Shown: positions 1 through 64,000 of the stretch, one piece after another
How positions within the stretch are numbered: position 1 is the stretch's first letter
How the letters are laid out: every line of letters starts with the position of its first letter
Assembly (NCBI GenBank): GCA_026395955.1
Contig: JAPLXR010000008.1
Coordinates: 5,179 to 69,178, forward strand
DNA length: 64,000 nt
Reading direction: 5' to 3'
Source: Candidatus Nomurabacteria bacterium
GTDB taxonomy: Bacteria; Patescibacteriota; Minisyncoccia; Phycocordibacterales; UBA9973
Translations under genes and position numbers: made by a program
The notes under the pieces: model-generated
Databases searched by the model: none
Seen by the model: the letters and a program-made list of their open reading frames with translations, nothing else
What the model was told of the DNA's origin: nothing

Positions 1-72
1 GTTCCATTTGTAATTTTTGAATTTAGAGTTCATTCTCCAGTTTTTCGTTCTTTTTCTGAACAAAATTTTAAT

Positions 73-297
73 TTGCTTATTGTTAGTATGAACGCGGGTC
101 TGCTTTTTATGTTCGTTTGTGCAGGCTTAGGTTTACTCTACTTACTTAATGCAAATTTTTCTGCAAATAAGTATTTTAAAATATTTATTATACTAACTGC
201 TTTTATTTCTTTATTAGTTAGTTTAATTTTTATATTTATGTCTCTTGCAGGAGGAACTACTAATTATGGATGTATTATTTTGCAACAATGTAATTAA
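73..297 (+). CDS. hypothetical small hydrophobic protein (doubtful)
   Basis: 74-aa ORF with 2 predicted TM segments, AT-rich. Lacks the ATP synthase c-subunit motifs (no ARQP motif, no carboxylate in helix 2). Confidence 0.25.
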   Translation: MLIVSMNAGLLFMFVCAGLGLLYLLNANFSANKYFKIFIILTAFISLLVSLIFIFMSLAGGTTNYGCIILQQCN

Positions 298-302
298 ATT
301 TT

Positions 303-1238
303 ATGGCATCAACAAAAGAAATCAAAAACCGAATAAAGAGTATCAAGAATACGAAAAAGATCACCAAGGCGATGGAGCTGGTGGCGGCTTCGAAGATGCG
401 TAGAGCGGTTGCGACGACGCTTGCTTCGCGTTCATATGCAGGATACTCTTGGGAACTTTTGACTTCTTTGAGTGGGAAACTCGATGAAGTAAAAAATGTA
501 TTTTTTGAATCTCCAAAAGACGGAAAAACTTTGATCGTCCTCATTACCTCAAACGGCTCCCTCTGCGGCGGCTACAATGCGCAAGCGATCAAGAAAGCGA
601 TGCAGCTTATTAAAGCCCCTCTCCTTAATAAGGAGAGGGGTGGGGGTGAGGTTCTTGTGGACTTTATCTCAATCGGCAAAAAAGGCGACCATGCGATGCG
701 AAAGATTGGGCAGAATATCATCGCCGCATTTACCGATTTGCCAGTAAATATTTCAATACAAAATGTAAATCCTATTTCAGCTCTGATTTTAAATGAATAC
801 AAAAAGGGAACATACAAAGAAGTCTTCGTCGTTTACACCGACTTCGTCTCGGCACTCACGCAAAAGCCGAATGTGAGAAAGTTGCTACCGATCTCCCGTG
901 AAGAACTCAAAGAGTTAATCGAGATCGAGAAGCAGGGAACCTCCCCTGATAAGGGGAGGCAGGAGGGGTTGTATTCTGAAATCCCTTATCTCATCGAAGG
1001 CGATGCGAACAAATTGATAGAAATGCTCGCCGAGAAATTGATCAGGATGCAAGTATACCAAATGCTCCTCGAATCTGGAGCTTCGGAACAGTCGGCCCGA
1101 ATGGTAGCCATGAAGAATGCGAGCGAGGCGGCAGGAGAAATGATCGACAACCTCACCCTCGTATTCAACAAAGCCCGCCAAGCCGGCATCACCCAAGAAA
1201 TTTCAGAAATCAGTGCAGGTATGGCTTCAGTAAGTTAG
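303..1238 (+). CDS. atpG: ATP synthase F1 gamma subunit
   Basis: N-terminus MASTKEIKNRIKSIKNTKKITKAMELVAASKMRRA and C-terminal helix are typical of gamma. 311 aa, about 20 aa longer than usual. GC-rich relative to flanking DNA. Confidence 0.9.
   Translation: MASTKEIKNRIKSIKNTKKITKAMELVAASKMRRAVATTLASRSYAGYSWELLTSLSGKLDEVKNVFFESPKDGKTLIVLITSNGSLCGGYNAQAIKKAMQLIKAPLLNKERGGGEVLVDFISIGKKGDHAMRKIGQNIIAAFTDLPVNISIQNVNPISALILNEYKKGTYKEVFVVYTDFVSALTQKPNVRKLLPISREELKELIEIEKQGTSPDKGRQEGLYSEIPYLIEGDANKLIEMLAEKLIRMQVYQMLLESGASEQSARMVAMKNASEAAGEMIDNLTLVFNKARQAGITQEISEISAGMASVS
616..640. repeat. GC-rich perfect palindrome (12-bp arms) inside atpG coding sequence
   Basis: cccctctcctta-a-taaggagagggg. Encodes APLLNKERGGG in-frame. 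Confidence 0.7.
940..959. repeat. GC-rich perfect palindrome (8-bp arms) inside atpG
   Basis: cctcccct-gata-aggggagg. Encodes TSPDKGRQ. Confidence 0.7.
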
Positions 1239-1263
1239 AAAGATTATAATTAATTAAAAATTT

Positions 1264-1662
1264 ATGGAAGAAAATATTACACAAAAAAATTCAAAATTTA
1301 AATCATTCATGACTGACCCATTGTATGTTTTTGTTATACAGATTGCTTTATTCATACCTATGATTTACTTTGTTATTGCGGGAGCATTTAGTGGAAATGG
1401 TACGCCAGCATATATTTTGGGAACAATAGAATCTATTCTTATTGTATGGGGGTTTATACTTTTTATTATGAATATAGTAAAAGGAACAACAAAAGTTGGA
1501 AAGAAAAATTATTTTGCTTCATTTATTTTATTAGCAACTTTTTGTTTAGGAATATGGAGTGTGGTAAATATGGTGCAATCAAATAAAAGAGCAGATGACT
1601 ATAATCAAAGACAAAGAGATATGGCCAGAGAAAGAGACGCAATTTATTATAAGAATCATTAA
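1264..1662 (+). CDS. hypothetical 3-4 TM membrane protein inserted between atpG and atpD
   Basis: 132-aa ORF with 3-4 hydrophobic helices. About 27% GC, contrasting with the flanking atp genes. An AtpI/AtpZ-like accessory role is possible but unsupported. Confidence 0.5.
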   Translation: MEENITQKNSKFKSFMTDPLYVFVIQIALFIPMIYFVIAGAFSGNGTPAYILGTIESILIVWGFILFIMNIVKGTTKVGKKNYFASFILLATFCLGIWSVVNMVQSNKRADDYNQRQRDMARERDAIYYKNH

Positions 1663-3021
<1,359 letters not shown>

Positions 3022-3029
3022 TTAAAAAT

Positions 3030-3569
3030 ATGGTTGATGAAATACCAAAAATTAATTTTACGAAAAAGGACATTAAACTTTTCCGAGAAAAAAGTGACAA
3101 GTCTTTAGACAAGTCAGTTTTCTCTTTGTCTGAAGAAATAGATAACACTGAATGGCCTTATGGAGAAAAAGTAATGTTTTTATTAGATGAAAGTAAAGAA
3201 CGTATTGGTCAAATTCAATTTAATTATCCAGAAGTAGATGCGAAAGAAAAACTTTTTAAGATAAGAATGATTGCTCTTGATGATAAGTTTAAAAATAAAG
3301 ATTTAGGTATTGTTCTTTATAAAAAACTTATAGATTTAGCAAAGGAAAAAGGTTTTAAAGGAATCAAGAGTGATAATAGTGTTGGTACTGCAGCAAGTGC
3401 GAATTGGAAAAAATTAGCTGATGAAGGGTATGAGTTGATAGTTAATCTTAAAGTTATTGAAAAATATGAAGAGTTTATAAAGACTTATGATGAAGGAAAA
3501 TATTTTATAGGAGGGTTTCAAGTTCCAAAAGAAGAAAGTGTTTTTGAAATAGATTTAAATAAAAAATAA
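3030..3569 (+). CDS. hypothetical protein, possible GNAT-like fold
   Basis: 179-aa AT-rich ORF between atpD and atpC. Weak GNAT-like pattern (KDLGIVLYKKLIDLAKEKGFKGI ... ANWKKLADEGYE). The assignment is tentative. Confidence 0.4.
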   Translation: MVDEIPKINFTKKDIKLFREKSDKSLDKSVFSLSEEIDNTEWPYGEKVMFLLDESKERIGQIQFNYPEVDAKEKLFKIRMIALDDKFKNKDLGIVLYKKLIDLAKEKGFKGIKSDNSVGTAASANWKKLADEGYELIVNLKVIEKYEEFIKTYDEGKYFIGGFQVPKEESVFEIDLNKK

Positions 3570-3570
3570 T

Positions 3571-4014
3571 ATGGCAAAACAATTAAAACTAAAAATAGTC
3601 ACCCCGGAAAAGCTCGTATTAGAAGAGCTTGTTGAGAGCGTGACGTTGCCGACGCTGGAAGGGGAGATCACGATCTTGCCCGAGCACGTGCCGATAATCG
3701 CAGGCCTCAAATCCGGCGATATTGTGGCTCTCGCAAACGGCGAACATATTCCGTATGCAGTCGTTGGGGGTTTTGTGGAAGTAAAAAAGGAGGACGGCAT
3801 GACAACTGTCGCCATCCTTGCCGACTTTGCAGAACACATTGCCGACATCACCGATGAAGCAATCGAGAAAGCAAAAGCCCGCGCAGCAGAGCTCCAGAAA
3901 CTCGCCGAGAACAAAGAAGTCGTAGACTTCGAACACTTTGCAACAGAGCTCGACCGCTCCCTCACTCGCGTCAAAATCGCGGATAAGTGGAAGACTAGAA
4001 AATATAGGAAGTAA
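3571..4014 (+). CDS. atpC: ATP synthase F1 epsilon subunit
   Basis: MAKQLKLKIVTPEK...LPEH...GGF motif typical of epsilon. GC-rich. Confidence 0.9.
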   Translation: MAKQLKLKIVTPEKLVLEELVESVTLPTLEGEITILPEHVPIIAGLKSGDIVALANGEHIPYAVVGGFVEVKKEDGMTTVAILADFAEHIADITDEAIEKAKARAAELQKLAENKEVVDFEHFATELDRSLTRVKIADKWKTRKYRK

Positions 4015-4095
4015 AAATAAGCTAAGCTTCTTTTGGCTGCACTCGAACGATATAAAAATAAATTTTTACTCGCTTCTCATTTGTCAAAATAAAAA

Positions 4096-4129
4096 AACCG
4101 CTCTAATACTTTATGTATTTCGAGCGGTT
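4096..4129 (-). terminator. intrinsic terminator hairpin between convergent atpC and lipoprotein gene
   Basis: aaccgctc/gagcggtt stem with an extended inner stem. A U-tract follows on the minus strand; the plus-strand side is weak. Confidence 0.5.
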
Positions 4130-4151
4130 GTGTGAGCTGGGTTAAGACTCA

Positions 4152-4742
4152 CTAGTCTTTTGGATAATACCTAGTCAGGCTAATGTTGTTGTTTGGTAGA
4201 ACAAATTTTCCATTTCCTATACCTAAGGAAACAATAATAACTTTAGTATTATTTTCACCATTTTTAGAATATTCCGTGATTCTTTTTATCATGGTAACAT
4301 TTTCTGTTTCTTCTAAATAGATTCCATTTAAATGAAATCTATAAGCAGTTAATTTTTTAGTTTTTCTATTTTCTAATAGAACAGCAACACCAGAACGATG
4401 CCTACTCATTCCATAAACAGAAAAGGCGATATTATGATCAGTACCTTTTGCATATCCATAATCTGGGCCATCATTTTGATAAAACCCAAATTTTTCTCCT
4501 TGTAAGTCTTGACCCTTTTGCATACTTAAGTAAATTATTATTTTTTGAATAATTTCAGTTGAATAACTTCCACTGTCTTTTTTTAAACAATTATCTTTCC
4601 AGATAAATGTTCCATCTGTGATGGAAAAAGTTAAATCAGTTTTTTTGTTTACATTTGGATTGTCTTGAATAACAATCTCTTTTCTGTTGCATGCACTTAA
4701 TGTTGCAAAGGTGATCAATATCACCAATATTTTTTTCTTCAT
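4152..4742 (-). CDS. lipoprotein, unknown function
   Basis: Signal peptide plus lipobox (LSAC). 196 aa. Confidence 0.6.
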   Translation of the reverse strand: MKKKILVILITFATLSACNRKEIVIQDNPNVNKKTDLTFSITDGTFIWKDNCLKKDSGSYSTEIIQKIIIYLSMQKGQDLQGEKFGFYQNDGPDYGYAKGTDHNIAFSVYGMSRHRSGVAVLLENRKTKKLTAYRFHLNGIYLEETENVTMIKRITEYSKNGENNTKVIIVSLGIGNGKFVLPNNNISLTRYYPKD

Positions 4743-4838
4743 TTTTAAAGTTCTAAATTGTTTTTGTTTATTTAAATATTAACATATTGTATTAAAAAGT
4801 CAATAATAAAAGAAAAGCTTTTTTGCTATAATCAACAA

Positions 4839-5513
4839 ATGAGTAATTTTTATGTTATAGCGACACCGATAGGTAATATGGAAGACATCACACTTCGCGC
4901 TATTCGTATTCTCGGCGAAGTAGATTTGATTTTGTGTGAAGACACTCGTATGACACAAAAGATTCTAAATAAATATGAAATAAAAAAGGCGACAATGAGT
5001 TATCATGCACAGAGCAAGATCGGTAAGACTGATAAAATATTTGAATTACTTGAAGAAGGAAAAAATATTGCTTTAGTTTCAGATGCAGGCACACCAGGGA
5101 TTTCAGATCCGGGAGCTTTGCTCGTGTCTCAAATAAAAGAAAAGTTTGGTGATAATGTAAATGTTATTCCGATTCCTGGGGCATCAGCAATCATCACAGC
5201 ACTTTCTGCTTGTGGACTTCCAATACATGAATTCACTTTCTTAGGATTTCTTCCGCATAAAAAGGGAAGGGAAACATTGTTTAAGGAAATAGCAGAATCA
5301 GAGAGGACTATAGCTTTCTATGAATCTTCACATCGCATACTTAAAACTCTCGAAGCTTTGGTAAAATTTACACCAAATAAAAAAGTCTGCGTAGCTCGAG
5401 AAATTACTAAAATTTATGAAGAATTTAAAACAGGAACTCCAGCAGAATTGCTCGAATATTACACAAAAAATACAGTAAAACAAAAAGGTGAATTTGTTGT
5501 AATAGTCGCTTAA
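4839..5513 (+). CDS. rsmI: 16S rRNA (cytidine1402-2'-O)-methyltransferase (tetrapyrrole-methylase fold)
   Basis: N-terminus MSNFYVIATPIGNMEDITLRAIRILGEVDLILCEDTR is characteristic of RsmI. Confidence 0.85.
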   Translation: MSNFYVIATPIGNMEDITLRAIRILGEVDLILCEDTRMTQKILNKYEIKKATMSYHAQSKIGKTDKIFELLEEGKNIALVSDAGTPGISDPGALLVSQIKEKFGDNVNVIPIPGASAIITALSACGLPIHEFTFLGFLPHKKGRETLFKEIAESERTIAFYESSHRILKTLEALVKFTPNKKVCVAREITKIYEEFKTGTPAELLEYYTKNTVKQKGEFVVIVA

Positions 5514-5532
5514 TTTGGTATAATAGAAACAT

Positions 5533-5778
5533 ATGAAAAAAGCACGAACATTTTTAATTATAGGTATATGGGTGGCGATATTGCCATACCTCGGTTTTCC
5601 ATATAGTTGGAAACAAATCATTTCTACTCTTACAGGTTTAGGTATAATGTATTTCGCATATATGATTTACAAGAAAGAAAAACTCGATATGAAAAATGTA
5701 GAATCAGCTAATTTTGATACTTCTTCTGAATATCGAAATGATGATTATGCTCAAGATAATTTTAGACCTAGAATTTAG
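5533..5778 (+). CDS. small membrane protein
   Basis: 81 aa, 2 TM. Confidence 0.4.
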   Translation: MKKARTFLIIGIWVAILPYLGFPYSWKQIISTLTGLGIMYFAYMIYKKEKLDMKNVESANFDTSSEYRNDDYAQDNFRPRI

Positions 5779-6996
5779 ATGATAAAAAAATTCTTGAATC
5801 AAAAACAAAATCCTTATGTAATACTAGCCGTAGTAGGATTTTTTATATTAGGAATTTTAATAGGTCAAAGTAAAACTCCGGAGATAGATAAAGTTGATAT
5901 AAAAAATAAAGAAGTTTCTGTAGATACTCGTGCTGATTTTGCACCTTTTTGGAAAGCTTGGAATACTATTAATGAAAAAAATCCTGATGCTAAAAAAATT
6001 TCAGATCAAGATAAAATATATGGAGCGATAAAAGGTTTAGCCGGTTCTTTAGATGATCCATATACTACTTTTTTTAGTCCAGATGAAGCTAAGCTTTTTG
6101 AAGACGATATTGCTGGATCTTTTTCTGGTATTGGAATGGAAGTAGGTATTAAAGATAAAATACTTACAGCTATTTCTGCTCTTAAGGATACACCTTCATA
6201 TAAAGCGGGAATAAAACCAGGAGATAAAATTTTAAAAATTGATAAAAAAATTACAACTGATTTAACGATCGAGCAAGCAGTCAAATTAATTCGTGGAGAA
6301 AAAGGTACACCTGTGAGTATAACTATTTTCCGTGAAGGAGAAAAAGAACCACGAGAAATAAAAATGATTCGTGACACTATCAATGCTCCTACGATAGACA
6401 CAGAAATGCGTAAAGATGGAATTTTTGTTATTACTTTGTATAGTTTTTCTGCAAACTCTGCTCAGCTTTTCCGTGATGCTTTGAAAAAATTTGCTGATTC
6501 AGGAAGTTATAAATTAGTTTTTGATTTACGTGGTAATCCAGGAGGATATTTAGATGCGGCTATTGATATGGCTAGTTTCTTTTTACCTGCTGATCAAAGA
6601 GTTGTTACAGAAGATTATGGTGGAAATAAAAAACCGAATATTTATTTTAGTAAAGGTTATAATGTTTTCAATGACAAATTAAGATTTGTTGTGTTGATAG
6701 ATGGTGGTTCTGCTTCTGCTTCTGAAATTTTCGCAGGTGCAATGCAAGACAACCATAGAGCAAAATTAGTAGGAGAGCAGAGTTATGGAAAAGGATCTGT
6801 TCAAGAAGTTATTAGTTTAACTCCAGATACTGTACTCAAGGTCACTGTTGCAAAATGGTTAACTCCAAATGGAACTTCAATTTCTAAAAAAGGACTTACC
6901 CCAGACTATATAGTACCTTTTACTATTAAAGATGCTAAGGCAAAAATAGACCCACAAATGAATAAAGCCGCCCTATTGTTAAATAATTGGAAATAA
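5779..6996 (+). CDS. ctpA: C-terminal processing peptidase S41 with PDZ domain
   Basis: N-terminal TM. PDZ segment (GIKPGDKILKIDKK). S41 core with catalytic Ser in GGSASASEIFAGAMQD...KGSVQ. Confidence 0.85.
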   Translation: MIKKFLNQKQNPYVILAVVGFFILGILIGQSKTPEIDKVDIKNKEVSVDTRADFAPFWKAWNTINEKNPDAKKISDQDKIYGAIKGLAGSLDDPYTTFFSPDEAKLFEDDIAGSFSGIGMEVGIKDKILTAISALKDTPSYKAGIKPGDKILKIDKKITTDLTIEQAVKLIRGEKGTPVSITIFREGEKEPREIKMIRDTINAPTIDTEMRKDGIFVITLYSFSANSAQLFRDALKKFADSGSYKLVFDLRGNPGGYLDAAIDMASFFLPADQRVVTEDYGGNKKPNIYFSKGYNVFNDKLRFVVLIDGGSASASEIFAGAMQDNHRAKLVGEQSYGKGSVQEVISLTPDTVLKVTVAKWLTPNGTSISKKGLTPDYIVPFTIKDAKAKIDPQMNKAALLLNNWK

Positions 6997-7010
6997 TCTA
7001 ATATAAAAAT

Positions 7011-7454
7011 ATGAAAGTAATATTCTTAAAAGACGTACCACGAGTAGGACGCAGAAATGATGTTAAAGATGTAAATGATGGTTACGCTAGTAATTTCTTG
7101 TTCCCAAAGAAATTCGCAGAACCAGCGACACCTAAAGCATTAGCTCAATTAGAAGCAAAGAAAAATTCAGTGCTTTTAGATAATAAAATTCAAGAAGAAT
7201 TGATATTGAAGAGTTTGGCTGATATAAAGAATATTGTTGTAAATATTTCAGGTAAAGCTAATGACAAGGGTCATTTATTTTCTGCAATTCATAAAAAAGA
7301 AATAATTGAATCACTAAAAACAAATCATAAAGCAGAAATTACCGAAGATTTTATTGTCCTAGATAAACCACTAAAAGAAGTAGGGGAGTTTGAAATTGGA
7401 GTTGAAATAAAACATCATAAATCTAGTTTCAAGGTAATAATCACAAAAGCTTAA
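7011..7454 (+). CDS. rplI: 50S ribosomal protein L9
   Basis: MKVIFLKDVPRVGRRNDVKDVNDGYASNFLFP matches the L9 N-domain. Confidence 0.9.
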   Translation: MKVIFLKDVPRVGRRNDVKDVNDGYASNFLFPKKFAEPATPKALAQLEAKKNSVLLDNKIQEELILKSLADIKNIVVNISGKANDKGHLFSAIHKKEIIESLKTNHKAEITEDFIVLDKPLKEVGEFEIGVEIKHHKSSFKVIITKA

Positions 7455-7523
7455 TTTTGACAAATAGGTCTAAGATGTGCTAAACTATGAGGAGTTTAGT
7501 TTTTTACAATTTAATTTTAATAA

Positions 7524-7952
7524 ATGAAAAAAGAAGACATAGAAACGATAGCAACAGTTATTTTTTGCAGTAATTCAAAGAAGTACTTTCAAAGTATTGT
7601 TAATTATTTGGAATATAAAAATTTTCCATTTAAAATTATCACAACAAACAATGCAGATAATGCGTTGTGTGCTGTGCCAGAAAATGAAAAATGTATTTTA
7701 TTAACAGAAGCATTAATTCCTGGAAAAATTCCTGTAAAAAGGGGAACAGATAGAGTTTTAAATTTAGCTAAAAATGCTAAGTCAAAAAATATTAATTGTT
7801 TTTTGATACTTTATACTGTGGCCCCAGGATTGATTGAAAAGGATGAAGTTCATTTATTTGATGAAATTTTTGATATTAAATCAAAAGATTCATGTAGTAT
7901 AGTAAAACAAAAATTTTTAGAGTTTTCTCAGCAGGCAATCTTGTTGAAGTAA
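7524..7952 (+). CDS. hypothetical protein
   Basis: 142-aa ORF. A weak receiver-like alpha/beta pattern was noted; it is not diagnostic. Confidence 0.45.
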   Translation: MKKEDIETIATVIFCSNSKKYFQSIVNYLEYKNFPFKIITTNNADNALCAVPENEKCILLTEALIPGKIPVKRGTDRVLNLAKNAKSKNINCFLILYTVAPGLIEKDEVHLFDEIFDIKSKDSCSIVKQKFLEFSQQAILLK

Positions 7953-7960
7953 AACAAAAA

Positions 7961-7986
7961 GTCCCGAAATTAATCGGGACTTTTTT
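7961..7986. terminator. bidirectional intrinsic terminator
   Basis: gtcccga-aattaa-tcgggac followed by T6. An A-run upstream would serve the minus-strand rpmA. Confidence 0.6.
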
Positions 7987-7999
7987 ATTTGTATTTTAT

Positions 8000-8272
8000 T
8001 TAGATTACGTTTACAACTTTCTTTACTGCAGTTTTTCCGTTGAATGAAGTTTTGCGTGTGCGTCCGAATTTTACCGTACCGTCTTTGAGAGCGAAGAGAG
8101 TGTGATCTTTACCCATTGATACATTTGTACCAGCGAGGATAACTGTACCTCTTTGGCGGATAATTATAGATCCTGCTTGAGCTTTTTCACCATCATAAAG
8201 CTTCGTACCGAGGTACTGTGGATTAGAGTCTTTTAAGTTGGAGGCGGTTCCGCCGGCTTTTCTATGTGCCAT
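8000..8272 (-). CDS. rpmA: 50S ribosomal protein L27
   Basis: [29 protein letters not shown] is an L27 signature. Confidence 0.9.
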
Positions 8273-8291
8273 TGCTTTATTTTTTAATTAA

Positions 8292-8753
8292 ATGATAAAA
8301 TATTCGTATAGGAAGAGTATAAACCATCTTATGGAAAAAATCAAGTCTTTTATTGACGATAAAATACTAAGTGAAAAGGGAAAAGACATTCTCATAATTT
8401 TAATCGTTGTTTTAGTTGGTTTAGGCTCATTTATACTAGGTAGACTATCAAATAAGGCTCAAAATGGTCAATTTAAGGTCGAAAATAGCTCAAATCAGGC
8501 AAATGCTCTAAATGGCCTAGAAAATGCTCAAAATAGCCAAAATGAGCCAAATATAGCTCAAAAAAGTACTATAAATACAGTTATAAATAATTCTAATAAA
8601 TCTGGAAATTTTTTCGCATCCAGTCGGGGGAAGAAGTATTATCCAGTTGGTTGTTCTGCTGGTAATACTATCAAGGAATCAAATAAAATATATTTTAACA
8701 CTGGGGAAGAGGCTCAAAGTGCTGGTTATGAGCTTTCTAGTAGCTGTCATTAG
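8292..8753 (+). CDS. membrane-anchored protein with low-complexity N/Q-rich linker and C-terminal Cys-containing ~40-aa module
   Basis: TM at residues ~33-50. NSQNEPN-type low complexity. C-terminus KKYYPVGCSAGNTIKESNKIYFNTGEEAQSAGYELSSSC. Confidence 0.5.
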   Translation: MIKYSYRKSINHLMEKIKSFIDDKILSEKGKDILIILIVVLVGLGSFILGRLSNKAQNGQFKVENSSNQANALNGLENAQNSQNEPNIAQKSTINTVINNSNKSGNFFASSRGKKYYPVGCSAGNTIKESNKIYFNTGEEAQSAGYELSSSCH

Positions 8754-8888
8754 AATAGGTACTACGTCGCACAATATATCTTTTCGGTATGGTATATACT
8801 ATAAAGATAAGTAAAATAAGGCTTGATAAATTGGTTCTTCTGATATAGTATTCAATTAAACAAAGTTCTAATTTAATTAAATATTATT

Positions 8889-9722
8889 ATGAAAAGAAAT
8901 GCTCAACGTCAAAGAGATGCAGTAATAGCTGCTGATGAATTAAGAAATAAATTTAATTTAAAAAAAGATTCAAATCCAATTGGTATTATTTTGGGTACTG
9001 GTTGGGGTGATAAATTGATTCTTGATAATCCATCTACCCCTGTCCCCTTTAAAGATGTTTTTGGGTTAAAGCACTTAACTCCTGGACCTGAGGGTCATAA
9101 AAGAGAATTCCAACATGGATTTATTGAAGACAAAGAAATTTTAGTTTTAAATGGAAGAATTCATTTAAATGAAGATCCAACAGATTCAAATATTCCTAAA
9201 TTGGCAAGATTGCAAGTTGAAATTCTAATGCAATTAGGAGTAAAGAAATTAATTGTTACTTGTGCTGCTGGTGCATTACCTGAAAGTGGTTTTGAAACTG
9301 GAGAATTAGCTATTATTGATAGCTTTATGAGTTTATTGGGTCCACCAATGCCTTTATGGGCTGGTGAATTTGTTTCTCCAGAAGATATTTTATCTGAAGA
9401 ATTAATTCAAATTGCACTAAAACAAACTGTTACATACGGTCCAATAAAAAAAGCGTGTTATGCAATGTTGCTCGGTCCTGATTTTGAAGGTCGCAAAAAA
9501 GACAAACAAGCATTAAGAATGCTCGGAGCTGATATTGTCGGCATGAGCGTTAGACCCGAGACGTGTATTGCAGCTTTGTATCCTGATACACAAGTATTAG
9601 CCGTAGCTTTTATCTCTAATGATTCAATTGAAACTCATTCTCACGAAGAGAATATGAAAAGAGCAAATGAATCATCTGAAAAACTTGGAGTGTTTCTAAA
9701 AAATATAATGAAAGAAATATAA
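8889..9722 (+). CDS. purine nucleoside phosphorylase / MTAP family (PNP family I)
   Basis: IILGTGWGD, GRIHLNED (cf. GRFHYYEG) and VGMSVRPE (cf. GMSTVPE). Confidence 0.75.
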   Translation: MKRNAQRQRDAVIAADELRNKFNLKKDSNPIGIILGTGWGDKLILDNPSTPVPFKDVFGLKHLTPGPEGHKREFQHGFIEDKEILVLNGRIHLNEDPTDSNIPKLARLQVEILMQLGVKKLIVTCAAGALPESGFETGELAIIDSFMSLLGPPMPLWAGEFVSPEDILSEELIQIALKQTVTYGPIKKACYAMLLGPDFEGRKKDKQALRMLGADIVGMSVRPETCIAALYPDTQVLAVAFISNDSIETHSHEENMKRANESSEKLGVFLKNIMKEI

Positions 9723-9730
9723 AAAAATAA

Positions 9731-9752
9731 GAAGTCCGAAAGGACTTCTTTT
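9731..9752. terminator. bidirectional terminator between convergent genes
   Basis: gaagtcc-gaaa-ggacttc plus T4. Flanked by an A-run on the other side. Confidence 0.6.
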
Positions 9753-10368
9753 AATTTTTATATTCGGTTATTTTACCCATCTCTATTTCTATTTTGTCAG
9801 CCTTACGAAGATTTTTTATTTTATTAGGTAAAATATTAAAATGTTTACTTTTATTTAATTCCCTATCAATCATCCATAAATCTTTTTCATAATTAATCCA
9901 ATCAGTCTTTATTTTATTTAAATTTAAAATTTCTGAATATTTACGAAGAGTTTTTGTTCCATTATTTAAAAAATATTCATGAAAATAAGACATTACAAGC
10001 TCACGTATATCTCTATATATTGGTTCACGATACCTCAAAACCCCATGATTGGTCTTTGATAATGCGCCCCAATATCCATTTTCTTTGAATGGAGCTATAA
10101 CATGATCACTATCATAATCTTTCTTATTTTTAGTTGATTGTAAATACAAAAGTAATGGTTCATAACTATGCAAAGATAATATATATGCACCAAGCAGTGC
10201 ACCTTCAAAACAATGAGCATTATTTTCTCTTAATGTTCGAATTGGAGATTTTATTGTATCTATTTTATTTTTTTCAAAATTAAAAGGAATAGAATTTAAA
10301 AAATCTTGTACTTTTGCTGGAGTATTTAATTTTTTTAATAAACTTATTTCTTTTTTTGTGAAAGACAT
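9751..10368 (-). CDS. hypothetical protein with putative Cys-His-Asp (transglutaminase/NAT-like fold) motifs
   Basis: AHCFEGALLGAYIL, then SDHVIAPF, then a downstream Asp. Tentative. Confidence 0.45.
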   Translation of the reverse strand: MSFTKKEISLLKKLNTPAKVQDFLNSIPFNFEKNKIDTIKSPIRTLRENNAHCFEGALLGAYILSLHSYEPLLLYLQSTKNKKDYDSDHVIAPFKENGYWGALSKTNHGVLRYREPIYRDIRELVMSYFHEYFLNNGTKTLRKYSEILNLNKIKTDWINYEKDLWMIDRELNKSKHFNILPNKIKNLRKADKIEIEMGKITEYKN

Positions 10369-10369
10369 T

Positions 10370-10678
10370 TTAGTGTATCTGTAGAGGTACTGTTAAATTT
10401 TGGCCAACTTCGTTAAAAATTGTTGGTTGTCCATCATGAATTTTTTGCATATTTTCTAAAAAAGCATTCCAAAAAAAATTAACAGGATGTTGCAAATATT
10501 GATTCCAAAAATTAATTAATGAAGTTTGTATTTGATGATAAGTATTTATTACTTGATCATTAATAAAAATAGCTTGTAGGTCTATATGTAAGTATTCTTT
10601 TAAAATAACAAAAATAAATATAGCGAGAACTATCGCGCCCAATATACTGACAGCACCTTTTTTGTATTTATTTTTCAT
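10370..10678 (-). CDS. small membrane protein
   Basis: 102 aa, one N-terminal TM. Confidence 0.45.
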   Translation of the reverse strand: MKNKYKKGAVSILGAIVLAIFIFVILKEYLHIDLQAIFINDQVINTYHQIQTSLINFWNQYLQHPVNFFWNAFLENMQKIHDGQPTIFNEVGQNLTVPLQIH

Positions 10679-10687
10679 TAAATTATT

Positions 10688-10822
10688 TTAAATAATACTA
10701 TGAAACATACCAGCGAACCAATTGAAAATACCAGTGAGCGTTAAACCAAAATAATGCATTAGGAATACTACTACAACGATAAATATTATTAATTGGAGGA
10801 AACCACCTTGTTGATTTTTCAT
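10688..10822 (-). CDS. possible 44-aa hydrophobic miniprotein (not in ORF track)
   Basis: The reverse complement reads ATG...MKNQQGGFLQLIIFIVVVVFLMHYFGLTLTGIFNWFAGMFHSII*. It lies between annotated genes. Confidence 0.3.
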   Translation of the reverse strand: MKNQQGGFLQLIIFIVVVVFLMHYFGLTLTGIFNWFAGMFHSII

Positions 10823-10860
10823 ATGATTAAATTTTAACATATTTTTAATATATAAGACAA

Positions 10861-12156
10861 TTATTTATATGATGGTAAATAATACATAGGATCTAAATAG
10901 GCATTAATAGCTGCTATTGGTTGAGTTAGATTTTTGCCAGGACAAGATTTACTAGGTAAAGTTTTCATTTCTACTGCATCTTTTGGATACATTGAAACAT
11001 GTAAATGTGGGCCGGTAGAATAACCCGAATTACCACTATAACCTACTACTTCACCTCTCGACACCCTCTCTCCTATTGAAACTTTTATTAAAGAAAGGTG
11101 GCCATAAGTACTAGCCAAACCATTATCATATTTTATTAGAATTAGTTTGCCGAAAGATACACCTTTACATTGTAGATCTGTATCGTTTGTACCTGCTACT
11201 ACACCATCAGCCATAGCTTTGACTGGAGTACCAATAGCTGCACGAAAATCAGTTCCATTGTGTGTTCCACTTGCATACAAACGTGTTGAACCTTCTGTTT
11301 TTCCAAACATTTGTGTTACATAAACATTATCAAGAGGCCAAGAAAGAACACCTTTCCCTGGTAATTTTTTTGGATCGAGAATGTATTTTAATTGAGATTC
11401 ATAATTTCTAATATCAGCTTCAAATGCATCTTTTTTTGCTAATCTATCTTTTAATAAGATTTGATAATTAGCTTCATTATTTTTTGTGTCAGCTAAAAGT
11501 TTCTTTTTTTCTGCTGTATTTTGATCTACTATTTTTTTTTGATCAGCAAGTTTTGTTTTTAGTGCTACTAGTTCATTTCTAGCATCAGTGGTAACTTTTT
11601 TAGTGTCTTCTAAATCATTTTTTGTTTTTTGTAATTCTTTTGTTCTAGTCCTTATTTTTTCTTGAATTGTTGAAATATTATCTATATCATTCCAAATATC
11701 AGAAAAATTATTTTCTGATATTAATATTTCTGGTATTGAATTTAATTCAACTTCATTTATGTTTTTTAATTCTAATTTTATAGCTTCAGTATTATTTGTT
11801 ATAGAATCTTGCTTGTCTCCAATCTGAGAACTTAAAGTATTTATTTTAGAATTTGTATTTTCAATCTTTTTTTGAGTTACAGAAATATTTGCAGTAAGTT
11901 GTTTTTTACTTAAATCTAGTTGTTGTAAAGATACATTTAATGAATCTTTTTGTTTACTTAAATCATTTAATTGGTTATTAAATGATTTAATCTCTTTTTC
12001 TAGATTAGCTATGTCGTTGTTACGTTGATTAATTTGATTTTGTAAATCTTCAGCTGTTTGAGCGTATATTTGTATGTTTGTGCATACAAAAAACCCTAAA
12101 ATAATAAAACTGAATATTAATTTATAAAGCTTTTTGTAATCTAGATAATGTTTCAT
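10861..12156 (-). CDS. M23 family peptidase with N-terminal coiled coil (EnvC/LytM-like)
   Basis: Signal peptide, long coiled coil, then HNGTDF...GHLSLI...GPHLH M23 motifs. Confidence 0.85.
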   Translation of the reverse strand: MKHYLDYKKLYKLIFSFIILGFFVCTNIQIYAQTAEDLQNQINQRNNDIANLEKEIKSFNNQLNDLSKQKDSLNVSLQQLDLSKKQLTANISVTQKKIENTNSKINTLSSQIGDKQDSITNNTEAIKLELKNINEVELNSIPEILISENNFSDIWNDIDNISTIQEKIRTRTKELQKTKNDLEDTKKVTTDARNELVALKTKLADQKKIVDQNTAEKKKLLADTKNNEANYQILLKDRLAKKDAFEADIRNYESQLKYILDPKKLPGKGVLSWPLDNVYVTQMFGKTEGSTRLYASGTHNGTDFRAAIGTPVKAMADGVVAGTNDTDLQCKGVSFGKLILIKYDNGLASTYGHLSLIKVSIGERVSRGEVVGYSGNSGYSTGPHLHVSMYPKDAVEMKTLPSKSCPGKNLTQPIAAINAYLDPMYYLPSYK

Positions 12157-13459
12157 TTTTTCCTAAAATTTCTGAAATAATAAAAGGATCTGGTGACTTA
12201 TCTAACCCTGATAAAGCAAAACGTATTGGGTGTAATAATTCACCTCTGCTAGATAATGAATCGGCTATTTTCATCAATACTTCTTTTGTGTTTTCTTTCG
12301 TAAAATTATTTTCTGGTATTTCTTTTAAAGCTGAAATAGCTGAATTTATATTTGCATTTGTTTGTTCAGCTGTTGTGTTTTTATAGATTAATTTTGCTTT
12401 ATCATAAATAGGTTCTGTAAAGAAAAAATTATACTCCCCTATTTCAAAATGTTCTTTAATTTGACCAAAATGAGTAATTCTATCTATTAAAATATTAGAC
12501 ATTTTTTGAATTCTTTCGTTATTAAATTCTGGAAGATTTTTTACATTATCTGGAATAAAATTTAAAATAAATTCCATTTTTTTGTTTTCAGGTAATAATT
12601 TGATGTGTTCTTTGTTGACCCATTCTAGTTTTTCAGGATTAAATATAGCTCCTGGTTTTTGCATTCTTTCTAAAGAAAATTCTTGAATTAATTCATCTAA
12701 TGTAAAAATTTCTTTTTCTCCTCCTGGATTCCATCCTAAAAATGCCATAAAGTTTATCAAACCTTGTGGTAGATATCCTTCATCTTTATATTCTAGAGAT
12801 GGACGAACTAATGGATCACGTTTTGAAAGTTTAGCTCTTTCTTCGTTTAAAATTACTGAACCATGAGCATATACAGGGCGTGGAGCACCGATAGCTTCTT
12901 GAATTAATATCTGTCTTGGAGTATTTGAAACGTGTTCTTGTCCACGAATGATGTGTGTAATATTCATTTCAAAATCATCTACTACAACAGTAAAATGATA
13001 AAGTGGGCTTTCTATGTCACGAGCGATAATAAAATCACCCAACTCGGTAGTATTAAAAGATAATTCTCCTAAAACTTCATCACGAAAAGTAACTATTTTG
13101 TTTGGGTTTCTAAAACGAATGACTTCACTCCTTTGTCCTTCTTCTTTCACTTCTTCTTTGGAAATATAAATTTTATCTTCTTCTAAAAGTTTGTGTAAAT
13201 ATTTTTTATAAATTTCTGTGCGTTCTGATTGACGGTAATATTCATCATATTCTAAACCCAGCCATTTAAAAACATCTAAGAAATAATCTTCGTATTCTTT
13301 TTTAGAACGAACAGGATCTGTGTCTTCACATCTTAGAATGAATTTACCGTTATATTTTCTAGCATAAAGGTAATTATAAAGAGCAGAACGGATACCTCCA
13401 ACATGGAATTTACCTGTAGGGCTCGGTGCGAACCTAGTTATGACTTTTTGTTCTGACAT
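12122..13459 (-). CDS. gltX: glutamyl-tRNA synthetase (short form, possibly non-discriminating)
   Basis: HVGG class-I (HIGH-type) motif and KLSKRD (KMSKS). 445 aa. Overlaps the downstream M23 gene by 35 nt. Confidence 0.9.
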   Translation of the reverse strand: MSEQKVITRFAPSPTGKFHVGGIRSALYNYLYARKYNGKFILRCEDTDPVRSKKEYEDYFLDVFKWLGLEYDEYYRQSERTEIYKKYLHKLLEEDKIYISKEEVKEEGQRSEVIRFRNPNKIVTFRDEVLGELSFNTTELGDFIIARDIESPLYHFTVVVDDFEMNITHIIRGQEHVSNTPRQILIQEAIGAPRPVYAHGSVILNEERAKLSKRDPLVRPSLEYKDEGYLPQGLINFMAFLGWNPGGEKEIFTLDELIQEFSLERMQKPGAIFNPEKLEWVNKEHIKLLPENKKMEFILNFIPDNVKNLPEFNNERIQKMSNILIDRITHFGQIKEHFEIGEYNFFFTEPIYDKAKLIYKNTTAEQTNANINSAISALKEIPENNFTKENTKEVLMKIADSLSSRGELLHPIRFALSGLDKSPDPFIISEILGKNETLSRLQKAL

Positions 13460-13498
13460 TTAGATAATATAACATTTTTTGTTATATTTTAAAAGTTT

Positions 13499-14629
13499 TT
13501 ATTTTTCGTGTTTCAGTGCAATATCAACAATAGCTTTTGCTATTTTTTCTCCAGCATCTATTTTGTTGAAATTTTTAGCACTCTCTGCCATTCTTTCATA
13601 AGTAATTTTGTCTCCTAAAATTCTTTCTATTTCTGCAACTAAAATATTTGCAGTCATATTCATTTCTTCTATTACACTACAAGCACCAGCGCGAGCGTAA
13701 TTGAAAGCATTTTTCTTTTGATGATCCATATTTGTTTTTGTAATTGGAATTAAAATAGAAGGAATTCCCCAAGTAGATATTTCAAAAAGACCTGATCCTG
13801 CACGAGAAACTATAATACTAGCTACTCCAGCAGACATCTTTAATTCAAGATTATTCAAGAATGCTTTTTTCTGATATCTAGATTTATTTACATTATTAGC
13901 TAATACAACTTCTGATCTTTCGTCTACCATTTTAAAATTTCTAACTCCTGTTTGGTGTATAACTTGAAAATTTTCGACTAGTCTAGGTAAGGCATCTAAA
14001 ATAACATTATTTATTAATTCAGCTCCTTGTGAACCACCTAGAATTACAACAACTGGAATATTGGATTCCAATTTCCAATACTGCAAAGCTTCAGCTCTAG
14101 AAGTTTTTTGTGTAATTTCTGATCTTATTGGTTGACCTGTCCAAGCTGTTTTATCTTTTGGAAAATAAAGTCCAGCTTCTTCAAAAGAAATAGCTATTTT
14201 TTTAGCAAATCTTCCAGCCCAAAGATTTACACGTCCTGGCGCAGAGTCTGATTCATGAATTACTACAGGAATATTTAATATTCTAGCTGCTACTAGTGTT
14301 GGAAATGAAGCATACCCACCTTTACCAAAAATAACATCTGGATATATTGAATATATTTTATATGTTGCAGAAAAAATTGCTAAAAAAGTTTTAATCATAT
14401 CAGAAAAATTTTTCATAGAAAAATAAGTTCTCATTTTCCCTGTTTTTATTTCTTCATAGATTAAACCATTTTCAAACAAAGCCTCTTTATCATAAGGACT
14501 ATCAGAAATATAATACAATTTTGCATTTAGTATTTTTTCTTTATCTATTATTTTGTTTACATTTTGAGCAACAGCAATTATCGGATAAAAATGCCCACCT
14601 GTACCACCACCTGTAAAAACTATTTTCAT
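13499..14629 (-). CDS. murG: undecaprenyldiphospho-muramoylpentapeptide beta-N-acetylglucosaminyltransferase
   Basis: MKIVFTGGGTGGHFYP N-terminal signature. Confidence 0.9.
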   Translation of the reverse strand: MKIVFTGGGTGGHFYPIIAVAQNVNKIIDKEKILNAKLYYISDSPYDKEALFENGLIYEEIKTGKMRTYFSMKNFSDMIKTFLAIFSATYKIYSIYPDVIFGKGGYASFPTLVAARILNIPVVIHESDSAPGRVNLWAGRFAKKIAISFEEAGLYFPKDKTAWTGQPIRSEITQKTSRAEALQYWKLESNIPVVVILGGSQGAELINNVILDALPRLVENFQVIHQTGVRNFKMVDERSEVVLANNVNKSRYQKKAFLNNLELKMSAGVASIIVSRAGSGLFEISTWGIPSILIPITKTNMDHQKKNAFNYARAGACSVIEEMNMTANILVAEIERILGDKITYERMAESAKNFNKIDAGEKIAKAIVDIALKHEK

Positions 14630-14638
14630 ATATTGTAA

Positions 14639-15745
14639 TTATTTATTATTTTCTCGTTGTAATTTTGAAACTTGCAATACTATTCCTATTGCCATCAAAT
14701 CTATCATAAATGAAGTCCCTCCCTGACTCATAAATACCAATGGTACTCCGGTCAAAGGAAATACTCCTGTAATAGAAGCAATATTCATAAATGATTGTGC
14801 TGTGATAAGTATAACAATTCCAGAGACTAAAAGTCTACCAAAAGGATCTGGGCTACGGTTTGCAATACGAAGCCCACGAAAAGCAAAAAGTACATAGAGA
14901 AATATAATACTCACACTACCTACAAATCCGAGTTCTTCTCCTATAACTGCAAAAATAGAATCCCCTTGTGGTTCTGGTAAATAGCTAAATTTTTGAATAC
15001 TTTGTCCATAACCTCTACCAAAAACTCCACCTGAACCAATAGCAATAAGTCCTTGTTGTAGTTGATAAGACGAACCTTGTGAATCTTCTGATGGATGTAT
15101 AAAAGTATTTACACGAGCTTTTAAATAAGGAGTGAAAAATACCAACCCACTTAATAGTAAGGCAATAGATAAACCAATACCTACGATATATTTCCATGAT
15201 GCTCCAGAAATAAAAAGCATTGATACTCCTGTTATGAAAATCAAAATAAAACTTTTTGTGTCTGGTTGTTTAAATAATACTGCAGCAATAATCGCGAGCA
15301 TTATTCCAAGTGGTAACATCCCATATTTAAAGTCTTCAACTTTATTTTTTGCCCAAGCTAACCATGCTGCAAAGTAAATAACAAAAGAAAATTTTAGAAT
15401 TTCACTTGGTTGAAAAGATATTGGACCGAGGGCTATCCACCTTTGTGCTCCTCCATGTTTGAATCCTAAATGTGGAACGAAAACCATGGCTGTTAGAATA
15501 ATCGCTCCTAAAAAAATATAGAATGCATTTTTACGCCAAAATTTATATGGTATTTTTAAACAAAAAATCATACCGATAGTACCAAAACCGAGACCCAGTA
15601 TTAGTTGACTTACAAGTACAGAATAAAAAGTGTGTTGATTTTTTACTAAAATTCCAAGTGAAGCGGAAATAAACATTGCTACTCCTATGATAAGTAGAGC
15701 AATAATTATTCCTAAGAAAAATTTATCTATTTTCTTTTCTTTCAT
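14639..15745 (-). CDS. ftsW: SEDS-family peptidoglycan glycosyltransferase (FtsW/RodA)
   Basis: 10-TM SEDS pattern. Positioned between mraY and murG as in dcw clusters. Confidence 0.85.
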   Translation of the reverse strand: MKEKKIDKFFLGIIIALLIIGVAMFISASLGILVKNQHTFYSVLVSQLILGLGFGTIGMIFCLKIPYKFWRKNAFYIFLGAIILTAMVFVPHLGFKHGGAQRWIALGPISFQPSEILKFSFVIYFAAWLAWAKNKVEDFKYGMLPLGIMLAIIAAVLFKQPDTKSFILIFITGVSMLFISGASWKYIVGIGLSIALLLSGLVFFTPYLKARVNTFIHPSEDSQGSSYQLQQGLIAIGSGGVFGRGYGQSIQKFSYLPEPQGDSIFAVIGEELGFVGSVSIIFLYVLFAFRGLRIANRSPDPFGRLLVSGIVILITAQSFMNIASITGVFPLTGVPLVFMSQGGTSFMIDLMAIGIVLQVSKLQRENNK

Positions 15746-15746
15746 T

Positions 15747-16805
15747 TTAACTTATCATAGCTAAAATTATTCCAATAATTGCAAAAATTACAGATAAAAC
15801 CCAATAACGCATAGTTACTTTATAGCTAGGCCAACCTAGACTTTCAAAATGATGATGAAGTGGTGCAACTCTAAATATTTTCTTACCAAAATATTTTTTA
15901 GATATTATTTGAATAGTTGAAGATAAAGATGTTATAACTAAAAGAAAAGCAATTATAGGTAAAATTAAAACAGTATTAGTAAGGAAAGCCAGGACTGCTA
16001 TAACTATAGTTAATGGCATTATCCCTGTTTCTCCCATATAAAATCGTGCTGGCGGAATATTGAACCATAAGAAGGCTAATATTGCTCCTGTTACAACCCC
16101 ACAAAATGCTGCTATATCTATCTGATTGTGCAATATCCCGATAAATGAATATGATGCAAAAATAGAAGCGAGTACTCCGCCTGAAAGTCCATCTAATCCA
16201 TCTATTATTCCGCCAGAAAAAGACCCAAGCATTACTAAAATAACAAAAGGAATTATTAATAATCCTAACTCCCAAGATCCGCCGAATGGTATATGTATAG
16301 AATGAATTCCTAATTTAAAGAAAAACCAATATCCTGATAAAAGACCAAATAAAGTCACTATTGAAAGTTTTAATTTTGTATACCAATTAGAATCCCTTGT
16401 AATATTTGATTTGCCATTTATTTCTAGTAAATCATCTATCAGTCCTAGAATTGAACCCAATATAAATAAAGTAAAAGGGATAAAAGTTTGAGACCTACTT
16501 AAAAAATTTAATTTAGCGAATGAATCGTTTTGAAAAATAATTGAAAGTATAAAGAATAGTAATGTTGTAAATAAAACTGAAACCCAAATTATTATTCCTC
16601 CTACGCATGGCGTAGATGCTTCACCTTTTTCTTTTTTTTCATGAATTGCTTGAAAAGCTAAAGACATATCATCTTCTTTGTTTCGAAGTTTTTTCTTCCA
16701 CATTTTATATTTAAAAAAATAATGTGTTGCAAATGGTGTGAAAAAAATACCAAATACGAATGCTATTGTTGTAGGTAAAAATATTTTAATTAAGTTTGTA
16801 ATCAT
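15747..16805 (-). CDS. mraY: phospho-N-acetylmuramoyl-pentapeptide transferase
   Basis: Polytopic. GLIDD and other MraY Asp motifs. Confidence 0.9.
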   Translation of the reverse strand: MITNLIKIFLPTTIAFVFGIFFTPFATHYFFKYKMWKKKLRNKEDDMSLAFQAIHEKKEKGEASTPCVGGIIIWVSVLFTTLLFFILSIIFQNDSFAKLNFLSRSQTFIPFTLFILGSILGLIDDLLEINGKSNITRDSNWYTKLKLSIVTLFGLLSGYWFFFKLGIHSIHIPFGGSWELGLLIIPFVILVMLGSFSGGIIDGLDGLSGGVLASIFASYSFIGILHNQIDIAAFCGVVTGAILAFLWFNIPPARFYMGETGIMPLTIVIAVLAFLTNTVLILPIIAFLLVITSLSSTIQIISKKYFGKKIFRVAPLHHHFESLGWPSYKVTMRYWVLSVIFAIIGIILAMIS

Positions 16806-16822
16806 AAAAATAGTATATCAAA

Positions 16823-17377
16823 TTATATTGATTCTGACTCGTTTTCTTTTTCAAAATTTTGAATTTCTGTTTCTATCTTAGGATTTATTTCCGTAAAATT
16901 TGGCAATTCAGCTACTGATTTTATTCCCATAAATGAAAGTAATTCAAAAGTTGGTTTATAGATGTATTTTCTATTATCTTTTGGATCAGTTAATTTTTCG
17001 ATAAGTCCACGAATAGAAAGTGCTCGTAAGATAAAGCTTGAATTTACTCCTCTGATATAGTCTATTTCAGAGCGACTAATACCATTCTTGTATAAAATTA
17101 TTGAAAGTGTTTCTAGACTTGATTTTGAAAGGTCTTTGTTGAGTTCTTCTTTTTGTAATTTTTCTATTAATTCAGATATTTCAGGATTAGTACCTAGATT
17201 TATTTCATCTTCTTTTACTGATAAAACTATTCCCCTATTTTGTAATCTCGTTGATAGATTTATCACGGCTTCTTTTGTTTCTTCTTTTGAAACTTTTAAA
17301 AGACTGCTCAAATTATGTATTGATACAGGTTCACCTTTGAAAAAAAGTATTGCTTCTATTTTTGCTTCTAAGTCCAT
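16823..17377 (-). CDS. scpB: segregation and condensation protein B
   Basis: IEAILFFKGEPVSI ScpB N-terminal wHTH. Confidence 0.85.
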   Translation of the reverse strand: MDLEAKIEAILFFKGEPVSIHNLSSLLKVSKEETKEAVINLSTRLQNRGIVLSVKEDEINLGTNPEISELIEKLQKEELNKDLSKSSLETLSIILYKNGISRSEIDYIRGVNSSFILRALSIRGLIEKLTDPKDNRKYIYKPTFELLSFMGIKSVAELPNFTEINPKIETEIQNFEKENESESI

Positions 17378-17378
17378 A

Positions 17379-18149
17379 TTATAAATTATTTTCGTTAGCT
17401 ATTAATGTTTCTTTTTCTATTATCATATCTTGAAAATTTTCATTTTGAATTACATTTACCACACCTTGCCTTACCATTTCAAGCATAGCAAGAAATCCAA
17501 CAATTACAACCACTCTCTCCTCTTTTGTAAAAGCTCTCCTTTCTCCATTATGTCCTGTAAATTCTTTGAAATTTAATTGTAATGAATTTTGAATTCTTTG
17601 AGTCAGATCATCTATCATTTCTTCAATACTGATGACTTTCTTTACTTCTACCTCGTGCAATGCAACCTTTTTAGGAATTTTTTCTAAAGCTTCTGATACC
17701 AATGTATACATTGTCTGTATATCTATATGTATATCAGGTACAAATATTTCTTTTTCAAGTTTCCTCTCGAGGGGAGAGAAAATAATATTTTTTCCAAATT
17801 GTTCTTTTACATTTATTGCTAATTTAGAAAAAACTTCGTACAAACGAAGTCTATCTTCCAAATTCACTATCTCCCCTTCTTCTTCAGAAGTTAAATTCAT
17901 GTTTGGAAGGAGTGATTTTGATTTGATTAAAATTAGGGTTGCCGCAACAACTACGAAATTGGAAATTTCAGCTGGGCTTAAATTGTCTAACTTATTAATA
18001 TAGTTTATATAGTCTTCGGTAACTTGAGCGATAGATATTTCGTTCACGAAAAGTTTCCTCGATTCAATCAAGCTTAAAAGCAGTCCAAAAGGACCTTCAA
18101 AACCTGTAGTTTTAACTATATAAGAATTTTCTGAGATTTCCTCTTCCAT
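17379..18149 (-). CDS. scpA: segregation and condensation protein A
   Basis: FEGPFGLLLSLIESRKL ScpA motif. Immediately upstream of scpB. Confidence 0.85.
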   Translation of the reverse strand: MEEEISENSYIVKTTGFEGPFGLLLSLIESRKLFVNEISIAQVTEDYINYINKLDNLSPAEISNFVVVAATLILIKSKSLLPNMNLTSEEEGEIVNLEDRLRLYEVFSKLAINVKEQFGKNIIFSPLERKLEKEIFVPDIHIDIQTMYTLVSEALEKIPKKVALHEVEVKKVISIEEMIDDLTQRIQNSLQLNFKEFTGHNGERRAFTKEERVVVIVGFLAMLEMVRQGVVNVIQNENFQDMIIEKETLIANENNL

Positions 18150-18189
18150 CCTTATATAATAGCATTTTTTATTTTTTAATAAAAATTTA

Positions 18190-19575
18190 CTATTTTTTTA
18201 ATTGTATGCCAAGTTCTTTGAGTTGTTTATCGGATGCAAGAGAAGGAGCACCCATCATCAAATCTTTACCTTCACCAGTTTTTGGGAAAGCAATTACTTC
18301 ACGAATATTTGGTTCATTTTGAAGCAACATAACAATACGGTCAATTCCTTGTGCACAGCCTCCGTGTGGTGGAGCACCGTATTCAAACGCTTCGAGCATG
18401 TGACCAAAACGAGCTTCGATGAGTTCTTTTGAAAGTCCTAATAATTCAAAAATTTTATTTTGTAATTCTCTTTGGTGAATACGAATACTTCCTCCGCCGA
18501 GTTCATAACCATTTAGAACGATATCATAAGCGTTTGCACGAGCAGAAAGCGGATCAGTCTCGAGTAAGTGCGCATCTTCAGCTTTTGGTGAAGTAAATGG
18601 ATGGTGCACTGCTTGCACTCCACCTTCAGAATCTTTTTCAAACATTGGGAAATCTACTACCCAGCAGAATGCGAGTAAGTTTGAATCTTCTTTGTTTTCA
18701 CGAAGGTCTGGTTTGTCATTTCCGTATTTTTCCATTGATTCTGCATAAGTAAGACGTGGAAATGGAATTTGTTGAATTTTCTTTTCTGGATAAACAGTTT
18801 GCACCATTTTAATAAACATTTCTTCGGTATAAGAAATAATTTCTTCTTGTGTTATAAAAGACATCTCGTAGTCGAGTTGAGTGAACTCTGGTTGGCGGTC
18901 ACCACGAGTATCTTCATCACGCATACATTTTGCAATTTGAAAATATTTTTCTAAACCACCCACCATTGCGAGCTGTTTGAATTGTTGTGGTGATTGTGGA
19001 AGCACATAAAAGTTTCCTGGTTCAAGTCGAGATGGTACTAAGTATTCTCGAGAACCTTCAGGTGTCCCTTTTGTCATAATCGGAGTTTCAATATCAAGAA
19101 ATCCATTTTCATGCATGTAGTTACGGAAAAATGTCACGATCTTGTCACGCATACGTAAGTTTTTCTGCATTCGTTCTGTACGAAGATCGAGGTATTTATA
19201 TTTCATGCGAAGATCTTCATTAATTCCACTTGTATTTTCATTTACTTGGAATGGTGGAGTTTTTGCTTCATTTAAAACTTCAATAGTTAAAACTTCGAGT
19301 TCTACATCACCATTTACAACTCCAATTTTTATATTCTTTTCAGGGCGAGCGTTTACTTTTGCATTAATTTTCAAAACCCATTCAGGACGGATTTCTTTGG
19401 CTAAAGTGATGGCTTCACTATTTGGCAAAGTAACACATTGTATTTTCCCAGTCATATCACGCATATCGAAAAAGACCATTTTCCCTTGGTCTCGACGGAT
19501 ATCTACCCATCCAGCAATGATAACTTCTTCCCCTACTTTTGTATTTAAATCTTTAATATATGTTCTATTTTGCAT
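18190..19575 (-). CDS. aspS: aspartyl-tRNA synthetase, short (archaeal/type-2, likely non-discriminating)
   Basis: Class II. OB-fold N-domain, QSPQQFKQL, GGGSIRIH and PPHGG motifs. 461 aa. Confidence 0.75.
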   Translation of the reverse strand: MQNRTYIKDLNTKVGEEVIIAGWVDIRRDQGKMVFFDMRDMTGKIQCVTLPNSEAITLAKEIRPEWVLKINAKVNARPEKNIKIGVVNGDVELEVLTIEVLNEAKTPPFQVNENTSGINEDLRMKYKYLDLRTERMQKNLRMRDKIVTFFRNYMHENGFLDIETPIMTKGTPEGSREYLVPSRLEPGNFYVLPQSPQQFKQLAMVGGLEKYFQIAKCMRDEDTRGDRQPEFTQLDYEMSFITQEEIISYTEEMFIKMVQTVYPEKKIQQIPFPRLTYAESMEKYGNDKPDLRENKEDSNLLAFCWVVDFPMFEKDSEGGVQAVHHPFTSPKAEDAHLLETDPLSARANAYDIVLNGYELGGGSIRIHQRELQNKIFELLGLSKELIEARFGHMLEAFEYGAPPHGGCAQGIDRIVMLLQNEPNIREVIAFPKTGEGKDLMMGAPSLASDKQLKELGIQLKK

Positions 19576-19602
19576 GTTTAAACTTTATCATAATTTGGCA
19601 AA

Positions 19603-19630
19603 ATAAAAAAGCCTCTCATTACTGAAAGGC
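19603..19630 (-). terminator. intrinsic terminator after GNAT gene
   Basis: Minus-strand GCCTTTCA-gtaa-TGAGAGGC (one mismatch) followed by U6. Confidence 0.45.
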
Positions 19631-19636
19631 TTTAGG

Positions 19637-20236
19637 CTATTTGCCGTTGCATTTATGGTCTTCTGTTTTATTATTTATTTCTTTTTTTACAGGACAAAGT
19701 ATTAAACTCCATATTTCTGTACTTATAAATTTTCCATTGATGTATTTATCATACTCCATTGTTCCTTCATATTTAAAACCAAGTTTTTTTGGAATAGCTT
19801 TGCTTTCTTCATTTTCAGTATTAATCATTATAACTATACGATGCAAGTTATATTTTTCTCTACCGATTTCAATAATTTTTTGAACTGCCTTAGTAACAAT
19901 ACCTCTTCCTTCATATTCTTCAGATATCCAGTATTCTATTTCACCTTTTTTATGTGTTTGGTTAATACGATGAAAACCTCCAGAGCCAATCATTTTGTCT
20001 TTGAAATAAATTCCAAAATCGCAACTAGTTCCTCCTTCATATCCTATTAAGTATTTATGTGCAAATTCTTTAATATAAGAAAAAGCATTTGCTTTGTTTA
20101 TCCAATATAAAAACTTACCTAGATGTTCTTTGTTATTTTGAATTAAATTAAAAAGCTCCTCGGCTTCATTCTCTGTTCTGATTCTTAATTCAATATCAGA
20201 ATCTACTTTTACTACATAAGGTGATTTTCCTTGCAT
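19637..20236 (-). CDS. GNAT N-acetyltransferase, RimJ/RimL-like
   Basis: GNAT motif A (RGIVTKAVQKIIEIGREKYNLHRIVI) and RimJ/L-like layout. Confidence 0.75.
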   Translation of the reverse strand: MQGKSPYVVKVDSDIELRIRTENEAEELFNLIQNNKEHLGKFLYWINKANAFSYIKEFAHKYLIGYEGGTSCDFGIYFKDKMIGSGGFHRINQTHKKGEIEYWISEEYEGRGIVTKAVQKIIEIGREKYNLHRIVIMINTENEESKAIPKKLGFKYEGTMEYDKYINGKFISTEIWSLILCPVKKEINNKTEDHKCNGK

Positions 20237-20311
20237 ATTTATTTGTAATTTACAATTATATTTTATTATAATGTAACATTTTTAATTAAATATGTCAAAA
20301 ATCTTTTTTGA

Positions 20312-22126
20312 TTACATTCCAAAAAGTTGATGTTTCAAAAGGTTTTTGTATTCCTTACAAGATTTTGAAAGTTTTTCATGAGTCCCCTCTCCTACTATTT
20401 TTCCATCTGCTACAACAAATATTTTGTCAGCATCAGCGATAGTTGAAAGTCTGTGAGCTATGATAATAGTTGTTCTACCTTTTGAACCTTTATTTATCGC
20501 ATCATGAATGAGTTTTTCATTGTGTGAATCGAGGGCACTTGTAGCTTCGTCAAAAATAAGTATTTTAGGATCTTTAATTAATGCACGAGCGATACCTATG
20601 CGTTGTCTCTCACCACCAGAAACTTTGATTCCCCCTTCACCGATCATTGTTTCGAGTCCATGGTCTTTTAACTTTTCAATAAAATCTGTCAAAGAAGCAT
20701 CTTTTACTGCTTTTTGTAATTTTTTATCTTCAACATTTTTTTGTCCTTCCGGTAATCCAAATAAAATATTATCTTTGATACTTCTATCAAATAAATCTAT
20801 TTTTTGTTCGACGTTACCTATGTGTGAACGAAGCCATTTTAAATTAATTTCTTTTAATGGAACTCCATCTATTAAAATTTCTCCATCAGTTGCTTCATAA
20901 TATCTACGTATAAGATTTACAATTGTTGTTTTACCTGAACCAGACATACCTACGAAGCCGACCTTGGCTCCAGCTGGAATTGTGAAATTAATATTTGAAA
21001 CAGTGTGATCTGGATTACTTCCTTCTATTTCTTCTTCATTTTCTTCTTGTTCTGCATTTTTACGATATGGGTATGAGAAATTTACATTTCGGAATTCTAT
21101 TTGTCCTTGTAATTTTTCTATTATTATTCCGTTTGGGTTTGGATCAATATCAGGAACGATATCTAGTAAATCAAAATATTTTCGTATTTCAACAATTTGA
21201 AAAAGCATTCTTCTTTGTGTACTCATTATATTTAATAAGTTTCCAAATATAAAACCTAACCATGACATAAGAGTAACGATCATACCTACAGAATGTTGAC
21301 CAGTTAGTATTAACCATATACCTAAACCTAAACAAGAATATTGACCTACAATAATAAATCCTCTCTGTGGATAGAAACTTTTTAAATAATCCATCCAAGT
21401 TTTTGCTTCAAAAATAGTTACTTTGTCCCAAAAATTATTGAAATTTTTAACTGTAGGTAATTCCTGGGCTTCAGAAATAACTAATGTAGAGTTTCTGTAT
21501 AATTCAGACTGCATTTTTCCTTGAGCTTGATGTTTCTTTCTTATTTCATTTATTTCTGGAAATGCTTTTTTATTTCTTTCTAACGATAGATATATATAAA
21601 TACCAACAAAAACAAAAGCAGTTAAAGCTATTCTCCAATCCATAATTGCTAATATTATTAATGTAACTAACATTTGAACAACGTTAGGTAATATATTGTA
21701 TAGTACTGCTTCAACTAATTGGTCTAGTGAATTTTGTCCCTTGTTCACAACTGTTTGTTTTACTCCTGAGTGTTCATTGATATGTTGACCGATAGAAAAT
21801 TGCAACATTTTATTTAAAGAAAATACTGAAAAAGATTTATCTATATTGCTTCCTAATTTTTGAATCTCGATACCTTCTCTATACCATGATAAAAATATAG
21901 ATTGAAAAGCTGACAATAAAAATGCAAAGATTAAAAAATAAAATGCCATTGATGCATTGTTTTTATTAACCGCGTCAATACTTTTTCCGAATAAATACGG
22001 AGATAATGTTCCTATTAATTGACTAAAAATAGTAATAAAAAAAACAATAAAAACATATTTTTTGAATGGTTTAAACAAACTAACTATCTGAGCTATAAAG
22101 CTTTTCTTGTTTTTTTCTTTATTCAT
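20312..22126 (-). CDS. ABC transporter, fused permease/ATP-binding exporter (MsbA-like type I)
   Basis: 6-TM N-domain. Walker A GMSGSGKTT, signature LSGGERQRIGIARA, Walker B ILIFDEATSALD. Confidence 0.85.
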   Translation of the reverse strand: MNKEKNKKSFIAQIVSLFKPFKKYVFIVFFITIFSQLIGTLSPYLFGKSIDAVNKNNASMAFYFLIFAFLLSAFQSIFLSWYREGIEIQKLGSNIDKSFSVFSLNKMLQFSIGQHINEHSGVKQTVVNKGQNSLDQLVEAVLYNILPNVVQMLVTLIILAIMDWRIALTAFVFVGIYIYLSLERNKKAFPEINEIRKKHQAQGKMQSELYRNSTLVISEAQELPTVKNFNNFWDKVTIFEAKTWMDYLKSFYPQRGFIIVGQYSCLGLGIWLILTGQHSVGMIVTLMSWLGFIFGNLLNIMSTQRRMLFQIVEIRKYFDLLDIVPDIDPNPNGIIIEKLQGQIEFRNVNFSYPYRKNAEQEENEEEIEGSNPDHTVSNINFTIPAGAKVGFVGMSGSGKTTIVNLIRRYYEATDGEILIDGVPLKEINLKWLRSHIGNVEQKIDLFDRSIKDNILFGLPEGQKNVEDKKLQKAVKDASLTDFIEKLKDHGLETMIGEGGIKVSGGERQRIGIARALIKDPKILIFDEATSALDSHNEKLIHDAINKGSKGRTTIIIAHRLSTIADADKIFVVADGKIVGEGTHEKLSKSCKEYKNLLKHQLFGM

Positions 22127-22146
22127 TTTTATTTTTTAGTTAACTT

Positions 22147-23169
22147 TTAAAAAAAATCTATTTTCATTGCACGGCGAACTTCATTTAATGTTTGAATTGC
22201 TTCTTCTCGAGCTTTCTCTGTACCTTCTTCTAAGATATCCATAACCATTTTTGGATTCTCTGCTAATTTTTCTCTTTTCTCACGAATAGGAGTTATTATT
22301 TCAGATAAAACTTTTGCTAAACGTTTTTTAATAGCGACATCACCTAGACCACCAGCTTCGTATTGTTTCTTTAAATCCGTAACTTCTTCTTTGTTTGTAT
22401 CAAAAATATCTAGGTACATAAATACGACATTACCTTCTACTTTACCTGGATCAGTAACATGTATGTGATTTGGATCTGTATACATTTCCATAACTTTCTT
22501 TTCTATTGTTTCATCTGAATCAGAAAGATAGATTCCATTGTTTAAAGATTTAGACATTTTTGAATTACCATCAGTGCCGACGAGACGTGGAGTTTCTCCG
22601 ACTAAATGTGAAACTCTATTAAAAGTGTCTCCGTAAATGCGATTGAAAGTATCTACTATTTCATTTGTTTGCTCAATCATTGGTTTTTGATCTTCACCAA
22701 CTGGAATCAAATTTGCTTTTGCAAATAAAATATCTGCTGCTTGAGAAACTGGATATACTAGAAACCCTGTAGGGACATCTTCACCGAAACCTTTTTGTTG
22801 CATTTCAGATTTTACTGTTGGATTTCTTTTTAAACGAGCAAGAGTTACTAGATTCATAAACAAAAGAGCTAATTCTGCAATTTCAGGAATTTGGGATTGA
22901 ATGAACATTGTTGTTTTAGCTGGATCGAGTCCACAAGCGAGGTTATCGAGTGCGACTTCGAGTGTATTGATACGGATTTTCTCTGGATTTTCAGCATTAT
23001 CAGTGAGGGCTTGCATATCAGCAACCATATAAAAAGACTTCTTTGCTTCGTCTTGAAGTTTAAGTCTGTTTTGAATAGAACCGACAAAATGTCCCAAATG
23101 GAGCTTGCCTGTTGGTCTATCGCCTGTTAAAACTATTTTTTCTTTTGTGTTTATATGGTCTTTTTCCAT
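22147..23169 (-). CDS. trpS: tryptophanyl-tRNA synthetase
   Basis: TGDRPTGKLHLGHFVG (HIGH-type) and KMSKS. 340 aa. Confidence 0.85.
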   Translation of the reverse strand: MEKDHINTKEKIVLTGDRPTGKLHLGHFVGSIQNRLKLQDEAKKSFYMVADMQALTDNAENPEKIRINTLEVALDNLACGLDPAKTTMFIQSQIPEIAELALLFMNLVTLARLKRNPTVKSEMQQKGFGEDVPTGFLVYPVSQAADILFAKANLIPVGEDQKPMIEQTNEIVDTFNRIYGDTFNRVSHLVGETPRLVGTDGNSKMSKSLNNGIYLSDSDETIEKKVMEMYTDPNHIHVTDPGKVEGNVVFMYLDIFDTNKEEVTDLKKQYEAGGLGDVAIKKRLAKVLSEIITPIREKREKLAENPKMVMDILEEGTEKAREEAIQTLNEVRRAMKIDFF

Positions 23170-23286
23170 ATTTATATATTATCATAAAATATAATATTTT
23201 TCAGCATAAATCTTTTCCCCATTTTAATAACATAGTTATGCTATTTGTCGCCTTTCACTATTTTTTCACTATGATAAAATGCTTGT

Positions 23287-24678
23287 ATGCAAAAGTTAAG
23301 AAAAAATGAAATTCGTATTCCACCACAAAGTATTGATTCAGAAAAAGCAGTACTCGGTTCAATACTACTTCGTAAAGATGCTATCAATGATATCGAAGAT
23401 GTAATAACTGGTGAATCTTTTTATGTTGAAAAACATAAAATACTTTTTGACACTATGATAGACCTAGCTCGAGCAAACGAACCTATCGATATGCTATCTC
23501 TTTCTACAAAACTTTCTGAAAGAAAACTTTTAGAAGCTGTCGGTGGTAACCAATACCTAGCTGAAATTGTAAACGTTGTTCCCTCTTCTACAAACGTTCG
23601 CCATTATGCAGATATAGTACAAAAGAAATTCATCCTCCGTTCTCTTATCGATGCTGCAGATTATGTTTCTGAACTTGCTTTTGATGAAGGCGATGATCAT
23701 ATGGAAGAAATTCTAGATCAAGCAGAAAAGAAAATGTTCTCTGTTGTTTCTTCTCCAAAAAATCAAAAATTCGTAAGTATGAAAGATGCATTACCTGAAG
23801 CATTTGATCGTCTGTCTAAGCTTCATGAAAACAAAGGTGAAATGCGCGGAATTCCTACTGGTTTTAGAGATTTAGACAATATGCTTTCTGGTTTCCAAAA
23901 ATCAGATTTGATTATTCTCGCAGCTCGTCCATCTGTCGGTAAGACAACTCTTGCTCTCGACATCGCACGTCTCGCGGCAACTGTACACAATAAATCTGTA
24001 GGTATATTTTCCCTTGAAATGTCTACCCAACAATTAATAGATAGAATGCTCTCTGCTGAATCACGCGTAAATGCTTGGAATTTACGTACTGGTAATCTGT
24101 CTTCAGATAAAGAATTTTCTCAACTTCGTGATTCTCTAGATAAACTTTCAAAAGCAAAAATATTTATCGATGACCAAGCTGGTAACTCTATTGCAAAAAT
24201 GAAAGCTGCTTCACGTCGTTTGAAAGCTGAAAAAGGTTTGGATCTTATTGTTGTCGACTACTTGCAACTTATGACTACATCAAAGAGTTATGATTCTATG
24301 GTAAACCAAGTTACTGAAATATCTCGTTCACTAAAAGGTCTCGCAAAAGAGCTCGACGTTCCTGTGCTAGCTCTTTCACAGCTTTCTCGTGCTGTGGAAT
24401 CTCGTGGTGGTAAACCTCGTCTTTCTGACCTTCGTGACTCTGGATCTATCGAACAAGACGCCGATGTAGTTATGTTTATTCACCGTGAAGATAAAGGTAA
24501 AGATGAATCCGAACGTACAAATATCGCAGAAATATTAATTGAAAAACATCGTAATGGACCTACCGGTAAAATAGACCTATACTTTGATGATAAAACTACT
24601 TCATTCCTTAATTTGGAAAAGAGTAATATGAGTGAATTTTCTGCTACAAAATCTAGTGGTGCTCTCGATGAATTTTAA
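23287..24678 (+). CDS. dnaB: replicative DNA helicase
   Basis: DnaB N-domain. Walker A ARPSVGKTT, RecA-like core. 463 aa. Confidence 0.9.
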   Translation: MQKLRKNEIRIPPQSIDSEKAVLGSILLRKDAINDIEDVITGESFYVEKHKILFDTMIDLARANEPIDMLSLSTKLSERKLLEAVGGNQYLAEIVNVVPSSTNVRHYADIVQKKFILRSLIDAADYVSELAFDEGDDHMEEILDQAEKKMFSVVSSPKNQKFVSMKDALPEAFDRLSKLHENKGEMRGIPTGFRDLDNMLSGFQKSDLIILAARPSVGKTTLALDIARLAATVHNKSVGIFSLEMSTQQLIDRMLSAESRVNAWNLRTGNLSSDKEFSQLRDSLDKLSKAKIFIDDQAGNSIAKMKAASRRLKAEKGLDLIVVDYLQLMTTSKSYDSMVNQVTEISRSLKGLAKELDVPVLALSQLSRAVESRGGKPRLSDLRDSGSIEQDADVVMFIHREDKGKDESERTNIAEILIEKHRNGPTGKIDLYFDDKTTSFLNLEKSNMSEFSATKSSGALDEF

Positions 24679-24680
24679 TT

Positions 24681-25295
24681 ATGGATAGTATCGAAAAATT
24701 AACAGAATACTTCAAAGAATTTCCTGGTATTGGAGAAAGACAAGCAAAACGTTTTGTGTATTTTTTAATGGCACGTAATCCAAATTACTCTGAAAATTTA
24801 TCTAAATTAATTTTAGATTTGAAAAAAGAAATTTCTCAGTGTAATGAATGCTTTAGATTTTTCAATGTTGGACTTCGCCAGGAAAATATTTGTAGTATTT
24901 GTGTTGATCCGAAAACTGACGCTAGTATGCTAATGATTATCGAAAAGGATTCTGATTTAGAAAGTGTTAAAAAGAGTAAAAATTATAATGGAAAATATTT
25001 TGTTCTAGGTGGACTCGTACCAATAGTAGAAAAAAGTACTCCAACCAGAATCCGCCTGAATGAATTAAAAGATAAAATAAATAACAATAAAAATAATTTA
25101 AAAGAAATAATCCTTGCTTTCTCCCTGTCACCTCAAGGTGATCATACTGACATGTATATAAAAAGCCAACTCCGAGAATTGGCTGAATCTTTGAACATAA
25201 AAATCTCTTCCCTCGGCCGTGGTCTTTCCACTGGTACTGAACTCGAGTATTCTGATAATGAAACGATAAAGAACGCTTTACAAAATAGGCATTAA
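24681..25295 (+). CDS. recR: recombination protein RecR
   Basis: HhH, then C4 zinc finger (CNECFRF...CSIC), then Toprim. Confidence 0.9.
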   Translation: MDSIEKLTEYFKEFPGIGERQAKRFVYFLMARNPNYSENLSKLILDLKKEISQCNECFRFFNVGLRQENICSICVDPKTDASMLMIIEKDSDLESVKKSKNYNGKYFVLGGLVPIVEKSTPTRIRLNELKDKINNNKNNLKEIILAFSLSPQGDHTDMYIKSQLRELAESLNIKISSLGRGLSTGTELEYSDNETIKNALQNRH

Positions 25296-25298
25296 AAA

Positions 25299-25322
25299 AT
25301 CCCTCACAACGAGGGATTTTTA
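25299..25322. terminator. bidirectional terminator between recR and rplU
   Basis: atccctc-acaac-gagggat plus T5. A-run upstream. Confidence 0.6.
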
Positions 25323-25673
25323 TGCTATTGATAGAATTTTTACTTTAAAGAATGGTTGACGGTGTCCGTTTCTCTTGAGGTAACGAGACTTTTGTTTGTA
25401 TTTAATAACCATAACCTTGCGGAGACGGCCTATTTCAACAATTTCAGCGTTTACTTTCGCACCAGAAACAAAAGGAGTACCGATTGTAGTATCTTTTGAG
25501 TCTTGAGTGAGTAATACTTCATCAAAAGATATTTTATCTCCTTTTGCGTATTCACCCTTTATTTTCTCGATAGAAACAACGTCGCCTACAGCAACTTTGT
25601 ATTGTTTTCCACCTGTTTTTATAACTGCGAATTCCATAAGTTCTATATTATACGAAAACGCTTTAAAATGCAA
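25320..25673 (-). CDS. rplU: 50S ribosomal protein L21 (true start probably the internal Met at 25637)
   Basis: MEFAVIKTGGKQYKVAVGD L21 signature begins at residue 13 of the ORF. Confidence 0.85.
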   Translation of the reverse strand: MHFKAFSYNIELMEFAVIKTGGKQYKVAVGDVVSIEKIKGEYAKGDKISFDEVLLTQDSKDTTIGTPFVSGAKVNAEIVEIGRLRKVMVIKYKQKSRYLKRNGHRQPFFKVKILSIA

Positions 25674-25730
25674 GTCCTATTTAACTTATTTAAATTTGGA
25701 GCAAAAGAAAGCTTTTGTTATAATGTATTC

Positions 25731-26651
25731 ATGATTTCAAAATATACATTTAATGGCATTGACTGGATTGATTTGCAATCCCCAACAGCCGAAGAAGTAG
25801 CTAGCTTGGTAGATGAATATTCTATAGCACCGATGGTTGCTGAAGAATTTATAACAGAAACAGTTCGTTCAAAAGTAGACCTTTATAATAATCTCATTTA
25901 TTTGGTCTTACATTTCCCTATCGATCATATGAAAAAAGATGGTAGATCTGAACAAGAGATAGATTTCGTAGTCGGTAAAAAGTTCCTTATTACTATTCAC
26001 TATGAACTCGTAAACCCATTACATGAATTTTTCAAGAAATTTGAAGTTCGTGCTTTATTAAACAAAGAAGATAAAAATCTAAAAGAAGATCATGCTGGGT
26101 ACCTCTTCTATCACATTATCAAAGAGCTTTATAAAAATGTAGCAAAAGACTTAGAAGCTTTGCATCCAGAACTTAAGAAAATAGAAATGGGGATTTTTGA
26201 AGGTCGCGAAAGAGAAACAGTTAGAATAATTTCTGACGTGAATAGAAAATTATTAAATTTCAAACAAGCAATGCGTTATCACTATGAAGCATTAAAATCT
26301 TTTGAATCAGCTGGTAAAAAATTCTTTGAACCAGAATTCGCTTTTCAATTAGAAGCAATCATAGGTGAATATAATAAAATTAAAAGTGTGATGGATTCAA
26401 ATAAAGAAATAATAGTTGATTTACGTGAGACAAATGATTCACTGCTCGCAAACAAAACAAATGATACAATGAAAATACTGACAATTATTACTTTTCTAAT
26501 TTCTCCTGTTAGTGTTATATCTAGTATTTTTATGATGAATACAGACTTTGTTCTTATTCATGGAATGGGTCAATTCTATATAATATTAGGTTCAATGTTG
26601 CTCACTAGTATTGCCGTATTTGTCTTCTTCAAAGTTAAGAAATGGTTTTAA
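25731..26651 (+). CDS. corA: CorA-family Mg2+/Co2+ transporter
   Basis: CorA cytoplasmic domain, two C-terminal TMs, MMN (GMN-variant) motif. The track ORF starts at 25602 inside rplU; the likely start is MISKYTF at 25731. Confidence 0.8.
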   Translation: MISKYTFNGIDWIDLQSPTAEEVASLVDEYSIAPMVAEEFITETVRSKVDLYNNLIYLVLHFPIDHMKKDGRSEQEIDFVVGKKFLITIHYELVNPLHEFFKKFEVRALLNKEDKNLKEDHAGYLFYHIIKELYKNVAKDLEALHPELKKIEMGIFEGRERETVRIISDVNRKLLNFKQAMRYHYEALKSFESAGKKFFEPEFAFQLEAIIGEYNKIKSVMDSNKEIIVDLRETNDSLLANKTNDTMKILTIITFLISPVSVISSIFMMNTDFVLIHGMGQFYIILGSMLLTSIAVFVFFKVKKWF

Positions 26652-26659
26652 ATAATAAA

Positions 26660-28039
26660 ATGAATATCAAATTATATAATACTCTTACGAGAGAAAAAGA
26701 AGATTTTTCACCAATAGATCCAAAAGAGGTTCGTATGTATACTTGCGGGCCTACAGTTTACAATTATGCTCATATAGGTAATCTACGGTCGTATGTCTTT
26801 GCAGATACTCTACGCAGGACTCTAAAATATTTTGATTATAACGTAAAACAAGTTGTAAATATTACAGATATCGGCCACCTAGCTAGTGATGCTGATTCCG
26901 GTGATGATAAAATGACTAAAGGCTTACTTCGTGAAGGTAAAGAATTAAATTTACAAAACATGCGACTACTTGCTGAATTTTATACTGATAGATTCAAAGA
27001 GGATTTACAGAAATTAAATATTCTCACACCGAGCATTCTCGCTTTTGCTTCAGATTATATCAATGAAGATGTTGAACTTATTCAAAGATTAGAAAAAAAT
27101 GGTTTTACTTATAAAATAACTGATGGAATATATTTTGATACGGAAAAATTCCCTGAATATGGAGTACTCCGAAATGGAATTCAAAAAAATGAAGACGGGG
27201 AATCTAGAATCGGTGTAAATTCTGAAAAACATAATCCTGCAGATTTTGCTTTGTGGAAATTCGATCCTAAGATAGGATATCCTTCACCTTGGGGTCAAGG
27301 TTTTCCTGGTTGGCATATCGAATGTTCTGCTATGGGAATAAAATTTTTAGGTGAACAATTCGACATTCATACTGGAGGTATCGACCATATACCAGTGCAT
27401 CATACAAATGAAATTGCTCAGTCTGAGTGTGCTACAGGTAAAAGTCCTTTTGTAAAATATTGGCTTCATCATGAACACCTCGATATGGCTGGAGAGAAGA
27501 TGGCAAAATCAGGTGACAATTTTTTGCGTCTAAAACTCTTAGAAGAAAAAGATATCAATCCACTTGCCTATCGTTTTTGGCTTTTAATGGGCAACTACCG
27601 AACTAAAATGAATTTCAATTGGGAAGCACTAGAAGGTGCTCAAACAGCCTTAAAACGCCTTTTTAGGGCTTATATAGACCTTGGAAATGACCTTGGAACC
27701 TTGAATTCTGACTATCAAAACAAGTTCAAAGAATACATAGCAGATGACCTAGATACTCCAAAAGCTCTAACTTTAATATGGGATCTTTTGAAAGATGAAA
27801 AAATCTCAAATACTGATAAAAAAGCTACATTATTAGATTTTGATAAAGTACTCGGCCTCGGTTTAGAAAAATTAAAAGAAGACAATATTTCAGATGAAGT
27901 AACAGCTATTGCCGAAGAACGCGAACTAGCTCGTAAGAATAAAGATTTCCAAAAATCAGATGAACTCCGTGTTCAAATAAATATACTAGGTTATGAAATA
28001 AAAGACTCTTCTGAAGGTTATAAAATCTTTAAGATTTAA
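26660..28039 (+). CDS. cysS: cysteinyl-tRNA synthetase
   Basis: CGPTVYNYAHIGN (HIGH) and KMAKSGDN (KMSKS). Start chosen at MNIKLYN, just after the corA stop. Confidence 0.9.
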   Translation: MNIKLYNTLTREKEDFSPIDPKEVRMYTCGPTVYNYAHIGNLRSYVFADTLRRTLKYFDYNVKQVVNITDIGHLASDADSGDDKMTKGLLREGKELNLQNMRLLAEFYTDRFKEDLQKLNILTPSILAFASDYINEDVELIQRLEKNGFTYKITDGIYFDTEKFPEYGVLRNGIQKNEDGESRIGVNSEKHNPADFALWKFDPKIGYPSPWGQGFPGWHIECSAMGIKFLGEQFDIHTGGIDHIPVHHTNEIAQSECATGKSPFVKYWLHHEHLDMAGEKMAKSGDNFLRLKLLEEKDINPLAYRFWLLMGNYRTKMNFNWEALEGAQTALKRLFRAYIDLGNDLGTLNSDYQNKFKEYIADDLDTPKALTLIWDLLKDEKISNTDKKATLLDFDKVLGLGLEKLKEDNISDEVTAIAEERELARKNKDFQKSDELRVQINILGYEIKDSSEGYKIFKI

Positions 28040-29721
28040 ATAGCATCTAATTCCATCCAGAAAGTAGAACCTTTGTCTGGGCCATCAGAATCGACACCAA
28101 CTTTACCTTTGTGTCCTTCTTCAATAATTTTCTTTGCGAGATATAGACCGAGTCCTGAACCTCCAGCATTTACTTTTCCACCTTCAGCACGAGAGAATTT
28201 TTGAAATAGCTTTGCTTTTATTTCTGGAGTCATTCCCATGCCAGTATCTTTGATAGATAGACGAATTTTCTTTGTAGCTTCATCTTTAGTTAAAATAACT
28301 TTTATTGTTCCTGTCTTTGTATATTTAATAGAATTATCTATAAAGTTTAAGATAACCTGACGAATTTTTTCCATATCACCTTTTACCATATATGGTGATT
28401 TTTTATCTGTTTCGAAAGTCAATTTCAATCCTTTCTTTTTTGCTGTGACAGATAGGTCTGCAGTTAAATCTTTTGGTGCTTTTTCAAAGTCAAAATCTGC
28501 CATTATATATTGCATTCCACCTTGTTCTATTTTTGTAACGTTCAACAAATCTTCTACTGTTGTAGATAAATGGCGACTTGATTGGTATACACGATCAATA
28601 GCTTCTTTTTGTTTGTCATCCATTTGACCGAAAGATCCATCGAGTAGCATAGATGTGTATCCTATAATAGCCGTCAAAGGACTACGCAGTTGGTGTGAAG
28701 CGAGAGAAAGGAATTCTGTCTTTAATTTATCTAGAGATTGTAATTTTTCATTCGCATTTTCTAATTTTACATTAGATTCTTCAAGTCTCATTTTAGAACT
28801 TTCTAAATCAACTGATAGTTTTTCAATATGAACACGTTGATCTGATTCACGTTTTAAGTTTCTGTATAAAATTATAGAAATAGCTAAAGAAATAATAATT
28901 GTAATTATAGTCAATAATTGGTCGGCTGCACCGTTAACGAAGAATAATTGTCCCCCCATCAATATTACGAGCCCCGCTACAAGATAATGCGTACCTAACA
29001 TTTTAAAGTTAAAAATATCAAGTTCAAATACAGCATAAATAATTGTAACTAAAAATAACGGAAGTATAAAAAGACTATAGAGATTATACTCATATACTCC
29101 TGTAATAGAGGAAATATATTCAGTGATACCAAAAACAGAAAGAAAAGCAAAAATAGAACTTAATACAATAATATCAGCCTTACGTATTTTTTTGTCTTTT
29201 TGTTTGAAAAATGATCTTACTATATAAAAAAGTATTATTAAAAGAATGATACTTTCAGCCACTAATTTATAATTAGAAAGAAAATTATTATTATTGGCTT
29301 CACACGCTGGTTGATTAAACCCTGTTACAGATTGTCCTGTTATTGTTAAATAAAAAGGTGTTATTAATAACAAAGTAAACATTAATTTGATATACCATTT
29401 AGTGTCCCTTTCTTGAACGAAAGTAATTATAAAATATAAACCTAGAACATAGAATATAATTTCAATAAAATCTAAAAATGACCAAACACTATAAATTACA
29501 TGATAATCAGTTGTTGTCCAAGTTATCAAATCACCTATAAGCCATAAACAGAAAGAAACTACAAAGGCTAGAAATATTTTTGAATAAATATTGAATTTTG
29601 CTTTTATAAATATAAAAATAGCTAAAGCTAATGATAAAATTATTGGAATTATATGAGCATAACTAGCTAAAACAACTAAGTCTTTATTTATTGTTGTTAC
29701 AAACAAATAGCAGGAATTCAT
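28036..29721 (-). CDS. sensor histidine kinase with polytopic (~8 TM) membrane sensor domain; no response regulator nearby
   Basis: H-box LSLASHQLRSPLTAI. HATPase_c G-boxes (GGSGLGLYLAKK). Confidence 0.85.
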   Translation of the reverse strand: MNSCYLFVTTINKDLVVLASYAHIIPIILSLALAIFIFIKAKFNIYSKIFLAFVVSFCLWLIGDLITWTTTDYHVIYSVWSFLDFIEIIFYVLGLYFIITFVQERDTKWYIKLMFTLLLITPFYLTITGQSVTGFNQPACEANNNNFLSNYKLVAESIILLIILFYIVRSFFKQKDKKIRKADIIVLSSIFAFLSVFGITEYISSITGVYEYNLYSLFILPLFLVTIIYAVFELDIFNFKMLGTHYLVAGLVILMGGQLFFVNGAADQLLTIITIIISLAISIILYRNLKRESDQRVHIEKLSVDLESSKMRLEESNVKLENANEKLQSLDKLKTEFLSLASHQLRSPLTAIIGYTSMLLDGSFGQMDDKQKEAIDRVYQSSRHLSTTVEDLLNVTKIEQGGMQYIMADFDFEKAPKDLTADLSVTAKKKGLKLTFETDKKSPYMVKGDMEKIRQVILNFIDNSIKYTKTGTIKVILTKDEATKKIRLSIKDTGMGMTPEIKAKLFQKFSRAEGGKVNAGGSGLGLYLAKKIIEEGHKGKVGVDSDGPDKGSTFWMELDAI

Positions 29722-29724
29722 AAA

Positions 29725-30531
29725 TTATTTTTTAGGTATTAATTTTTTAATATGTGAAGGATGACTAATCCAATATTCTTCATTTTCAATGTCTAATAAT
29801 GAAATTGGTACAATTAATGGTTTTACTCCTGTTAAGTTTTCTATTTCATTTATTGATGGTAATACTATGTTTTTAGTAAAATCTCCTTCAGAATCTTTAG
29901 AAGTTAAGAAATTTTCAAATAAAATTCCATGACAAACAAAGAGTAGTAAAAAATTTGTATAATAATGTGAAGCATCATTACCATTCCTGTCGTACCAACC
30001 TGAAATATCATGAAAGATTAAATCTTCAGGTAATTCATAATGTTTGAATAATTTTCTATGAAAATCAATTAGTGGTTCTTCCCATAAAGTAACTATATCT
30101 CTTATTTTTTTTCCATCGTATTTAACGAGATCTATTATATTTATTTTTTCAAACAAATCATTACCATTTTTATTTATTCCGTTATGTACCCTAATTTGAC
30201 AAAGTGAATGTTTAAAATTATTTTTAGAAGTAAATTTATCGTCAGGATATTCAAAAAGTATAGTTTCTAAATTATTTTCTTTTGTTATTTTAATAAAATG
30301 TTGAGTATCAACATTTGGAGTTGCTACTTGCCTAGCAAAAACACCACATTTTTTATTTTTCAATACTTCTGGTATATCACCATTAAGTAATTCCTCAATT
30401 CTGGCTATTAATACTGGATCTTTTTGTCTTTCTTCAAGCAAACGAAGTGCCTCAGAAAGTGGCGTATAAACTATCTGATTAAAGATATTTCTATCTGACA
30501 TTATTGTATTGTAATCACCTATTGAAGTCAT
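29725..30531 (-). CDS. hypothetical cytoplasmic protein (no recognised domain)
   Basis: 268 aa. 3-nt gap to the HK and 2-nt gap to the Cys-rich gene. Confidence 0.5.
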   Translation of the reverse strand: MTSIGDYNTIMSDRNIFNQIVYTPLSEALRLLEERQKDPVLIARIEELLNGDIPEVLKNKKCGVFARQVATPNVDTQHFIKITKENNLETILFEYPDDKFTSKNNFKHSLCQIRVHNGINKNGNDLFEKINIIDLVKYDGKKIRDIVTLWEEPLIDFHRKLFKHYELPEDLIFHDISGWYDRNGNDASHYYTNFLLLFVCHGILFENFLTSKDSEGDFTKNIVLPSINEIENLTGVKPLIVPISLLDIENEEYWISHPSHIKKLIPKK

Positions 30532-30533
30532 AA

Positions 30534-30941
30534 TTAATTTGCTGTATTGCTAATAGGTGTAATGTCACTTATTGGGGTAGTTGTAGGTGTAGGTAAAACA
30601 CAAGTTCCATCCACTATATCTGAATCAGTACACTCTGTTTTTACACAAGCGGTATTATTTGTACAAAAATCTGTACAATCTTCATTTGCACATTTGTCGA
30701 AATCTTTAGCACTCATTGTATAAGTATTGTAATAAGAAAGATTATTTGGAGGACAATTTCCAGCTATAGAACAATCACGATAAAAACATGTTTGTGTTGT
30801 TGAATCGCATTTAGTTTCAACTATAAAGTCATAATTTTTTTTAAAATAAAAAAGATAAAAAGAAACAACAATACTAATAAGACAACTTATAATTAATGTA
30901 TATAGAAACATATTGTGTGTTTTTTTATCTTCTGTTGGCAT
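30534..30941 (-). CDS. membrane-anchored cysteine-rich extracellular miniprotein
   Basis: N-terminal TM anchor. About 15 Cys in ~80 aa (CxxxxxxC patterns). T/P-rich C-terminal tail. Confidence 0.55.
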   Translation of the reverse strand: MPTEDKKTHNMFLYTLIISCLISIVVSFYLFYFKKNYDFIVETKCDSTTQTCFYRDCSIAGNCPPNNLSYYNTYTMSAKDFDKCANEDCTDFCTNNTACVKTECTDSDIVDGTCVLPTPTTTPISDITPISNTAN

Positions 30942-30965
30942 AGGTTTATATTAACATATTTTAAA

Positions 30966-31868
30966 TTAAAAATATAAGAAATAACTACCAAAAATTATAA
31001 TACTCATTGCAAATACTTTCTGTAGAATAACTTTCTTACTAATATCTTCTTTTCCAAAAGAAGGAATGAAAACTGTAAAAATAATTCCTAATATAAATAC
31101 AAATATAGGTTGAAAGGCTTCAACCATTAGAACCATGGCTACAACTGGAGCCATCATTAAAGCTTTAGATATAAGTAAGTTGCCAGCAACAGTAGTTAAT
31201 TCAACTAAAGCACTAAAACCACATATAGCTAAAGCATCTTTTTTAAAAATCGTGAAAAATTCTTGTCTATAGGACTTTATAGAAAATAAAACTATAGCTG
31301 AAATAAATATTCCTACAGACTGCCAAAAAACTGAATTATAAAAATTTTCTGATGCACCTACTTTAAATAACACTTGATAAATAGCATAAGAAAGAGATGA
31401 TGTTATCATTAGTAGAAAAATATTTTTCTTAAATTTAAAACTAGAAAAATCGATAGAAATAATAACAGCACCCAATATCACTATTAAACCGCCAAGCATT
31501 TGTTTATTTGTCATTAATTCTCCTAAAAAAATGAATCCAAGTATAAATGCTAAAACAGGAATTAATTGAAAAGTAGGAGTTACTATAGATGTTTCATCTT
31601 TAGAAAGTGCAAATAAATATAGCAATATTGCAACAGTATATAAAATACCAGAAATTATCAATAGCAAAATATGGAGTGGTATAATAGAAAAAATATTTGG
31701 ATCTAGTAAATAAGTCCCTATTACTATAAAAATAGAAAAAAGAGATGAAAATGTTATCAAACCCTTGATACCTACTCCTTCTCCAAAACGAGTTATCAAA
31801 TACTTATCAATATGATTTGAAAAAGCCCAAAGTAATGGAGCCCATATAGCGATTAAAAGCCAAGACAT
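30966..31868 (-). CDS. EamA/DMT-family transporter
   Basis: 10 TM, duplicated EamA-like halves. Confidence 0.8.
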   Translation of the reverse strand: MSWLLIAIWAPLLWAFSNHIDKYLITRFGEGVGIKGLITFSSLFSIFIVIGTYLLDPNIFSIIPLHILLLIISGILYTVAILLYLFALSKDETSIVTPTFQLIPVLAFILGFIFLGELMTNKQMLGGLIVILGAVIISIDFSSFKFKKNIFLLMITSSLSYAIYQVLFKVGASENFYNSVFWQSVGIFISAIVLFSIKSYRQEFFTIFKKDALAICGFSALVELTTVAGNLLISKALMMAPVVAMVLMVEAFQPIFVFILGIIFTVFIPSFGKEDISKKVILQKVFAMSIIIFGSYFLYF

Positions 31869-31889
31869 GTATTTAGTATATCATAATAT

Positions 31890-32360
31890 TTATAGAATAA
31901 ACTTAAGGGAGCCTAATCCAACCTCTTTTCTTAATTTATTAACATTTTCTATGTTTAAAATAGGTAGGAATTCTATATTCCCTTTCGAGTCTTTTTTATA
32001 TTGAGTACCATATATTTGTGGTAAATTTTTAAGAACTCTAAATTTATCTATTAAGTAAGCCTTATGAGAAAGATTTATTTCATTTTTTTTAAATTTTTCT
32101 AATAAATTAAGCGCTTTCTGTATAAAATATAAATCACCACAATGAAGCGTAATTAAAATCGCAGCAGTGTAAGCAGATTCTGAAGTCTTTTTTATAGTTG
32201 GAAAACCTATTTCTTCAATTATTTCTTTTAATATGTTTAAATGTTTATTATTTATATCACTTAATTCTGTTTGAGTTATTTTTTGATTATAAAAATCCTT
32301 AATAGCTATTTGGTCAACCTTCAAAATATTTTCAAGAATTTTTGTATAATTTTTATGCAT
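31890..32360 (-). CDS. hypothetical protein
   Basis: 156-aa ORF, no recognised motif. Confidence 0.45.
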   Translation of the reverse strand: MHKNYTKILENILKVDQIAIKDFYNQKITQTELSDINNKHLNILKEIIEEIGFPTIKKTSESAYTAAILITLHCGDLYFIQKALNLLEKFKKNEINLSHKAYLIDKFRVLKNLPQIYGTQYKKDSKGNIEFLPILNIENVNKLRKEVGLGSLKFIL

Positions 32361-32377
32361 AGCATTAAAATATATTA

Positions 32378-34075
32378 TTACTTTAAATACTCAGGTATAT
32401 TCTGGTTTAAATAGTCTAGAAGCTGGCGCATTATGTATGCTCCCCCAACTCCATTTGTTGTAGGCCCAGCTTCCATCATTACGATAAATGCGTAATGTGG
32501 GTGATCATATGGGAAAAATCCTGTAACCCAAGAGTTAACTTTGTCATTTGCGACACCGACTTGGGCCGTACCAGTTTTTGCAGCGACTTGTACATAAGGT
32601 ACATTTAATGCTACAGAAGTTCCTGTCAAAACACTCCTTCTCATTCCTTCATGAACAACATCAAAATAACTTTTACTAAAATCTAAATTAGTTATTTGAT
32701 TTTCTTTTTCAATATCATTAAGTAAGAAATGTGGAGTTAAAAGTTTTCCATAATTTGCGACAGCAGAAATAGCACGAACCATCTGTATAGGTGTAACTTG
32801 ATATCCGTATTGCCCGATAGCTGTGTGATATGTATCTCCTACTCTCCAAGCGGAGTCTTTTGGGAAATTTATTGCTTTCCATTCCGGACTAGGAATAACA
32901 CCTTCTTTTTCATCTGGTAAATCTACTCCGGTTTTTTCACCAATACCAAACATACGAGAATATTTTTCTATATTTGCAATACCGAGACCTTTTTGACTTT
33001 GAAAACCTCCTCCTATTTCATAAAAATAAACATCAGAAGACACTGCGATAGCATCTCGCATATCTACCCATCCTTGTGGACGCCAGTCTTTGAAGATTGT
33101 TTCTTTGGTTTTGTCATATGGGTTTGGAATAGAAATAGATCCCGTAGAAAGAATTTTTGTTAATGGGTCAATTACTTTTTCCTGTAATGCTCCCATAGAG
33201 ATGACTGGTTTTACAATAGATCCTGGTGTGTACAATCCAGACGATGTTCTATCCATAAAAACCTGATTTTTATTATTTAAATATCCATTGATTGTGACTG
33301 CGTCTTTACCTTGAGACAAAATATCTGAATCATATTCAGGATAAGAAACACTGGCTAGAATCTGGCCATTTGTTACATCCATGATCATTGCTGCTCCACC
33401 TTTAAAAGAAACTTGATTAGCTAGATTTTTTATTGAAGAAAATAATTGTGATTGAATTCTAGAATCTATAGTTAAATCTAAGTCAGCACCTCTCTGTGGT
33501 GCATTTACAATATTTTCAGAATATATTTTTCCTTGTACATCTGTTTCTACTATTTTTACTCCATTTGTACCTTGGAGTTGTGTATCGTATTGTTTTTCTA
33601 AACCGTCTTTACCTGTAAAGTTTGGCCTCCAATAATTACCAGATTTATCTTTTGCTGGATAAGATACGTATCCTACAAGGTGAGAAAAACCATTAGCTAA
33701 ATATGCACGAGAAGAAAAATCAGCTAAATCACCCTTTTTATTCCAAGCTAATTCTTTTTTATTCCTATCATAAATTATTCCTCTATCTGCAAATAATATT
33801 TGTTTATTTAAAGTATTATTTTGACTTCTTTTAAAATAAGCCTCCCCTTTTTTAATTTGTAAAATTCCTAAACGTGTCACAAACAAACAACCACATATAA
33901 AAAAGAAAGTTCCCAAGAAGAAGATCGTTTTTTTTGATACAGGACGCTCTATGCGACCTTCGAATTGTTGAATATCAAAATTACCAATATTTTGTGAATC
34001 AAGAAAAATCTCGTCTGGTGCGACATAGTTGTTTGCATTCTTTATTTTTTTACTTTTTGAAATTTTTCTGATCAT
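32378..34075 (-). CDS. class B penicillin-binding protein (PBP2/FtsI-type transpeptidase)
   Basis: N-terminal TM. SxxK (GSIVKP), SxN (SSD) and KTG (KTGTAQ) motifs. Confidence 0.85.
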   Translation of the reverse strand: MIRKISKSKKIKNANNYVAPDEIFLDSQNIGNFDIQQFEGRIERPVSKKTIFFLGTFFFICGCLFVTRLGILQIKKGEAYFKRSQNNTLNKQILFADRGIIYDRNKKELAWNKKGDLADFSSRAYLANGFSHLVGYVSYPAKDKSGNYWRPNFTGKDGLEKQYDTQLQGTNGVKIVETDVQGKIYSENIVNAPQRGADLDLTIDSRIQSQLFSSIKNLANQVSFKGGAAMIMDVTNGQILASVSYPEYDSDILSQGKDAVTINGYLNNKNQVFMDRTSSGLYTPGSIVKPVISMGALQEKVIDPLTKILSTGSISIPNPYDKTKETIFKDWRPQGWVDMRDAIAVSSDVYFYEIGGGFQSQKGLGIANIEKYSRMFGIGEKTGVDLPDEKEGVIPSPEWKAINFPKDSAWRVGDTYHTAIGQYGYQVTPIQMVRAISAVANYGKLLTPHFLLNDIEKENQITNLDFSKSYFDVVHEGMRRSVLTGTSVALNVPYVQVAAKTGTAQVGVANDKVNSWVTGFFPYDHPHYAFIVMMEAGPTTNGVGGAYIMRQLLDYLNQNIPEYLK

Positions 34076-34087
34076 TTATTATAAATA

Positions 34088-34345
34088 TTATTTTTTTGAA
34101 TAAAATTTTATTTTCTTTTTAATAATTTCTATAGCGAGAATAAAAATTAATGAAACTATAAATGCAGTAAATAAATTTTTCTGATGTACTCCAAAAAGTA
34201 GGTCAGATATTAGCATTAAAATACTAACTTCAATGAAGAAATTAAATAAAAATAATGATATAAAACATAACAAAATAGACGGCCAAAAAGGCATAAAAAG
34301 CATAGAAAACAAGAGTATTATTGATGTTAGGATTCTGTAGGCCAT
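34088..34345 (-). CDS. small polytopic membrane protein (possible MreD-like)
   Basis: 85 aa, 2-3 TM. Lies immediately upstream of the PBP with a 12-nt gap. The MreD assignment rests on position only. Confidence 0.35.
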   Translation of the reverse strand: MAYRILTSIILLFSMLFMPFWPSILLCFISLFLFNFFIEVSILMLISDLLFGVHQKNLFTAFIVSLIFILAIEIIKKKIKFYSKK

Positions 34346-34346
34346 A

Positions 34347-35219
34347 TTATCTATTTTTCCACTTTCGCCAGATATACCTTAACACAAAAAAGATAACTAA
34401 TACAGACAAACCATAAAAGATTATTTTGAAGTCGAAAATAGCAGATAGTATCGCTGCAAAGAATAATTTTATATATTCGAACGGCTTACTGAGTTTACTT
34501 TTACCTTTTTCACTAGCATTTGATGCACCATTTTTTATATTATCTTTTATTGTTTGAATATTACTTTTTATTTTATCTTTAAAAGAAGTCGTTTTATTTT
34601 CTACAGATTGTCGGAAAGATTCTACTCCATCTACGACATACGCTACGGGTTTTGATATAAATGTCGGAGCATTATCTTTGATAGTATTAGCTACACTAGT
34701 TGTTTTATCATCTATTGTATTTACAAGTGAATTACTGGAATCCTTTATTGGATTGTTCGTAGTTGTATTTGTGTCAGTATTGGCTACCGTATCAATTTTC
34801 TTATTAACAGTTCTCTTACTAGTATCTGACTGATTATCTGGTAGATATACATCTACATATGTACCATTAGATGTCAGATATCGAGTACTTTCTATTTTTG
34901 CAAAAATAGTATGGTCACCGACAGTAACTTGCCATGGTAGACCAACTTGAGACACTTGACTCGATCCTGCTGTAAAGTTTCTTTTTCCTAGGAGGACATC
35001 ATTATCAAAAAATAAAACTGATCCAGAAAGCTGACGAGAGTCTGAGTTAAAAACTAAAGTATATATTTTTATATTATCACCTTCTTCAAAAGGATCTTTT
35101 GAATACCAAATATTTGAAGGAATAAAACCAGCATTTGTAGAATTTTGAGCAAAAGATATTTTATAACTAAAAGAAAAAACTAGTAGAAATACAAATATAA
35201 AAATTCGTCCTTTTTTCAT
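34347..35219 (-). CDS. secreted/bitopic beta-rich protein with C-terminal TM
   Basis: Signal peptide, N/T-rich middle, C-terminal hydrophobic helix. Confidence 0.5.
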   Translation of the reverse strand: MKKGRIFIFVFLLVFSFSYKISFAQNSTNAGFIPSNIWYSKDPFEEGDNIKIYTLVFNSDSRQLSGSVLFFDNDVLLGKRNFTAGSSQVSQVGLPWQVTVGDHTIFAKIESTRYLTSNGTYVDVYLPDNQSDTSKRTVNKKIDTVANTDTNTTTNNPIKDSSNSLVNTIDDKTTSVANTIKDNAPTFISKPVAYVVDGVESFRQSVENKTTSFKDKIKSNIQTIKDNIKNGASNASEKGKSKLSKPFEYIKLFFAAILSAIFDFKIIFYGLSVLVIFFVLRYIWRKWKNR

Positions 35220-35260
35220 AGTTTAATTATAACATTTGAAATAAATTTATAAAAGGAATT

Positions 35261-35905
35261 TTAAATCCCCTCTTTTTTTAATTCTTCGAGAAGTTCGCGG
35301 GCTTTTTTAGATATTTTGTGTGGAACTTTTACATAGACTTTTATATACAAGTCACCTGGTTTTCCATCCTTGATACTTTCACCCATACCTGTCATTTTCA
35401 ACATTTGTCCGTCATGAATACCTGATGGAATTACTATTTTTATTTCTTTATGACCTGTAATAATTATTTTTCTTTCAGCACCGAGTATTGCATCAATCAT
35501 AGATATTTCTATTTCTGTTTGCATGTCTCTTCCTTTTGGGGTTCTCTTGTAACCTCGTGCACCTCCAAAAAAATCTGAGAATATATCATTTAAATCAAAT
35601 TCTACTCCGCCACCATTTTGGAAACCAGAAAAGTCGAAACCTTCAAAACCACCACCGAACCCACCTTGGTATTGTTGTCCACCACCTCCCATATTTTGAT
35701 ACCCAGAACCAAATCTGTCGTACTGAGCACGTTTCGTATCATCTGAAAGAGTTTGATAAGCTTCATTTATTTCTTTGAATTTCTTGTCGTCTCCTTTGTT
35801 TTTGTCTGGATGGTGTTGATGCGCAAGCTTACGAAAAGCTGTTTTCAGCTCGTCTTTTGAGGCACTTTTATTTACACCTAGTATTTCATAGTAATCTTTT
35901 GACAT
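35261..35905 (-). CDS. J-domain co-chaperone (DnaJ-like, lacks zinc-finger domain)
   Basis: J domain with HPD (HHPDKNKGD). G/F-rich region. Short DnaJ C-terminal-like segment ([12 protein letters not shown]). No CxxCxGxG repeats. 214 aa. Confidence 0.8.
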
Positions 35906-35918
35906 ATTTATATATTAG

Positions 35919-37910
35919 TTATTCTAAAATTTTTAGCAAGACGTCTTCGGGAACTTCTTTGATTTGAGGTTTAGATTGTTCCCCTCCTTGTTGAGGAGGG
36001 GTGGCTTTAGCTGGGGTGGTGGCTTCTGTTTTCTGCGCAATAAAATCTTTAAATTTATTCATGTCATCACTACTAGCACCTTTATCTTTTGGAAAATTAT
36101 TTGGTAAAGGATTAGTTTGACCTTTTAATGAATTTAATGAAATTGAAGGCTGAGGCTGAACAACTTTTTCTTCTTTCAATGTTTCCGAAAGAGCTTTATT
36201 TAAAATATCTTTCAAAGCATTATTTTGAGACATTGGTCTTTGAATATTTTGTATTGGTTGTTGTTGTGGAGCTGGTTTAAATACTTTTGGTTCTACTGGT
36301 GGAGTTGGAGCTTTATATACTGGTTTAAAAGTTGTTTGTGTAGGTTGTTGTACAGGAGCAGGTGGAGTAATTATTGGTGCTTTTATTTCTTTCTTTTCTT
36401 CTAGAGGTTTCGGTGCGACATATGGTAAAGGCTTGATTGTACCTTCTTTCATTTTAGCAATACAGTCTTTACAATACACAGGTCGTCCTGCTTCTGGTTT
36501 GAATGGAACCAAAGTATCTTTACCACAGATAGAACATTTAACTGGGAATTGTTCTACATCTTTATTTCCCTTTGGAGCTGTCGCGGCTGAAAGATTTAAA
36601 AACATTCCACTCCATTCACTGATTTCTTTTTCAACAATTTCTCTAGGGCGAGCATAAAGTTTTCTAGAGATATCTATAACTTCTTGTTCTGTTTGTAAGT
36701 TTCTCTTTGTAATCATCGGTGGTAATGTGCGTGCAGAAAATGGACGACTTGTTACGCCATCGATCATAAGTTTCAAATAAATTCTATAGTTTGGAAGACT
36801 TACGATATCTTGAGCCATAAATTCTGGTTCGAATTCTTTTTCTAAAAAGTCTGCATCTTCAGCACCAACACGAAATACAATCATAGTTCCGACGTTACCG
36901 AAAACAGCATCACGCACAGCTGAACCATTTGCAGAAACGAGTTGAGCAGTGTATTGGTGTGCAACCGTTAGATTTAAACGGTATTTTCGAGCTTCAGAAA
37001 GAATGTTTGCAAAAGAATCTGTTACGAAGTTTTGGAATTCGTCTACATATAAATAAAAGTCTTTACGTTGATCTTCAGCAATACGTACACGCTCCATCGC
37101 TGCGAGTTGGATTTTTGTAATAAGCATACCTCCGAGCAATGCTGAATTATCTTCACCGATACGTCCCTTCGAAACGTTCACGAGGAAAATTTTCTTCTCG
37201 TTCATAATATCAAAAAGATTGATTGTACTTTTTGATTGACCGACAACATTACGCACAATAGAACTTGAGAGAAATTGTCCGACTTTATTTTGAATAGGTG
37301 TAATAGCTTCATTACGGAATTTGTCTTGCCAAGTATCATATTCATTTACCCAAAAACCTTTTACGATAGGATCTTTGATATTATCAACAATTGTTTTTCT
37401 ATATGGTTTATCTACGAGCATACGAGTCACACCGAGGAGTGTCGTGCCAGGAGTTTCAAGCAATGCCAAAATAGCATTGTTCAAAATATATTCCATACGA
37501 GCAGACCAAACATTCGCCCAGATCTTCGTAAAGATTCCCATGAGTCCTGAAGCTACGAGATGTTTGTATTGAGGATCGACGAGTTCGAGAACATTTAACC
37601 CAATATGATAATCAGTATCAGCTGGATTGAAATATACAACGTCTTGCATTCTATGTGGAGGAATACTAGAAACAATATCTTCTACGAGTTCACCGTGAGG
37701 ATCGACAACACAAACACCTTCACCATTGATGATGTTTTGCATAACCATATTTGTCATAAAAGCAGATTTACCTGTTCCTGATTTTCCTAGAATATATACG
37801 TGCTGTCTGCGATCTTTTCTTTTAATACCAAAAAGCTGATTTTTATTTCTAAATGTTGTTTCACCTAGATATGTGATATCTTTATTTTCTGGGAATTGTA
37901 TTGGATCCAT
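35919..37910 (-). CDS. FtsK/HerA/TrwB(VirD4)-superfamily P-loop ATPase with C-terminal CxxC...CxxC zinc ribbon and Pro/Gln-rich tail
   Basis: Walker A GKSGTGKSAF. VVDPHGE (cf. TrwB/HerA DPxGE). Walker B FYLYVDEFQNF. HQ motif. Zinc ribbon VKCSICGKDTLVPFKPEAGRPVYCKDCIAK. No TM. Likely start at MDPIQ (37910); the track start is 37940. Confidence 0.75.
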   Translation of the reverse strand: MDPIQFPENKDITYLGETTFRNKNQLFGIKRKDRRQHVYILGKSGTGKSAFMTNMVMQNIINGEGVCVVDPHGELVEDIVSSIPPHRMQDVVYFNPADTDYHIGLNVLELVDPQYKHLVASGLMGIFTKIWANVWSARMEYILNNAILALLETPGTTLLGVTRMLVDKPYRKTIVDNIKDPIVKGFWVNEYDTWQDKFRNEAITPIQNKVGQFLSSSIVRNVVGQSKSTINLFDIMNEKKIFLVNVSKGRIGEDNSALLGGMLITKIQLAAMERVRIAEDQRKDFYLYVDEFQNFVTDSFANILSEARKYRLNLTVAHQYTAQLVSANGSAVRDAVFGNVGTMIVFRVGAEDADFLEKEFEPEFMAQDIVSLPNYRIYLKLMIDGVTSRPFSARTLPPMITKRNLQTEQEVIDISRKLYARPREIVEKEISEWSGMFLNLSAATAPKGNKDVEQFPVKCSICGKDTLVPFKPEAGRPVYCKDCIAKMKEGTIKPLPYVAPKPLEEKKEIKAPIITPPAPVQQPTQTTFKPVYKAPTPPVEPKVFKPAPQQQPIQNIQRPMSQNNALKDILNKALSETLKEEKVVQPQPSISLNSLKGQTNPLPNNFPKDKGASSDDMNKFKDFIAQKTEATTPAKATPPQQGGEQSKPQIKEVPEDVLLKILE
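35981..36001. repeat. GC-rich palindrome (7-bp arms) inside the ATPase gene tail
   Basis: cccctcc-ttgttga-ggagggg. Encodes PPQQGG on the minus strand. Confidence 0.65.
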
Positions 37911-38053
37911 ATATATGATTATATCAGTTATTAAAAACAAAAAAAGCTTTTTAAAGCTTTTTTTGTTAGAGAAATTGAAAGTATTTTTTCGAGCTGGTCT
38001 GGCTGACCCCCTTCCAAGGACCCGAGAAAAAATTCTTTCAGTTTCTCTTCTTG

Positions 38054-39949
38054 CTATGCTTTTGGTTCTTCACCCTCTGGCTTTACCTCCTCACCTTTGA
38101 CTTCGGTTGCTTGTTCTTCGGGTGTACCTCCGGATGGAGCCTCTGCACCTGCTTTACTCATAGCTTCACCGATCTTAGACATTTCTGTAGAAAGTTCTTC
38201 TAGAGCTTTTTGAATAGCTGGTAAGTCTGTACCATCTTTTAATCCGCGAAGTGCTGTGATTTTTGCATTCACTCCATCTTTCACTTCTGCTGGAATTTTT
38301 GCTTCATTATCTTTCAAAGCTTTTTCTGCAGAGTAAATAGTCATTTCACAAGAATTTTTTATTTCTGCTAATTCTTTTTTCTGTTTATCTTCTTCAGCAT
38401 GAAGTTCAGCATCAGCTTGCATCTTCTTTATATCTTCATCTTTCAATCCTGAACTTGCTTCGATTTTAATTGATTGAGTTTTACCTGAAGCTTTATCTTT
38501 TGCAGTGACGTTAAGAATACCATTCGCATCTACATCGAAAGAAACTTCGACTTGTGGCATACCGCGTGGTGCTGGTGGAATACCATCGAGAATAAATCTT
38601 CCGAGTGATTTGTTATCACCAGCCATTGGACGTTCACCTTGAACGATATGGATTTCTACACTTGTTTGATTGTCGGCTGCTGTAGAAAATGTCTGTGATT
38701 TAGAGGATGGAATAGTTGTATTTCTCTCAACTAATTTTGTAGCCACGCCTCCAAGTGTTTCGATACCGAGTGAAAGTGGAATAACATCGAGAAGTAAAAC
38801 GTCGCGCACATCACCTTGTAATACTCCAGCTTGCACTGCAGCACCGAGGGCGACGACTTCGTCTGGATTGATAGAAAGGTTTGGAGTTTTTCCAAAAACT
38901 TTTTTCACTTCTTCCACGATCTTTGGCATTCTTGTTTGTCCTCCGACCATTATTATTTCATTCATTTCTTCCATTTTGAAACCAGAAGCAGTCATAGCTC
39001 GCTTTGTTATCTCGATAGAACGAGTGATATATTCATCGGCAATTGATTCGAGTTGCGCACGAGTCATTTTGAGTAATAAGTGTTGTGGGCCAGCTTCTGT
39101 AGAAGTAATGAAAGGGATGTTGATTTCTGTTTCAATAGCTGTAGAAAGCTCGATTTTAGCCTTTTCAGCAGCTTCATCGAGGCGTTGTAATGCGAGCTTG
39201 TCATTGCGGACATCTACACCTGAAGTCTTCTTGTATTCTTCTGCGATCCAAGCAATAATCTTGTGATCAATATCACGGCCTCCGAGGTGACTGTCGCCAT
39301 CTGTTGATTTTACTTCGATAACATCGTCACCAATTTCAAGAACTGACACGTCGAATGTACCTCCTCCGAAGTCATACACAACGATCTTTTCATTTTTCTT
39401 TTTATTGAAACCATAAGCGAGAGCTGCGGCTGTAGGCTCGTTTATAATTCTCTTTACATCGAGTCCTGCGATCATACCTGCATCCTTTGTAGCTTTTCTT
39501 TGTGCATCATTGAAATATGCTGGAACTGTAATAACAGCCTCAGTAATTTTTTCTCCAATCTTTGCTTCCACATCAGCCTTAATTTTTCCTAAAATCATCG
39601 CAGAGATTTCTTCTGGGCGCATCCATTTGTCGCCGATCATTACTTCTACTCCTCCGTCTTTTCCTTTTTGTAATTTAAATGAAGCATTCTTCAAATCCTT
39701 TTGCACTTCTGGATCTTCAAAATTGTGACCCATAAAACGCTTGATACCGTAGACGGTATTTTCCGGATTCGTCACTGCCTGTCTTTTTGCAAGTAAACCT
39801 ACGAGACGATCTCCATTTTTTGCAACAGAAACGATACTCGGAGTCGTTCGAGCTCCTTCGATATTTTCTATAATCTTCGGCTGTCCTCCTTCGATGATTG
39901 CTACTGCACTATTTGTTGTACCCAAGTCTATTCCAATTATTTTTGACAT
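38054..39949 (-). CDS. dnaK: molecular chaperone DnaK (Hsp70)
   Basis: [21 protein letters not shown] and full-length Hsp70 architecture. Confidence 0.95.
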
Positions 39950-39987
39950 ATATTTTTTATTTGATTAATTTTTAATGGTTAATAATT

Positions 39988-40227
39988 TTATTTGATATCT
40001 TCTTTTCTATTTTTATTATAATTGTTCCAACCTATTGAATAAAATATTATTAAAAAAGGTAAAAACAACAATAAGAAACTTTGGAAATATTGATGGCAAT
40101 TTTTACCAAAATCTATTTTATAACAATAATAAGAACCTGCACTTTTTTCAATCAAAGTAAACAGGGTGATCATAAACAACCACAATACTGCCAGCTGACT
40201 TTTTGTAATTTTATAAATATTTTTCAT
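39988..40227 (-). CDS. small membrane protein
   Basis: 79 aa, 2 TM. Confidence 0.4.
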   Translation of the reverse strand: MKNIYKITKSQLAVLWLFMITLFTLIEKSAGSYYCYKIDFGKNCHQYFQSFLLLFLPFLIIFYSIGWNNYNKNRKEDIK

Positions 40228-40242
40228 ATTTTATCTTTATAA

Positions 40243-40545
40243 TTAATTACTAATAAAAAAACTAATAATTGACCAAATTAATTGGAGAATTCCAACAAAT
40301 ACAAGTCCAAAGGTTAACCAATTCATTGCTCTAGATCTTTTATAATTACTGATAGAAAGTTGAGTATTTGATTTAATTAACTCATTGACTGAATCAGCGA
40401 TTACGGACTTTAATTGTTGGACAGATAAAGCTACATTTTGAGAAGCGAAGGCATTTGCTTTCATAGCTGTATTATCCGTAAGATGTGAATTTTCTGCTTC
40501 TTTTAAGATTCTATTTACTTTATCATTAAAATCATTTTCTTCCAT
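40243..40545 (-). CDS. tail-anchored membrane protein (ElaB/YqjD-like architecture)
   Basis: Helical N-domain plus a single C-terminal TM. 100 aa. Confidence 0.4.
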   Translation of the reverse strand: MEENDFNDKVNRILKEAENSHLTDNTAMKANAFASQNVALSVQQLKSVIADSVNELIKSNTQLSISNYKRSRAMNWLTFGLVFVGILQLIWSIISFFISN

Positions 40546-40580
40546 AATAAACCTATTATATACAAGCCTTAATAATTTTG

Positions 40581-40633
40581 CAAGTATTTCGTGGTCGCGG
40601 AATACTTGTTAAAATGAGTATATATGATAATAT
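40581..40633 (+). promoter_or_regulatory. palindromic operator overlapping putative promoter of the regulator gene
   Basis: Inverted repeat caagtatt-N12-aatacttg (40581-40608). TTGTTA (40606-40611), 16 nt, TAATAT (40628-40633). ATG at 40640, so the transcript is nearly leaderless. Confidence 0.35.
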
Positions 40634-40639
40634 AGAAGC

Positions 40640-41146
40640 ATGTCAAGCCATACCAAGAAAATCATTAAAATACTAGGTGAAAAGAGTGCTGTGAGTGTCC
40701 AAAACCTCGTAGACGGCCCAATAAATGAAAAATACGCACTCACCCGTTCACTCAAAAACCTCCGCGAAGCGGGGCTGGTGGAGCATATTTCCAGTGGGCA
40801 AAATGATTACGCTCGCCTGACAAAAGAAGGAAAAAAGAAAATGCACAGTTTGAAGCTCGATAGCGACACAATGCTCGTGAATACTTCATGGGATGGATTC
40901 TGGAGAATTATTTTGCTCGACCTTCCCGAAGCTCGCAAAAGCGAACGCGAGAGTTTACGCTACTTATTAAAAAAGGCCGGCTTCGTGTGCCTGAAAAATT
41001 CTGCATGGATCTCCCCTTTTCCGTATGAATATCTTTTCGAAAATATTAAAAAGGATTTAGGACTCACGACAGAGATGATGATTATTGTCACTCAACACAT
41101 CGATGAAGAAACCAAAAAAGTTTTATTTGAAACTTTCGGAAAATAA
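40640..41146 (+). CDS. winged-helix transcriptional regulator, PaaX-like
   Basis: N-terminal wHTH. C-domain pattern SWDGFWRIILLDLPEARKSERESLRYLLKKAGFVCLKNSAWISP resembles the PaaX middle/C domains. The gene is about 47% GC, against ~30% for its neighbours. Confidence 0.5.
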   Translation: MSSHTKKIIKILGEKSAVSVQNLVDGPINEKYALTRSLKNLREAGLVEHISSGQNDYARLTKEGKKKMHSLKLDSDTMLVNTSWDGFWRIILLDLPEARKSERESLRYLLKKAGFVCLKNSAWISPFPYEYLFENIKKDLGLTTEMMIIVTQHIDEETKKVLFETFGK

Positions 41147-41149
41147 AAA

Positions 41150-41171
41150 ATCCCCGTAATGGGGATTTTTT
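41150..41171. terminator. bidirectional terminator
   Basis: atcccc-gtaat-ggggat plus T5. A-run upstream. Confidence 0.6.
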
Positions 41172-41427
41172 ATTTTGTTTTCTCTAATTTTTCTACTCTC
41201 ATTGTGAGGTTCTCAATTCTTCTATCGTTATATGAGTTATCTCTATCTAAACTAGAAATACTTTGTCGAAAATTTTTATTATCATCATGAATAGTTTTAA
41301 TTTCTTTTATGATTATATCTAAAGCTCCTTCAACTCTTTCAAAAGACCTAGCAACAGACTGCATACTTTTTTCAAAAGTGCTTTCAGTTACATATTTTTC
41401 AGTTGTTTTCTTGACCACCTTTTTCAT
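41170..41427 (-). CDS. small coiled-coil protein
   Basis: 85 aa, charged helical. Confidence 0.4.
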   Translation of the reverse strand: MKKVVKKTTEKYVTESTFEKSMQSVARSFERVEGALDIIIKEIKTIHDDNKNFRQSISSLDRDNSYNDRRIENLTMRVEKLEKTK

Positions 41428-41470
41428 AAATATATTATACTACTAGCTATTATTTTAATGCAAATACTTT

Positions 41471-42082
41471 TTAAGCCTTGTAACCAAATACATTCACTCG
41501 TGCTGGGCGGAGAACTTTGTCTTTTGACTTGTATCCTTTTTGTAAAACTTGAGATATAGTATCGTCTTTTGATTGATCATCTGTCGGCACATGTTCGACT
41601 GATTGATGCAGTTCTGGATTAAATTTCTCGCCGACTTTGCCGATAGATTGCACGCCGTAGTCTTCAAAAACAGAGTTCATTTGATTATAAATATATTCTA
41701 CACCTGTGCGCCAATTTGCGTCTACTTTCTCCCACGCAGTTTTATTGGCAAAAGCCATATCAAAACTATCCATCACCGAAAGAAATTTATCCATCATTCT
41801 TTCTTGGATAATATTTTTAAAATTTGTATTTCTATCTTCTTCTTCTTTTCTATAATTCACAAAACCTGCTCGCTCTTTCTGCCAGCCGGTAAGGTATTCC
41901 TCCTTTTCTGCTTTTGCCTGTTTTAAATCAGCACGAAGTTTCTTTAAAGTTTTCTTTAAATCTTCTTCCCCATCTTCATTAAATTCAAATTCGACGACTT
42001 CACTGTCGTCTGTAACCTCATCGGGAAATTGTGCTGGGATTTCAGTATTTTGTTGTACTATTTCTTCATTTTCTTCGCTCAT
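41471..42082 (-). CDS. grpE: nucleotide exchange factor GrpE
   Basis: Acidic N-terminus, long coiled coil and GrpE C-terminal beta-domain pattern. Confidence 0.85.
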   Translation of the reverse strand: MSEENEEIVQQNTEIPAQFPDEVTDDSEVVEFEFNEDGEEDLKKTLKKLRADLKQAKAEKEEYLTGWQKERAGFVNYRKEEEDRNTNFKNIIQERMMDKFLSVMDSFDMAFANKTAWEKVDANWRTGVEYIYNQMNSVFEDYGVQSIGKVGEKFNPELHQSVEHVPTDDQSKDDTISQVLQKGYKSKDKVLRPARVNVFGYKA

Positions 42083-42097
42083 AAAGTCATTTTAGCA

Positions 42098-42128
42098 TAA
42101 AAAAAATCCTCTTGCGAGGATTTTTTTC
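42098..42128 (-). terminator. terminator downstream of rpsI (also hairpin upstream of grpE)
   Basis: atcctc-ttgc-gaggat flanked by A8 and T7. Confidence 0.5.
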
Positions 42129-42132
42129 TTTC

Positions 42133-42531
42133 TTAACGTTTTGACCATTGTGGAGCTTTACGAGCTTTCTTGAGTCCGAATTTACGGCGTTCTTTTGCTC
42201 TAGGATCACGCTTTAGGAAACCAAGTTTCTTTACAGCGACACGTAGATCTGGTTGATCAGCAACGAGAGCACGAGTAAGTCCATGACGAATAGCTTCAGC
42301 TTGAGAATGTGTTCCTCCTCCTGAAACTTTTACTTCGTAAGAGAATTTCTTGTTTGGCTTACCTTTTACGATAGCTTCCATAACTATTCCCTTTTCTACT
42401 TCTGTCTTGAAATAGTCTTTTGCATCTTTACCATTGATAATGAAAGTTGGTTTTGCAGATTCAAAAATACGTACTCTCGCAGTAGATGTTTTTCTTCTTC
42501 CTATAGCTTCTATGTATTTTTCTTTTGTCAT
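42133..42531 (-). CDS. rpsI: 30S ribosomal protein S9
   Basis: C-terminus RRKFGLKKARKAPQWSKR. Confidence 0.9.
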   Translation of the reverse strand: MTKEKYIEAIGRRKTSTARVRIFESAKPTFIINGKDAKDYFKTEVEKGIVMEAIVKGKPNKKFSYEVKVSGGGTHSQAEAIRHGLTRALVADQPDLRVAVKKLGFLKRDPRAKERRKFGLKKARKAPQWSKR

Positions 42532-42541
42532 ATTGTTTTTA

Positions 42542-42919
42542 TTAATCTGTTATTTCCAACCCTAACATCATTTTTCTTCTAAGCTTGTTATCTGGTAACA
42601 TTTGGTAGATTGCGAGTTTAACTAATTCTTTCAATCCTTTCTTCTCCATTGTTTCCTTTCCTTTTGTAATTCGGAGTCCCCCTGGGTATCCTGAATATTT
42701 AGTATGTTGTATTTCTTCTAACTTCTTCATTGTTATTTTTAACTTTGAAGCGTTAACGATAGTAACTGGTAAACCAGAAAAAACATTACGTTCAAATTTA
42801 GCTGAAGTTTTTCCCATCAAGTGCATAGCTGCTTCTGTAGCTACACGTCCTAGTGTACGTCCACTTGCATCGATGACCTTTGGAGCTATTTTATTTATTT
42901 GTGTTGTTTCTTTTTTCAT
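42542..42919 (-). CDS. rplM: 50S ribosomal protein L13
   Basis: L13 N-terminal pattern, 125 aa. Confidence 0.9.
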   Translation of the reverse strand: MKKETTQINKIAPKVIDASGRTLGRVATEAAMHLMGKTSAKFERNVFSGLPVTIVNASKLKITMKKLEEIQHTKYSGYPGGLRITKGKETMEKKGLKELVKLAIYQMLPDNKLRRKMMLGLEITD

Positions 42920-42940
42920 AATGTTTTTTCTTTTTTATAA

Positions 42941-43294
42941 TTATACAAATTCTATTTGCGCCATTTCTGTCGCATCAGACTTTCTTACTCCTAATTTTAA
43001 TATTCTTGTGTATCCACCTTTCTTGTCAGCGTATTGTGGAGCAATAATATCAAAAAGTTTCTTCACTTCTTTACTGCGATTTGTAAGACGAGCGATAACT
43101 ACACGACGTGAAGCTAAGTCTCCTTTCTTTGCTATAGTTACGAGCTTTTCAACGATAGGACGGATTTCTTTTGCTTTTGGCAAAGTAGTCTTGATTTTTC
43201 CACGTACGATCAAGTTGAGTACGAGTGAATTAATCAACGCACTGCGTTGTACTTTTTCTCTTCCGAATTTTCTGTTTTTGTTATGATGTCTCAT
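42941..43294 (-). CDS. rplQ: 50S ribosomal protein L17
   Basis: MRHHNKNRKFGREKVQRSALI. Confidence 0.9.
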   Translation of the reverse strand: MRHHNKNRKFGREKVQRSALINSLVLNLIVRGKIKTTLPKAKEIRPIVEKLVTIAKKGDLASRRVVIARLTNRSKEVKKLFDIIAPQYADKKGGYTRILKLGVRKSDATEMAQIEFV

Positions 43295-43304
43295 TGTATT
43301 TTAA

Positions 43305-44285
43305 TTAATCTTTCAAATTCAAACCAAATTTACTTAAAACTTTTTTGATTTCTGTTATACCTTTCTCACCCATTCCTTCGATTTCTAATAAATCTTCTTT
43401 TCTCTTGCGAGCAAGGCCACCAAGAGTGCGGACATTTGCATTTGTAAGAGCATTCAAAGTTCTAGTAGAAAGGTCGAGGTTATCTGTGCGAGTTTTCAAA
43501 ACTTCTGACATATCTTTATCATCTTCTTTGTCTTCCATTTTTTCTTCTGTATCTTTTGATGATTTCTTTTCTATTTTTTCTTCTACTTCAACTGGATCTT
43601 TGAAATCAACAATAGCTTTTAATTGTTCAATCATTATTTCGATAGAACGAGTTAAAGCTTCACGTGGAGTAAGTGTTCCGTTTGTTTCGATAGCAATACG
43701 TAGACGATTGTGGTTTGTTTTATCACCAACACGCATATTTTCTACTTCATATGAAATACGACGAATAGGTGTGAAAATAGCATCGACAGCAATAGTACCG
43801 ATTTCTACTTTATCTTTTTGTATAACTTCTTTTGGAACAAAGCCGAGGCCTTTTTCAATACGAAGTTCAATATTTAAATTAATTTTACCTGTAACTTCAC
43901 AGATATGTTGATCTGGACTTAGAACTTCAACTTGTCCTGTTGTTGTAATATCAGCAGCAGTTACAGACTTTGGTCCTTTTACAGACAAAGTAACTGTTTG
44001 AGGCTCATCACCGATAATCTTAAAGCGAACTTTTTTCAAGTTCAAAATCATAACGATAACGTCTTCTTTAACTCCTTCTAGTGTAGAAAATTCGTGACTA
44101 ACACCATCTATCTTTATAGATGTGATAGCAGCACCTGGTAAAGAAGAAAGAATGATTCTTCGTAGAGAGTTACCAAGAGTATGTCCATAGCCAGGATAAA
44201 AACCATCTATTTCATAGATTCCTTTGTTGTTTTCTTCTGAAACAACTCGTGGTTTGGAAGGTAAGATTATATTATAGTCAATCAT
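43305..44285 (-). CDS. rpoA: DNA-directed RNA polymerase alpha subunit
   Basis: NTD and CTD patterns. 326 aa. Position between rpsD and rplQ. Confidence 0.9.
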   Translation of the reverse strand: MIDYNIILPSKPRVVSEENNKGIYEIDGFYPGYGHTLGNSLRRIILSSLPGAAITSIKIDGVSHEFSTLEGVKEDVIVMILNLKKVRFKIIGDEPQTVTLSVKGPKSVTAADITTTGQVEVLSPDQHICEVTGKINLNIELRIEKGLGFVPKEVIQKDKVEIGTIAVDAIFTPIRRISYEVENMRVGDKTNHNRLRIAIETNGTLTPREALTRSIEIMIEQLKAIVDFKDPVEVEEKIEKKSSKDTEEKMEDKEDDKDMSEVLKTRTDNLDLSTRTLNALTNANVRTLGGLARKRKEDLLEIEGMGEKGITEIKKVLSKFGLNLKD

Positions 44286-44343
44286 ATTTTTTTATAAAAA
44301 TTATTATTATTTTTAAAATGTTAAACCTATCTTTAAAAGCTAA

Positions 44344-44940
44344 TTAACGACTGTAAAATTCTAGGACAGCATTAAGGTCAAGGAAAGTTTCAACATTCTT
44401 TGGTTTATCCTTGATCGACCCTTCACCTTTTGTTACATTGAATCCGAGCCATACTGGAGCACTGTATTCTTTTAATTTTTCTCCTAAATTATTAAAAAGT
44501 ACTGAACCACGACTTCCTTCACGGATAGTGATTACATCTCCTGCTTTTGTTTCATATGATGGAACAGTAGTTCTCTTTCCATTAACGATAAAATGACCGT
44601 GTGATACCATTTGACGAGCTAAACGGCGAGTATGAGCGAGACCCATACGGTATACAACATTGTCTAAACGAGCTTCTAGTCTTTCGTAAAGTTTATCAGC
44701 TGCACCAGCACCTTTTGCCTTGATAGCATCACCTACATAATTTGAAAGTTGTCTTTCAGTAATACCATAAGAAAAACGAACTTTTTGTTTTTCTACTAGA
44801 GCTTTACCGTATTCAGACAATGCCTTTGGACGAGCACCTTTTTTACCTTTTGGAGCAACTACGAATTTAGCTGTCTGACATTTGTCATACACTCCTGGGC
44901 CTAGTCTTCTACAAATTTTGAATTTTGGTTTTGATATCAT
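44344..44940 (-). CDS. rpsD: 30S ribosomal protein S4
   Basis: N-terminal RRLG...; S4 domain. Confidence 0.9.
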   Translation of the reverse strand: MISKPKFKICRRLGPGVYDKCQTAKFVVAPKGKKGARPKALSEYGKALVEKQKVRFSYGITERQLSNYVGDAIKAKGAGAADKLYERLEARLDNVVYRMGLAHTRRLARQMVSHGHFIVNGKRTTVPSYETKAGDVITIREGSRGSVLFNNLGEKLKEYSAPVWLGFNVTKGEGSIKDKPKNVETFLDLNAVLEFYSR

Positions 44941-44961
44941 AATATTTTTTAAAAATTAACT

Positions 44962-45390
44962 TTATACTCTACGAGGTTTCTTTGCTTTTGGACCATTGTG
45001 TGGGACAGGTGTAGCATCTTTGATAGAAGTTATTTCTATACCGTGAGCCATGAACGCACGAATAGCTGGTTCACGTCCTGAGCCAACTCCTTTTACAACT
45101 ACATCAGCTTCTTTGATTCCAAGTGTTTGTGCTTTATCACCTACAACGTCTCCAGCTTTTGAAGCAGCGAATGGTGTACCCTTCTTAGCACCTTTGAATC
45201 CTAATGCTCCAGTAGATGACCAAAAGATAACGTTACCATTTTTATCTGTAAATGAAACCTTTGTGTTATTGAAAGTAGCTTCAACATACAAAATCCCAGA
45301 AGTTAATTTCTTCTTTGGAACTTTTTGTGCAGGAGTTTTTACTTCTGCTACTTCTACTTTCTCTTCTGTTGTTTTTGTTGTTTTAGCCAT
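44962..45390 (-). CDS. rpsK: 30S ribosomal protein S11
   Basis: S11 C-terminal signature. Confidence 0.9.
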   Translation of the reverse strand: MAKTTKTTEEKVEVAEVKTPAQKVPKKKLTSGILYVEATFNNTKVSFTDKNGNVIFWSSTGALGFKGAKKGTPFAASKAGDVVGDKAQTLGIKEADVVVKGVGSGREPAIRAFMAHGIEITSIKDATPVPHNGPKAKKPRRV

Positions 45391-45404
45391 TTTATTTAAA
45401 TTAA

Positions 45405-45785
45405 TTATGTCTTACTTTCTTTTCTTCTTCCTGATGCCATTGTCTTTCTGACATTTCCACGAACTGTTCTAGAATTAGTCTTTGTTCTTTGTCCACGTAC
45501 TGGTAGTCTTTTTGTATGACGACTTCCTCTGTAACTCTTGATATCTTTTAATCTTTTTATGTTTGCTGAAATTTCTCTTTTTAGGTTACCTTCGATAGTC
45601 ATAGCTTCGATTATCGCACGGATTTTGTTTTCATCGTCTGGAGACAAGTCTTTTGCTTTTGTACCAGGATCGATGTTGACTTGCTTTAGAATTCTGCGAG
45701 CCATAGGAATACCAATACCATAAAGGCATGTTAAACCAATTTCTAATCTTTTTTCGTTTGGAACTGTTATACCTAGGATTCTCAT
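45405..45785 (-). CDS. rpsM: 30S ribosomal protein S13
   Basis: MRILGITVPNEKRLEIGLTCLYGIG. Confidence 0.9.
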   Translation of the reverse strand: MRILGITVPNEKRLEIGLTCLYGIGIPMARRILKQVNIDPGTKAKDLSPDDENKIRAIIEAMTIEGNLKREISANIKRLKDIKSYRGSRHTKRLPVRGQRTKTNSRTVRGNVRKTMASGRRKESKT

Positions 45786-45789
45786 ATAA

Positions 45790-45900
45790 TTATTGTTTTT
45801 GTTTATGCTTAGGGTTAGTACAAATAACTCGTAGATGTCTTTGACGTCTTACGATTTTACAATTATCACAAATTTTTTGAACTGCTGATTTTATTTTCAT
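45790..45900 (-). CDS. rpmJ: 50S ribosomal protein L36 (absent from ORF track)
   Basis: The reverse complement translates to [36 protein letters not shown], with the L36 C-x2-C...C...H zinc ribbon. Confidence 0.8.
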
Positions 45901-46002
45901 ATATATTATAACAAGACAAAAATAAGGGAAAAAACCCTTATTTAATCAGTTTTAAAACCATTTAAATACTATAAGATTCAGTATACACTATTGTTAAAAA
46001 AA

Positions 46003-46224
46003 TTACAACCTTTTCGTTATTCTACCCTTTCCTCCGTAAGGATCTAGAACAACTTCTACAGAATCTCCGATTAAAACTTTGATTCTGTTCATCCTCATTT
46101 TTCCTGAAAGATAAGCTAGGATTTCTTTATTATCCTCCATCATAACTCTAAAAAGAGTACTAGGTAACGCCTCAGTTACTTCACCTCTGGCTGTTAAAAT
46201 TTTATCATTTTTGGAATCACTCAT
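46003..46224 (-). CDS. infA: translation initiation factor IF-1
   Basis: S1-like OB fold, 73 aa. Confidence 0.9.
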   Translation of the reverse strand: MSDSKNDKILTARGEVTEALPSTLFRVMMEDNKEILAYLSGKMRMNRIKVLIGDSVEVVLDPYGGKGRITKRL

Positions 46225-46372
46225 GGATATAGATACATAGTAACAAAATAAAATAATAAAGTCAAAACATTTTATGTTAATAACAATATTTTATAAGACT
46301 TTAATACAAATTGACTTAAATTTTTAAAAATTATAAAGTATATATAAATAAATGTAACTAAAAAACAAGAAA

Positions 46373-46684
46373 ATGGAACCAGAAAATTCAACAAAAAAGG
46401 ACACTTCTGTTAGCCCTGAAGTTAAAGCTTTTGCTAGGATACTTATAGTTGCTGGTATTTTTTTTATTATATCTTATGTGTGTTACGATAATTCAAACAC
46501 TCAATATGTTTTTGTATTTTTAGGATGTTTATCTGTATTAATATCTATAATTATATTAATAATAAAAGGACAAAAACATAGAAAAGAACGTAAGGAAATA
46601 AAAAAACAAAGCAACACAGTAAACGAAAAAGCTATTTGTTTTATTAATAAAACAGTAAAACAAAACAAGCAAAAAACCGGATAA
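46373..46684 (+). CDS. small membrane protein
   Basis: 103 aa, 2 TM, basic C-terminus. Confidence 0.4.
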   Translation: MEPENSTKKDTSVSPEVKAFARILIVAGIFFIISYVCYDNSNTQYVFVFLGCLSVLISIIILIIKGQKHRKERKEIKKQSNTVNEKAICFINKTVKQNKQKTG

Positions 46685-46700
46685 TTATTCCGGTTTTTTT
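46675..46700. terminator. bidirectional terminator (stop codon in loop)
   Basis: aaccgga-taattat-tccggtt plus T5. Confidence 0.6.
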
Positions 46701-46702
46701 AT

Positions 46703-47983
46703 TTATATTTTAGGATAATTTACTGTAATCTTTATATTTTTAACCTTATCAGGAAATGTAGTTCTCCATGCGGGACGAAGTACTAAATCAGCAGAAGAGA
46801 TATTTGTGTACTTTGATAGAGTAGTGTTGAAATCTTTTTTACTACTATTCAATAAATCTGTGGCGAGCTTGTCTGTATCTACTTTCCATATAACATTTGG
46901 TGATCCAGTCAAAGTAAAATCTATTTTTGTGGTATTTGAGAATGAATCACCGTCTTTTGATGACAATGCAAAGATTAAGTCTTTAATATTTGAAATATAA
47001 ACATCGCTACCATCAAACTGAGGTATTAAATTATTTACTAAAGCAATAGTTAGATTCTTCTCATTAAAAATAAAACCATATATAGTACCTTTTAATGTAA
47101 ACACGGCTTGATTGTCTTTTACCTCTGGTGTAGGCACATCAGCAGGTATATCAAAGAAAACAGCATCTTTATATAGAATAAAACCATCTGGTATTTGATC
47201 TGTAGCTTTCTTTAAAAGCTTGTCTTTCAATGAACTTTGTAGATCTGTTAAGGCTTTTGCTTTAGCAATATCATCAATTATCGGAATTTGACCCTTAAAA
47301 CCTCCTACAATAGGATTTTTTGATCTACCGTATATCTTTGTGTATTGTAGAGAGCCTTTAAATCCTAAAATTTTAAAATCCAATGGATCACTATTGTAAT
47401 CTTGACCAAAATCAAAAGCGGTAATTCCAGCTTCTATAGAACCTGGTAATTTGTCTTTTGTAATACCAGGGATAGATACTTTTGCATTTAAATTATAAAT
47501 CTTTCCATTACTACCTTCGAGTCTAGTACCAGCTAGCAGAACTTGTGGAGTAGTATTAAAATTATTATATAAAATAATTGTACCAGTAGCTTTGACTGTA
47601 CTATCTTTCATACCTGTTGTAGCTATATTTTCTGTTGCCTCTCCTGATAAAATTACTGAATCATAACTCAAAACGTCAGATGAAGAATTTTTTACAGCAC
47701 TAAAAGATGAACTTAAGTTAAAATTTTTCTCTTTTGGTGATACAGTGACACTAGCACTTGAGAACAAGGTAGAAATTGAAAATATTAAAAACACAATAGC
47801 AATAATAGCTATAAACCACAATGTTTTTTTAGGTTTATTTTCATTGTCGTCATAAAAATCATCACTCTCTATTTTTCTATGTTGAACAATACGTTTTGGA
47901 CTCAAATCCATAACTTTATTTTCTATTGTTTTATTTTTTACACTTTTAGATGTAATTATGTCTTGAAAAGAATTTTTTGCCAT
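46703..47983 (-). CDS. bitopic membrane protein with large extracytoplasmic domain
   Basis: About 60-aa cytoplasmic N-terminus, one TM, about 340-aa beta-rich ectodomain. Immediately downstream of the actin-like ATPase. Confidence 0.5.
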   Translation of the reverse strand: MAKNSFQDIITSKSVKNKTIENKVMDLSPKRIVQHRKIESDDFYDDNENKPKKTLWFIAIIAIVFLIFSISTLFSSASVTVSPKEKNFNLSSSFSAVKNSSSDVLSYDSVILSGEATENIATTGMKDSTVKATGTIILYNNFNTTPQVLLAGTRLEGSNGKIYNLNAKVSIPGITKDKLPGSIEAGITAFDFGQDYNSDPLDFKILGFKGSLQYTKIYGRSKNPIVGGFKGQIPIIDDIAKAKALTDLQSSLKDKLLKKATDQIPDGFILYKDAVFFDIPADVPTPEVKDNQAVFTLKGTIYGFIFNEKNLTIALVNNLIPQFDGSDVYISNIKDLIFALSSKDGDSFSNTTKIDFTLTGSPNVIWKVDTDKLATDLLNSSKKDFNTTLSKYTNISSADLVLRPAWRTTFPDKVKNIKITVNYPKI

Positions 47984-47992
47984 AATAATATT

Positions 47993-49165
47993 TTATTTAA
48001 GGAAACGATTAATATAAATAGATTCGAGAATAATAAATCGGTCTCGAGAAATACCGTCTTTGAATGAAGCAATACCGTGAAGTGTCTGTGTATCTAAAAC
48101 AACTAATTTAAACTTTGATTCAGTTAGAGTATATTGATTGAATTGTTCATTTTTAATAGTTTCTACAAACCAATTAGACACGTCTTCATCTGCTGTAGTG
48201 AAAATAACTGAAGGTATAGATATGTCATTTGAAAGATTTACCAAAGAATTTTGAAAGTTTTTCAACCAATCAGCTTTAACTTTTATTAAAGACTCATCTA
48301 TCCTTACTTTTAAAACTTCTTCAGCATGACCTTCTCTATATAAAGCAAAAAGTGATTTAGCTTGATCAATAGTTTGACCGAGTAATTCAGCTAAACTTCT
48401 ATACAAAAAATTCTTGCCCATAGGGAAAGATATAGACTCACAGAGAATTTCTTTCTTAACCATAGAAATATCTGTAACTTCCCCACCGATATCTATAAGT
48501 AAAAAACTTTCACGCATTATAAACATATCACGAGCAACGGTAAAACAATTTATCGCCAAAGACGAAAAGATTATACCTTTTGAATGTAAATGTCGTCCTA
48601 TTGATTCTTCGAATTTTTGCAAGACAGATTCTGGGCTCATAGACATAAACAAAACCATCTCTACTTTACTAGCTTTTTCTCCTATCGGAGCTGTAGTAAC
48701 ATAGCCATTCAAAGTAGTTTTCATGTTTTTAAACTCAATGATACGAGCCTTTTTATCTGTTGTAGCGTACTGATTGATATGTTCTTCTTCAAATAAAGCA
48801 ATTTCTTTCTGAATTAAACCATCTGCCATTTTTGCAGTAAAAATAAATGGTGTATTTTTCTCTAATTTTATCGTACGTGTTTGTGACGCATACCAAGGAG
48901 AAGAAAGTGTGCAATATGTTTTTTTTGGTGCACCTAAACCTGATAGACTTATCTTCTTTGCAACTTCTTCTAATGCTTTTAATCCTAAATCTAAAAATCT
49001 ATTAAATTCTAATTTTTCAGTAATAGGAATTTCTTCACGAACAGAAAAAATAATCTCTGGACTACCGGAAGAGTTTTTATAAAAAAGAGCAGCACCGACA
49101 CTGGAAGACCCAATATCAAAAACTGCAACTAATTCATTTTTTTCTTTTTTAGAAAAGAGATTCAT
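47993..49165 (-). CDS. actin-fold ATPase of the PilM/FtsA family
   Basis: N-terminal VAVFDIGSSSVGAALF and DIGGEVTDI phosphate-binding motifs. Confidence 0.55.
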   Translation of the reverse strand: MNLFSKKEKNELVAVFDIGSSSVGAALFYKNSSGSPEIIFSVREEIPITEKLEFNRFLDLGLKALEEVAKKISLSGLGAPKKTYCTLSSPWYASQTRTIKLEKNTPFIFTAKMADGLIQKEIALFEEEHINQYATTDKKARIIEFKNMKTTLNGYVTTAPIGEKASKVEMVLFMSMSPESVLQKFEESIGRHLHSKGIIFSSLAINCFTVARDMFIMRESFLLIDIGGEVTDISMVKKEILCESISFPMGKNFLYRSLAELLGQTIDQAKSLFALYREGHAEEVLKVRIDESLIKVKADWLKNFQNSLVNLSNDISIPSVIFTTADEDVSNWFVETIKNEQFNQYTLTESKFKLVVLDTQTLHGIASFKDGISRDRFIILESIYINRFLK

Positions 49166-49205
49166 ATGATAATTGTATCATACAAAAAATAAAATATGAA
49201 AAGTT

Positions 49206-50960
49206 TTATTCTAAAATCGCTTTTATACGGCGGATACCTTGTGCTACAGCTTCTTCTTTTTGGATTTTGAAGTGACCAAGTTCAGATGTATTTGAAACGT
49301 GAGGCCCACCACAAAATTCCGCACTAAAAGCGCGTCCTGAGCTTGTCGAAGGATTTTCTTCGCCTATAAAATAAACAGATACAGTTTCAGGATACTTTGC
49401 TCCGAATTCCATTTGAGCACCTATTTTTTCAGCTTCAGCAAGCGGCATCTCACGACGGACGACATTTAAATTAGCTTTTATTTTTTCATTTACTAAATCT
49501 TCTACTTTTTTCTTCTCTTCATCTGTAAGTTTGTGATCACATACGAAATCGATACGTAAACGCTCTTCAGTAATATTACTTCCGCGTTGTTTTATATCTT
49601 TACTTACTACTTCTTGTAACGCTGCGAGTAATAAATGGTGTGCGGTATGAAGTCTGACAGTTTTTTCATTATGATTTGCGAGTCCGCCCTTAAACATCCC
49701 AGCAGATGCAGTTCTAGAAAGTTCTTGATGTTCTTTCATTTTTTTATGAAAATCTTCCAAATCTACCTTTATATTTTTTTCATCAGCTAATTCTAAGGTT
49801 AATTCTATCGGAAAACCATAAGTAGTAGCTAAAATAAAAGCATCTACACCTTTTTCAAATTCTTTTTTACCTTCATGAATTGTTTTAGAAAATTTATTTT
49901 CTTCTTCTTTCCAAATATTTTTTACAAATTCACTATTTAAATTTTCGTAAGTTCCTACGTATTTATCTACAAAAATATCTATAATTCTCTCAGCTAAATG
50001 TGAATCAAATTCCAAAACACTCATTTTAAAAACTGCTCGACGTATGAGACGACGAAGAACATAACCTTGATCTTTATTACTAGGAATAACTCCATCAGAA
50101 ATAAGGAAACTTGAAGTACGAATATGGTCTGTAACTACGCGTGCTAATTTTTCAGAATAATTCTTAGCATTATCTTTTATTAAATTCATTACATCTGAAA
50201 GTATATCTGTATCGTATGCAGTTTTTTTATCTTGCATAACAGCAGTAATTCTCTCGAGTCCAGCACCTGTGTCTACATTCTTTTGTTTCAATTTACCGAT
50301 AACTTTTCCATCTTTCTTTTCGTATTCCATGAAAACATCATTCCAAATTTCAATGACTGTTTCTTTTTTAGTTGCATCGAGAAAACCTTCGTGAATAAGG
50401 TCACCTACAGTTCCATCCATATCATAAAACATTTCACTACAAGGGCCACAAGGTCCATTGTCGCCAGGACTCCACCAGTTATCTTCTGCAGGTAATGCAT
50501 AAATTCTATTTTCTGGAATTCCTAGACTCATCCAAATATCTTTTGATTCTTGATCATAAGGTGCATTATCATCACCTTCGAAAATAGTCACATACAGACG
50601 TGATACATCGAGGCCGAGACCTTCTTCTTTACTAGTTAAGAATTCATAAGACCATGAGATTGCTTCCTTTTTAAAATAGTCTCCGAGTGACCAATTCCCC
50701 ATCATTTCAAAAAAAGAAAAATGGCGATTGTCTCCGATATCATCGAGGTCTCCTGTACGGACGCATTTTTGTACGTCAGCGATTCTTTTACCCATTGGAT
50801 GTTCTTGGCCAAGGAGATATGGTACTAGAGGTTGCATTCCGGCAGTATTAAAAAGCACAGAAGGGTCATTTTCTGGAACGAGTGATGCAGAAGGGATTAT
50901 TTTGTGCTCCCTAGCCTCAAAAAACTTTAAAAATCGTGTTCGTATTTCACTTGATTGCAT
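49206..50960 (-). CDS. alaS: alanyl-tRNA synthetase, short form lacking C-Ala domain
   Basis: AlaRS catalytic core (FNTAGMQP...). Editing-domain HxxxH (TAHHLL) and CGGPHV motifs. Ends at 584 aa. Confidence 0.85.
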   Translation of the reverse strand: MQSSEIRTRFLKFFEAREHKIIPSASLVPENDPSVLFNTAGMQPLVPYLLGQEHPMGKRIADVQKCVRTGDLDDIGDNRHFSFFEMMGNWSLGDYFKKEAISWSYEFLTSKEEGLGLDVSRLYVTIFEGDDNAPYDQESKDIWMSLGIPENRIYALPAEDNWWSPGDNGPCGPCSEMFYDMDGTVGDLIHEGFLDATKKETVIEIWNDVFMEYEKKDGKVIGKLKQKNVDTGAGLERITAVMQDKKTAYDTDILSDVMNLIKDNAKNYSEKLARVVTDHIRTSSFLISDGVIPSNKDQGYVLRRLIRRAVFKMSVLEFDSHLAERIIDIFVDKYVGTYENLNSEFVKNIWKEEENKFSKTIHEGKKEFEKGVDAFILATTYGFPIELTLELADEKNIKVDLEDFHKKMKEHQELSRTASAGMFKGGLANHNEKTVRLHTAHHLLLAALQEVVSKDIKQRGSNITEERLRIDFVCDHKLTDEEKKKVEDLVNEKIKANLNVVRREMPLAEAEKIGAQMEFGAKYPETVSVYFIGEENPSTSSGRAFSAEFCGGPHVSNTSELGHFKIQKEEAVAQGIRRIKAILE

Positions 50961-50998
50961 TCCTATATATTAGCAGAAAAGAGACGTTTTTACAAAAA

Positions 50999-51472
50999 TT
51001 ATTTACCGTCAAATTTATTTGAAATTCTATCGATTATCTTTTTCTCTAAAAACCAAAGTACAATAAAAATAAACAGTGCGAGTATTGTAGCTATAATAGC
51101 TAAATCATAAAGGCCAAAACCTACAGCAATACCTATACTAGCAGCAACCCAAAGGCCTGACGCAGATGTAATACCTATAATACGAGACTCTTGATGAAGA
51201 ATAACTCCAGCACCTAAAAATCCCATACCAGTGATAACAGCTGCAGCTATTTGAAAAGGATTAATACTAATATTTGAAAACGGTAAGTATTTTAAAACCA
51301 TTAATTCAGAAATAATTATTAAGAGAGCTGAACCCATAGCAACAAGTGCATAAGTACGCATACCTGCAGTCTTATGAGCAACGTATCTTTCAATACCTAT
51401 CACCATACCGAGAGTCATAGATAAAACTAGTTTAATAATAATATCACTATTTTGTGTAAAAAATTGAGTCAT
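50999..51472 (-). CDS. MgtC/SapB-family membrane protein
   Basis: LSMTLGMVIGIERYVAHKTAGMRTYALVAMGSAL signature. Confidence 0.8.
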   Translation of the reverse strand: MTQFFTQNSDIIIKLVLSMTLGMVIGIERYVAHKTAGMRTYALVAMGSALLIIISELMVLKYLPFSNISINPFQIAAAVITGMGFLGAGVILHQESRIIGITSASGLWVAASIGIAVGFGLYDLAIIATILALFIFIVLWFLEKKIIDRISNKFDGK

Positions 51473-51488
51473 GCTACTATTATAGTAT

Positions 51489-52211
51489 ATGGAAAATAAA
51501 ACACAAAGTTTAACTAGCTTCGGTTTAATATTAGGTCTCTCTATTATTATAAGTTTCGGTTTAGGGTCTTATACTTTTTACAAACTTCGTACAGGAGACA
51601 CTATTTCTGTAACAGGCTCTGCTATGAAAGAAGTAACTTCCGATAAAGTAAAATGGACTTCTAGTATTACACGTACAGCTAAAGCAAGTACTATAAAAGA
51701 CGGGTACACAGCTATGGATGCTGACCTAACTGCAGTAAAAGATTTTTTGAAAACAAATGGAATAAATGACACAGATATAGTTATCTCTCCTATTTTTATG
51801 AATGAAATATATGATCAAAACGCTCAAGCAGAAAAGAATTATAATTTAGTTCAAAATATTGAAGTTCAATCTAGTGATATACAAAAAATCACAGACCTTT
51901 CAAAAAATACAACACTCGTAACAACAAAAGGAATTTTATTTTCTACAAATTCTCTAGAATATTATTATTCTAAATTAGCTGATATGCGAGTATCACTCTT
52001 ACCTGAAGCTATCGCTGATGCAAAAGCTCGTGCTGAAAGTATCGCCACTGCTGGAGGAAATAAAATCGGAGCTATAAAATCTGCATCATCTGGTGTAGTT
52101 CAAGTTCTCTCTGCAAACTCTGTTGAAGTTTCAGACTATGGCTCATATGATACTTCAAAAATACAAAAAGATATCATGGTAACAGTCAAAGCCAGCTTCG
52201 CTATAAATTAA
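51489..52211 (+). CDS. SIMPL (DUF541) domain protein
   Basis: N-terminal TM. ISVTGSA...V-x-D pattern typical of SIMPL/26-kDa periplasmic immunogenic protein. Confidence 0.7.
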   Translation: MENKTQSLTSFGLILGLSIIISFGLGSYTFYKLRTGDTISVTGSAMKEVTSDKVKWTSSITRTAKASTIKDGYTAMDADLTAVKDFLKTNGINDTDIVISPIFMNEIYDQNAQAEKNYNLVQNIEVQSSDIQKITDLSKNTTLVTTKGILFSTNSLEYYYSKLADMRVSLLPEAIADAKARAESIATAGGNKIGAIKSASSGVVQVLSANSVEVSDYGSYDTSKIQKDIMVTVKASFAIN

Positions 52212-52225
52212 ATATTAATTAAAAA

Positions 52226-52256
52226 ATCCCGACTTAATTGTCGGGATTTTTGTTTT
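52226..52256. terminator. bidirectional terminator
   Basis: atcccgac-ttaatt-gtcgggat plus T4 G T4. Confidence 0.6.
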
Positions 52257-52258
52257 AA

Positions 52259-54091
52259 TTAATTTTTAAAAACTTTCGATTCTAAAACATATTTAACTGC
52301 TCGGTCATCTTTCCAGAAAAAACAAACATATCTATTGTCTATAATTTCTGGGCTAAGGCTAATTTCAATTTCAATACTAGAAAATTTACCATTCTTTTTT
52401 ATAAAAATATCCCATGGTATCCATCCTTTTTTAGGACTTCTAAAACCAAGAAAATTTTTCCAACCAGGAAAATCCGAATAAAATATTTCTGGGTTTTTAG
52501 GTAACTTACTGTCTCTTTTTTCTAAACGAAAATTTCTAATACGTTCATAATCAGAAGAACTTAATATACCTAACTTTTTACAAGCAACGCTTGCATCTTG
52601 CCAAGTTTGATACTTAGTTCCAAGAAAAACTTTCCAACCTGGAAAATCTGTATAAATCATTTGCGGATTTGAATGTAATTGTAAGCTGATTCTTCGATAA
52701 CATTTTTTGTATTCTTCCTGTGAACGAATACTGGCTAGCATAATAACGCTACTCGCCTCTTGCCAAGTCTCATAGTAACCTTCTTTTAATGCTTTGATTA
52801 AATCAAGTACATCTACCAAATCATCAGTAAGCCTGAAATCAAAACCTTTTCCAGAAACGTTAAGTTTATCTCTAAAAATTGGCTGATTACCTAACTTTTC
52901 TAATGTTTGAGAGAATTGAACAACTTTATCCATAAGATTTCTTACAAAAATTAAACGCTCTACGTTCGCAACAAAATCTAAATAAATAGCCTTTCTTTTA
53001 GAATCTAATTTTCGTAAAGGTCTCCCTAACTGTTGTAGAAATACCGTTAAAGAATCTGTTGCACGTAAGAATACAGCAATCTCGGCACTAGGTACATCAA
53101 TATCTTCGTTCAATTTATTTATTGAAACTAAAAATTGTACCTTATTTGCACGGAAATTTTCCATCACCTTTCTATTATGAGATTTACCCATTTTAGAATG
53201 AATAACTTCAACATTTTTCCCTTTTTCTTTTAACTTATCAAAAACTCTTTCTGCGTGAATTATATTTTCACAAAAAATAAGTGTTTGACGTGGCTCATCA
53301 TTTTCAGGAAAAGCATATTTAAAAATTTCTTCAAATACACTTTCATCCAATGAATCAATAAAGATAGTTTCATTTAATTGTTTAATTGAAATCCTTTTAC
53401 CTTCTTCTAAAACTTCTTTGCAAATTTGTTTTAATTTTTGAGTAGAGAGTCCATGAGAACAAATATGATATTCAATATCTGCAATCATATTTTTTGCAAT
53501 TGCTTCTTCGAGAGTAATTTCATAAATCACTTTATCAAAAATATCTAGAATATTTTTACCATCCATTCTTTCTGGAGTGGCAGTCATTCCTATCTTTGAA
53601 CAAATAAAATAATCAATCACTTCTTTGTAAGTCACAGCTTGTCCACCATGAGCTTCATTTACGATAATAAAATCAAAATGTTCTTGATTGAACATTAAAT
53701 ACCATTTTTCATACTGATTATTTAAAGATTGAAATGAAGCAAAAACCATATCGGCTTCTGTTACAAAATCGTCCTTACCATAACCAAAAAAATTAGCACT
53801 TCTAACTTTATTTTCTCCTAAAATCAACTCAAATCTCTTTCGTGCCTGATCAACTCCTTCATTTTCATCGTATAAATATAATCCTTTCATTTTATGAATA
53901 AGAATACAATTACGAGCAACAAAAGAAGCTTCAACACTTTTCCCTGTAGCTGTAGGTTGAACTACAAGCCCATTTTCACCATTAAGTATAGTTTCAGTCA
54001 TTATTTTTATGATTGGAACTTGATAATCAAAAGGTAAAAAGGGCGGAGGTAAAATCTCTCCTGCATAAATATTCTTTTTAGTTTTCAACAT
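52259..54091 (-). CDS. SF2 DEAD/DEAH-like helicase (ResIII-type) with two tandem C-terminal ~55-aa repeats
   Basis: Motif I QPTATGKS, II NEAH, III MTATP, VI QQLGRPLR. Repeats TWQ(E/D)AS...Y...(LP/SNP)...Y(T/S)DFPGWK(V/N)FLG, twice. Confidence 0.8.
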   Translation of the reverse strand: MLKTKKNIYAGEILPPPFLPFDYQVPIIKIMTETILNGENGLVVQPTATGKSVEASFVARNCILIHKMKGLYLYDENEGVDQARKRFELILGENKVRSANFFGYGKDDFVTEADMVFASFQSLNNQYEKWYLMFNQEHFDFIIVNEAHGGQAVTYKEVIDYFICSKIGMTATPERMDGKNILDIFDKVIYEITLEEAIAKNMIADIEYHICSHGLSTQKLKQICKEVLEEGKRISIKQLNETIFIDSLDESVFEEIFKYAFPENDEPRQTLIFCENIIHAERVFDKLKEKGKNVEVIHSKMGKSHNRKVMENFRANKVQFLVSINKLNEDIDVPSAEIAVFLRATDSLTVFLQQLGRPLRKLDSKRKAIYLDFVANVERLIFVRNLMDKVVQFSQTLEKLGNQPIFRDKLNVSGKGFDFRLTDDLVDVLDLIKALKEGYYETWQEASSVIMLASIRSQEEYKKCYRRISLQLHSNPQMIYTDFPGWKVFLGTKYQTWQDASVACKKLGILSSSDYERIRNFRLEKRDSKLPKNPEIFYSDFPGWKNFLGFRSPKKGWIPWDIFIKKNGKFSSIEIEISLSPEIIDNRYVCFFWKDDRAVKYVLESKVFKN

Positions 54092-54201
54092 TTCTTAATT
54101 TTTAAAGGTTCATATTTATATTTAAATTCAAAAATATATTAACATATTAAATATGCTTTTGTCAACATAAAATACAGTTCTTTTTATAACTATAGATAAT
54201 T

Positions 54202-54732
54202 CTATTTATTATAATTCTCTAAAACCAAATCTATATTTGAGCCTTTGATCATTGCTCCGAGATGTGGTAATAATTTCTTTTTATAAGATTCAAATAGTTC
54301 TTTATCTTTCTGTGTCATTGCACTATTTTTTTGCATTTCAACTTCAAAAATATTGCCGACATTTTTAACTTTATCAATATAAAAAACAGTATTATCTTTC
54401 CTCCATATTTCCCTCTTCTTTTCTACTATTGCTCGTACTCCAAAAACTTTAATTAGAAATGGTAACAGTTCTGCATCTTTTACTTTATAAACTTCTATCT
54501 TTGCTAATGTATTTTTACCTTTTACAAAATTTGGTCGTTCATAATAAATAAGTTCTTTGTCTTGTACACGAAGTTTTAATCTAGGAAATACTCTAGTCTT
54601 ATCTATAGGTAAATTAAAAAAATAATCTTTCTGATTCTTAATAATTTCCTTTTTAGCTCCAATTTCTTTTAATACACTTCGTATTTTATTGAAATCATTA
54701 CAAAAATATTTTAATTCTAAATTTTGTTTCAT
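54202..54732 (-). CDS. CYTH-domain protein (class IV adenylyl cyclase / triphosphatase-like)
   Basis: LELKYF (ExExK-like). RLKLRV. C-terminal FEVEMQ. Overall pattern matches CyaB/ThTPase. Confidence 0.6.
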   Translation of the reverse strand: MKQNLELKYFCNDFNKIRSVLKEIGAKKEIIKNQKDYFFNLPIDKTRVFPRLKLRVQDKELIYYERPNFVKGKNTLAKIEVYKVKDAELLPFLIKVFGVRAIVEKKREIWRKDNTVFYIDKVKNVGNIFEVEMQKNSAMTQKDKELFESYKKKLLPHLGAMIKGSNIDLVLENYNK

Positions 54733-55158
54733 TTATGAAAATTTTATTATTATTATTGACCCAGCGAATACTAAAAGTCCACCAAGTAGAAAATAAATAT
54801 TTGGCGTTGATTTAAAAAATAAATATGTAAATAAAACTACAAAAAATGGATATGCTATCTCTATAATTGAAGCATCAGCTGAACCCATAATCTTTATAGC
54901 TGAAAAAATACAAAAACTCGCTATTCCTGCCAATATAACTGAAAGTATCATTAAAGCTAAGTTTATTTTACCTGATTGTAATATAGGTTTTATAGAATGA
55001 CTAAAAAATAAAAACGGTAACATTAGTAGTGCTGTTAATATTGAATCAAAAAAAAGTAATGCTATCGGTGAAGCATTCTTTAAAATTTTTTGATCAAGAG
55101 TATATACAAGTCCCCACATGATCGCCGCACCTATTGCATATATAAATCCTGTATTCAT
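54733..55158 (-). CDS. small EamA-like (single-domain DMT) membrane protein
   Basis: 141 aa, 4 TM. Confidence 0.5.
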   Translation of the reverse strand: MNTGFIYAIGAAIMWGLVYTLDQKILKNASPIALLFFDSILTALLMLPFLFFSHSIKPILQSGKINLALMILSVILAGIASFCIFSAIKIMGSADASIIEIAYPFFVVLFTYLFFKSTPNIYFLLGGLLVFAGSIIIIKFS

Positions 55159-55210
55159 AAATATATTATACCAGACAAATAAAAAATCCCGAATTACTTC
55201 GGGATTTTAA

Positions 55211-55543
55211 CTATGTATTCATTTTATGAACAATAATTTTTTTCTTCTGTTTAGCGCCAATTGCTTCTAACTCCTTTTTTATTTTAGGAAGTTCTTTTTT
55301 TAATCCCTCAGCACTAATTATTTTTTTAAACTTACCTTGTGCCCATTCTTTATGAAATTTTTCTGTAATAATACGAGCTTTTTCTGTAGCTTCTTTAGGA
55401 GAAAGAGAATCTCGTACAATTAGAGCACCTATTCTAACTCCTTGAGAAAATCCAAGTTGTCGATCTGAGTGATTTACAAAAGGTTCTAAACCAGCCATTT
55501 CCTGAGACATTAAAAATATCTCTAAATCAGTCATTTTTTTCAT
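55211..55543 (-). CDS. hypothetical protein
   Basis: 110-aa basic helical ORF. Confidence 0.4.
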   Translation of the reverse strand: MKKMTDLEIFLMSQEMAGLEPFVNHSDRQLGFSQGVRIGALIVRDSLSPKEATEKARIITEKFHKEWAQGKFKKIISAEGLKKELPKIKKELEAIGAKQKKKIIVHKMNT

Positions 55544-55611
55544 TTTTATAGTATTAATTTACAAAGTTATATTTAATTACAGATTATAACTTTTTAGTAT
55601 ATTTGTCAAAA

Positions 55612-56070
55612 TTACTGTTTATGAAATTCGTAAGACAAATCATTGTATTCTTTTGTATCATAAAGCTTTACTCCATCATCATGCCATAAAGCAAAATATT
55701 TTATTCCATTATCGAGGGCAAGGCGACTACACACAGTACAATAAGGTTCACCTGATTTTAAAATATTACCTTCTTCATCAACCCTCGTAAAATATAAAGT
55801 ACTACCTGTTATATCTTTTATATTTTTAATAGCATCAATGATAGATCTCCACTCAGCATGCAAACAACAAGTCCTATCAGATTTTGGTTTTTTAGAATCA
55901 ATTAGATCAAGACTGCATTTTCTTTGACTTAAATCATTATTTACAGGAGCATTGAAACCTCTTCCAATTATTTTACTATCTAAAACTATAATTGAACCAC
56001 ATTTAGCTCGTAGACATAATGCTTTTTCTGCTTCTATTCCTGCTTCTTTAAAATAATCTTCGTGATTCAT
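55612..56070 (-). CDS. dCMP/cytidine deaminase (ComEB-type zinc deaminase)
   Basis: HAE (CLHAEW) and PCxxC (PYCTVCS) zinc motifs. Confidence 0.8.
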   Translation of the reverse strand: MNHEDYFKEAGIEAEKALCLRAKCGSIIVLDSKIIGRGFNAPVNNDLSQRKCSLDLIDSKKPKSDRTCCLHAEWRSIIDAIKNIKDITGSTLYFTRVDEEGNILKSGEPYCTVCSRLALDNGIKYFALWHDDGVKLYDTKEYNDLSYEFHKQ

Positions 56071-56726
56071 TAGTTAAATTCTAAATATTTACCTTCAGTT
56101 ATAACTTCTACTTTTCCATCTATAACTTTAAGTGCAGATTGATCATCTACAACGTATATCTTTTCAGTCATTCCATTAACAGCTTCAATTATATTTTCTT
56201 CGCGTACTTTTTTAAAGTATGAATTATTCAGATGAGGTAAAAAATAAAAATCTACATAATTAAGTCCAGAAATATTTTCTGTTTCATCTAAATCTTCTTC
56301 ATAAACAACTTGTGAAAGTTTTAGGTTCAAATCTTTATTGGTCACCATACTACCAGCACTCACACCAACGTAAACTTTAGTTTTTAATAATTCTGGCAAC
56401 AACTCTTTTAATCCAGATTTATTTATCCATTTCATTAAATGATAGGTACTTCCACCTTCAAAAAATAAAATATCAGATTCTTCAAGTTTAGATCGCCATA
56501 TTTTTTCTTCAACAGCAGATATATCCGCAATATCAATTTGTTTGAAATTTAGATTTTTAAGATTTACTAAATCATTTATATACCATTCTTTATCTCCTTT
56601 TTCTAAGTTTGATGCTGTAGGTATAACAACAATAGAAGTATCTTCTGGTTTTTTACCAACCAAGTCAAAAAGGGCTTTTGTTATTGAATTATTTGTAATC
56701 CCAGCTGAAGTTAAAAGTATTTTCAT
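56070..56726 (-). CDS. peptidase S51 (dipeptidase E-like)
   Basis: GVSAGS nucleophile motif. Class I glutamine amidotransferase-like fold pattern. Confidence 0.75.
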   Translation of the reverse strand: MKILLTSAGITNNSITKALFDLVGKKPEDTSIVVIPTASNLEKGDKEWYINDLVNLKNLNFKQIDIADISAVEEKIWRSKLEESDILFFEGGSTYHLMKWINKSGLKELLPELLKTKVYVGVSAGSMVTNKDLNLKLSQVVYEEDLDETENISGLNYVDFYFLPHLNNSYFKKVREENIIEAVNGMTEKIYVVDDQSALKVIDGKVEVITEGKYLEFN

Positions 56727-56756
56727 ATCTATATAATATCAAAAATAAACTTAAAT

Positions 56757-58448
56757 CTAAAGTTCTTCTTGAGAAGGCAAAATACGCAAAGCTTTCCAGA
56801 ATTTTGATTTTAAAGTTTCTACGAATTCTTTTATTTCTTCATTTTTAAGCAAATACAGGACAATACCTCCGACAACTAATCCTACAAATCCTGATATTAA
56901 ACCTTGGAATAAAACCCCCCAGAATGTCGTCGTTCCAAAAAATGGTTCTATTATATACAAAGTTCCATATGCTGTCGCTCCGATAAAAAATGAAGCTCCG
57001 AGACTTTGAAAAAAAGATTTAAAAATAAAAGTTTCTCCTTCCATAAAGTCTTTTCGAACTGCAACCCAGTGTAAAACAAAATTCAAAATAGTTCCGAGTG
57101 AATATGCGAGTGGTAACATCAATATAGCTGTACCAGGTATATTTGAAACTTTAAACATTGATTCTATAAAATATCTAAATAAAGGATAATCATTGAAAAC
57201 ATGAATCAATACATATGCAAGTAAAATAATTAACATAGAACAAGCTACATTTATTATCAGAGGTTTTTTTGTTTCTCCTGTCGCATAATACGCACGGGAA
57301 AGAAGTGAAATCATACTTTGTGCAAAAATAGAAATTGAAAATAGAGCAAGTGATGCAGCAACGAGACGTGTACTATCCCAAGAAAAAGATCCGGAGCCCA
57401 ATATCACACGCACTATCTGAGCACGCAAAACTATAAATAAAAATGTAATAGGTAATGTCCAAAAAATAATTGCACGAGCAGAAATTCGTAAATGTTTTTT
57501 AAATTCACTTTTGTTTTCACTAGCATAAGCACGGGCAAGCAATGGAAATGCTGCCACAGCATAGGATAGACCGATTAGACCTTGAGGAATAGCTTGCAAA
57601 TTTGTCGCAAAGGTAAAAACAGAAATAGAACCTGCGGTCAAAAATGAAGCAAAGGAAACTATTACAATCAAAGCCATAGAATTTGCTGATAGTCCGAGTG
57701 TACGAGGAAGAGATGTATTCAAAACTTTTTTAATATTTGAATAGTCTATTTTTGAAGTTAATTTTGGTTTGAAGCCAAGCATAGCAGAAGCGATAGCTTG
57801 AATAAGAAAATGTAAAATTGCTCCGAGTACTACACCAAAAGCTAGACCTTTAATCCCCCATATTGGATAGAAGAATATTACTCCAGCTATGATTCCAAAA
57901 TTATAAAAAATAGGACTTAGAGAATATACGAAGAAACGATGAAATAATTGTGTAATAGTTCCAAAAAGATTTGAAAGACCGAGCAATATAGGAGAAAGTA
58001 ACATAATACGAGAAAGTATTACGACTTGGTATTGCATATCTGCATTAAATCCTCCCGCTGTAAGGTTCACTATATATGGAAGTAAAATAAAGATAATTAC
58101 AGATATAGCTACAATAGCTACTAAAAATACTGTAAAAATTTGTGAAATAAAATCACTAGCTTCTTTGTTGACTTCACTTTCATTTTCACCTACTTTCATT
58201 TTTTCTAAAATAAAAGGAACGATGACAGTAATAGAAACGAGAGAAGAAATAGAAACGAAAATAAAATCTGGAATTCTAAATGCTGCATAATACGCATCGA
58301 GAGCTGGTGATGGACCGATGAAGTGTGCTATAGATCTATCACGAAAAAGACCTAGGACTTGAGACAAGAGATTAAATAGGCCAAGCATAAGTGCTGCCTG
58401 ACCTAAATTTCCAAACTCTTTATTTATAATTCTTAAAATTTTATTCAT
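56757..58448 (-). CDS. murJ: lipid II flippase MurJ (MviN)
   Basis: 14-TM MOP-family pattern. N-terminal GLFRDRSIAHFIG...LDAYYAAFRIP. Confidence 0.85.
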   Translation of the reverse strand: MNKILRIINKEFGNLGQAALMLGLFNLLSQVLGLFRDRSIAHFIGPSPALDAYYAAFRIPDFIFVSISSLVSITVIVPFILEKMKVGENESEVNKEASDFISQIFTVFLVAIVAISVIIFILLPYIVNLTAGGFNADMQYQVVILSRIMLLSPILLGLSNLFGTITQLFHRFFVYSLSPIFYNFGIIAGVIFFYPIWGIKGLAFGVVLGAILHFLIQAIASAMLGFKPKLTSKIDYSNIKKVLNTSLPRTLGLSANSMALIVIVSFASFLTAGSISVFTFATNLQAIPQGLIGLSYAVAAFPLLARAYASENKSEFKKHLRISARAIIFWTLPITFLFIVLRAQIVRVILGSGSFSWDSTRLVAASLALFSISIFAQSMISLLSRAYYATGETKKPLIINVACSMLIILLAYVLIHVFNDYPLFRYFIESMFKVSNIPGTAILMLPLAYSLGTILNFVLHWVAVRKDFMEGETFIFKSFFQSLGASFFIGATAYGTLYIIEPFFGTTTFWGVLFQGLISGFVGLVVGGIVLYLLKNEEIKEFVETLKSKFWKALRILPSQEEL

Positions 58449-58459
58449 TAATTAATCTA

Positions 58460-60946
58460 TTATACAACAAAATTAATTAATCTACCTTTTACATAAATTT
58501 TCTTTTTTATTTCACTTGTATTTGGAATCCATTTTTTTACATTTTCATTCTCAAATGCAGTTTCAAAAACTTTTTCTTCACTCGCATCGGCTGGTATATC
58601 TATCTCTGCGCGGACTTTTCCATTTATTTGCACGACAACTTTTAAAGTATCTTCGATTAGAAGTTTCGGATTATATTTTGGCCAAGTTGCGATATTTATG
58701 GATTTTTTCTCGCCCATCTCACGCCAGATTTCTTCGGTAATATGTGGAGCAAATGGTGCTAGTATTTGTAAAAATAATTTAAAATCGGCACTAGAAATAT
58801 TTTCAGCCTTATCCATTTCATTTACTAAAACCATCATCGCTGAAATAGCAGTATTAAATGAAAAGTTTTCAATATCTTCACTAACTTTTTTAATTGTTTT
58901 GTGAAGTAACTTTTGCAAAGCTAGATGATGCTTAGAGGAGTCTTCGCTGTGACCAGATCGTACTTGCCCTTCCAAGACAGAGTGCGAACGACGGAAAGCA
59001 TTATCTAGCGACGCTGAATTTGCTATACGCCAAACCTTTTCAATAAATCTACGAGAACCAATGATACTATCAGTATTCCATGGCTGGCTCGCTTCAAATG
59101 GGCCCATAAACATTTCATATACGCGAAGTGTGTCTGCACCATATGTCTTTACAATATCATCTGGATTGATGACATTTCCCCATCTCTTACTCATCTTTCT
59201 ACCATCACTCGCTAAAATCATTCCTTGATTTTTCAAAGTTTTAAATGGTTCAGCAGTAGGAACATAACCCATATCAAAAAGGAATTTATGCCAGAAACGA
59301 GAATATAATAAATGTCCTGTAGCATGTTCCTGACCACCGACATACATATCGACATCTTTCCAATACTTCAACATTTTTTTATCAGCAAAAGCTTTTTTAT
59401 TTTTCGGATCCATATAGCGCAAGAAATACCAAGAAGACCCCGCCCATCCCGGCATTGTATTTGTCTCGTATCCTGCTTTCGCCCAAGCTTTCACTCCAGC
59501 CAAAGGACTTTCTCCTGTACCCGTCGGCTCATATGAAGTAACACTTGGTAAAACTAACGGAAGTTTTTTATCTGCAACATCTCTAATAGTTCCATCTGCA
59601 TTATGTATCAGTGGAATCGGCTCACCCCAATATCTCTGCCGTGCAAAAACGGCATCACGAATTTTATATTTCTTTACCAATTTTCCATTAACTTTTTCTG
59701 TAATTTCTTTTGCATCAACAAAAGGTCTATCAATAATTGGTAGATTATACTTCTCAGCAAATTCTCTATCTCTCTCATCATGCAAAGGCACAGCCATTAC
59801 AGCACCAGTACCATATGAAGCGAGGACATAATCCGCAACCCAAACAGGAACTTCTTCACCATTTGCAGGGTTAATAGCTTTGATGCCTTTTAGTTCTACT
59901 CCTGTCTTTTCTTTTTCCACTGTAATATCTTCTTTCTTTACGCGCTCTTTCGCTTCACGAATATATTCTGTAACTTCAGCCATATTTTGTGATTGTACAG
60001 CAAATTCTCCGATATTTGTATGCTCTGGTGAAAGGACGACATATGTAACTCCAAACAAAGTATCAGCACGAGTCGTGAATACTTTTATATTTCTATTGAT
60101 TGAAGTTTTAAATTCAATTTCACTTCCCTCACTCACACCAATCCAATTCTTTTGAATTTCTTTTATATGTGAAGACCAATTCAAGCCATCGAGGTCAGAA
60201 ACGAGACGGTCAGCATACGCAGTAATTCGCATAAACCATTGACGCATTGATTTTTTCTCTACAGGATATCCTCCGCGCTCTGAAACAGGATTGCCATCTT
60301 TATCATCTACTATTTCATCGTTCGCCAGAACTGTGCCGAGCTTTGGACACCAATTCACTTCACTATAGCCTTCATAAGCGAGGCGATAATTCATCAAGAT
60401 TTTTTCTTTTTCTATCTCTGAAAGTTTTTTCCAATTCTTGTCTGTCTTTTCAAATTTTTTAATTAATTCTGAAATAGGTCGAGCTTTGTTTTTTTGCTCA
60501 TCATAATATGAATTATAAATCTGAAGAAAAATCCATTGTGTCCATTTATAATATTCTGGGTCAGTAGTATTTACTTCTCGTGACCAATCATAAGAAAAGC
60601 CAATCTTGTCGAGCTGACCACGGAAAGTTTTGATATTTTTTTCTACGGCTTTGCGAGGATGAATTTTGTGTTCTATGGCGTATTGTTCTGCTGGAAGACC
60701 AAAAGCATCATAGCCCATAGGATGAAGCACGTTGTAGCCTTGCATACGCTTCATACGAGCATAGACGTCACTACCGATATATCCGCGTGGATGGCCTACG
60801 TGAAGTCCAGCACCTGATGGATACGGGAACATATCGAGTACATAATACTTTTTCTTTTTAGAAGAATTTTCAGTTTTATAAACTTTTTTTACTTCCCATT
60901 CTTTTTGCCACTTTTTTTCAATTTTATTATGATCGTATTGTTTCAT
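58460..60946 (-). CDS. leuS: leucyl-tRNA synthetase
   Basis: HVGH (HIGH), KMSKRWGN (KMSKS), CP1 editing domain. 828 aa. Confidence 0.95.
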   Translation of the reverse strand: MKQYDHNKIEKKWQKEWEVKKVYKTENSSKKKKYYVLDMFPYPSGAGLHVGHPRGYIGSDVYARMKRMQGYNVLHPMGYDAFGLPAEQYAIEHKIHPRKAVEKNIKTFRGQLDKIGFSYDWSREVNTTDPEYYKWTQWIFLQIYNSYYDEQKNKARPISELIKKFEKTDKNWKKLSEIEKEKILMNYRLAYEGYSEVNWCPKLGTVLANDEIVDDKDGNPVSERGGYPVEKKSMRQWFMRITAYADRLVSDLDGLNWSSHIKEIQKNWIGVSEGSEIEFKTSINRNIKVFTTRADTLFGVTYVVLSPEHTNIGEFAVQSQNMAEVTEYIREAKERVKKEDITVEKEKTGVELKGIKAINPANGEEVPVWVADYVLASYGTGAVMAVPLHDERDREFAEKYNLPIIDRPFVDAKEITEKVNGKLVKKYKIRDAVFARQRYWGEPIPLIHNADGTIRDVADKKLPLVLPSVTSYEPTGTGESPLAGVKAWAKAGYETNTMPGWAGSSWYFLRYMDPKNKKAFADKKMLKYWKDVDMYVGGQEHATGHLLYSRFWHKFLFDMGYVPTAEPFKTLKNQGMILASDGRKMSKRWGNVINPDDIVKTYGADTLRVYEMFMGPFEASQPWNTDSIIGSRRFIEKVWRIANSASLDNAFRRSHSVLEGQVRSGHSEDSSKHHLALQKLLHKTIKKVSEDIENFSFNTAISAMMVLVNEMDKAENISSADFKLFLQILAPFAPHITEEIWREMGEKKSINIATWPKYNPKLLIEDTLKVVVQINGKVRAEIDIPADASEEKVFETAFENENVKKWIPNTSEIKKKIYVKGRLINFVV

Positions 60947-60948
60947 TA

Positions 60949-61512
60949 CTATTTAATTTCATTACTGAATTTTTTAATTGCGAGCCAGATAAGTGCGCCG
61001 AGTGCAACAGCAAGGATGATAACTTTTATAATATTATCTGCAGAAGACCAATACCTCATAGAAGCAACAATTAGAGAAATAACTCCACCCCAAGAAAATC
61101 CGGAAGACAAAATAATATTTGTAGAAAAAATTCCAAAGATTAATGCTATAACTCCTAGAATAGAAAGTGCAATAAAAACATTTCTATTATAAACTTTCAA
61201 AGCATTATCGTAATCTTTTTGTTTTGTAAAATTCGGATCACAATAACCTGTAATTTTATTTCCATTTACATCCACTTGAACAGGGTTTGTTTTATCATTA
61301 TAAGCAATATTGTTTTCAGTCCATTGACCACCGACATTTAAACAAGCATCCTTTGTAGTTATATTTTCGACGACTTGAGCAGTATTAAAAAATTGAGTAT
61401 ATTCTGGAGCTTTGTAAATTAGAGAAATTGCATAATTAATGAATAAATTAAAAACAATCACGATACCAATAATGAGCGCCCATTTTGAAAATTTATTTTG
61501 CATATCCTTCAT
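60949..61512 (-). CDS. membrane protein, unknown function
   Basis: The track ORF extends to 61587. Starting at M26 (61512) or M29 (61503) avoids overlap with the divergent DUF1003 gene. Confidence 0.5.
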   Translation of the reverse strand: MKDMQNKFSKWALIIGIVIVFNLFINYAISLIYKAPEYTQFFNTAQVVENITTKDACLNVGGQWTENNIAYNDKTNPVQVDVNGNKITGYCDPNFTKQKDYDNALKVYNRNVFIALSILGVIALIFGIFSTNIILSSGFSWGGVISLIVASMRYWSSADNIIKVIILAVALGALIWLAIKKFSNEIK

Positions 61513-61545
61513 AATAACCCTTTTTTGTGCTATATTCAAGTATAT

Positions 61546-61986
61546 ATGAGCGACAGAATTAATAGAAAAAAAGAAGGCATCGAACACCTAGCAGACAAAG
61601 CCACAAAGTGGATCGGTTCTGCTTATTCACTAGTTGTGCATACAATTCTTTTTGCTGGTTGTTTTGTTTCTATTTTACTCGGAGCGCCTTTCGATCGTGT
61701 CATGCTCGTACTCACTACAGTCGTATCACTCGAAGCTATCTATCTTTCTATTTTTATTCAAATGACTATCAATAGACATACAAAAGAATTGGAAGAGATT
61801 TCTGAAGATGTAGATGAGATTCAGGAGGATATCGACGAAATTCAAGAAGACGTAGAAGAAATTTCTGAAGATGTTGATGAAATTCAAAAAGATGTGGATG
61901 AGATTCAAGAAGATGTCGAAAATATTGAAAAAGATGTCGACGAGATTCAGGAAGACGTCGAAGTCATCGAAGTAAAAGTGAAATAA
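61546..61986 (+). CDS. DUF1003-like membrane protein with C-terminal acidic octapeptide repeats
   Basis: LADKATKWIGSAYSLVVHTILF...FDRV...QNR-like core. Start taken at MSDRINR (track start 61498). Tail is (EDVDEIQE)x~7. Confidence 0.6.
   Translation: MSDRINRKKEGIEHLADKATKWIGSAYSLVVHTILFAGCFVSILLGAPFDRVMLVLTTVVSLEAIYLSIFIQMTINRHTKELEEISEDVDEIQEDIDEIQEDVEEISEDVDEIQKDVDEIQEDVENIEKDVDEIQEDVEVIEVKVK
61786..61971 (+). repeat. imperfect 24-bp tandem repeat (~7.5 copies) encoding E-D-V-D-E-I-Q-E units
   Basis: Direct repeats of gaagatgt(a/c)ga(t/c)ga(g/a)attca(g/a)ga(g/a) visible in the sequence. Confidence 0.6.
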
Positions 61987-61992
61987 AAAAAA

Positions 61993-62020
61993 CTGACACA
62001 ATACTGTGTCAGTTTTTTTT
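61993..62020. terminator. bidirectional terminator
   Basis: ctgacaca-atac-tgtgtcag plus T8. A-run upstream. Confidence 0.65.
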
Positions 62021-62028
62021 ATAAATAA

Positions 62029-63300
62029 TTATTGTTTCATAGACTCAAAAGCATCAGAGAGGATTTCGAGCATTTTGTCATAATTTACAGTGTCTTCTCT
62101 TTTTGAAAAGACATAAGCAGGTTTTTGTTTTGAATAAAAATACAAAAAATTTCCAACAATTTCGATATTTAATTCAAAAGGTAGATCATAAATTTTTTCC
62201 ATAAAATCAGGAGCGAGAAGTTCAAAAGAACTTATTTGATCAGCCTTATCAGCCCAAAGGCAGAATTTTTTATTAAAATCATTACTCTCTGTCTCTATTC
62301 TTCGTAGTCCGTATGGAGCAAAATTAAATAACCATCTCTTCCTACGAACCAAAATATCTTTATATGAAATAGGTAGAACTATTTGGGCCACTATATAATT
62401 CATAGGATTATTTGTACTAGTATCAGGAATAAAAGTATAAAATTCAACAATCTTATTTTTATAATAACCAACGACATGATTATTTATATCTGAATCCAAA
62501 AAATTATTCTGACTAAATATTACACCCTTATTAGGCATCATAAGCCAACCAAAATCAGGATCAAAAAAGAAATTATTTTTATCAGCAAAATCTTTAATTT
62601 CATTAAAAATACTGAGAGGACTTTCAGTTGCTTGTCTTATTAGATTTAATTTCCAATCTTCACCTTCACGAACAAAATCCCAATATTCAGTAAAATAATT
62701 TGAGTCTGTATATAATTTTTCTTTTGTATCTGTATCAACAAGAGAATCATTTGCTCTAGCAAAGATGTTTGCTGTAAAAGAATCATTTTGTTTTCCATCA
62801 TTATCATGAATACTTTCGATAGAAATATTTTCTAATTTAATATTCTCCATCAAATTTTGTCTATGTTCATTTTGTAAAACATTTAATTCAAGAACAATCC
62901 TTTTGTAGTATCCTTCAGTCATGTAATCGCGCATATTTTTAGTATTCAAATCACTCCAATCCTTTTGAAAAGAAAAAAATACTTCAGAAATTCTCTTATT
63001 TAAAGAATCTTCTTTCCAGCTTGAATCTGATGTACTAGCTTTAGCTATTTCTTGTTTTAATTCTTGGGCTTTTTTCTTAGCTTTAAGCTTTGAATAATAA
63101 CTTGTAATTATTACAATGACAATAAATGCTACAAATAAAAACCAAGGAAATGGTCCAGATGAACCTCCTCCACCAGAACCACCAAAACCGCCTCCTCCAC
63201 CACCTCCTCCTCCCCCAGAACCACCACCTCCTCCACGAGCAAAAGCTTTCGTAGACCAGAAGAAGATTAAACTTAAAATTGAAATTAATTTGTAGCGCAT
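62029..63300 (-). CDS. Tim44-like domain membrane protein with signal peptide, poly-Gly linker and extra C-terminal domain
   Basis: Start at MRYKLISILSL (63300; track 63372). RGGGGGSGGGGGGGGGGFGGSGGGG, then TM, then a Tim44-like core ending EYWDFVREGEDWKLNLI. About 200 further residues follow. Confidence 0.55.
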   Translation of the reverse strand: MRYKLISILSLIFFWSTKAFARGGGGGSGGGGGGGGGGFGGSGGGGSSGPFPWFLFVAFIVIVIITSYYSKLKAKKKAQELKQEIAKASTSDSSWKEDSLNKRISEVFFSFQKDWSDLNTKNMRDYMTEGYYKRIVLELNVLQNEHRQNLMENIKLENISIESIHDNDGKQNDSFTANIFARANDSLVDTDTKEKLYTDSNYFTEYWDFVREGEDWKLNLIRQATESPLSIFNEIKDFADKNNFFFDPDFGWLMMPNKGVIFSQNNFLDSDINNHVVGYYKNKIVEFYTFIPDTSTNNPMNYIVAQIVLPISYKDILVRRKRWLFNFAPYGLRRIETESNDFNKKFCLWADKADQISSFELLAPDFMEKIYDLPFELNIEIVGNFLYFYSKQKPAYVFSKREDTVNYDKMLEILSDAFESMKQ

Positions 63301-63305
63301 ATTAT

Positions 63306-64000
63306 TTATTTTTTCCATACAGCAGTATGAGCCATAGATATTGCTCGACCATGAGATTTTTCTATTACACACATTTCACCTTGTTCTACTGTACCAGCAC
63401 AGTCAGCCATGACTTCACGAAGCGCGTGACCTAGGTTAAGCGAAGATGAATCAGTTGAATATGAAGTTACAATTACGAAAAGTGGTTTATCAGAAAGAAT
63501 ATTTTTGACTCCTTGTAAAAGTTTCGGTAGTGACTCCTCTATCTTCCATGTCTCACCTTTTGGGCCACGGCCGAATTTTGGTGGATCCATTATTACTGCA
63601 TCATATTTATTCCCACGCTTTGCTTCTTTCTCAATAAATTTCAAACAATCATCGAGAAGTATGCGAAGTGGTTTGTCTGAAAAACCAGAGAGTTCTTGAT
63701 TCTCTTTTAATTTAGTAAGTGATTCTTTTGAAGCATCTATATGTGTGACATCGGCATCAGCAGACAAAGCAGACAAACTAGCCACTCCAGTGTAACCGAA
63801 AAGGTTCAAGAATTTGATTCTTCGTCCGGCATTTTTTATTTCTGTATTTATAAAATCCCAATGACTTGCTTGTTCAGGAAAAAAAGACAAATGTCTAAAA
63901 GACGTCGGTGTAGCATAAAATTTTACATCTCTATGTGACATTACCCAATTTTTAGGAAGCTTAGTCTTCATTTTCCAAGTTGGCTTTGCTCCAGCTTTTC
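63306..64000 (-). CDS. class I SAM-dependent rRNA methyltransferase (RlmI/RlmK-like), 5' end beyond window
   Basis: LNLFGYTGVASLSA...VTHIDAS...DAVIMDPPKFGRG motifs. The ORF is open to the window edge. Confidence 0.65.
   Translation of the reverse strand, partial: KAGAKPTWKMKTKLPKNWVMSHRDVKFYATPTSFRHLSFFPEQASHWDFINTEIKNAGRRIKFLNLFGYTGVASLSALSADADVTHIDASKESLTKLKENQELSGFSDKPLRILLDDCLKFIEKEAKRGNKYDAVIMDPPKFGRGPKGETWKIEESLPKLLQGVKNILSDKPLFVIVTSYSTDSSSLNLGHALREVMADCAGTVEQGEMCVIEKSHGRAISMAHTAVWKK

Follow-up and report, generated by a model that had tools for sequence, protein, structure and literature searches.

Candidate intrastrand triplex motifs in frame within loops of the ATP synthase gamma-subunit gene of a Candidatus Nomurabacteria bacterium

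Three-armed repeats in atpG and in a coupling-protein-like gene

The window, i.e. the whole 64-kb stretch of DNA that was analysed (GC content 32%), harbors the atpG gene, whose product is 100% identical to protein P0001, annotated as 'ATP synthase F1 subunit gamma [Candidatus Nomurabacteria bacterium]' (PF00231), and aligns with solved gamma subunits over its full length. An earlier note on this DNA had pointed to two perfect palindromes within this ORF, and both were recovered: positions 616-640 read CCCCTCTCCTTA-A-TAAGGAGAGGGG with arms of 12 bp, and positions 940-959 read CCTCCCCT-GATA-AGGGGAGG with arms of 8 bp. As likewise claimed, they are in frame, and they are evidently translated as the AtpG loop peptides given in Table 1. 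A search of the window for GC-rich perfect inverted repeats (GC at least 50%, arms at least 8, loop at most 8) yielded only these two and a third one at positions 35981-36001. The latter is located in the low-complexity C-terminal tail of a T4SS coupling-protein-like gene, the product of which combines a TrwB/TraG/VirD4-type ATPase with a treble-clef zinc finger and this tail; the host gene reads the repeat in reverse orientation (...TTPAKATPPQQGGEQ...).

The pattern CCYCYCC-N1-9-GGRGRGG matched the window 3 times as compared to 0.0 times in 300 dinucleotide-preserving shuffles, and atpG 2 times, while 2000 shuffles of this gene gave 0.0005 on average. The motifs of the window are thus far more frequent than chance would allow. 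Nearest-neighbour folding of the hairpin part only of each motif gave ssDNA energies of -12.4 kcal/mol (z = -4.8) for TM1, -9.3 (z = -3.4) for TM2 and -9.5 kcal/mol for TM3.

Each palindrome makes up just two of the three arms of a larger unit; the remaining arm had been overlooked in the earlier note. In TM1 and TM2, this G/T-rich arm starts after a spacer of 2 nucleotides and mirrors the purine arm, with G corresponding to G and A to T or A. Judged from the sequence, this mirror relation follows the code by which the strands of an antiparallel purine-motif triple helix pair. Moreover, a structural scan for a perfect homopurine hairpin of at least 6 bp with a mirror arm of at least 6 within 30 nt returned three sites in the window (11/11, 8/8 and 8/8 triplets) and 0 in 30 Markov shuffles. 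The stems and loops measure 11 bp/3 nt in TM1, 8 bp/4 nt in TM2 and 8 bp/5 nt in TM3, all perfect and with homopurine 3′ arms. All three copies lie inside ORFs and keep the reading frame. Since they have three different stems, there is no sign of a recent amplification in this genome.

Table 1. Positions of the triplex motifs (TM), their parts and their host genes in the window
Feature	Position	Strand	Remark
atpG, ATP synthase F1 gamma subunit, 311 aa	303..1238	+	ORF; host of TM1 and TM2
Triplex motif 1 (TM1)	616..653	+	11-bp stem, 11/11 mirror triplets; codes for aa 105-117, APLLNKERGGGEV
TM1 pyrimidine arm CCCCTCTCCTT	616-626	+	
TM1 loop AAT	627-629	+	
TM1 purine arm AAGGAGAGGGG	630-640	+	
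TM1 spacer TG	641-642	+	
TM1 reverse-Hoogsteen/mirror arm GGGGTGAGGTT	643-653	+	
Triplex motif 2 (TM2)	940..969	+	8-bp stem, 8/8 triplets; within codons 213-223, TSPDKGRQEGL
TM2 pyrimidine arm CCTCCCCT	940-947	+	
TM2 loop GATA	948-951	+	
TM2 purine arm AGGGGAGG	952-959	+	
TM2 spacer CA	960-961	+	
TM2 mirror arm GGAGGGGT	962-969	+	
Triplex motif 3 (TM3)	35981..36020	+	8/8 triplets; host gene on - strand
TM3 pyrimidine arm CCCCTCCT	35981-35988	+	
TM3 loop TGTTG	35989-35993	+	
TM3 purine arm AGGAGGGG	35994-36001	+	
TM3 spacer, 11 nt	36002-36012	+	
TM3 mirror arm GGGGTGGT	36013-36020	+	
T4SS coupling-protein-like gene, 673 aa	35919..37940	-	ORF; PF10412, PF02534, PF12696, PF23477

Presence, absence and turnover in the AtpG loops

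TM1 is present in P0001-4 and missing from orthologues that are 85-93% identical; L002 and L325 lack it and contain CAAGATACTACAAAAGAAATA at that site. In loop 1, 45 nucleotides stand in place of 21 unrelated nucleotides of a 93%-identical allele, and in loop 2 the net change is +6 nucleotides. The elements replace sequence instead of merely adding to it. The earlier note had regarded the length of 311 aa as consistent with two insertions of about 10 aa each. This argument holds only approximately: the solved bacterial gamma subunits comprise 282-290 aa, and the net gain over the nearest element-free orthologues (301 aa) is only 8 aa in loop 1 and 2 aa in loop 2. The alignment nevertheless places both palindromes on lineage-specific indels in variable AtpG loops, as had been anticipated. 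The loop 2 region is an insertion of 17-18 aa relative to the solved gammas, and the AF2 pLDDT of AtpG falls below 50 only at residues 1-3, 110-114, 150-152 and 198-232, of which 110-114 lies in the TM1 peptide and 198-232 covers that of TM2.

Loop 2 holds differing family members in either orientation (L001, L004, L005/L006, L007), including near-identical TM2 units at the same loop of L007, the protein of which is 63% identical, and another member occupies loop 1 of L008. In L004, loop 2 differs from the window by one extra C, G and G, that is, by one more C:G:G triplet across all three arms. TM1 is identical in L001 and L004. Among three related genomes, its 35-37 nucleotides show 0 differences (P = 0.005-0.024 per pair), while 10-14% of the sites and 24-35% of the third positions of their atpG genes differ. 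The TM1 nucleotides are thus conserved beyond the surrounding gene. A perfect motif was present in 1 of 80 more distant atpG relatives, which rules out atpG as a general hot spot.

Neither a target duplication nor a clean insertion junction was found in the atpG alleles or around the five copies of phage contig L012. Insertion as such would be only one possible history, because the filled and empty alleles differ by replacement and share no junction or target duplication, and because L001/L325 represents a recombination mosaic. Moreover, an ancient element with repeated loss would yield a similar pattern of presence and absence.

Both the length and the sequence of the loops are hypervariable, and the same loop of L007 contains other, non-homopurine palindromes. 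This would be compatible with loops that were selected as protein, or born of local quasi-palindrome or template-switch mutation, the palindromy being incidental. However, the conserved nucleotides include synonymous sites, the frame and the orientation in which this DNA unit is translated vary between sites, and the shuffles exclude chance. In addition, the elements are not a fold-back copy of local sequence, because the empty allele has neither arm, and a fold-back or template-switch origin is thereby ruled out. We regard an origin in protein selection or local mutation as scarcely credible and as already largely refuted.

Third-arm covariation and distribution of the family

The covariation of the arms was followed in copies picked by the hairpin alone, using a scan of IMG/VR that gave 136 matches, 125 of them perfect palindromes. 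The asymmetric arm GGAGGGG (n = 46) was accompanied by the mirror arm GGGG[AT]GG nearby in 42 of the 46 cases and by the direct version in 0; the full 9-nt mirror was found next to 35 of the 46, as compared to 0 direct. In control segments 150-350 nt off, a third-arm match occurred in 1 of 262. The arm types GGAGAGG, GGGGAGG and GGGGGGG each come with their own matching third arm, and the three-arm covariation is seen across more than 100 independent copies. Many of the viral copies have longer second spacers, often with a small extra hairpin.

Taxonomic spread and coding or intergenic placement were taken from a census of genome contigs, the pattern of which contained the third arm and therefore cannot test covariation. 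In ordinary bacteria the majority of the copies proved to be intergenic, the 'coding' count being inflated by open frames in GC-rich genomes. The E. coli element was recovered independently, at a median of 18 places per genome and with the unit CCCCTCTCCCTGAGGGAGAGGGTTAGGGTGAGGG. In related Paceibacteria, in-frame members are located in atpD (L254) and a TP-methylase-like ORF (L261); a further one lies in atpG of L292, and in phage L012 they are found in the terminase linker and the MuF protein. The unit is translated in varying frames and orientations (...RG.GGEV, ...GEG.GVR, reverse-strand peptides). The atpG palindromes are thus members of a family of short, GC-rich, dispersed repeats, in-frame copies of which occur in further genes.

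The earlier note had compared the palindromes to the Rickettsia palindromic elements (RPEs; Ogata et al. 2000), which reportedly comprise about 100-150 bp and occur only in Rickettsia, in frame in housekeeping genes. A part of this comparison stands: like the RPEs, the palindromic repeats in atpG and the other genes lie in frame at variable, permissive surface positions, here in housekeeping genes, and are translated. Moreover, relatives differ by presence or absence, and single phage contigs contain many near-identical copies (5 in 7.3 kb of L012, 10 in 15 kb of L112), as might be expected of a transposable palindrome that is itself the whole functional unit and inserts in frame into housekeeping genes. 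However, the units of the window are only 30-40 nt long, neither atpG site is a clean insertion of ~10 aa, and neither a target duplication nor a clean junction marks the copies, the majority of which are intergenic in ordinary bacteria. In addition, a palindrome alone leaves the non-palindromic mirror third arm unexplained, an arm that is not known from the RPEs. Mobile-element behaviour is inferred from the distribution, no target-site duplication having been seen. With the third-arm covariation, the interpretation as RPE-like mobile elements is already weakened, and we consider it unlikely.

The hairpins could alternatively act in the mRNA of the atp operon, as a stability barrier, an RNase site or a translational pause that tunes the gamma stoichiometry, the DNA triplex potential being irrelevant. 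Stable GC-rich hairpins in an AT-rich genome, the sense-strand orientation of both atpG copies and the resemblance of the arms to anti-SD and SD sequences are in line with such a function. However, the mirror (Hoogsteen) code of the third arm has no meaning for RNA pairing, and purine-motif triplexes are not formed in RNA (cited in PMC4666352). The orientation towards the gene varies, L001 loop-2b, L005/L006 and TM3 being reversed, and close orthologues manage without the elements. Likewise, PIT elements, which share this arm order, show no promoter or terminator activity (PMC4666352). At gathering thresholds, no Rfam family matched the window, and at E<=1 nothing relevant was detected in L118, L012, L005, L071, L112 and L004; a known structured RNA was rejected on this ground. 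A role in the mRNA is thus decidedly improbable. The related idea of an SD/anti-SD sequestration, suggested by the likeness of the arms to CCTCCTT and AAGGAGG, was dropped, since it does not accommodate the subtypes CCTCTCC, CCCCCCC and CCCTCNCCC and since the third arm is mirror-coded.

Relation to known repeats and proposed explanation

The GC clusters of yeast mitochondria are tiny GC-rich hairpin repeats of an AT-rich genome and can sit in coding sequence (var1), and very small dispersed repeats (SDR) have reportedly been described in cyanobacteria (Elhai et al. 2008). Both resemble the window motifs as tiny GC-rich hairpin repeats of AT-rich genomes that can be inside coding sequence or replace sequence without target duplication; unlike the window motifs, they have other hosts and sequences and are not known to carry a triplex arm. 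REPs are likewise short GC-rich imperfect palindromes which, as REP/REPIN, occur in many dispersed, strain-variable copies, mobilised by RAYT transposases (Bertels & Rainey 2011, PMC3116915). In contrast to the in-frame copies of the window, they are extragenic, carry a conserved 5′ tetranucleotide, depend on RAYT and lack a third mirror arm.

The closest match is the class known as BoxC (Bachellier et al., 1990s), PIT elements (Hoyne/Maher 2000), and TMECO and other ITxF motifs (Holder et al. 2015, PMC4666352), in which class II motifs are defined by the order pyrimidine, purine and reverse-Hoogsteen arm (PMC4666352). Arm order and triplet code are common to the window motifs and this class, as are a G/C-rich composition, dispersal in many bacterial phyla and local indel variation, with no linked transposase noted; none is reported near TMECO, the loci of which are more rearranged between E. 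coli strains (PMC4666352). TM1, TM2 and TM3 all contain the first stem of ITxF/PIT elements (pyrimidine-rich stem, 1-6-nt loop, homopurine 6-15 nt) and a complete reverse-Hoogsteen stem, although the 8 triplets of TM2 and TM3 are near the lower end of the non-random range of ITxF. The second loop comprises 2 nt in TM1 and TM2 and 11 nt in TM3, as compared to the ITxF limit of 1-6 nt. The three window motifs do not follow the strict TMECO/BoxC consensus: their stems are CCCCTCTCCTT/AAGGAGAGGGG, CCTCCCCT/AGGGGAGG and CCCCTCCT/AGGAGGGG instead of TMECO CCCTCNCCC, and the host is an AT-rich CPR bacterium. The most notable difference is that the window copies are in frame inside protein-coding genes, whereas TMECO in E. 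coli is 'always located intergenically' and not found on phages (PMC4666352).

TMECO, CCCTCNCCC-N3-6-GGGNGAGGG-N3-GGGNGAGGG, forms a stable triplex in vitro as judged by CD and NMR (PMC4666352). At least four G-tracts in the purine and third arms, for example GGAGAGGGGTGGGGGTGAGG at positions 632-651, might also permit a G-quadruplex or a hairpin/G4 switch in place of the triplex. However, a G4 does not need the position-by-position mirror of A to T/A, and the NMR imino spectra of TMECO favoured the triplex and not a G4 (PMC4666352). We consider this fold very improbable.

Taken together, the atpG palindromes probably represent the hairpins that Watson-Crick pairing would form in a pair of class II intrastrand purine-motif triplex motifs (BoxC/PIT/TMECO kind), both in frame in coding sequence. 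The unit would be a DNA repeat of ~30-40 nt in which a pyrimidine arm is followed by its complementary purine arm and then by a third arm rich in G and T; in ssDNA, this third arm would fold back antiparallel to the purine arm via G·G-C, T·A-T and A·A-T triplets. By analogy with TMECO, the window copies are expected to adopt this triplex. They may have come into the loops as DNA-level elements, selfish or structural, and not for the peptide, and may persist because loops tolerate length changes. Movement between alleles would occur chiefly by homologous recombination, and the elements might add to local indel hypervariability, as at TMECO loci. Because the copies keep the reading frame, they would be read through as loop peptides rich in Pro, Leu, Lys, Glu, Arg and Gly.

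The literature on intrastrand triplex motifs dates from the 1990s to 2015; in the work on E. coli, they were strictly intergenic, and phages had none. The family gains new hosts and a further genomic niche by the in-frame copies, which are found in essential genes of CPR bacteria and in packaging genes of phages. At a single site, natural alleles with the element, without it or with another one in its place allow the three-arm covariation to be read against a coding background, so that selection on DNA structure can be tested directly. Moreover, the elements offer a concrete explanation for part of the lineage-specific loops rich in Gly, Pro, Arg and Glu that CPR and phage proteins contain. 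Caution is called for in the annotation and structure prediction of such loops. More tentatively, the triplex motifs could be, or recently have been, a copy-generating DNA element that colonises permissive coding loops where intergenic space is scarce, as in CPR bacteria and phages, and that, while it is translated, is maintained by selection on the three-stranded fold of its DNA. If true, triplex motifs would represent a so far unrecognised source of loop insertions and indel hypervariability in essential genes (atpG, atpD, terminase).

The palindromes of the window and their third arm

Two GC-rich perfect palindromes described inside atpG in an earlier note both exist, exactly where it had placed them. 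An inverted-repeat scan of the window, which has a GC content of 32% (perfect arms of at least 8 nt, loop of at most 8 nt, GC of at least 50%), returned these two, a third at 35981-36001 and no others. Likewise, the motif of the earlier note, CCYCYCC-N1-9-GGRGRGG, matched three times in the window and never in 300 dinucleotide-preserving shuffles, and inside atpG there are two matches, where 2000 shuffles of that gene alone average 0.0005. When folded as single-stranded DNA, the hairpins of the three elements (TM1, TM2 and TM3) reached -12.4, -9.3 and -9.5 kcal/mol, respectively, and 0, 0 and 1 of 200 shuffles folded as well. Chance is excluded by the shuffle and folding tests, and the palindromic feature of atpG is real. 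All three elements lie in frame inside genes.

Coordinates of the window motifs and of in-frame motifs in relatives and in a phage fragment
Feature	Position	Strand	Description
Window atpG (ATP synthase gamma subunit, 311 aa)	303..1238	+	First gene; 100% identity to a Candidatus Nomurabacteria-named protein
TM1 palindrome	616-640	+	CCCCTCTCCTTA-A-TAAGGAGAGGGG; perfect inverted repeat in atpG
TM1 third arm	643-653	+	Purine arm AAGGAGAGGGG, spacer TG, third arm GGGGTGAGGTT; 11/11 triplets
TM2 palindrome	940-959	+	CCTCCCCT-GATA-AGGGGAGG; perfect inverted repeat in atpG
TM2 third arm	962-969	+	Purine arm AGGGGAGG, spacer CA, third arm GGAGGGGT; 8/8 triplets
TM3 palindrome	35981-36001	+	CCCCTCCT-TGTTG-AGGAGGGG; perfect inverted repeat
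TM3 third arm	36013-36020	+	Purine arm AGGAGGGG, 11-nt spacer, third arm GGGGTGGT; 8/8 triplets
T4SS coupling-protein-like gene (673 aa)			TM3 in low-complexity C-terminal tail; Pfam TrwB/TraG/T4SS-DNA_transf and zinc finger
L254 atpD (beta subunit), related Paceibacteria	4248-4302		In frame; reads DDLPPLSSPPKLGGEGSARGGRLPIHRKAP where the window has an 18-aa segment
L261 237-aa ORF, related Paceibacteria metagenome contig	6205-6242		In-frame motif, peptide PLSLSRRGVGGEV
L292 atpG			One motif
L012 terminase			Motif read as PLSFPRRGAGGEV; linker between two terminase domains
L012 MuF protein			Motif read as PLSLPRRGDGGEV

The hairpin-only pattern CCYCYCCTT-NNN-AAGGRGRGG was then scanned against IMG/VR and yielded 136 matches on 109 stretches, 125 of them perfect palindromes, where chance agreement at the degenerate positions would give about one quarter. 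Some contigs harbor several copies: five in 7.3 kb (L012), ten in 15 kb (L112) and at least six on one contig of 23.6 kb. In the oriented copies one flank is conserved and co-varies with the arm. Thus, arm AAGGAGAGG is followed by GGGTGAGGTT, AAGGAGGGG by GGGGTGGTT or GGGGAGGT, AAGGGGAGG by GGTGGGGTT or GGAGGGGTT, and AAGGGGGGG by GGGGGGGTT; in every arm type the conserved flank corresponds to the reversed purine arm, with G unchanged and A given as T or A. Among the 46 copies with the asymmetric arm GGAGGGG, 42 had a mirror within 30 nt and none a direct version, and the full 9-nt version was found in 35 copies as mirror versus 0 as direct repeat; control segments 150-350 nt away gave 1/262. 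Neither Watson-Crick pairing nor recognition by duplex-binding proteins gives a mirror relation any meaning; an antiparallel purine-motif triple helix (G*G-C, T*A-T, A*A-T) uses just such a code. TM1, TM2 and TM3 all conform to it, and a scan for a perfect homopurine hairpin with a mirror arm retrieved only these three in the window and nothing in 30 Markov shuffles. The previous description as short repeat elements in frame at loop indels holds in outline; it had overlooked the third arm.

In addition, IMG/VR contains a subfamily (L028, L064, L086, L103, L048, L077 and others) with an extra small hairpin between the purine and third arms, as in AAGGAGGGG-tggcagccgcttcggctgac-GGGGTGGTT. Its loop is often of the CTTCGG- or GTCA-type, and the extra stem shows compensatory changes across copies.

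Motif turnover at two loops of AtpG

Relatives of AtpG are 293-328 aa long; solved gamma subunits comprise 282-290 aa in most bacteria. In the protein alignment, APLLNKERGGGEVL at loop 1, which holds TM1, is confined to the window protein and its relatives (P0001-P0004), and orthologues that are 80-86% identical by BLAST have a QDTTKE-like loop 1. Loop 2, harboring TM2, is the most variable stretch: some relatives contain a block of ~30 aa (PPLLNKEGNEGRF...PLLVKERG), PPPRLSGTPPQAGGDE...KEGAGGG is common to P0017 and the distant P0043 (66% identical), and P0066 reads PPLDKGRTEEG. In the DNA of nine relatives, extra loop residues always coincide with a GC-rich hairpin, perfect or nearly so, whose sequence varies. 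Compared with solved gammas, loop 2 has 17-18 inserted residues, and at loop 1 a few residues are gapped. In line with the proposal that prompted the comparison, the palindromes are located at lineage-specific indels in variable loops, as indicated by the alignment, the DNA of the nine relatives and the solved structures. The AlphaFold2 model is of modest quality (mean pLDDT 62); given their residue ranges, its segments below 50 (residues 1-3, 110-114, 150-152 and 198-232) coincide with loops 1 and 2, except for the N-terminus and 150-152. Chloroplast and mycobacterial gammas are likewise longer, and their extra residues probably lie in the loop 2 region.

In P0013 (307 aa), columns ~91-97 of alignment A1 reveal a third lineage-specific insertion site, DLPAQAGG, which follows aa ~73 in the window protein. 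Judging from the peptide, one might guess at a CCTGCC...GGCAGG-type palindrome in the coding DNA.

TM1 is identical across 35-37 nt in the window and the loci L001 and L004, whereas elsewhere in these atpG genes 10-14% of all positions and 24-35% of third positions differ; the probability of no differences by chance is 0.005-0.024 per pair. At loop 2, the unit of the window (CCTCCCCT/AGGGGAGG/GGAGGGGT) recurs nearly unchanged in L007, encoding a 63%-identical protein (TCCTCCCCTT/AAGGGGAGGA/AGGAGGGGT), and L004 differs by one extra C, G and G across the three arms (CCTCCCCCTTA/TAAGGGGGAGG/GGAGGGGGT). L001 contains two units with their third arms face-to-face, and a near-identical double unit occurs in both L005 and L006 despite diverged flanks. 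In L008 (77%-identical protein), loop 1 reads CCCTCTC-ATTGCCAG-GAGAGGG-CA-GGGTGAG. Where L001 has 45 nt with TM1, the 93% identical L325 has 21 unrelated nt, and loop 2 of the window is just two codons longer than that of the motif-free L002; in these two pairs a clean insertion relation between filled and empty alleles was not found, and no target duplication was visible among the alleles compared. L001 (10001-10984) and L325 (3001-3960) are mosaic, with a diverged 5' third and nearly identical 3' two-thirds. The 5' third of L325 resembles a motif-free allele and the remainder, including the double loop 2 motif, resembles L001, so that L325 atpG looks like a recombinant. As shown by these allele comparisons, members of the family are turned over and exchanged at two permissive loops, with the unit conserved at the nucleotide level.

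Other palindromes were observed in L007 (Paceibacterota, encoding P0066): loop 1 carries a near-perfect palindrome of 37 nt (10328-10364) that is non-homopurine and not a triplex motif, and a DNA-alkylation-repair gene contains perfect palindromes of 35 nt (13000-13034) and 25 nt (13126-13150). Therefore, other palindrome families also lie within coding sequence in such genomes.

The atp operon of the window (1-4014) is a compositional mosaic. The atp genes form GC-rich islands (atpG 45.7%, atpD 49.9%, atpC 49.8% GC; GC3 49-57%), and the ORFs between them, at 73-297 (74 aa), 1264-1662 (132 aa) and 3030-3569 (179 aa, weak GNAT match), have 27-28% GC and a GC3 of 16-19%. Among relatives, such intercalated ORFs vary in size (423 aa in L001, 162 aa in L002, 180 aa in L004) or are missing, as in L007. 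Cumulative GC skew peaks near 10-11 kb and then falls steadily, indicating a strand-composition switch at ~10000-11000, which marks a replication landmark or else reflects altered gene orientation.

Copies in other genes, phages and ordinary bacteria

Applied to 389 kb of metagenomic sequence (80 atpG relatives, each with flanks of 3 kb), a strict motif scan yielded 11 motifs, including those in L254, L261 and L292; further ones are intergenic pairs. AtpD of L254 comprises 464 aa versus 449 aa in the window (+15 aa), and the L261 ORF is, by our own reading, presumably a TP-methylase/RsmI-like gene. L012 from IMG/VR is a genuine piece of a Mu-like phage, as shown by Terminase_6N/6C, Portal_Mu and Phage_Mu_F, and the motif reading in its terminase linker represents an insertion of ~26 aa relative to 50%-identical homologues. 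About one fifth of the viral copies are located in long open frames, in both orientations; because the forward third arm GGGTGAGG has TGA in one frame, the readings ...G-GEV and ...GVR recur.

Such translated hairpins could be read as an RPE-type transposon, in keeping with the analogy drawn in the earlier note, as an mRNA hairpin, as a G-quadruplex or as the product of selection on the protein. Each of these readings is contradicted by the covariation of the third arm, by the variable orientation or by the reuse of the same DNA independent of frame.

The IMG/VR contig L112 contains ten poly-C/poly-G-type motifs (CCCCCCCTT-CGC-AAGGGGGGG plus GGGGGGGT) within 15 kb (4070-11352). Three are spaced by 198 nt (8485, 8683, 8881) and lie, together with one at 9094, in a single 357-codon open frame, which suggests a repeated protein unit of ~66 aa with one motif each.

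An enterobacterial repeat with the same layout was used as query and found in 5409 of 5426 E. coli genomes, at a median of 18 places in each; Rfam holds no model matching it. Between lldD and trmL (L118, 1400-1540), an inverted pair ~60 nt apart (CCCCTCACCCCGGCCCTCTCCCC... and ...CCCCTCTCCCTGAGGGAGAGGGTTAGGGTGAGGGG) is devoid of annotation in RefSeq records. The repeat is known as BoxC, PIT element or TMECO, with the consensus CCCTCNCCC-N3-6-GGGNGAGGG-N3-GGGNGAGGG, and class II motifs run from a 5' pyrimidine domain through a purine domain to a reverse-Hoogsteen domain (Holder et al. 2015, PMC4666352). According to the same study, the 23 copies in MG1655 are 'always located intergenically' and TMECO was not found on transposons, phages or plasmids; CD and NMR show that it folds into a stable triplex in vitro, between-strain rearrangement is more frequent at its loci than at control sites, and RNA does not adopt the purine-motif triplex. 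The window elements agree in their stems and third arms with the definition of the class II intrastrand triplex motif, the 11-nt spacer of TM3 lying outside its 1-6 nt range for the second loop, but not with the TMECO consensus; they belong to an already described kind.

When the GGAGAGG subtype with third arm was scanned over one genome per species, at least 120 stretches were obtained, the hosts among those listed comprising Planctomycetota, Chloroflexota, Cyanobacteria, Bacteroidota, Proteobacteria, Acidobacteriota, Verrucomicrobiota, Bifidobacterium, Omnitrophica and others. An open frame extending 60 codons to either side surrounds 34% of the listed stretches versus 71% of random positions, and therefore GGAGAGG-type elements in ordinary bacteria are mostly intergenic.

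A DNA-level reading

Taken together, the best-supported reading is that the triplex motifs are DNA-level elements rather than peptide modules or mRNA signals, with the predicted three-arm fold as the probable conserved property. The strand carrying the pyrimidine, purine and Hoogsteen arms would fold whenever single-stranded, for example during replication, in transcription bubbles or upon DNA uptake. For the E. coli relatives the fold has been physically demonstrated, and it is associated with local rearrangement and with in vitro polymerase stops (literature including PMC4666352). With little non-coding DNA, the surviving copies would be those in loops tolerating extra Gly/Pro/Glu/Arg-rich residues, and gamma loop 2 may be one such place. 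Coding and phage copies contrast with the published E. coli picture ('always intergenic, not on phages'), and what is new is the context, namely that essential genes of a CPR bacterium, and also phage genes, contain translated copies.

Follow-up and report, generated by a model that had tools for sequence, protein, structure and literature searches.

A Conserved Four-Gene Module of Patescibacteria as a Candidate Multi-Protein Sensor Built around a Polytopic Histidine Kinase

Closest Described Systems

The kinases of the HisKA_7TM family (PF16927) carry a polytopic membrane sensor directly before the HisKA/HATPase_c core and have no extracytoplasmic domain, a layout shared by a histidine kinase encoded in the window, the 64,000-nucleotide stretch of Candidatus Nomurabacteria DNA analyzed here. 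The resemblance is weak: the window kinase gave no PF16927 match even at E 0.1, the matches of 3 of 14 orthologues were sub-threshold (best E 5e-6, with 26.9 bits against a gathering score of 28.6), and about nine helices are predicted instead of seven. Furthermore, unlike the HisKA_7TM kinases, the window kinase has two conserved outward-facing cysteines and is co-inherited with two accessory genes; no mention of such genes was found in two papers naming the family. Its sensor can be termed weakly HisKA_7TM-like, a putative distant relative inherited together with both accessory genes.

A second point of comparison is given by the so-called three-component kinases (WalK-YycH/YycI, LiaS-LiaF, BceS-BceAB, PhoR-PhoU-Pst, DcuS-DctA and UhpB-UhpC), in which a sensing-poor kinase obtains its signal through co-encoded membrane or cytoplasmic partners or through a transporter. 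At the locus described here, the partners would be an EamA-family transporter, a Cys-rich membrane-anchored protein and a soluble protein named mid. They are not homologous to the partners of the known systems (no Pfam or NCBIfam matches to these), and they include a disulfide-rich acidic mini-domain and a soluble protein of unknown fold; in addition, the response regulator is not co-encoded.

Two other systems share single traits with the locus. The NspS-MbaA system of Vibrio cholerae passes polyamine signals to a membrane transducer by way of an accessory protein outside the cytoplasm, which would be a parallel if the polyamine hypothesis discussed below is true, a link known for the module from gene neighborhood only; however, NspS has the fold of periplasmic substrate-binding proteins and MbaA belongs to the GGDEF-EAL proteins, and neither of the two occurs in the module. 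PilS is a 6-TM kinase that senses the membrane-anchored pilin, and the module kinase may likewise sense a single-pass protein within the bilayer. Unlike the PilS system, the Cys-rich protein lacks, on reading its sequence, a class III (prepilin) signal motif, no PilR-type regulator accompanies the module, and no sequence similarity of the kinase to PilS was found, with no Pfam or NCBIfam match over the sensor region. PilG and PilH offer a further likeness, as a CheY-like stand-alone receiver lies in a type IV pilus cluster and adjoins the kinase in one relative, locus L007.

Organization and Conservation of the Module

Three minus-strand genes, borne out by the ORF listing and by reading of the sequence, encode the Cys-rich protein of 135 aa (30534..30941), mid, of 268 aa (29725..30531), and the kinase, of 561 aa (28036..29721). 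As the preliminary description had stated, the gaps are 2 nt (junction TAA-tt-ATG) and 3 nt (TAA-ttt-ATG), and the kinase end at 28036 overlaps that of the convergent cysS gene at 28039 by 4 nt. The numbers of homologues of mid, the Cys-rich protein and the kinase indicate that these are real genes and not chance ORFs. A fourth gene on the same strand (30966..31868), separated by 24 nt from the Cys-rich gene, encodes a 10-TM transporter of the EamA/DMT family (Pfam EamA, E 2.2e-13, score 51 bits, cutoff 28.2). This usual fourth member of the module had been overlooked earlier.

The trio behaves as a functional unit, as had been proposed: it co-occurs across the ultra-small Patescibacteria (CPR), its host range being mostly Paceibacteria/Nomurabacteria, down to 35-40% identity and also where the flanking genes differ. 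The exact order Cys-rich gene, mid, kinase was found in 42 of 64 testable genome loci, in 31 of which the EamA gene lies immediately upstream of the Cys-rich gene, and a kinase with the same sensor domain is present on the same strand in 60 of the 64. In a larger non-redundant count, the same-sensor kinase lies downstream of mid in 67 of 73 testable genome loci (within 1 kb in 58) and the Cys-rich gene is present in 61 of 70 loci; the EamA gene occurs in 51 of 78 genome loci. Even for a distant mid subfamily from metagenomes, the kinase is downstream in 30 of 40 cases. Since the flanks vary between loci and cysS adjoins the module in only about 26 of them, this association is not background synteny.

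Divergence within the module is uneven. The pairwise distances of the Cys-rich protein correlate with those of the kinase sensor (r = 0.84), the EamA protein (0.53) and the kinase catalytic core (0.28), and those of mid do so with r = 0.79, about 0.5 and 0.22, respectively, all of these mirror-tree values being confounded by common phylogeny and rates. Furthermore, two swapped classes can be told apart in the kinase core, a class structure that is absent from the sensor, the Cys-rich protein and mid.

The Histidine Kinase

The kinase, with more than 100 homologues, is a bona fide HisKA + HATPase_c protein. Its HisKA (DHp) domain (residues 334-401; 28519..28722, minus strand; Pfam E 1.7e-17) contains the phospho-acceptor His343, invariant in the orthologue alignment, and the HATPase_c catalytic domain (residues 448-559; 28045..28380, minus strand; Pfam E 2.8e-25) has conserved N and G boxes, with N459, N463, D492, G494, G496, G523 and G525 invariant. 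NCBIfam matches were limited to this C-terminal core, and neither Pfam nor NCBIfam gave a family match over the sensor domain (residues 1-290; 28852..29721, minus strand), which is supported by hydropathy, positive-inside counts and synteny. Hydropathy and the positive-inside rule predict about nine TM helices with the N-terminus outside and the C-terminus inside; no outside loop is longer than about 27 aa, and the kinase therefore has no periplasmic domain, in agreement with the earlier view that none is obvious.

Two cysteines, the only conserved ones of the sensor domain, are predicted at the outer face, and both are invariant in 14 diverse orthologues. Cys4 (codon 29710..29712, minus strand), within an 'NTC' motif of the N-terminal tail, occurs in 88 of 102 unique kinases, the remaining 14 being unaligned at the N-terminus, and Cys140 (codon 29302..29304, minus strand), in the TM4-TM5 loop with the motif GFNxxxCEA, occurs in 101 of the 102.

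The Cys-Rich Protein

The 135-aa protein has 83 homologues in the database, or 148 unique sequences when the ORFs of the loci are added. It matched nothing in Pfam, NCBIfam or PADLOC, and its AlphaFold2 (AF2) model, a confident fold (pLDDT 84.9), had no Foldseek match in the PDB (best E 0.7) and no relative in BFVD; by these comparisons it is a new family. The one TM anchor, compact ectodomain and Thr/Pro-rich tail described earlier were recovered. A short cytoplasmic tail forms the N-terminus, before the TM helix. The anchor (about residues 12-34; 30840..30908, minus strand), supported by hydropathy, by conservation and by an AF2 helix at residues 7-34, is together with the following juxtamembrane segment KKxYDFIVET the most conserved stretch of the protein, with F28, Y29, F31, Y32, K35, F39 and E42 nearly invariant. 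The ectodomain core (residues 36-116; 30594..30836, minus strand) has a compact alpha/beta fold (pLDDT about 90), and it is strongly acidic, with a mean net charge of -10.9 over about 82 residues. The C-terminal tail (residues 117-135; 30537..30593, minus strand), LPTPTTTPISDITPISNTAN, is disordered (pLDDT below 50 for residues 122-129) and conserved neither in length nor in sequence.

The protein has 11 cysteines and not about 15, as first counted: C20 in the TM helix, which is not conserved, and ten in the ectodomain (C45, C52, C57, C63, C84, C89, C93, C99, C104 and C114). The spacing of the latter is essentially invariant, each being present in 139-148 of the 148 unique homologues; C93 and C99 are jointly missing in 3 of the 148. 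From the Cys pattern, the low complexity of the tail and the long charged N-terminal extensions that part of the homologues have, we infer that the ectodomain faces outside, and it presumably contains disulfides.

The suggestion that this protein acts as a co-sensor for the kinase is plausible. It is supported by the strong conservation of the TM and juxtamembrane stretch, by a divergence that is closest to that of the kinase sensor domain, by the two outward-facing kinase cysteines, and by the ten near-invariant cysteines in an acidic, confidently modeled ectodomain. This support is indirect, and the physical contact between the two proteins is putative.

The same cysteines could be read in another way, namely that the kinase pair and the ten-Cys protein exchange disulfides and form an extracytoplasmic thiol/disulfide redox sensor, so that kinase activity reports the outside redox state and the EamA protein releases cysteine or another thiol. 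The EamA protein of E. coli exports cysteine and O-acetylserine. The location of the only conserved sensor cysteines, the partner with ten more, the adjacent EamA-family transporter and, in the distant locus L081, a DsbA-like gene 2 kb upstream would all agree with this scheme. However, near-invariant cysteines at even spacing within a compact, confidently modeled fold suggest a structural role and not a redox-active one, a CxxC motif is lacking, the EamA family has very many substrates, the DsbA-like gene was found in that one locus only, and the adjacency of cysS is background synteny. Moreover, the scheme leaves the recurrent associations of mid with AdoMetDC, SpeE, ODC, GNAT and SET unexplained, and we regard it as quite unlikely.

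A small gene immediately upstream and a transporter in the same operon also recall peptide signaling, as AgrC and ComD are polytopic kinases without an extracellular domain, like the window kinase. The Cys-rich protein would then be the precursor of a secreted disulfide-rich pheromone, matured or modified by mid and exported by the EamA protein, with the kinase as its receptor. This reading is most improbable, since the TM segment is long (about 23 residues) and the most conserved part of the protein, pointing to a signal anchor and not to a cleaved leader, and the ectodomain keeps 50-70% identity over many species, whereas pheromones diverge fast. In addition, scanning of the module genes and 12 neighboring ORFs revealed neither an AgrB-type peptidase nor an ABC/peptidase exporter nor a LytTR regulator, and mid is cytoplasmic while the Cys domain folds outside.

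The mid Protein and Its Gene Neighborhood

By hydropathy, mid has no TM helix and is soluble. Its 358 homologues at 55-86% identity are all annotated as 'hypothetical', and the family comprises at least 851 clusters (50% identity clusters, E<=1e-3). No match was found in Pfam, NCBIfam, PADLOC or the PDB sequences, and the AF2 model, an alpha/beta fold with pLDDT 90.6 and pTM 0.88, has no relative by Foldseek in the PDB and BFVD (best E 0.015 and 0.029, TM below 0.32). Judged from sequence and model comparisons, mid is therefore a new, large, uncharacterised family. Y22, R35, N104, K107, H158 and Y191 are invariant, polar and aromatic residues of the kind expected at a ligand-binding or active site, and R67, E94, D98, E206 and E215 are nearly invariant.

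The neighborhood of mid in relatives suggests a link to amine chemistry. In at least 14 Paceibacteria loci, the module is bordered by genes for Orn/Arg decarboxylase, deoxyhypusine/homospermidine-synthase-like and arginase-family proteins, and agmatinase is among the polyamine-type genes that recur beside the family. In L081, L085 and L089, AdoMetDC is the next gene upstream and shares the strand, an AdoMetDC-spermidine synthase fusion directly precedes a mid-mid-kinase arrangement in L080, and AdoMetDC and/or SpeE occur beside mid in ten other loci (L092, L093, L111, L115, L123, L124, L126, L134, L141 and L150). The mid gene is also found directly after AdoMetDC genes without a kinase. Furthermore, mid is fused to SET or GNAT domains in some relatives: the mid-SET fusions sit inside otherwise normal modules, a stand-alone SET gene follows AdoMetDC-mid, and one of the GNAT-mid fusions comes directly after AdoMetDC without any kinase.

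Many of the Paceibacteria associations may stem from one ancestral arrangement; roughly five independent events, not dozens, are counted. In the window, polyamine queries (phmmer) matched the EamA ORF only, and a Pfam search across the module plus 12 neighboring ORFs returned only housekeeping families; because the window holds no polyamine gene, the polyamine link is drawn from relatives only. The usual target of SET domains is a lysine in a protein and not a polyamine, and in CPR the homologues of AdoMetDC may act on other substrates. What these associations have in common could be SAM chemistry or the modification of protein lysines and not free polyamines.

Output of the Module

A phmmer search with CheY, PhoB and Spo0F against all six-frame ORFs of at least 60 aa gave no receiver domain in the 64-kb window (best E 0.2), in line with the preliminary description. 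Thus, the term orphan holds for the kinase within the window; it denotes gene placement and does not mean that the partner class is missing. In L007, L076, L081, L085, L094, L136, L138 and others, the kinase gene is followed by one for a receiver protein (REC or REC-REC) that lacks a DNA-binding domain.

These receivers bear on the proposal that mid is a non-canonical output, a phospho-acceptor or effector replacing the missing response regulator. The lack of a receiver in the window, the 3-nt gap that suggests translational coupling, the tight mid-kinase adjacency in most loci and the SET/GNAT fusions, readable as an effector output, could be cited for it, but in several relatives with mid still in place a canonical REC or REC-REC gene comes right after the kinase, and the family also occurs kinase-free after AdoMetDC and fused to SET or GNAT enzymes. 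Moreover, mid diverges with the sensor and not with the transmitter core, the opposite of a phosphotransfer partner, it is unchanged across the two swapped core classes, which also counts against that role, and it resembles no receiver, Hpt or other known output fold. The proposal is very unlikely. The receivers beside the kinase, the kinase-free AdoMetDC loci and the fusions are in keeping with an enzymatic or input-side role tied to amine or polyamine chemistry, and we read mid as a probable partner on the input side.

A different output, control of type IV pili, would have the kinase phosphorylate a CheY-like receiver encoded between pilB and pilT, thereby turning an external or host-derived cue into pilus extension and retraction. 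In L007 the gene order is mid, kinase, REC, pilT, pilC, pilin, pilD, and this REC is a member of a family that is highly conserved in Patescibacteria (more than 1600 homologues, about 70% identity) and that lies between pilB and pilT in three other genomes, there with no kinase nearby; in L059, L065, L087 and L094, pilus genes are also found no more than 6 kb away from the module. On the other side, direct adjacency is confined to L007, whose kinase has a transmitter of the other, non-HisKA-recognised class, the window has no pilus genes, the kinase-adjacent receivers of distant clades either have the REC-REC form or resemble the pilus REC less, and in a small genome there is an appreciable probability that a cluster of roughly 12 pilus genes comes to lie nearby by chance. 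Pilus control is unlikely, yet it would be compatible, as an output arm, with the four-gene sensor preferred here.

Proposed Function

We give about an even chance to the reading that the EamA protein, the Cys-rich protein, mid and the ~9-TM kinase form a conserved Patescibacterial four-gene, multi-protein sensor that works as follows. Having no extracellular domain of its own, the kinase would read the signal through its membrane domain in a putative complex with the Cys-rich protein, whose conserved TM/juxtamembrane helix may pack against the kinase helices. The disulfide-stabilised acidic ectodomain would present an outward ligand or redox surface beside the C4/C140 pair. On the cytoplasmic input side, mid would bind or modify an amine, most likely a polyamine or related metabolite as candidate ligand or substrate, and couple the amine state to the kinase, while the EamA protein would carry the relevant small molecule across the membrane, in a direction that is likewise conjectural. 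Output would pass through an ordinary stand-alone receiver protein, a presumed response regulator encoded elsewhere in the genome.

Such a module would be an accessory-protein-dependent two-component sensor, the ligand and mechanism of which we infer from conservation and gene context. It probably represents a previously undescribed multi-protein sensing device of Patescibacteria rather than an ordinary lone kinase.

Organization and Conservation of the Module

The genes under study are present as the preliminary description had them and lie on the minus strand: the ORF listing gives the Cys-rich gene (135 aa) at 30534..30941, the gene for the 268-aa protein, here called mid, at 29725..30531, and the histidine kinase gene (561 aa) at 28036..29721. 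Reading of the DNA bore out the gaps of 2 and 3 nt (junctions TAA-tt-ATG and TAA-ttt-ATG) and the 4 nt common to the ends of the kinase and cysS ORFs. The window belongs to a metagenome-assembled genome of Candidatus Nomurabacteria (Patescibacteria/CPR), and its mid and Cys-rich proteins are identical to NTW62_03175 and NTW62_03180, respectively. A fourth gene, at 30966..31868 on the same strand, ends 24 nt ahead of the Cys-rich gene, and the sole terminator-like site found on that strand between the two is a weak one within this upstream gene. Its product belongs to the EamA/DMT transporters, with a PF00892 match of 51 bits (cutoff 28.2) and about ten hydrophobic segments.

The module consists of four genes, not three, EamA usually being placed ahead of the Cys-rich gene, mid, and the kinase. 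This arrangement was found in the contigs of four relatives. A scan in which one genome represented each GTDB species provided 80 loci, whose neighbors were then assigned by HMM. The exact order Cys-rich, mid, kinase occurs in 42 of 64 testable loci, with EamA directly upstream in 31 of these 42, and a kinase with the same sensor domain is present on the same strand in 60 of the 64. In a wider non-redundant count, the kinase was found in 67 of 73 loci and the Cys-rich gene in 61 of 70, so that the trio does co-occur in relatives. The arrangement is kept at 35-42% mid identity, in metagenome-assembled genomes (MAGs) labeled Peribacteria, Vogelbacteria, and "Bdellovibrionales", and a metagenome scan for a distant mid subfamily, done with alignment A7, placed a kinase downstream in 30 of 40 loci. 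A paralogous form with the genes permuted (mid, EamA, Cys-rich, (mid2), kinase) is found in about ten loci, and one MAG, JAPLXU01, has both forms (loci L011 and L064). No description of the module was found in the literature on Patescibacteria/CPR kinases, Cys-rich proteins, polyamines, EamA, or HisKA_7TM.

Other features of these loci and of the window deserve mention. Paralogous module pairs or tandem mid-mid genes also occur in L037, L051, L080, L082, and L068-L070, a notable degree of duplication for genomes of this size. Members of the distant metagenomic clade have a conserved polytopic membrane protein of about 180-215 aa between the Cys-rich gene and mid (L094:5397-5927, L096:5311-5949, L162:5243-5881, L099:5236-5856, L138:5239-5781, L143:5286-5909, L110:3940-4548, and L108:1695-2258), a position likened to that of EamA upstream in Paceibacteria; this protein has no Pfam match, and its alignment (A8) displays invariant G, D, G, W, D, G, S, S, and W residues. 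At another locus, L007, the Cys-rich and EamA genes upstream of mid are replaced by two other ORFs (L007:104-1078 and L007:1174-1641). By eye, one of these resembles a radical-SAM/SPASM protein, with an SGGEPL motif and a C-terminal Cys cluster, and the other, which is small, a SAM-methyltransferase (LDLGAGDF).

Neither cysS nor the gene beyond EamA was retained as a module member. The former adjoins the module in no more than about 26 loci, in every case accompanied by the corA-rplU-recR-dnaB backbone, which is background synteny; its 4-nt overlap with the kinase gene accordingly reflects local packing of genes and lies outside the system. The latter, a DUF6624-family gene (31890-32360, minus strand; E 1.4e-8) between PBP2 and EamA, has a homologue in only one related locus (L067). 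Farther along, a 673-aa VirD4/TraG-like type IV coupling-protein ATPase with a treble-clef zinc finger (35919-37940, minus strand; PF10412, PF02534, PF23477) adjoins dnaJ and dnaK, which is unusual for a housekeeping stretch of a CPR genome. The local G+C content rises from a background of about 0.30 to 0.44 at 2001-4000 and to 0.40 at 38001-40000, the second rise coinciding with dnaK (38054-39949).

The Cysteine-Rich Protein

The single transmembrane (TM) helix, compact domain, and Thr/Pro tail proposed for the small protein were all recovered, and the number of its cysteines, put at about 15 in the preliminary description, is 11, ten of them outside the membrane helix. Each of these ten is kept in 139-148 of 148 unique homologues, so that the Cys spacing is indeed conserved, while Cys20, located in the membrane helix, is not. 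The best-conserved stretch is the TM/juxtamembrane segment SFYFFYFKKDYDFIVET, and the folded core is strongly acidic, with a mean net charge of -10.9 over about 82 residues. In the AlphaFold2 model (74 sequences), residues 7-34 form a helix and residues 38-116 a compact alpha/beta domain with pLDDT of about 90, and the tail is disordered. The protein had no match in Pfam, NCBIfam, or PADLOC; PDB sequence searches, single or with profiles, remained at chance level (E >= 0.05), and Foldseek did not match the model to any PDB entry (best E 0.7).

The joint loss of C93 and C99 in three sequences hints that these two residues may pair with each other. The overall disulfide connectivity was not derived from such losses, as they are too few and partly conflicting (C84/C89 twice, C63/C93 twice) and alignment errors are possible in the divergent sequences. 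An N-in, C-out topology is suggested by the low-complexity C-terminal tail and by the long, charged extensions that some homologues have at the N-terminus. Assignment as a type IV pilin or pseudopilin, for which a class III signal peptide (G|F/M-T-L-x-E) ahead of the hydrophobic helix and an N_methyl domain were sought, was rejected: the N-terminus, MPTEDKKTHNMFLYTLIISC, lacks the G-F-T-L-x-E prepilin motif and PF07963 gave no match.

A small membrane-associated protein encoded beside a polytopic kinase could also be read as part of an Agr-like pheromone circuit. An Agr-type cassette comprises an AgrB-type membrane peptidase, a short AgrD precursor (about 45 aa), and a LytTR response regulator. 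However, no AgrB-type or LytTR domain was detected in the module genes or in the 12 neighboring ORFs scanned, and the small protein is 135 aa long with a conserved signal anchor; this explanation accounts for fewer observations than an accessory-protein-dependent two-component sensor does.

The Histidine Kinase and Its Coevolution with the Accessory Proteins

The kinase possesses a HisKA (DHp) domain at residues 334-401 (PF00512, E 1.7e-17), with H343 invariant in 14 orthologues, and a HATPase_c domain (PF02518, E 2.8e-25) with N, G1, and G2 boxes, whose residues N459, N463, D492-x-G494-x-G496, and G523-x-G525 are likewise invariant in the 14. The hydrophobic region of about 290 residues ahead of this core has no Pfam match. 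Hydropathy and the distribution of loop charges predict about nine helices, N-out and C-in; the inside loops have 2-4 K/R, which are nearly absent from the outside loops. As the longest outside loop is 27 residues, the kinase has no periplasmic domain, and the earlier estimate of about 8 TM helices without such a domain was essentially right. The window kinase did not match PF16927 (HisKA_7TM) at E <= 0.1, and only 3 of the 14 orthologues gave weak, sub-threshold matches (best 26.9 bits, E 5e-6, with the cutoff at 28.6); the sensor is thus probably a distant relative of HisKA_7TM rather than a demonstrated member of it.

Two cysteines on the predicted outer face, C4 (N-terminal tail) and C140 (TM4-TM5 loop), are invariant in the 14 orthologues at 29-80% identity. 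C140 occurs in 101 of 102 unique kinases. C4 occurs in 88 of them, and the remaining 14 are unaligned at the N-terminus; no further Cys column exceeds 50%. With cysteines conserved in both the kinase and its small neighbor, a thiol/disulfide sensor might be considered; it explains fewer of the observations than a sensor dependent on accessory proteins.

The transmitter core occurs in two classes: one recognized as HisKA and bearing a 21-residue coiled-coil insert, to which the window kinase belongs (residues ~300-561, window 28036-28821), and one with a divergent DHp domain and no HisKA match (e.g., L007:2500-4134, L011:6805-8448, and L058:6792-8435). Class membership follows neither the sensor domain nor the accessory genes; at least one domain swap must accordingly have taken place, and the response regulators may differ as well. 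Across 28 non-redundant loci with all four genes, kinase core distances were 0.66 between classes and 0.40 within them, and this class structure is absent from the sensor domain, the Cys-rich protein, and mid. Distances correlated at 0.84 for Cys-rich versus sensor, 0.79 for mid versus sensor, and 0.69 for Cys-rich versus mid; the same three correlated at about 0.5 with EamA and at 0.2-0.3 with the kinase core. Thus, the evolutionary unit is the sensor with its two accessory proteins, while the transmitter has been exchanged. This pattern fits accessory proteins physically coupled to the sensor, by a mirror-tree argument that is weak by nature.

The 268-aa Protein

The protein mid has 358 close homologues (55-86% identity, all ~266-280 aa and annotated as "hypothetical"), and the family extended to 851 clusters at E <= 1e-3 when 1.8 billion representatives were searched by profile. 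Hydropathy indicated no TM segment, and AlphaFold2 gave a confident alpha/beta model (pLDDT 90.6, pTM 0.88). Members at 30-42% identity share invariant Y22, R35, N104, K107, H158, Y191, G235, and P238, together with nearly invariant R67, P72, E94, D98, W179, E206, and E215, a pattern that suggests a ligand or active site. Pfam, NCBIfam, and PADLOC returned no match, and the remote-homology search on PDB sequences, single or with profiles A2, A5, and A6, stayed at chance level (E >= 0.05). The best Foldseek hits had E 0.015 (TM 0.28) in PDB and 0.029 in BFVD, with the best TM below 0.32; they amount to a weak scatter of HUP/Rossmann-like nucleotide-binding folds (TyrRS, PanC, ATP sulfurylase, cytidylyltransferases, PP-loop ATPases), which is non-significant and was not taken as homology.

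The preliminary description had cast mid as a non-canonical output partner of the kinase. A receiver fold was not found: PF00072 did not match, phmmer with CheY, PhoB, and Spo0F was negative, and no PDB chain matched the structure of the AlphaFold2 model significantly. Exchange of the transmitter behind a constant unit of sensor and accessory proteins also disfavors mid as a phosphotransfer partner. A role in output explains fewer observations than one on the input side of an accessory-protein-dependent sensor.

Association with Polyamine Genes

Roughly five independent arrangements tie mid to amine-making or -modifying enzymes. In at least 14 loci from Paceibacteria, the module is adjoined by genes for Orn/Arg decarboxylase, deoxyhypusine/homospermidine-synthase-like, and arginase-family proteins. 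In L081, L085, and L089, AdoMetDC heads an operon continuing with EamA, Cys-rich, mid, and kinase, followed by REC-REC in L081 and L085, and in L080 an AdoMetDC-spermidine synthase fusion is located directly ahead of mid-mid-kinase. Ten further metagenome loci have AdoMetDC and/or SpeE beside mid. AdoMetDC is followed directly by mid or GNAT-mid, without a kinase, in L088, L111, and L150, with a stand-alone SET gene coming next after AdoMetDC-mid in L111. Fusions are of two kinds, mid-SET (P0245, P0283, P0347, L099, L138) and GNAT-mid (P0277, P0292, L127), and the mid-SET proteins stand within otherwise normal modules of small gene, mid, and kinase.

A link of mid to polyamines is suggested by gene neighborhood and fusions only. 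No similarity in sequence or fold to known polyamine enzymes or binding proteins, such as SpeE, SpeG, PotD, DHS, and agmatinase, was found for the protein in the Pfam, NCBIfam, PDB, and BFVD searches. The window has no gene of this kind: polyamine queries run with phmmer matched nothing there but the EamA ORF, and the Pfam families assigned to the module's neighborhood, 12 ORFs of which were scanned along with it, are housekeeping ones only.

A DsbA-like thioredoxin-fold protein (L081:1152-1796; PF13462, E 5.6e-31) is encoded 2 kb upstream of the L081 operon. No such gene was found near the module in any other locus, and a DsbA link was set aside for this reason.

Candidate Output Partners

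The kinase had been described as lacking a response regulator in the window, and this holds: phmmer with CheY, PhoB, and Spo0F against six-frame ORFs of at least 60 aa gave no receiver, nor did a Patescibacterial receiver query against the 64-kb window. In relatives, receiver genes follow the kinase in L007, L076, L081, L085, L094, L136, L138, and others, and these are REC-only or REC-REC proteins without a DNA-binding domain. The receiver of L007 is a member of a Patescibacterial family that is very conserved, with more than 1600 homologues at about 70% identity. In three other genomes, this type of receiver (~133 aa; L169:5001-5402, L171:5001-5405, and L172:5001-5408) stands alone between pilB and pilT of a type IV pilus cluster, with no kinase nearby. 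The Paceibacteria pilus cluster has the order pilM-N-O-x-pilB-REC-pilT-pilC-pilins-pilD and contains no kinase. L007 reads mid, kinase, REC, pilT, pilC, pilin, pilD. The orphan kinase and the orphan pilus-cluster receiver are candidate partners. A link between the module and the pilus is doubtful, as it derives from the one adjacency in L007, where the kinase has the other transmitter class than that of the window.

Proposed Mechanism and Significance

The best-supported reading of the module is an accessory-protein-dependent two-component sensor, which builds on the conservation, synteny, topology, and gene associations observed and postulates the complex, the disulfides, the ligand, and the regulator. 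The membrane domain of the kinase, in a complex with the Cys-rich surface protein, would do the sensing, mid would be a cytoplasmic input tied to amine or polyamine chemistry, EamA would carry the relevant metabolite across the membrane, and the signal would exit through a stand-alone receiver encoded elsewhere. As judged from the searches, the kinase core is ordinary and the two accessory proteins form families without known relatives. The logic is similar to that of WalK-YycHI, LiaFS, and PhoR-PhoU-Pst and, if polyamines are the cue, of NspS-MbaA, although the partner proteins of the module are not homologous to those of these systems.

A broader and rather improbable proposal is that mid, as a family of at least 851 clusters that binds or modifies amines or polyamines with a fold absent from PDB, forms together with the disulfide-rich domain and the ~9-TM kinase the main environmental or host sensor of Paceibacteria. 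A polyamine, which either the cell makes itself and EamA exports or the host supplies, would then be the signal, acting through the CheY-like receiver of the pilus cluster on attachment or motility of these episymbiotic, ultra-small bacteria. Within this proposal, the invariant Lys107 of mid might be the target of a hypusine-like, methyl, or acetyl modification by the DHS-like, SET, and GNAT enzymes encoded next to mid or fused with it.

The genomes of Patescibacteria (CPR) are tiny and encode few signaling systems, and how these bacteria sense their hosts or surroundings is mostly obscure. The module is found in many Paceibacteria species and holds two protein families without known relatives under strong conservation. 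If it is a polyamine-linked sensor acting on a CheY-like regulator, it would offer a concrete, testable entry into environment perception by Patescibacteria, two new domains would join the repertoire of bacterial signal input, and the mid family, annotated only as "hypothetical", would gain its first functional context.

Follow-up and report, generated by a model that had tools for sequence, protein, structure and literature searches.

The 64-kb stretch of DNA analysed here (the window) carries, on its minus strand, a P-loop ATPase gene placed between dnaK and a shortened dnaJ (Table 1). Open reading frames and Pfam matches agree with the gene positions given in an earlier note, including a grpE located about 1.5 kb upstream of dnaK (1521 nt between the end of grpE and dnaK). 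DnaK, which scores 913.7 bits against NF001413 (cut-off 648), and GrpE are both canonical as judged from their sequences, and the placement of grpE relative to rpsI and dnaK is the same in the relatives L001, L082, and L083. The PaaX_M-type regulator between grpE and dnaK (cluster c14) adjoins dnaK also in L001–L006, L008, L082, and L083, and no CIRCE element was found in the 64-kb window. The two small ORFs immediately 5′ of dnaK are weakly conserved, with other small ORFs taking the equivalent position in relatives. On the far side of dnaJ lies a protein of 290 aa that gave zero matches in Pfam and NCBIfam profile searches; a homologue follows dnaJ in L001 (50 % identity), and ORFs of 280–285 aa without Pfam match are found at its position in L082 and L083.

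Table 1. Genes and features around the ATPase gene (window coordinates).
Feature	Position	Strand	Basis
grpE, 203 aa	41471..42082	(-)	Pfam GrpE 7.5e-39
Winged-helix/PaaX_M-type regulator, divergent, between grpE and dnaK	40640..41146	(+)	Pfam PaaX_M 6e-20
Two small hydrophobic ORFs, 100 and 79 aa, immediately 5′ of dnaK	39988..40545	(-)	ORF list
dnaK, 631 aa, ordinary Hsp70	38054..39949	(-)	HSP70 E 4.8e-241
Structured dnaK 3′ region, long imperfect stem-loop	37968..38048	(-)	RNA fold
A/T-rich hairpin and T-run, terminator-like, after dnaK	37933..37967	(-)	sequence and fold
Extended −10 element TGATATAAT, 7 nt 5′ of ATPase ATG	37918..37926	(-)	sequence
P-loop ATPase gene, 663 aa, between dnaK and reduced dnaJ	35919-37910	(-)	ATG start
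ATPase motor region, aa 1-440, RecA-like NBD and helical insertion	36591..37910	(-)	
CxxC-x17-CxxC zinc ribbon, aa 453-488	36447..36554	(-)	zf_Tbcl_2, TIGR04272; PF23477 2.4e-13
Pro/Gln-rich low-complexity tail, aa 489-663, plus stop codon	35919..36446	(-)	sequence
Reduced dnaJ, 214 aa	35261..35905	(-)	Pfam, NCBIfam
Protein of 290 aa 3′ of dnaJ, hydrophobic N- and C-termini	34347..35219	(-)	conserved neighbour

In its longest form, the ATPase ORF spans 35919-37940 (TTG start, 673 aa); the true start is the ATG at 37910, since homologues start there and the conserved TGnTATAAT element falls within the TTG extension. The motor region contains a Walker A motif (G42-K-S-G-T-G-K-S49), D70-P-H-G-E74, a Walker B motif (D290-E291), and H318-Q319, all of which are invariant or near-invariant among relatives. 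Pfam matches to TrwB_AAD_bind (2.8e-13), T4SS-DNA_transf (9.8e-10), DUF87 (7.3e-9), and TraG-D_C (5.4e-8), together with an AF2 model (pLDDT 93) whose fold resembles VirB4, TrwB, and HerA, with FtsK and DptH likewise near, bear out the earlier assignment to the VirD4/HerA superfamily. Fold and motifs show the protein to be a ring-forming motor with a RecA fold that belongs to the VirB4/VirD4/HerA branch of P-loop ATPases. The zinc ribbon, also part of that earlier description, exceeds the TIGR04272 cut-off of 36 (4.9e-15), and its cysteines are invariant across 38 close homologues. The tail terminates in a conserved KEVPEDVLxKILE-COOH motif that is kept in the window, L001–L010, and L014. No transmembrane segment passed a Kyte–Doolittle 19-residue scan, in line with the proposed solubility, which is to be refined insofar as relatives possess a membrane-anchored partner or fusion.

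The region that separates dnaK from the ATPase gene is structured. Folding of 37925-38053 gave an MFE of −42.4 kcal/mol (z = −5.4 vs. shuffles), L001 and L083 share part of the stem-loop at the dnaK 3′ end, and Rfam returned no family at gathering score for it. The terminator-like hairpin that follows was missed by a simple terminator scan, as it lies under the GC-pair threshold of the latter; in L001, a hairpin with other stem bases and a subsequent T-run occupy the equivalent position. An ATPase promoter of its own had been suggested previously, and the sequence supports it: the four closest genomes all keep the extended −10 element (TATAAT at 37918-37923, TG at 37925-37926) and, upstream of it, a hairpin with T-run; TGnTATAAT, at a distance of 7–10 nt from the ATPase ATG, does not vary among the window, L082, L001, and L083. 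These elements are predicted to separate dnaK and ATPase transcriptionally, and a transcript starting from this promoter would have almost no leader. Given the hairpin and T-run at the end of dnaK, this promoter most probably drives dnaJ as well.

Only 13 nt separate the ATPase stop from the dnaJ ATG. The encoded J-protein retains the J-domain with its HPD motif, the G/F region, CTD I, and the C-terminal helix, and lacks the zinc finger, as had been noted before, and additionally CTD II. Pfam detects the DnaJ domain (1.7e-25) and half of DnaJ_C but no DnaJ_CXXCXGXG, and the score against TIGR02349 is 169 (cut-off 377). It aligns end to end with syntenic full-length DnaJ proteins (357–372 aa) except for two clean in-frame deletions, which identifies it as the ordinary DnaJ orthologue shortened by loss of zinc finger and CTD II.

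The order dnaK…ATPase…dnaJ is common to 11 genomes (window, L001–L008, L082, and L083). At the species level (73 GTDB species loci, each with at least 2.5 kb upstream flank), dnaK is found upstream of the ATPase in 7/73 and is absent in 66/73. In the ATPase tree, the dnaK-linked proteins are monophyletic: they make up a single clade of Nomurabacteria type that branches from within the DUF8128-linked ATPases, and the linkage thus has a single evolutionary origin. Hence, the expectation of conserved synteny holds for the 11 genomes but is limited to this clade, and the outgroup loci L034 and L035 have a canonical, adjacent dnaK–dnaJ pair 4–6 kb away from the ATPase. Within the clade, the older order, seen in L002–L008, is dnaK–ATPase–Cys-rich protein (c4)–second ATPase (ATPase B)–full-length dnaJ. 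One or both of these intervening genes are present in these seven of the 11 genomes, and the 13-nt junction is therefore recent. Both are absent from the 64-kb window, and the compact order is limited to the window, L082, L001, and L083.

Among relatives at large, the conserved partner of the ATPase is a different one. A DUF8128 gene, encoding a membrane-anchored protein with a module of about 400 aa, lies at most three genes upstream in 56/73 species loci and is sometimes fused to the ATPase: DUF8128 aligns to the N-terminal 375 aa of a long-form ATPase (E 5e-54), and an N-terminal extension of this type occurs in 55/137 representative clusters. The usual setting is secD–secF–(sigma70_r4/HARE-HTH)–DUF8128–ATPase, with a sigma-like gene upstream in 39/73 loci and secDF upstream in 30/60 loci having at least 5 kb flank; secA is also found, often together with secD/secF. 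An independently rearranged locus still retains the sigma-like gene, DUF8128::ATPase fusions, and secDF. The DUF8128/Sec linkage represents a better lead than the chaperone placement. The Sec-gene neighbourhood could itself reflect phylogenetic inertia among housekeeping genes. No DUF8128 gene was found within the 64-kb window, and no mention of DUF8128 (PF26449) in the literature searched.

Taken together, we consider it probable that ordinary chaperone genes were split by an inserted ATPase block, and that the ATPase works with DUF8128 while DnaK and DnaJ serve as a general chaperone system rather than as dedicated subunits. A gene block comprising the phylum-wide, soluble zinc-ribbon T4CP-like ATPase, the Cys-rich protein, and another, shorter paralogue of the ATPase would have entered between dnaK and dnaJ in the forebear of a single family-level clade. 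The sublineage of the window would later have lost the latter two genes, which brought the ATPase to within 13 nt of dnaJ, and dnaJ would have been trimmed by its two in-frame deletions. Functionally, the ATPase would most likely dock via DUF8128 onto the cytoplasmic face of the membrane and thread or extract a polymer at the expense of ATP. Partners would be recruited by the zinc ribbon and by the disordered tail, which ends in the conserved motif, much as the C-terminal tails of TraD and DotL do. What counts against this reading is that, within the clade, the order survives ATPase divergence to 59–71 % identity even though intervening genes were gained and lost, that the proposed DUF8128 partner has no gene in the 64-kb window, and that in 11/11 genomes the gene directly 5′ of dnaJ encodes a T4CP-like ATPase, of type A or B, a constancy that could reflect selection for co-expression.

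The same constancy speaks for a co-transcribed, functional ATPase–DnaJ pair within the clade, in which DnaJ would bring DnaK to the ATPase or its substrates as part of a chaperone-assisted translocase, DnaK either acting in ring assembly/disassembly or holding a protein substrate unfolded. Besides the order kept in the 11 genomes, the conserved promoter before the ATPase and the missing terminator before dnaJ imply co-transcription, T4CP tails are known to bind adaptors or chaperones (DotL–IcmSW, TraD–TraM), and secA/secDF, the other conserved context, is likewise concerned with protein handling. Nevertheless, this appears unlikely. The earlier note suggested that the J-protein may recruit DnaK to a tightly coupled ATPase; such a specialised role as adaptor is not supported, the protein being the orthologue of the general DnaJ, with a linkage that arose once and is interrupted by other genes in L002–L008. 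Moreover, truncation is uncoupled from adjacency: the DnaJ of L003 carries the same two deletions though not located 3′ of this ATPase, whereas that of L001 adjoins the ATPase and yet retains its zinc finger. The tail motif also occurs in L009 and L010, without dnaK or dnaJ in the 4–8 kb flank, and in L014 (on a contig too short to judge the linkage), and an unsystematic look at the sequences inspected revealed no J-domain fusions. With dnaK upstream in so few loci and DUF8128 in most, the idea of a chaperone-assisted module is weakened, though not formally refuted, since the placement of the ATPase is conserved in close relatives.

We regard as quite unlikely a role of the ATPase as true type IV coupling protein that would act in trans for a monoderm-type T4SS encoded elsewhere and pass DNA or effectors to VirB4 and the channel. 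Its best matches in sequence and fold are TrwB, Cag-beta, DotL, and VirB4, and a T4SS survey counts such proteins among its T4CP homologues, with t4cp genes often distant from virB4 and exaptation deemed possible (PMC12102498). However, the survey reports only 148 of 5,713 VirD4-type homologues (in 2,918 Patescibacteria genomes) near virB4 (PMC12102498), the window protein has no transmembrane anchor and scores far under all curated TraD/VirD4 NCBIfam cut-offs, T4SS genes were found neither among the scanned window ORFs nor in 80 gene neighbourhoods from relatives, and the conserved partner is DUF8128, not a relaxase and not an MPF protein. It seems improbable to us that the ATPase is a HerA/FtsK-like DNA motor of the cytoplasm that serves in repair, in segregating chromosomes, or in processing DNA taken up from outside, and that the membrane and chaperone contexts are both incidental. 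The fold proximity to HerA, FtsK, and DptH, the DUF87 match, and a weak match to the archaeal DNA import ATPase CedD agree with it, and the zinc ribbon would then bind nucleic acid, as zinc ribbons often do; Patescibacteria also rely on scavenged nucleotides. On the other hand, none of the 80 neighbourhoods examined has a NurA-like nuclease, Sir2, or another partner of HerA beside the ATPase, the conserved fusion or adjacency is with a membrane-anchored protein, and PADLOC gave generic P-loop similarity and nothing more specific.

Altogether, dnaK–ATPase–dnaJ looks like a lineage-specific gene-order variant involving a known ATPase family rather than a chaperone-driven machine. NCBI already names this exact protein (P0001) and hundreds of 60–80 % identical relatives, for example, as “CxxC-x17-CxxC domain-containing protein”, and the “T4CP homologues” of the 2025 T4SS survey of Patescibacteria most likely belong to the same very large family; the parts of the survey consulted do not describe a placement between dnaK and dnaJ, DUF8128 as partner or fusion, or a secDF/sigma-like cluster (PMC12102498).

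Compared to known systems, the ATPase shares with T4CPs (TrwB of R388, VirD4, TraD, Cag-beta, and DotL) the RecA-like NBD, the Walker A/B layout, and the helical insertion, and with TraD and DotL a long C-terminal extension as potential docking platform, and sequence profiles prefer TrwB/TraD models over VirB4, HerA, or DptH. Identity to TrwB is about 13 %. Unlike T4CPs, it has no N-terminal transmembrane domain, with a separate or fused DUF8128 module, unknown in classical T4CPs, as the anchor of its relatives; it bears the zinc ribbon and is unlinked to virB4, relaxase, and MPF genes. Compared to HerA, the C-terminal ATPase domain of VirB4, and the DptH (DndH) C-domain, it is without the N-terminal domain of VirB4 and the HAS-barrel of HerA, and has no nuclease, Sir2, or Dnd partners. 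The J-protein resembles class A DnaJ in its HPD J-domain, G/F region, CTD I beta-sandwich, and C-terminal helix, and is the syntenic orthologue of the full-length DnaJ found in sister genomes, but has the zinc-finger domain and CTD II deleted (214 vs. 357–372 aa). In contrast to the grpE–dnaK–dnaJ operon, finally, the ATPase splits dnaK from dnaJ, and the divergent regulator and small ORFs split grpE from dnaK.

The gene layout and features that the earlier note claimed for this locus are borne out by the ORFs and by domain and motif searches of the window, and they are collected in the table below together with related features of homologous ATPase loci in relatives (numbered with the prefix L). 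The locus departs from the contiguous grpE-dnaK-dnaJ layout of canonical chaperone operons: a 1.5-kb interval that holds a divergently oriented regulator separates grpE from dnaK and, unlike in the canonical operon, dnaK and dnaJ are split by the ATPase gene. At up to 3 mismatches, no CIRCE/HrcA operator was matched in the window. The PaaX_M-type winged-helix (wHTH) regulator, a candidate HrcA replacement that would control the chaperone genes, is kept in its divergent position between grpE and dnaK in L001–L006, L008, L082, and L083. L082, the closest relative (ATPase 82 % identical), carries an insertion of an IS200/IS605-type Y1 transposase between this regulator and dnaK, which marks the grpE-dnaK interval as a site of ongoing rearrangement. 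Between dnaJ and PBP2, the window and L001 share a protein of ∼280–290 aa that is hydrophobic at both termini and rich in Asn, Thr, and Ser in between; at this place, L082 and L083 have similar-sized ORFs without Pfam match, likened to it by size and position.

Features of the locus in the window and of related loci in relatives
Feature	Position	Strand	Remark
grpE	41471–42082	−	canonical GrpE
two small hydrophobic ORFs		−	between grpE and dnaK
winged-helix/PaaX_M regulator	40640–41146	+	between grpE and dnaK
dnaK	38054–39949	−	canonical; NF001413 913.7 bits, cut-off 648
structured stretch of dnaK-ATPase spacer	37933–38048	−	
large P-loop ATPase	35919–37910	−	start at ATG 37910
C-terminal tail motif of ATPase	35922–35960	−	
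J-protein (reduced dnaJ), 214 aa	35261–35905	−	13 nt after ATPase gene
290-aa protein of no known family	34347–35219	−	downstream of dnaJ, followed by PBP2
homologue of 290-aa protein	L001:9848–10690		50 % identity
reduced dnaJ	L001:8983–9840		
reduced dnaJ	L003:13572–14228		
reduced dnaJ	L082:9115–9762		
reduced dnaJ	L083:9009–9875		
Y1 transposase	L082:3412–4116		between PaaX_M regulator and dnaK
Cys-rich protein (c4), example	L003:10267–12024		
Sec-associated cluster, examples	L047:2736–9700; L084:5756–13546		

The window ORFs scanned encode housekeeping functions (ribosomal proteins, RNA polymerase alpha, aminoacyl-tRNA synthetases, DnaB, MurG, FtsW, MraY, and PBP2) with no T4SS genes among them, and neither tRNA, tmRNA, nor other RNA families were found in the whole 64 kb (ARAGORN; Rfam at gathering scores). 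An origin from a mobile element or prophage was rejected, as the neighbours are all housekeeping genes and the ATPase family is phylum-wide and largely vertical.

The 143-nt spacer between dnaK and the ATPase gene folds with a minimum free energy of −42.4 kcal/mol (z −5.4) into a long stem-loop with imperfect pairing and, after it, an A/T hairpin and T-run. This hairpin recurs in L001 with different stem bases, while a search of the structure at the dnaK 3' end returned no Rfam family at gathering score and sub-threshold hairpin-like matches only. Directly downstream of the hairpin and T-run, 7 nt before the ATPase ATG, lies TGATATAAT, and the element TGnTATAAT stands unchanged 7–10 nt before the ATG in all four closest genomes, in support of the separate ATPase promoter that had been suspected. 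Its position implies that the ATPase-dnaJ transcript would be nearly leaderless. A TTG start at 37940 was rejected; homologues begin at ATG 37910 and the conserved promoter element lies inside the TTG extension, so that the ATG is taken as the start. Shine-Dalgarno sequences are not obvious at dnaK and dnaJ. A simple promoter/terminator scan was set aside, as it gave no more sites in this AT-rich DNA than in shuffled sequence.

The placement of the ATPase in the VirD4/HerA superfamily holds at the level of both sequence and fold. Its Walker A motif GKSGTGKS (aa 42–49) and the Walker B stretch DEFQNF (aa 290–295) are invariant in relatives, and the protein passes the Pfam domain-level cut-offs with matches to TrwB_AAD_bind (aa 32–349), T4SS-DNA_transf, DUF87, and TraG-D_C. 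The scores for curated type IV coupling protein (T4CP) families stay below threshold (TIGR03743, 52 bits vs. 366; NF045973, 46.5 vs. 250). An AF2 model built from 82 diverse sequences reached a pLDDT of 93.2 and a pTM of 0.83 (a first model from 38 close homologues was discarded at a pLDDT of 58). Foldseek comparison of the model with the PDB placed TrwB on top (E 2.7e-13; ∼405–445 columns aligned to TrwB chains of 411–427 residues), followed by Cag-beta, HerA, DotL, and VirB4, and a sequence search of solved structures returned TrwB as the sole relative (E 6.7e-5). With Walker A, Walker B, and the TrwB fold match, the ATPase thus has the RecA-like nucleotide-binding domain of T4CPs on the core fold of the FtsK-HerA superfamily (HerA, FtsK, VirB4, EccC); in the model, a predicted helical block (aa ∼113–225) between core strands would correspond to the all-alpha domain of T4CPs. 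By its Foldseek and sequence matches, the protein is a motor of the ring type from the VirB4/VirD4/HerA branch, carrying a T4CP-like helical insertion. No transmembrane anchor was detected, as no hydrophobic 19-mer scores above threshold and Walker A already begins at residue 42. A reading as a defence system was rejected, since PADLOC shows generic HerA/mad8 P-loop similarity only.

Downstream of the motor, a CxxC-x17-CxxC zinc ribbon (aa 453–488) is followed by a 175-aa Pro/Gln-rich tail that is variable and disordered outside its terminal motif, KEVPEDVL(R/K/L/Q)K(I/V)LE-COOH, which is invariant in the window, L001–L010, and L014. The motif is thus kept in the dnaK-linked clade and present too in L009, L010, and L014; neither dnaK nor dnaJ was found within the 4–8 kb flanks of L009 and L010, and the contig of L014 is too short for such a flank. 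The motif therefore looks older than, or independent of, the dnaK linkage. The ATPases of other lineages end in ...PGExVKFD or L(R/K)xxLKExL-type motifs. The tail resembles a docking platform that varies between lineages, and the terminal motifs are probably lineage-specific docking peptides.

In the J-protein, the J-domain (PF00226, 1.7e-25, aa 4–63) with its HPD motif (aa 32–34) and a G/F region are visible, and the zinc finger with its four CXXCXGXG repeats is absent (no PF00684 match). The protein aligns collinearly with syntenic DnaJ proteins except for two clean in-frame deletions: the first (∼70 aa) takes out the entire zinc-finger domain and is common to the window, L003, and L082, whereas the second takes out CTD II (∼70 aa), such that the J-domain, G/F region, CTD I, and C-terminal helix are kept. 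Accordingly, the DnaJ_C match covers only profile positions 2–76 of 152, and TIGR02349 scores 169 against a cut-off of 377. In the DnaJ proteins of L001 and L083 (285 and 288 aa), CTD II alone is deleted, and L003 (218 aa) and L082 (215 aa) join the window (214 aa) in the doubly reduced state. Within one clade, DnaJ sizes thus descend stepwise from 357–372 over 285–288 to 214–218 aa. This reduction is independent of adjacency to the zinc-ribbon ATPase (ATPase A), as the doubly reduced dnaJ of L003 follows the shorter paralogue (ATPase B), while L001 has the adjacency and a DnaJ with its zinc finger kept. An additional, specialized J-protein of the DjlA, HscB, or CbpA type was rejected because DnaJ equivalogs match best and the sequence is collinear with syntenic DnaJ; there is no second J-domain within the window. 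Judged from these alignments, the J-protein is a reduced housekeeping DnaJ and not a dedicated adaptor. The shrinkage from 372 to 285 to 214 aa offers a clean natural experiment, set in reduced genomes, on the minimal architecture of Hsp40.

The ATPase belongs to a large family. Each of the 8,000 candidates scored was significant; over the full length, the top 120 are 61–82 % identical, and those named among these 120 are nearly all Patescibacteria. A protein identical to the window ATPase is already recorded from a Candidatus Nomurabacteria MAG, and close relatives are also recorded as "CxxC-x17-CxxC domain-containing protein". An exhaustive search against representatives at 50 % identity returned 23,894 matches at E ≤ 1e-3, of which 6,342 reach 1e-30 or lower. 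With identities of 50–70 % across classes and 50–72 % to 80 species loci, it ranks among the most conserved Patescibacteria families without assigned function. In 55 of the 137 best representatives with recognisable Walker A (about 40 %), an N-terminal extension, often opening with a hydrophobic helix, puts the start of the motor at residue ∼350–450.

To see whether the synteny is conserved, a check named in the earlier note, one genome per GTDB species was scanned, yielding 599 confirmed relatives, of which the best 80 were kept together with as much as 8 kb of sequence to either side; DnaK, DnaJ, and GrpE were located by tblastn, and all neighbour ORFs were clustered. At 73 loci, the upstream flank is 2.5 kb or longer. 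Of these, 7 (L002–L008), all of a single clade, have dnaK in the 4 kb upstream of the ATPase, which leaves the chaperone-assisted translocase or remodelling module proposed in the earlier note largely unsupported: the dnaK...ATPase...dnaJ order is kept within that clade, but 56 of the 73 loci instead have, within three genes upstream, a protein of ∼420–580 aa with an N-terminal hydrophobic helix that belongs to Pfam DUF8128 (PF26449). The DUF8128 gene directly adjoins the ATPase in 54 of 80 tabulated neighbourhoods (79 species loci and L001). It is commonly part of a recurrent order in which secD, secF, and a gene for a sigma70_r4 and HARE-HTH protein precede DUF8128 and the ATPase, with secA further upstream in several loci; this Patescibacteria cluster was observed across L009–L081 and in L084. 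No VirB4-like gene occurs among the neighbourhood clusters of the 80 relatives.

DUF8128 aligns to the first 375 aa of an ATPase of the long form (E 5e-54), and the long forms are therefore DUF8128-ATPase fusions, many of them 800–1130 aa in length; at one fusion locus, the sigma-like gene lies directly upstream and secDF nearby on the opposite strand. Gene pairs that are separate in some genomes and fused in others are a classic sign of physical partners. The DUF8128/Sec context, fusions included, is thus the dominant one and provides a concrete, testable lead to the role of the ATPase family. DUF8128 itself has no NCBIfam match, and its profile has no PDB relative. The window ATPase carries DUF8128 neither immediately upstream nor fused, and tblastn found no homologues of DUF8128, the sigma-like protein, or secDF in the 64-kb window. 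In the literature that we searched, neither the position between dnaK and dnaJ, nor a partnership with DUF8128, nor the Sec-associated cluster was described; on CxxC-x17-CxxC, PF26449, DUF8128, and a CPR VirD4-secD link, nothing relevant turned up there beyond a single T4SS survey (PMC12102498).

A tree built by neighbour joining from 96 motor domains separates two paralogue groups, an A type mostly with zinc ribbon and a B type of ∼500 aa without it, and the window ATPase, a motor with ribbon and no transmembrane segment, groups with the DUF8128-adjacent orthologues of the zinc-ribbon clade. The dnaK-linked A-type genes (window and L001–L008) form a single clade, which is nested among lineages in which DUF8128 precedes the A-type gene; the dnaK linkage thus has a single origin. 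In the outgroup loci L034 and L035, dnaK and dnaJ are canonically adjacent, 4–6 kb from the sigma-like, DUF8128, and ATPase genes. The commoner order within the clade is dnaK, 0–3 small ORFs, ATPase A, a Cys-rich protein (c4, ∼585 aa, 0–2 copies), ATPase B, and a full-length dnaJ (357–372 aa), as in L002 and L004–L008. ATPase A directly precedes dnaJ only in the window and its three closest relatives, L082, L001, and L083 (82, 71, and 70 % identity, respectively), and the window has neither c4 nor ATPase B; gene loss has thus produced the 13-nt junction recently. The c4 protein (∼560–600 aa, many CxxC pairs, no Pfam or NCBIfam match) occurs in 1–4 tandem copies beside the A- and B-type ATPases in Paceibacteria-type genomes (L002, L003, L005–L007, L010, L011, L019–L021, L068, and L078).

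The ATPase thus adds a member to a family that is known and annotated but functionally uncharacterised, in a lineage-specific position beside a reductively evolved DnaJ, and the comparative data point to the arrangement in the window as a lineage-specific accident of gene order, so that little changes for chaperone biology. In the most likely reading, the ATPase would act at the membrane together with DUF8128 as a ring motor on a polymer, its tail and zinc ribbon may recruit partners, and DnaK and DnaJ would be general chaperones whose operon was invaded. Had the earlier proposal been true, it would have meant a new chaperone-driven translocase. A functional coupling of ATPase and DnaJ confined to the dnaK-linked clade would fit the persistence of the gene order there and the fact that dnaJ always follows an ATPase gene; however, the case rests on one evolutionary event, and we consider such coupling improbable.

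Equally doubtful is a broader scenario, in which the ATPase and DUF8128 would form a Patescibacteria-specific, membrane-docked protein-handling motor beside Sec (for export, insertion, or extraction) with which the chaperones cooperate in the Nomurabacteria clade, dnaJ being co-transcribed from the ATPase promoter, and which would be neither a T4SS coupling protein nor a DNA pump. It would explain why the ATPase is linked to protein-handling genes in two contexts, secA/secD/secF in most lineages and dnaK/dnaJ in the Nomurabacteria clade. That the ATPase, in keeping with its TrwB-like fold, serves as a T4CP in trans is less likely, since of 5,713 VirD4-type homologues in 2,918 genomes counted by the 2025 survey of Patescibacteria T4SSs, 148 lie near virB4; that survey leaves the role of "orphan T4CPs" open, notes that exaptation of T4CP homologues "cannot be ruled out", and reports the t4cp homologue of S. 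epibionticum as not essential for epibiotic growth (PMC12102498). A cytoplasmic DNA motor is likewise less likely; in relatives, DUF8128 supplies a membrane anchor, be it separate or fused.

Set against known systems, the ATPase differs from type IV coupling proteins in having no N-terminal membrane anchor, in scoring far under every curated TraD/VirD4 threshold, and in the lack of T4SS or relaxase linkage of its gene among the window ORFs scanned. Compared to class A DnaJ, the J-protein of the window is missing the zinc finger and CTD II but shares the J-domain with its HPD motif and the G/F linker.
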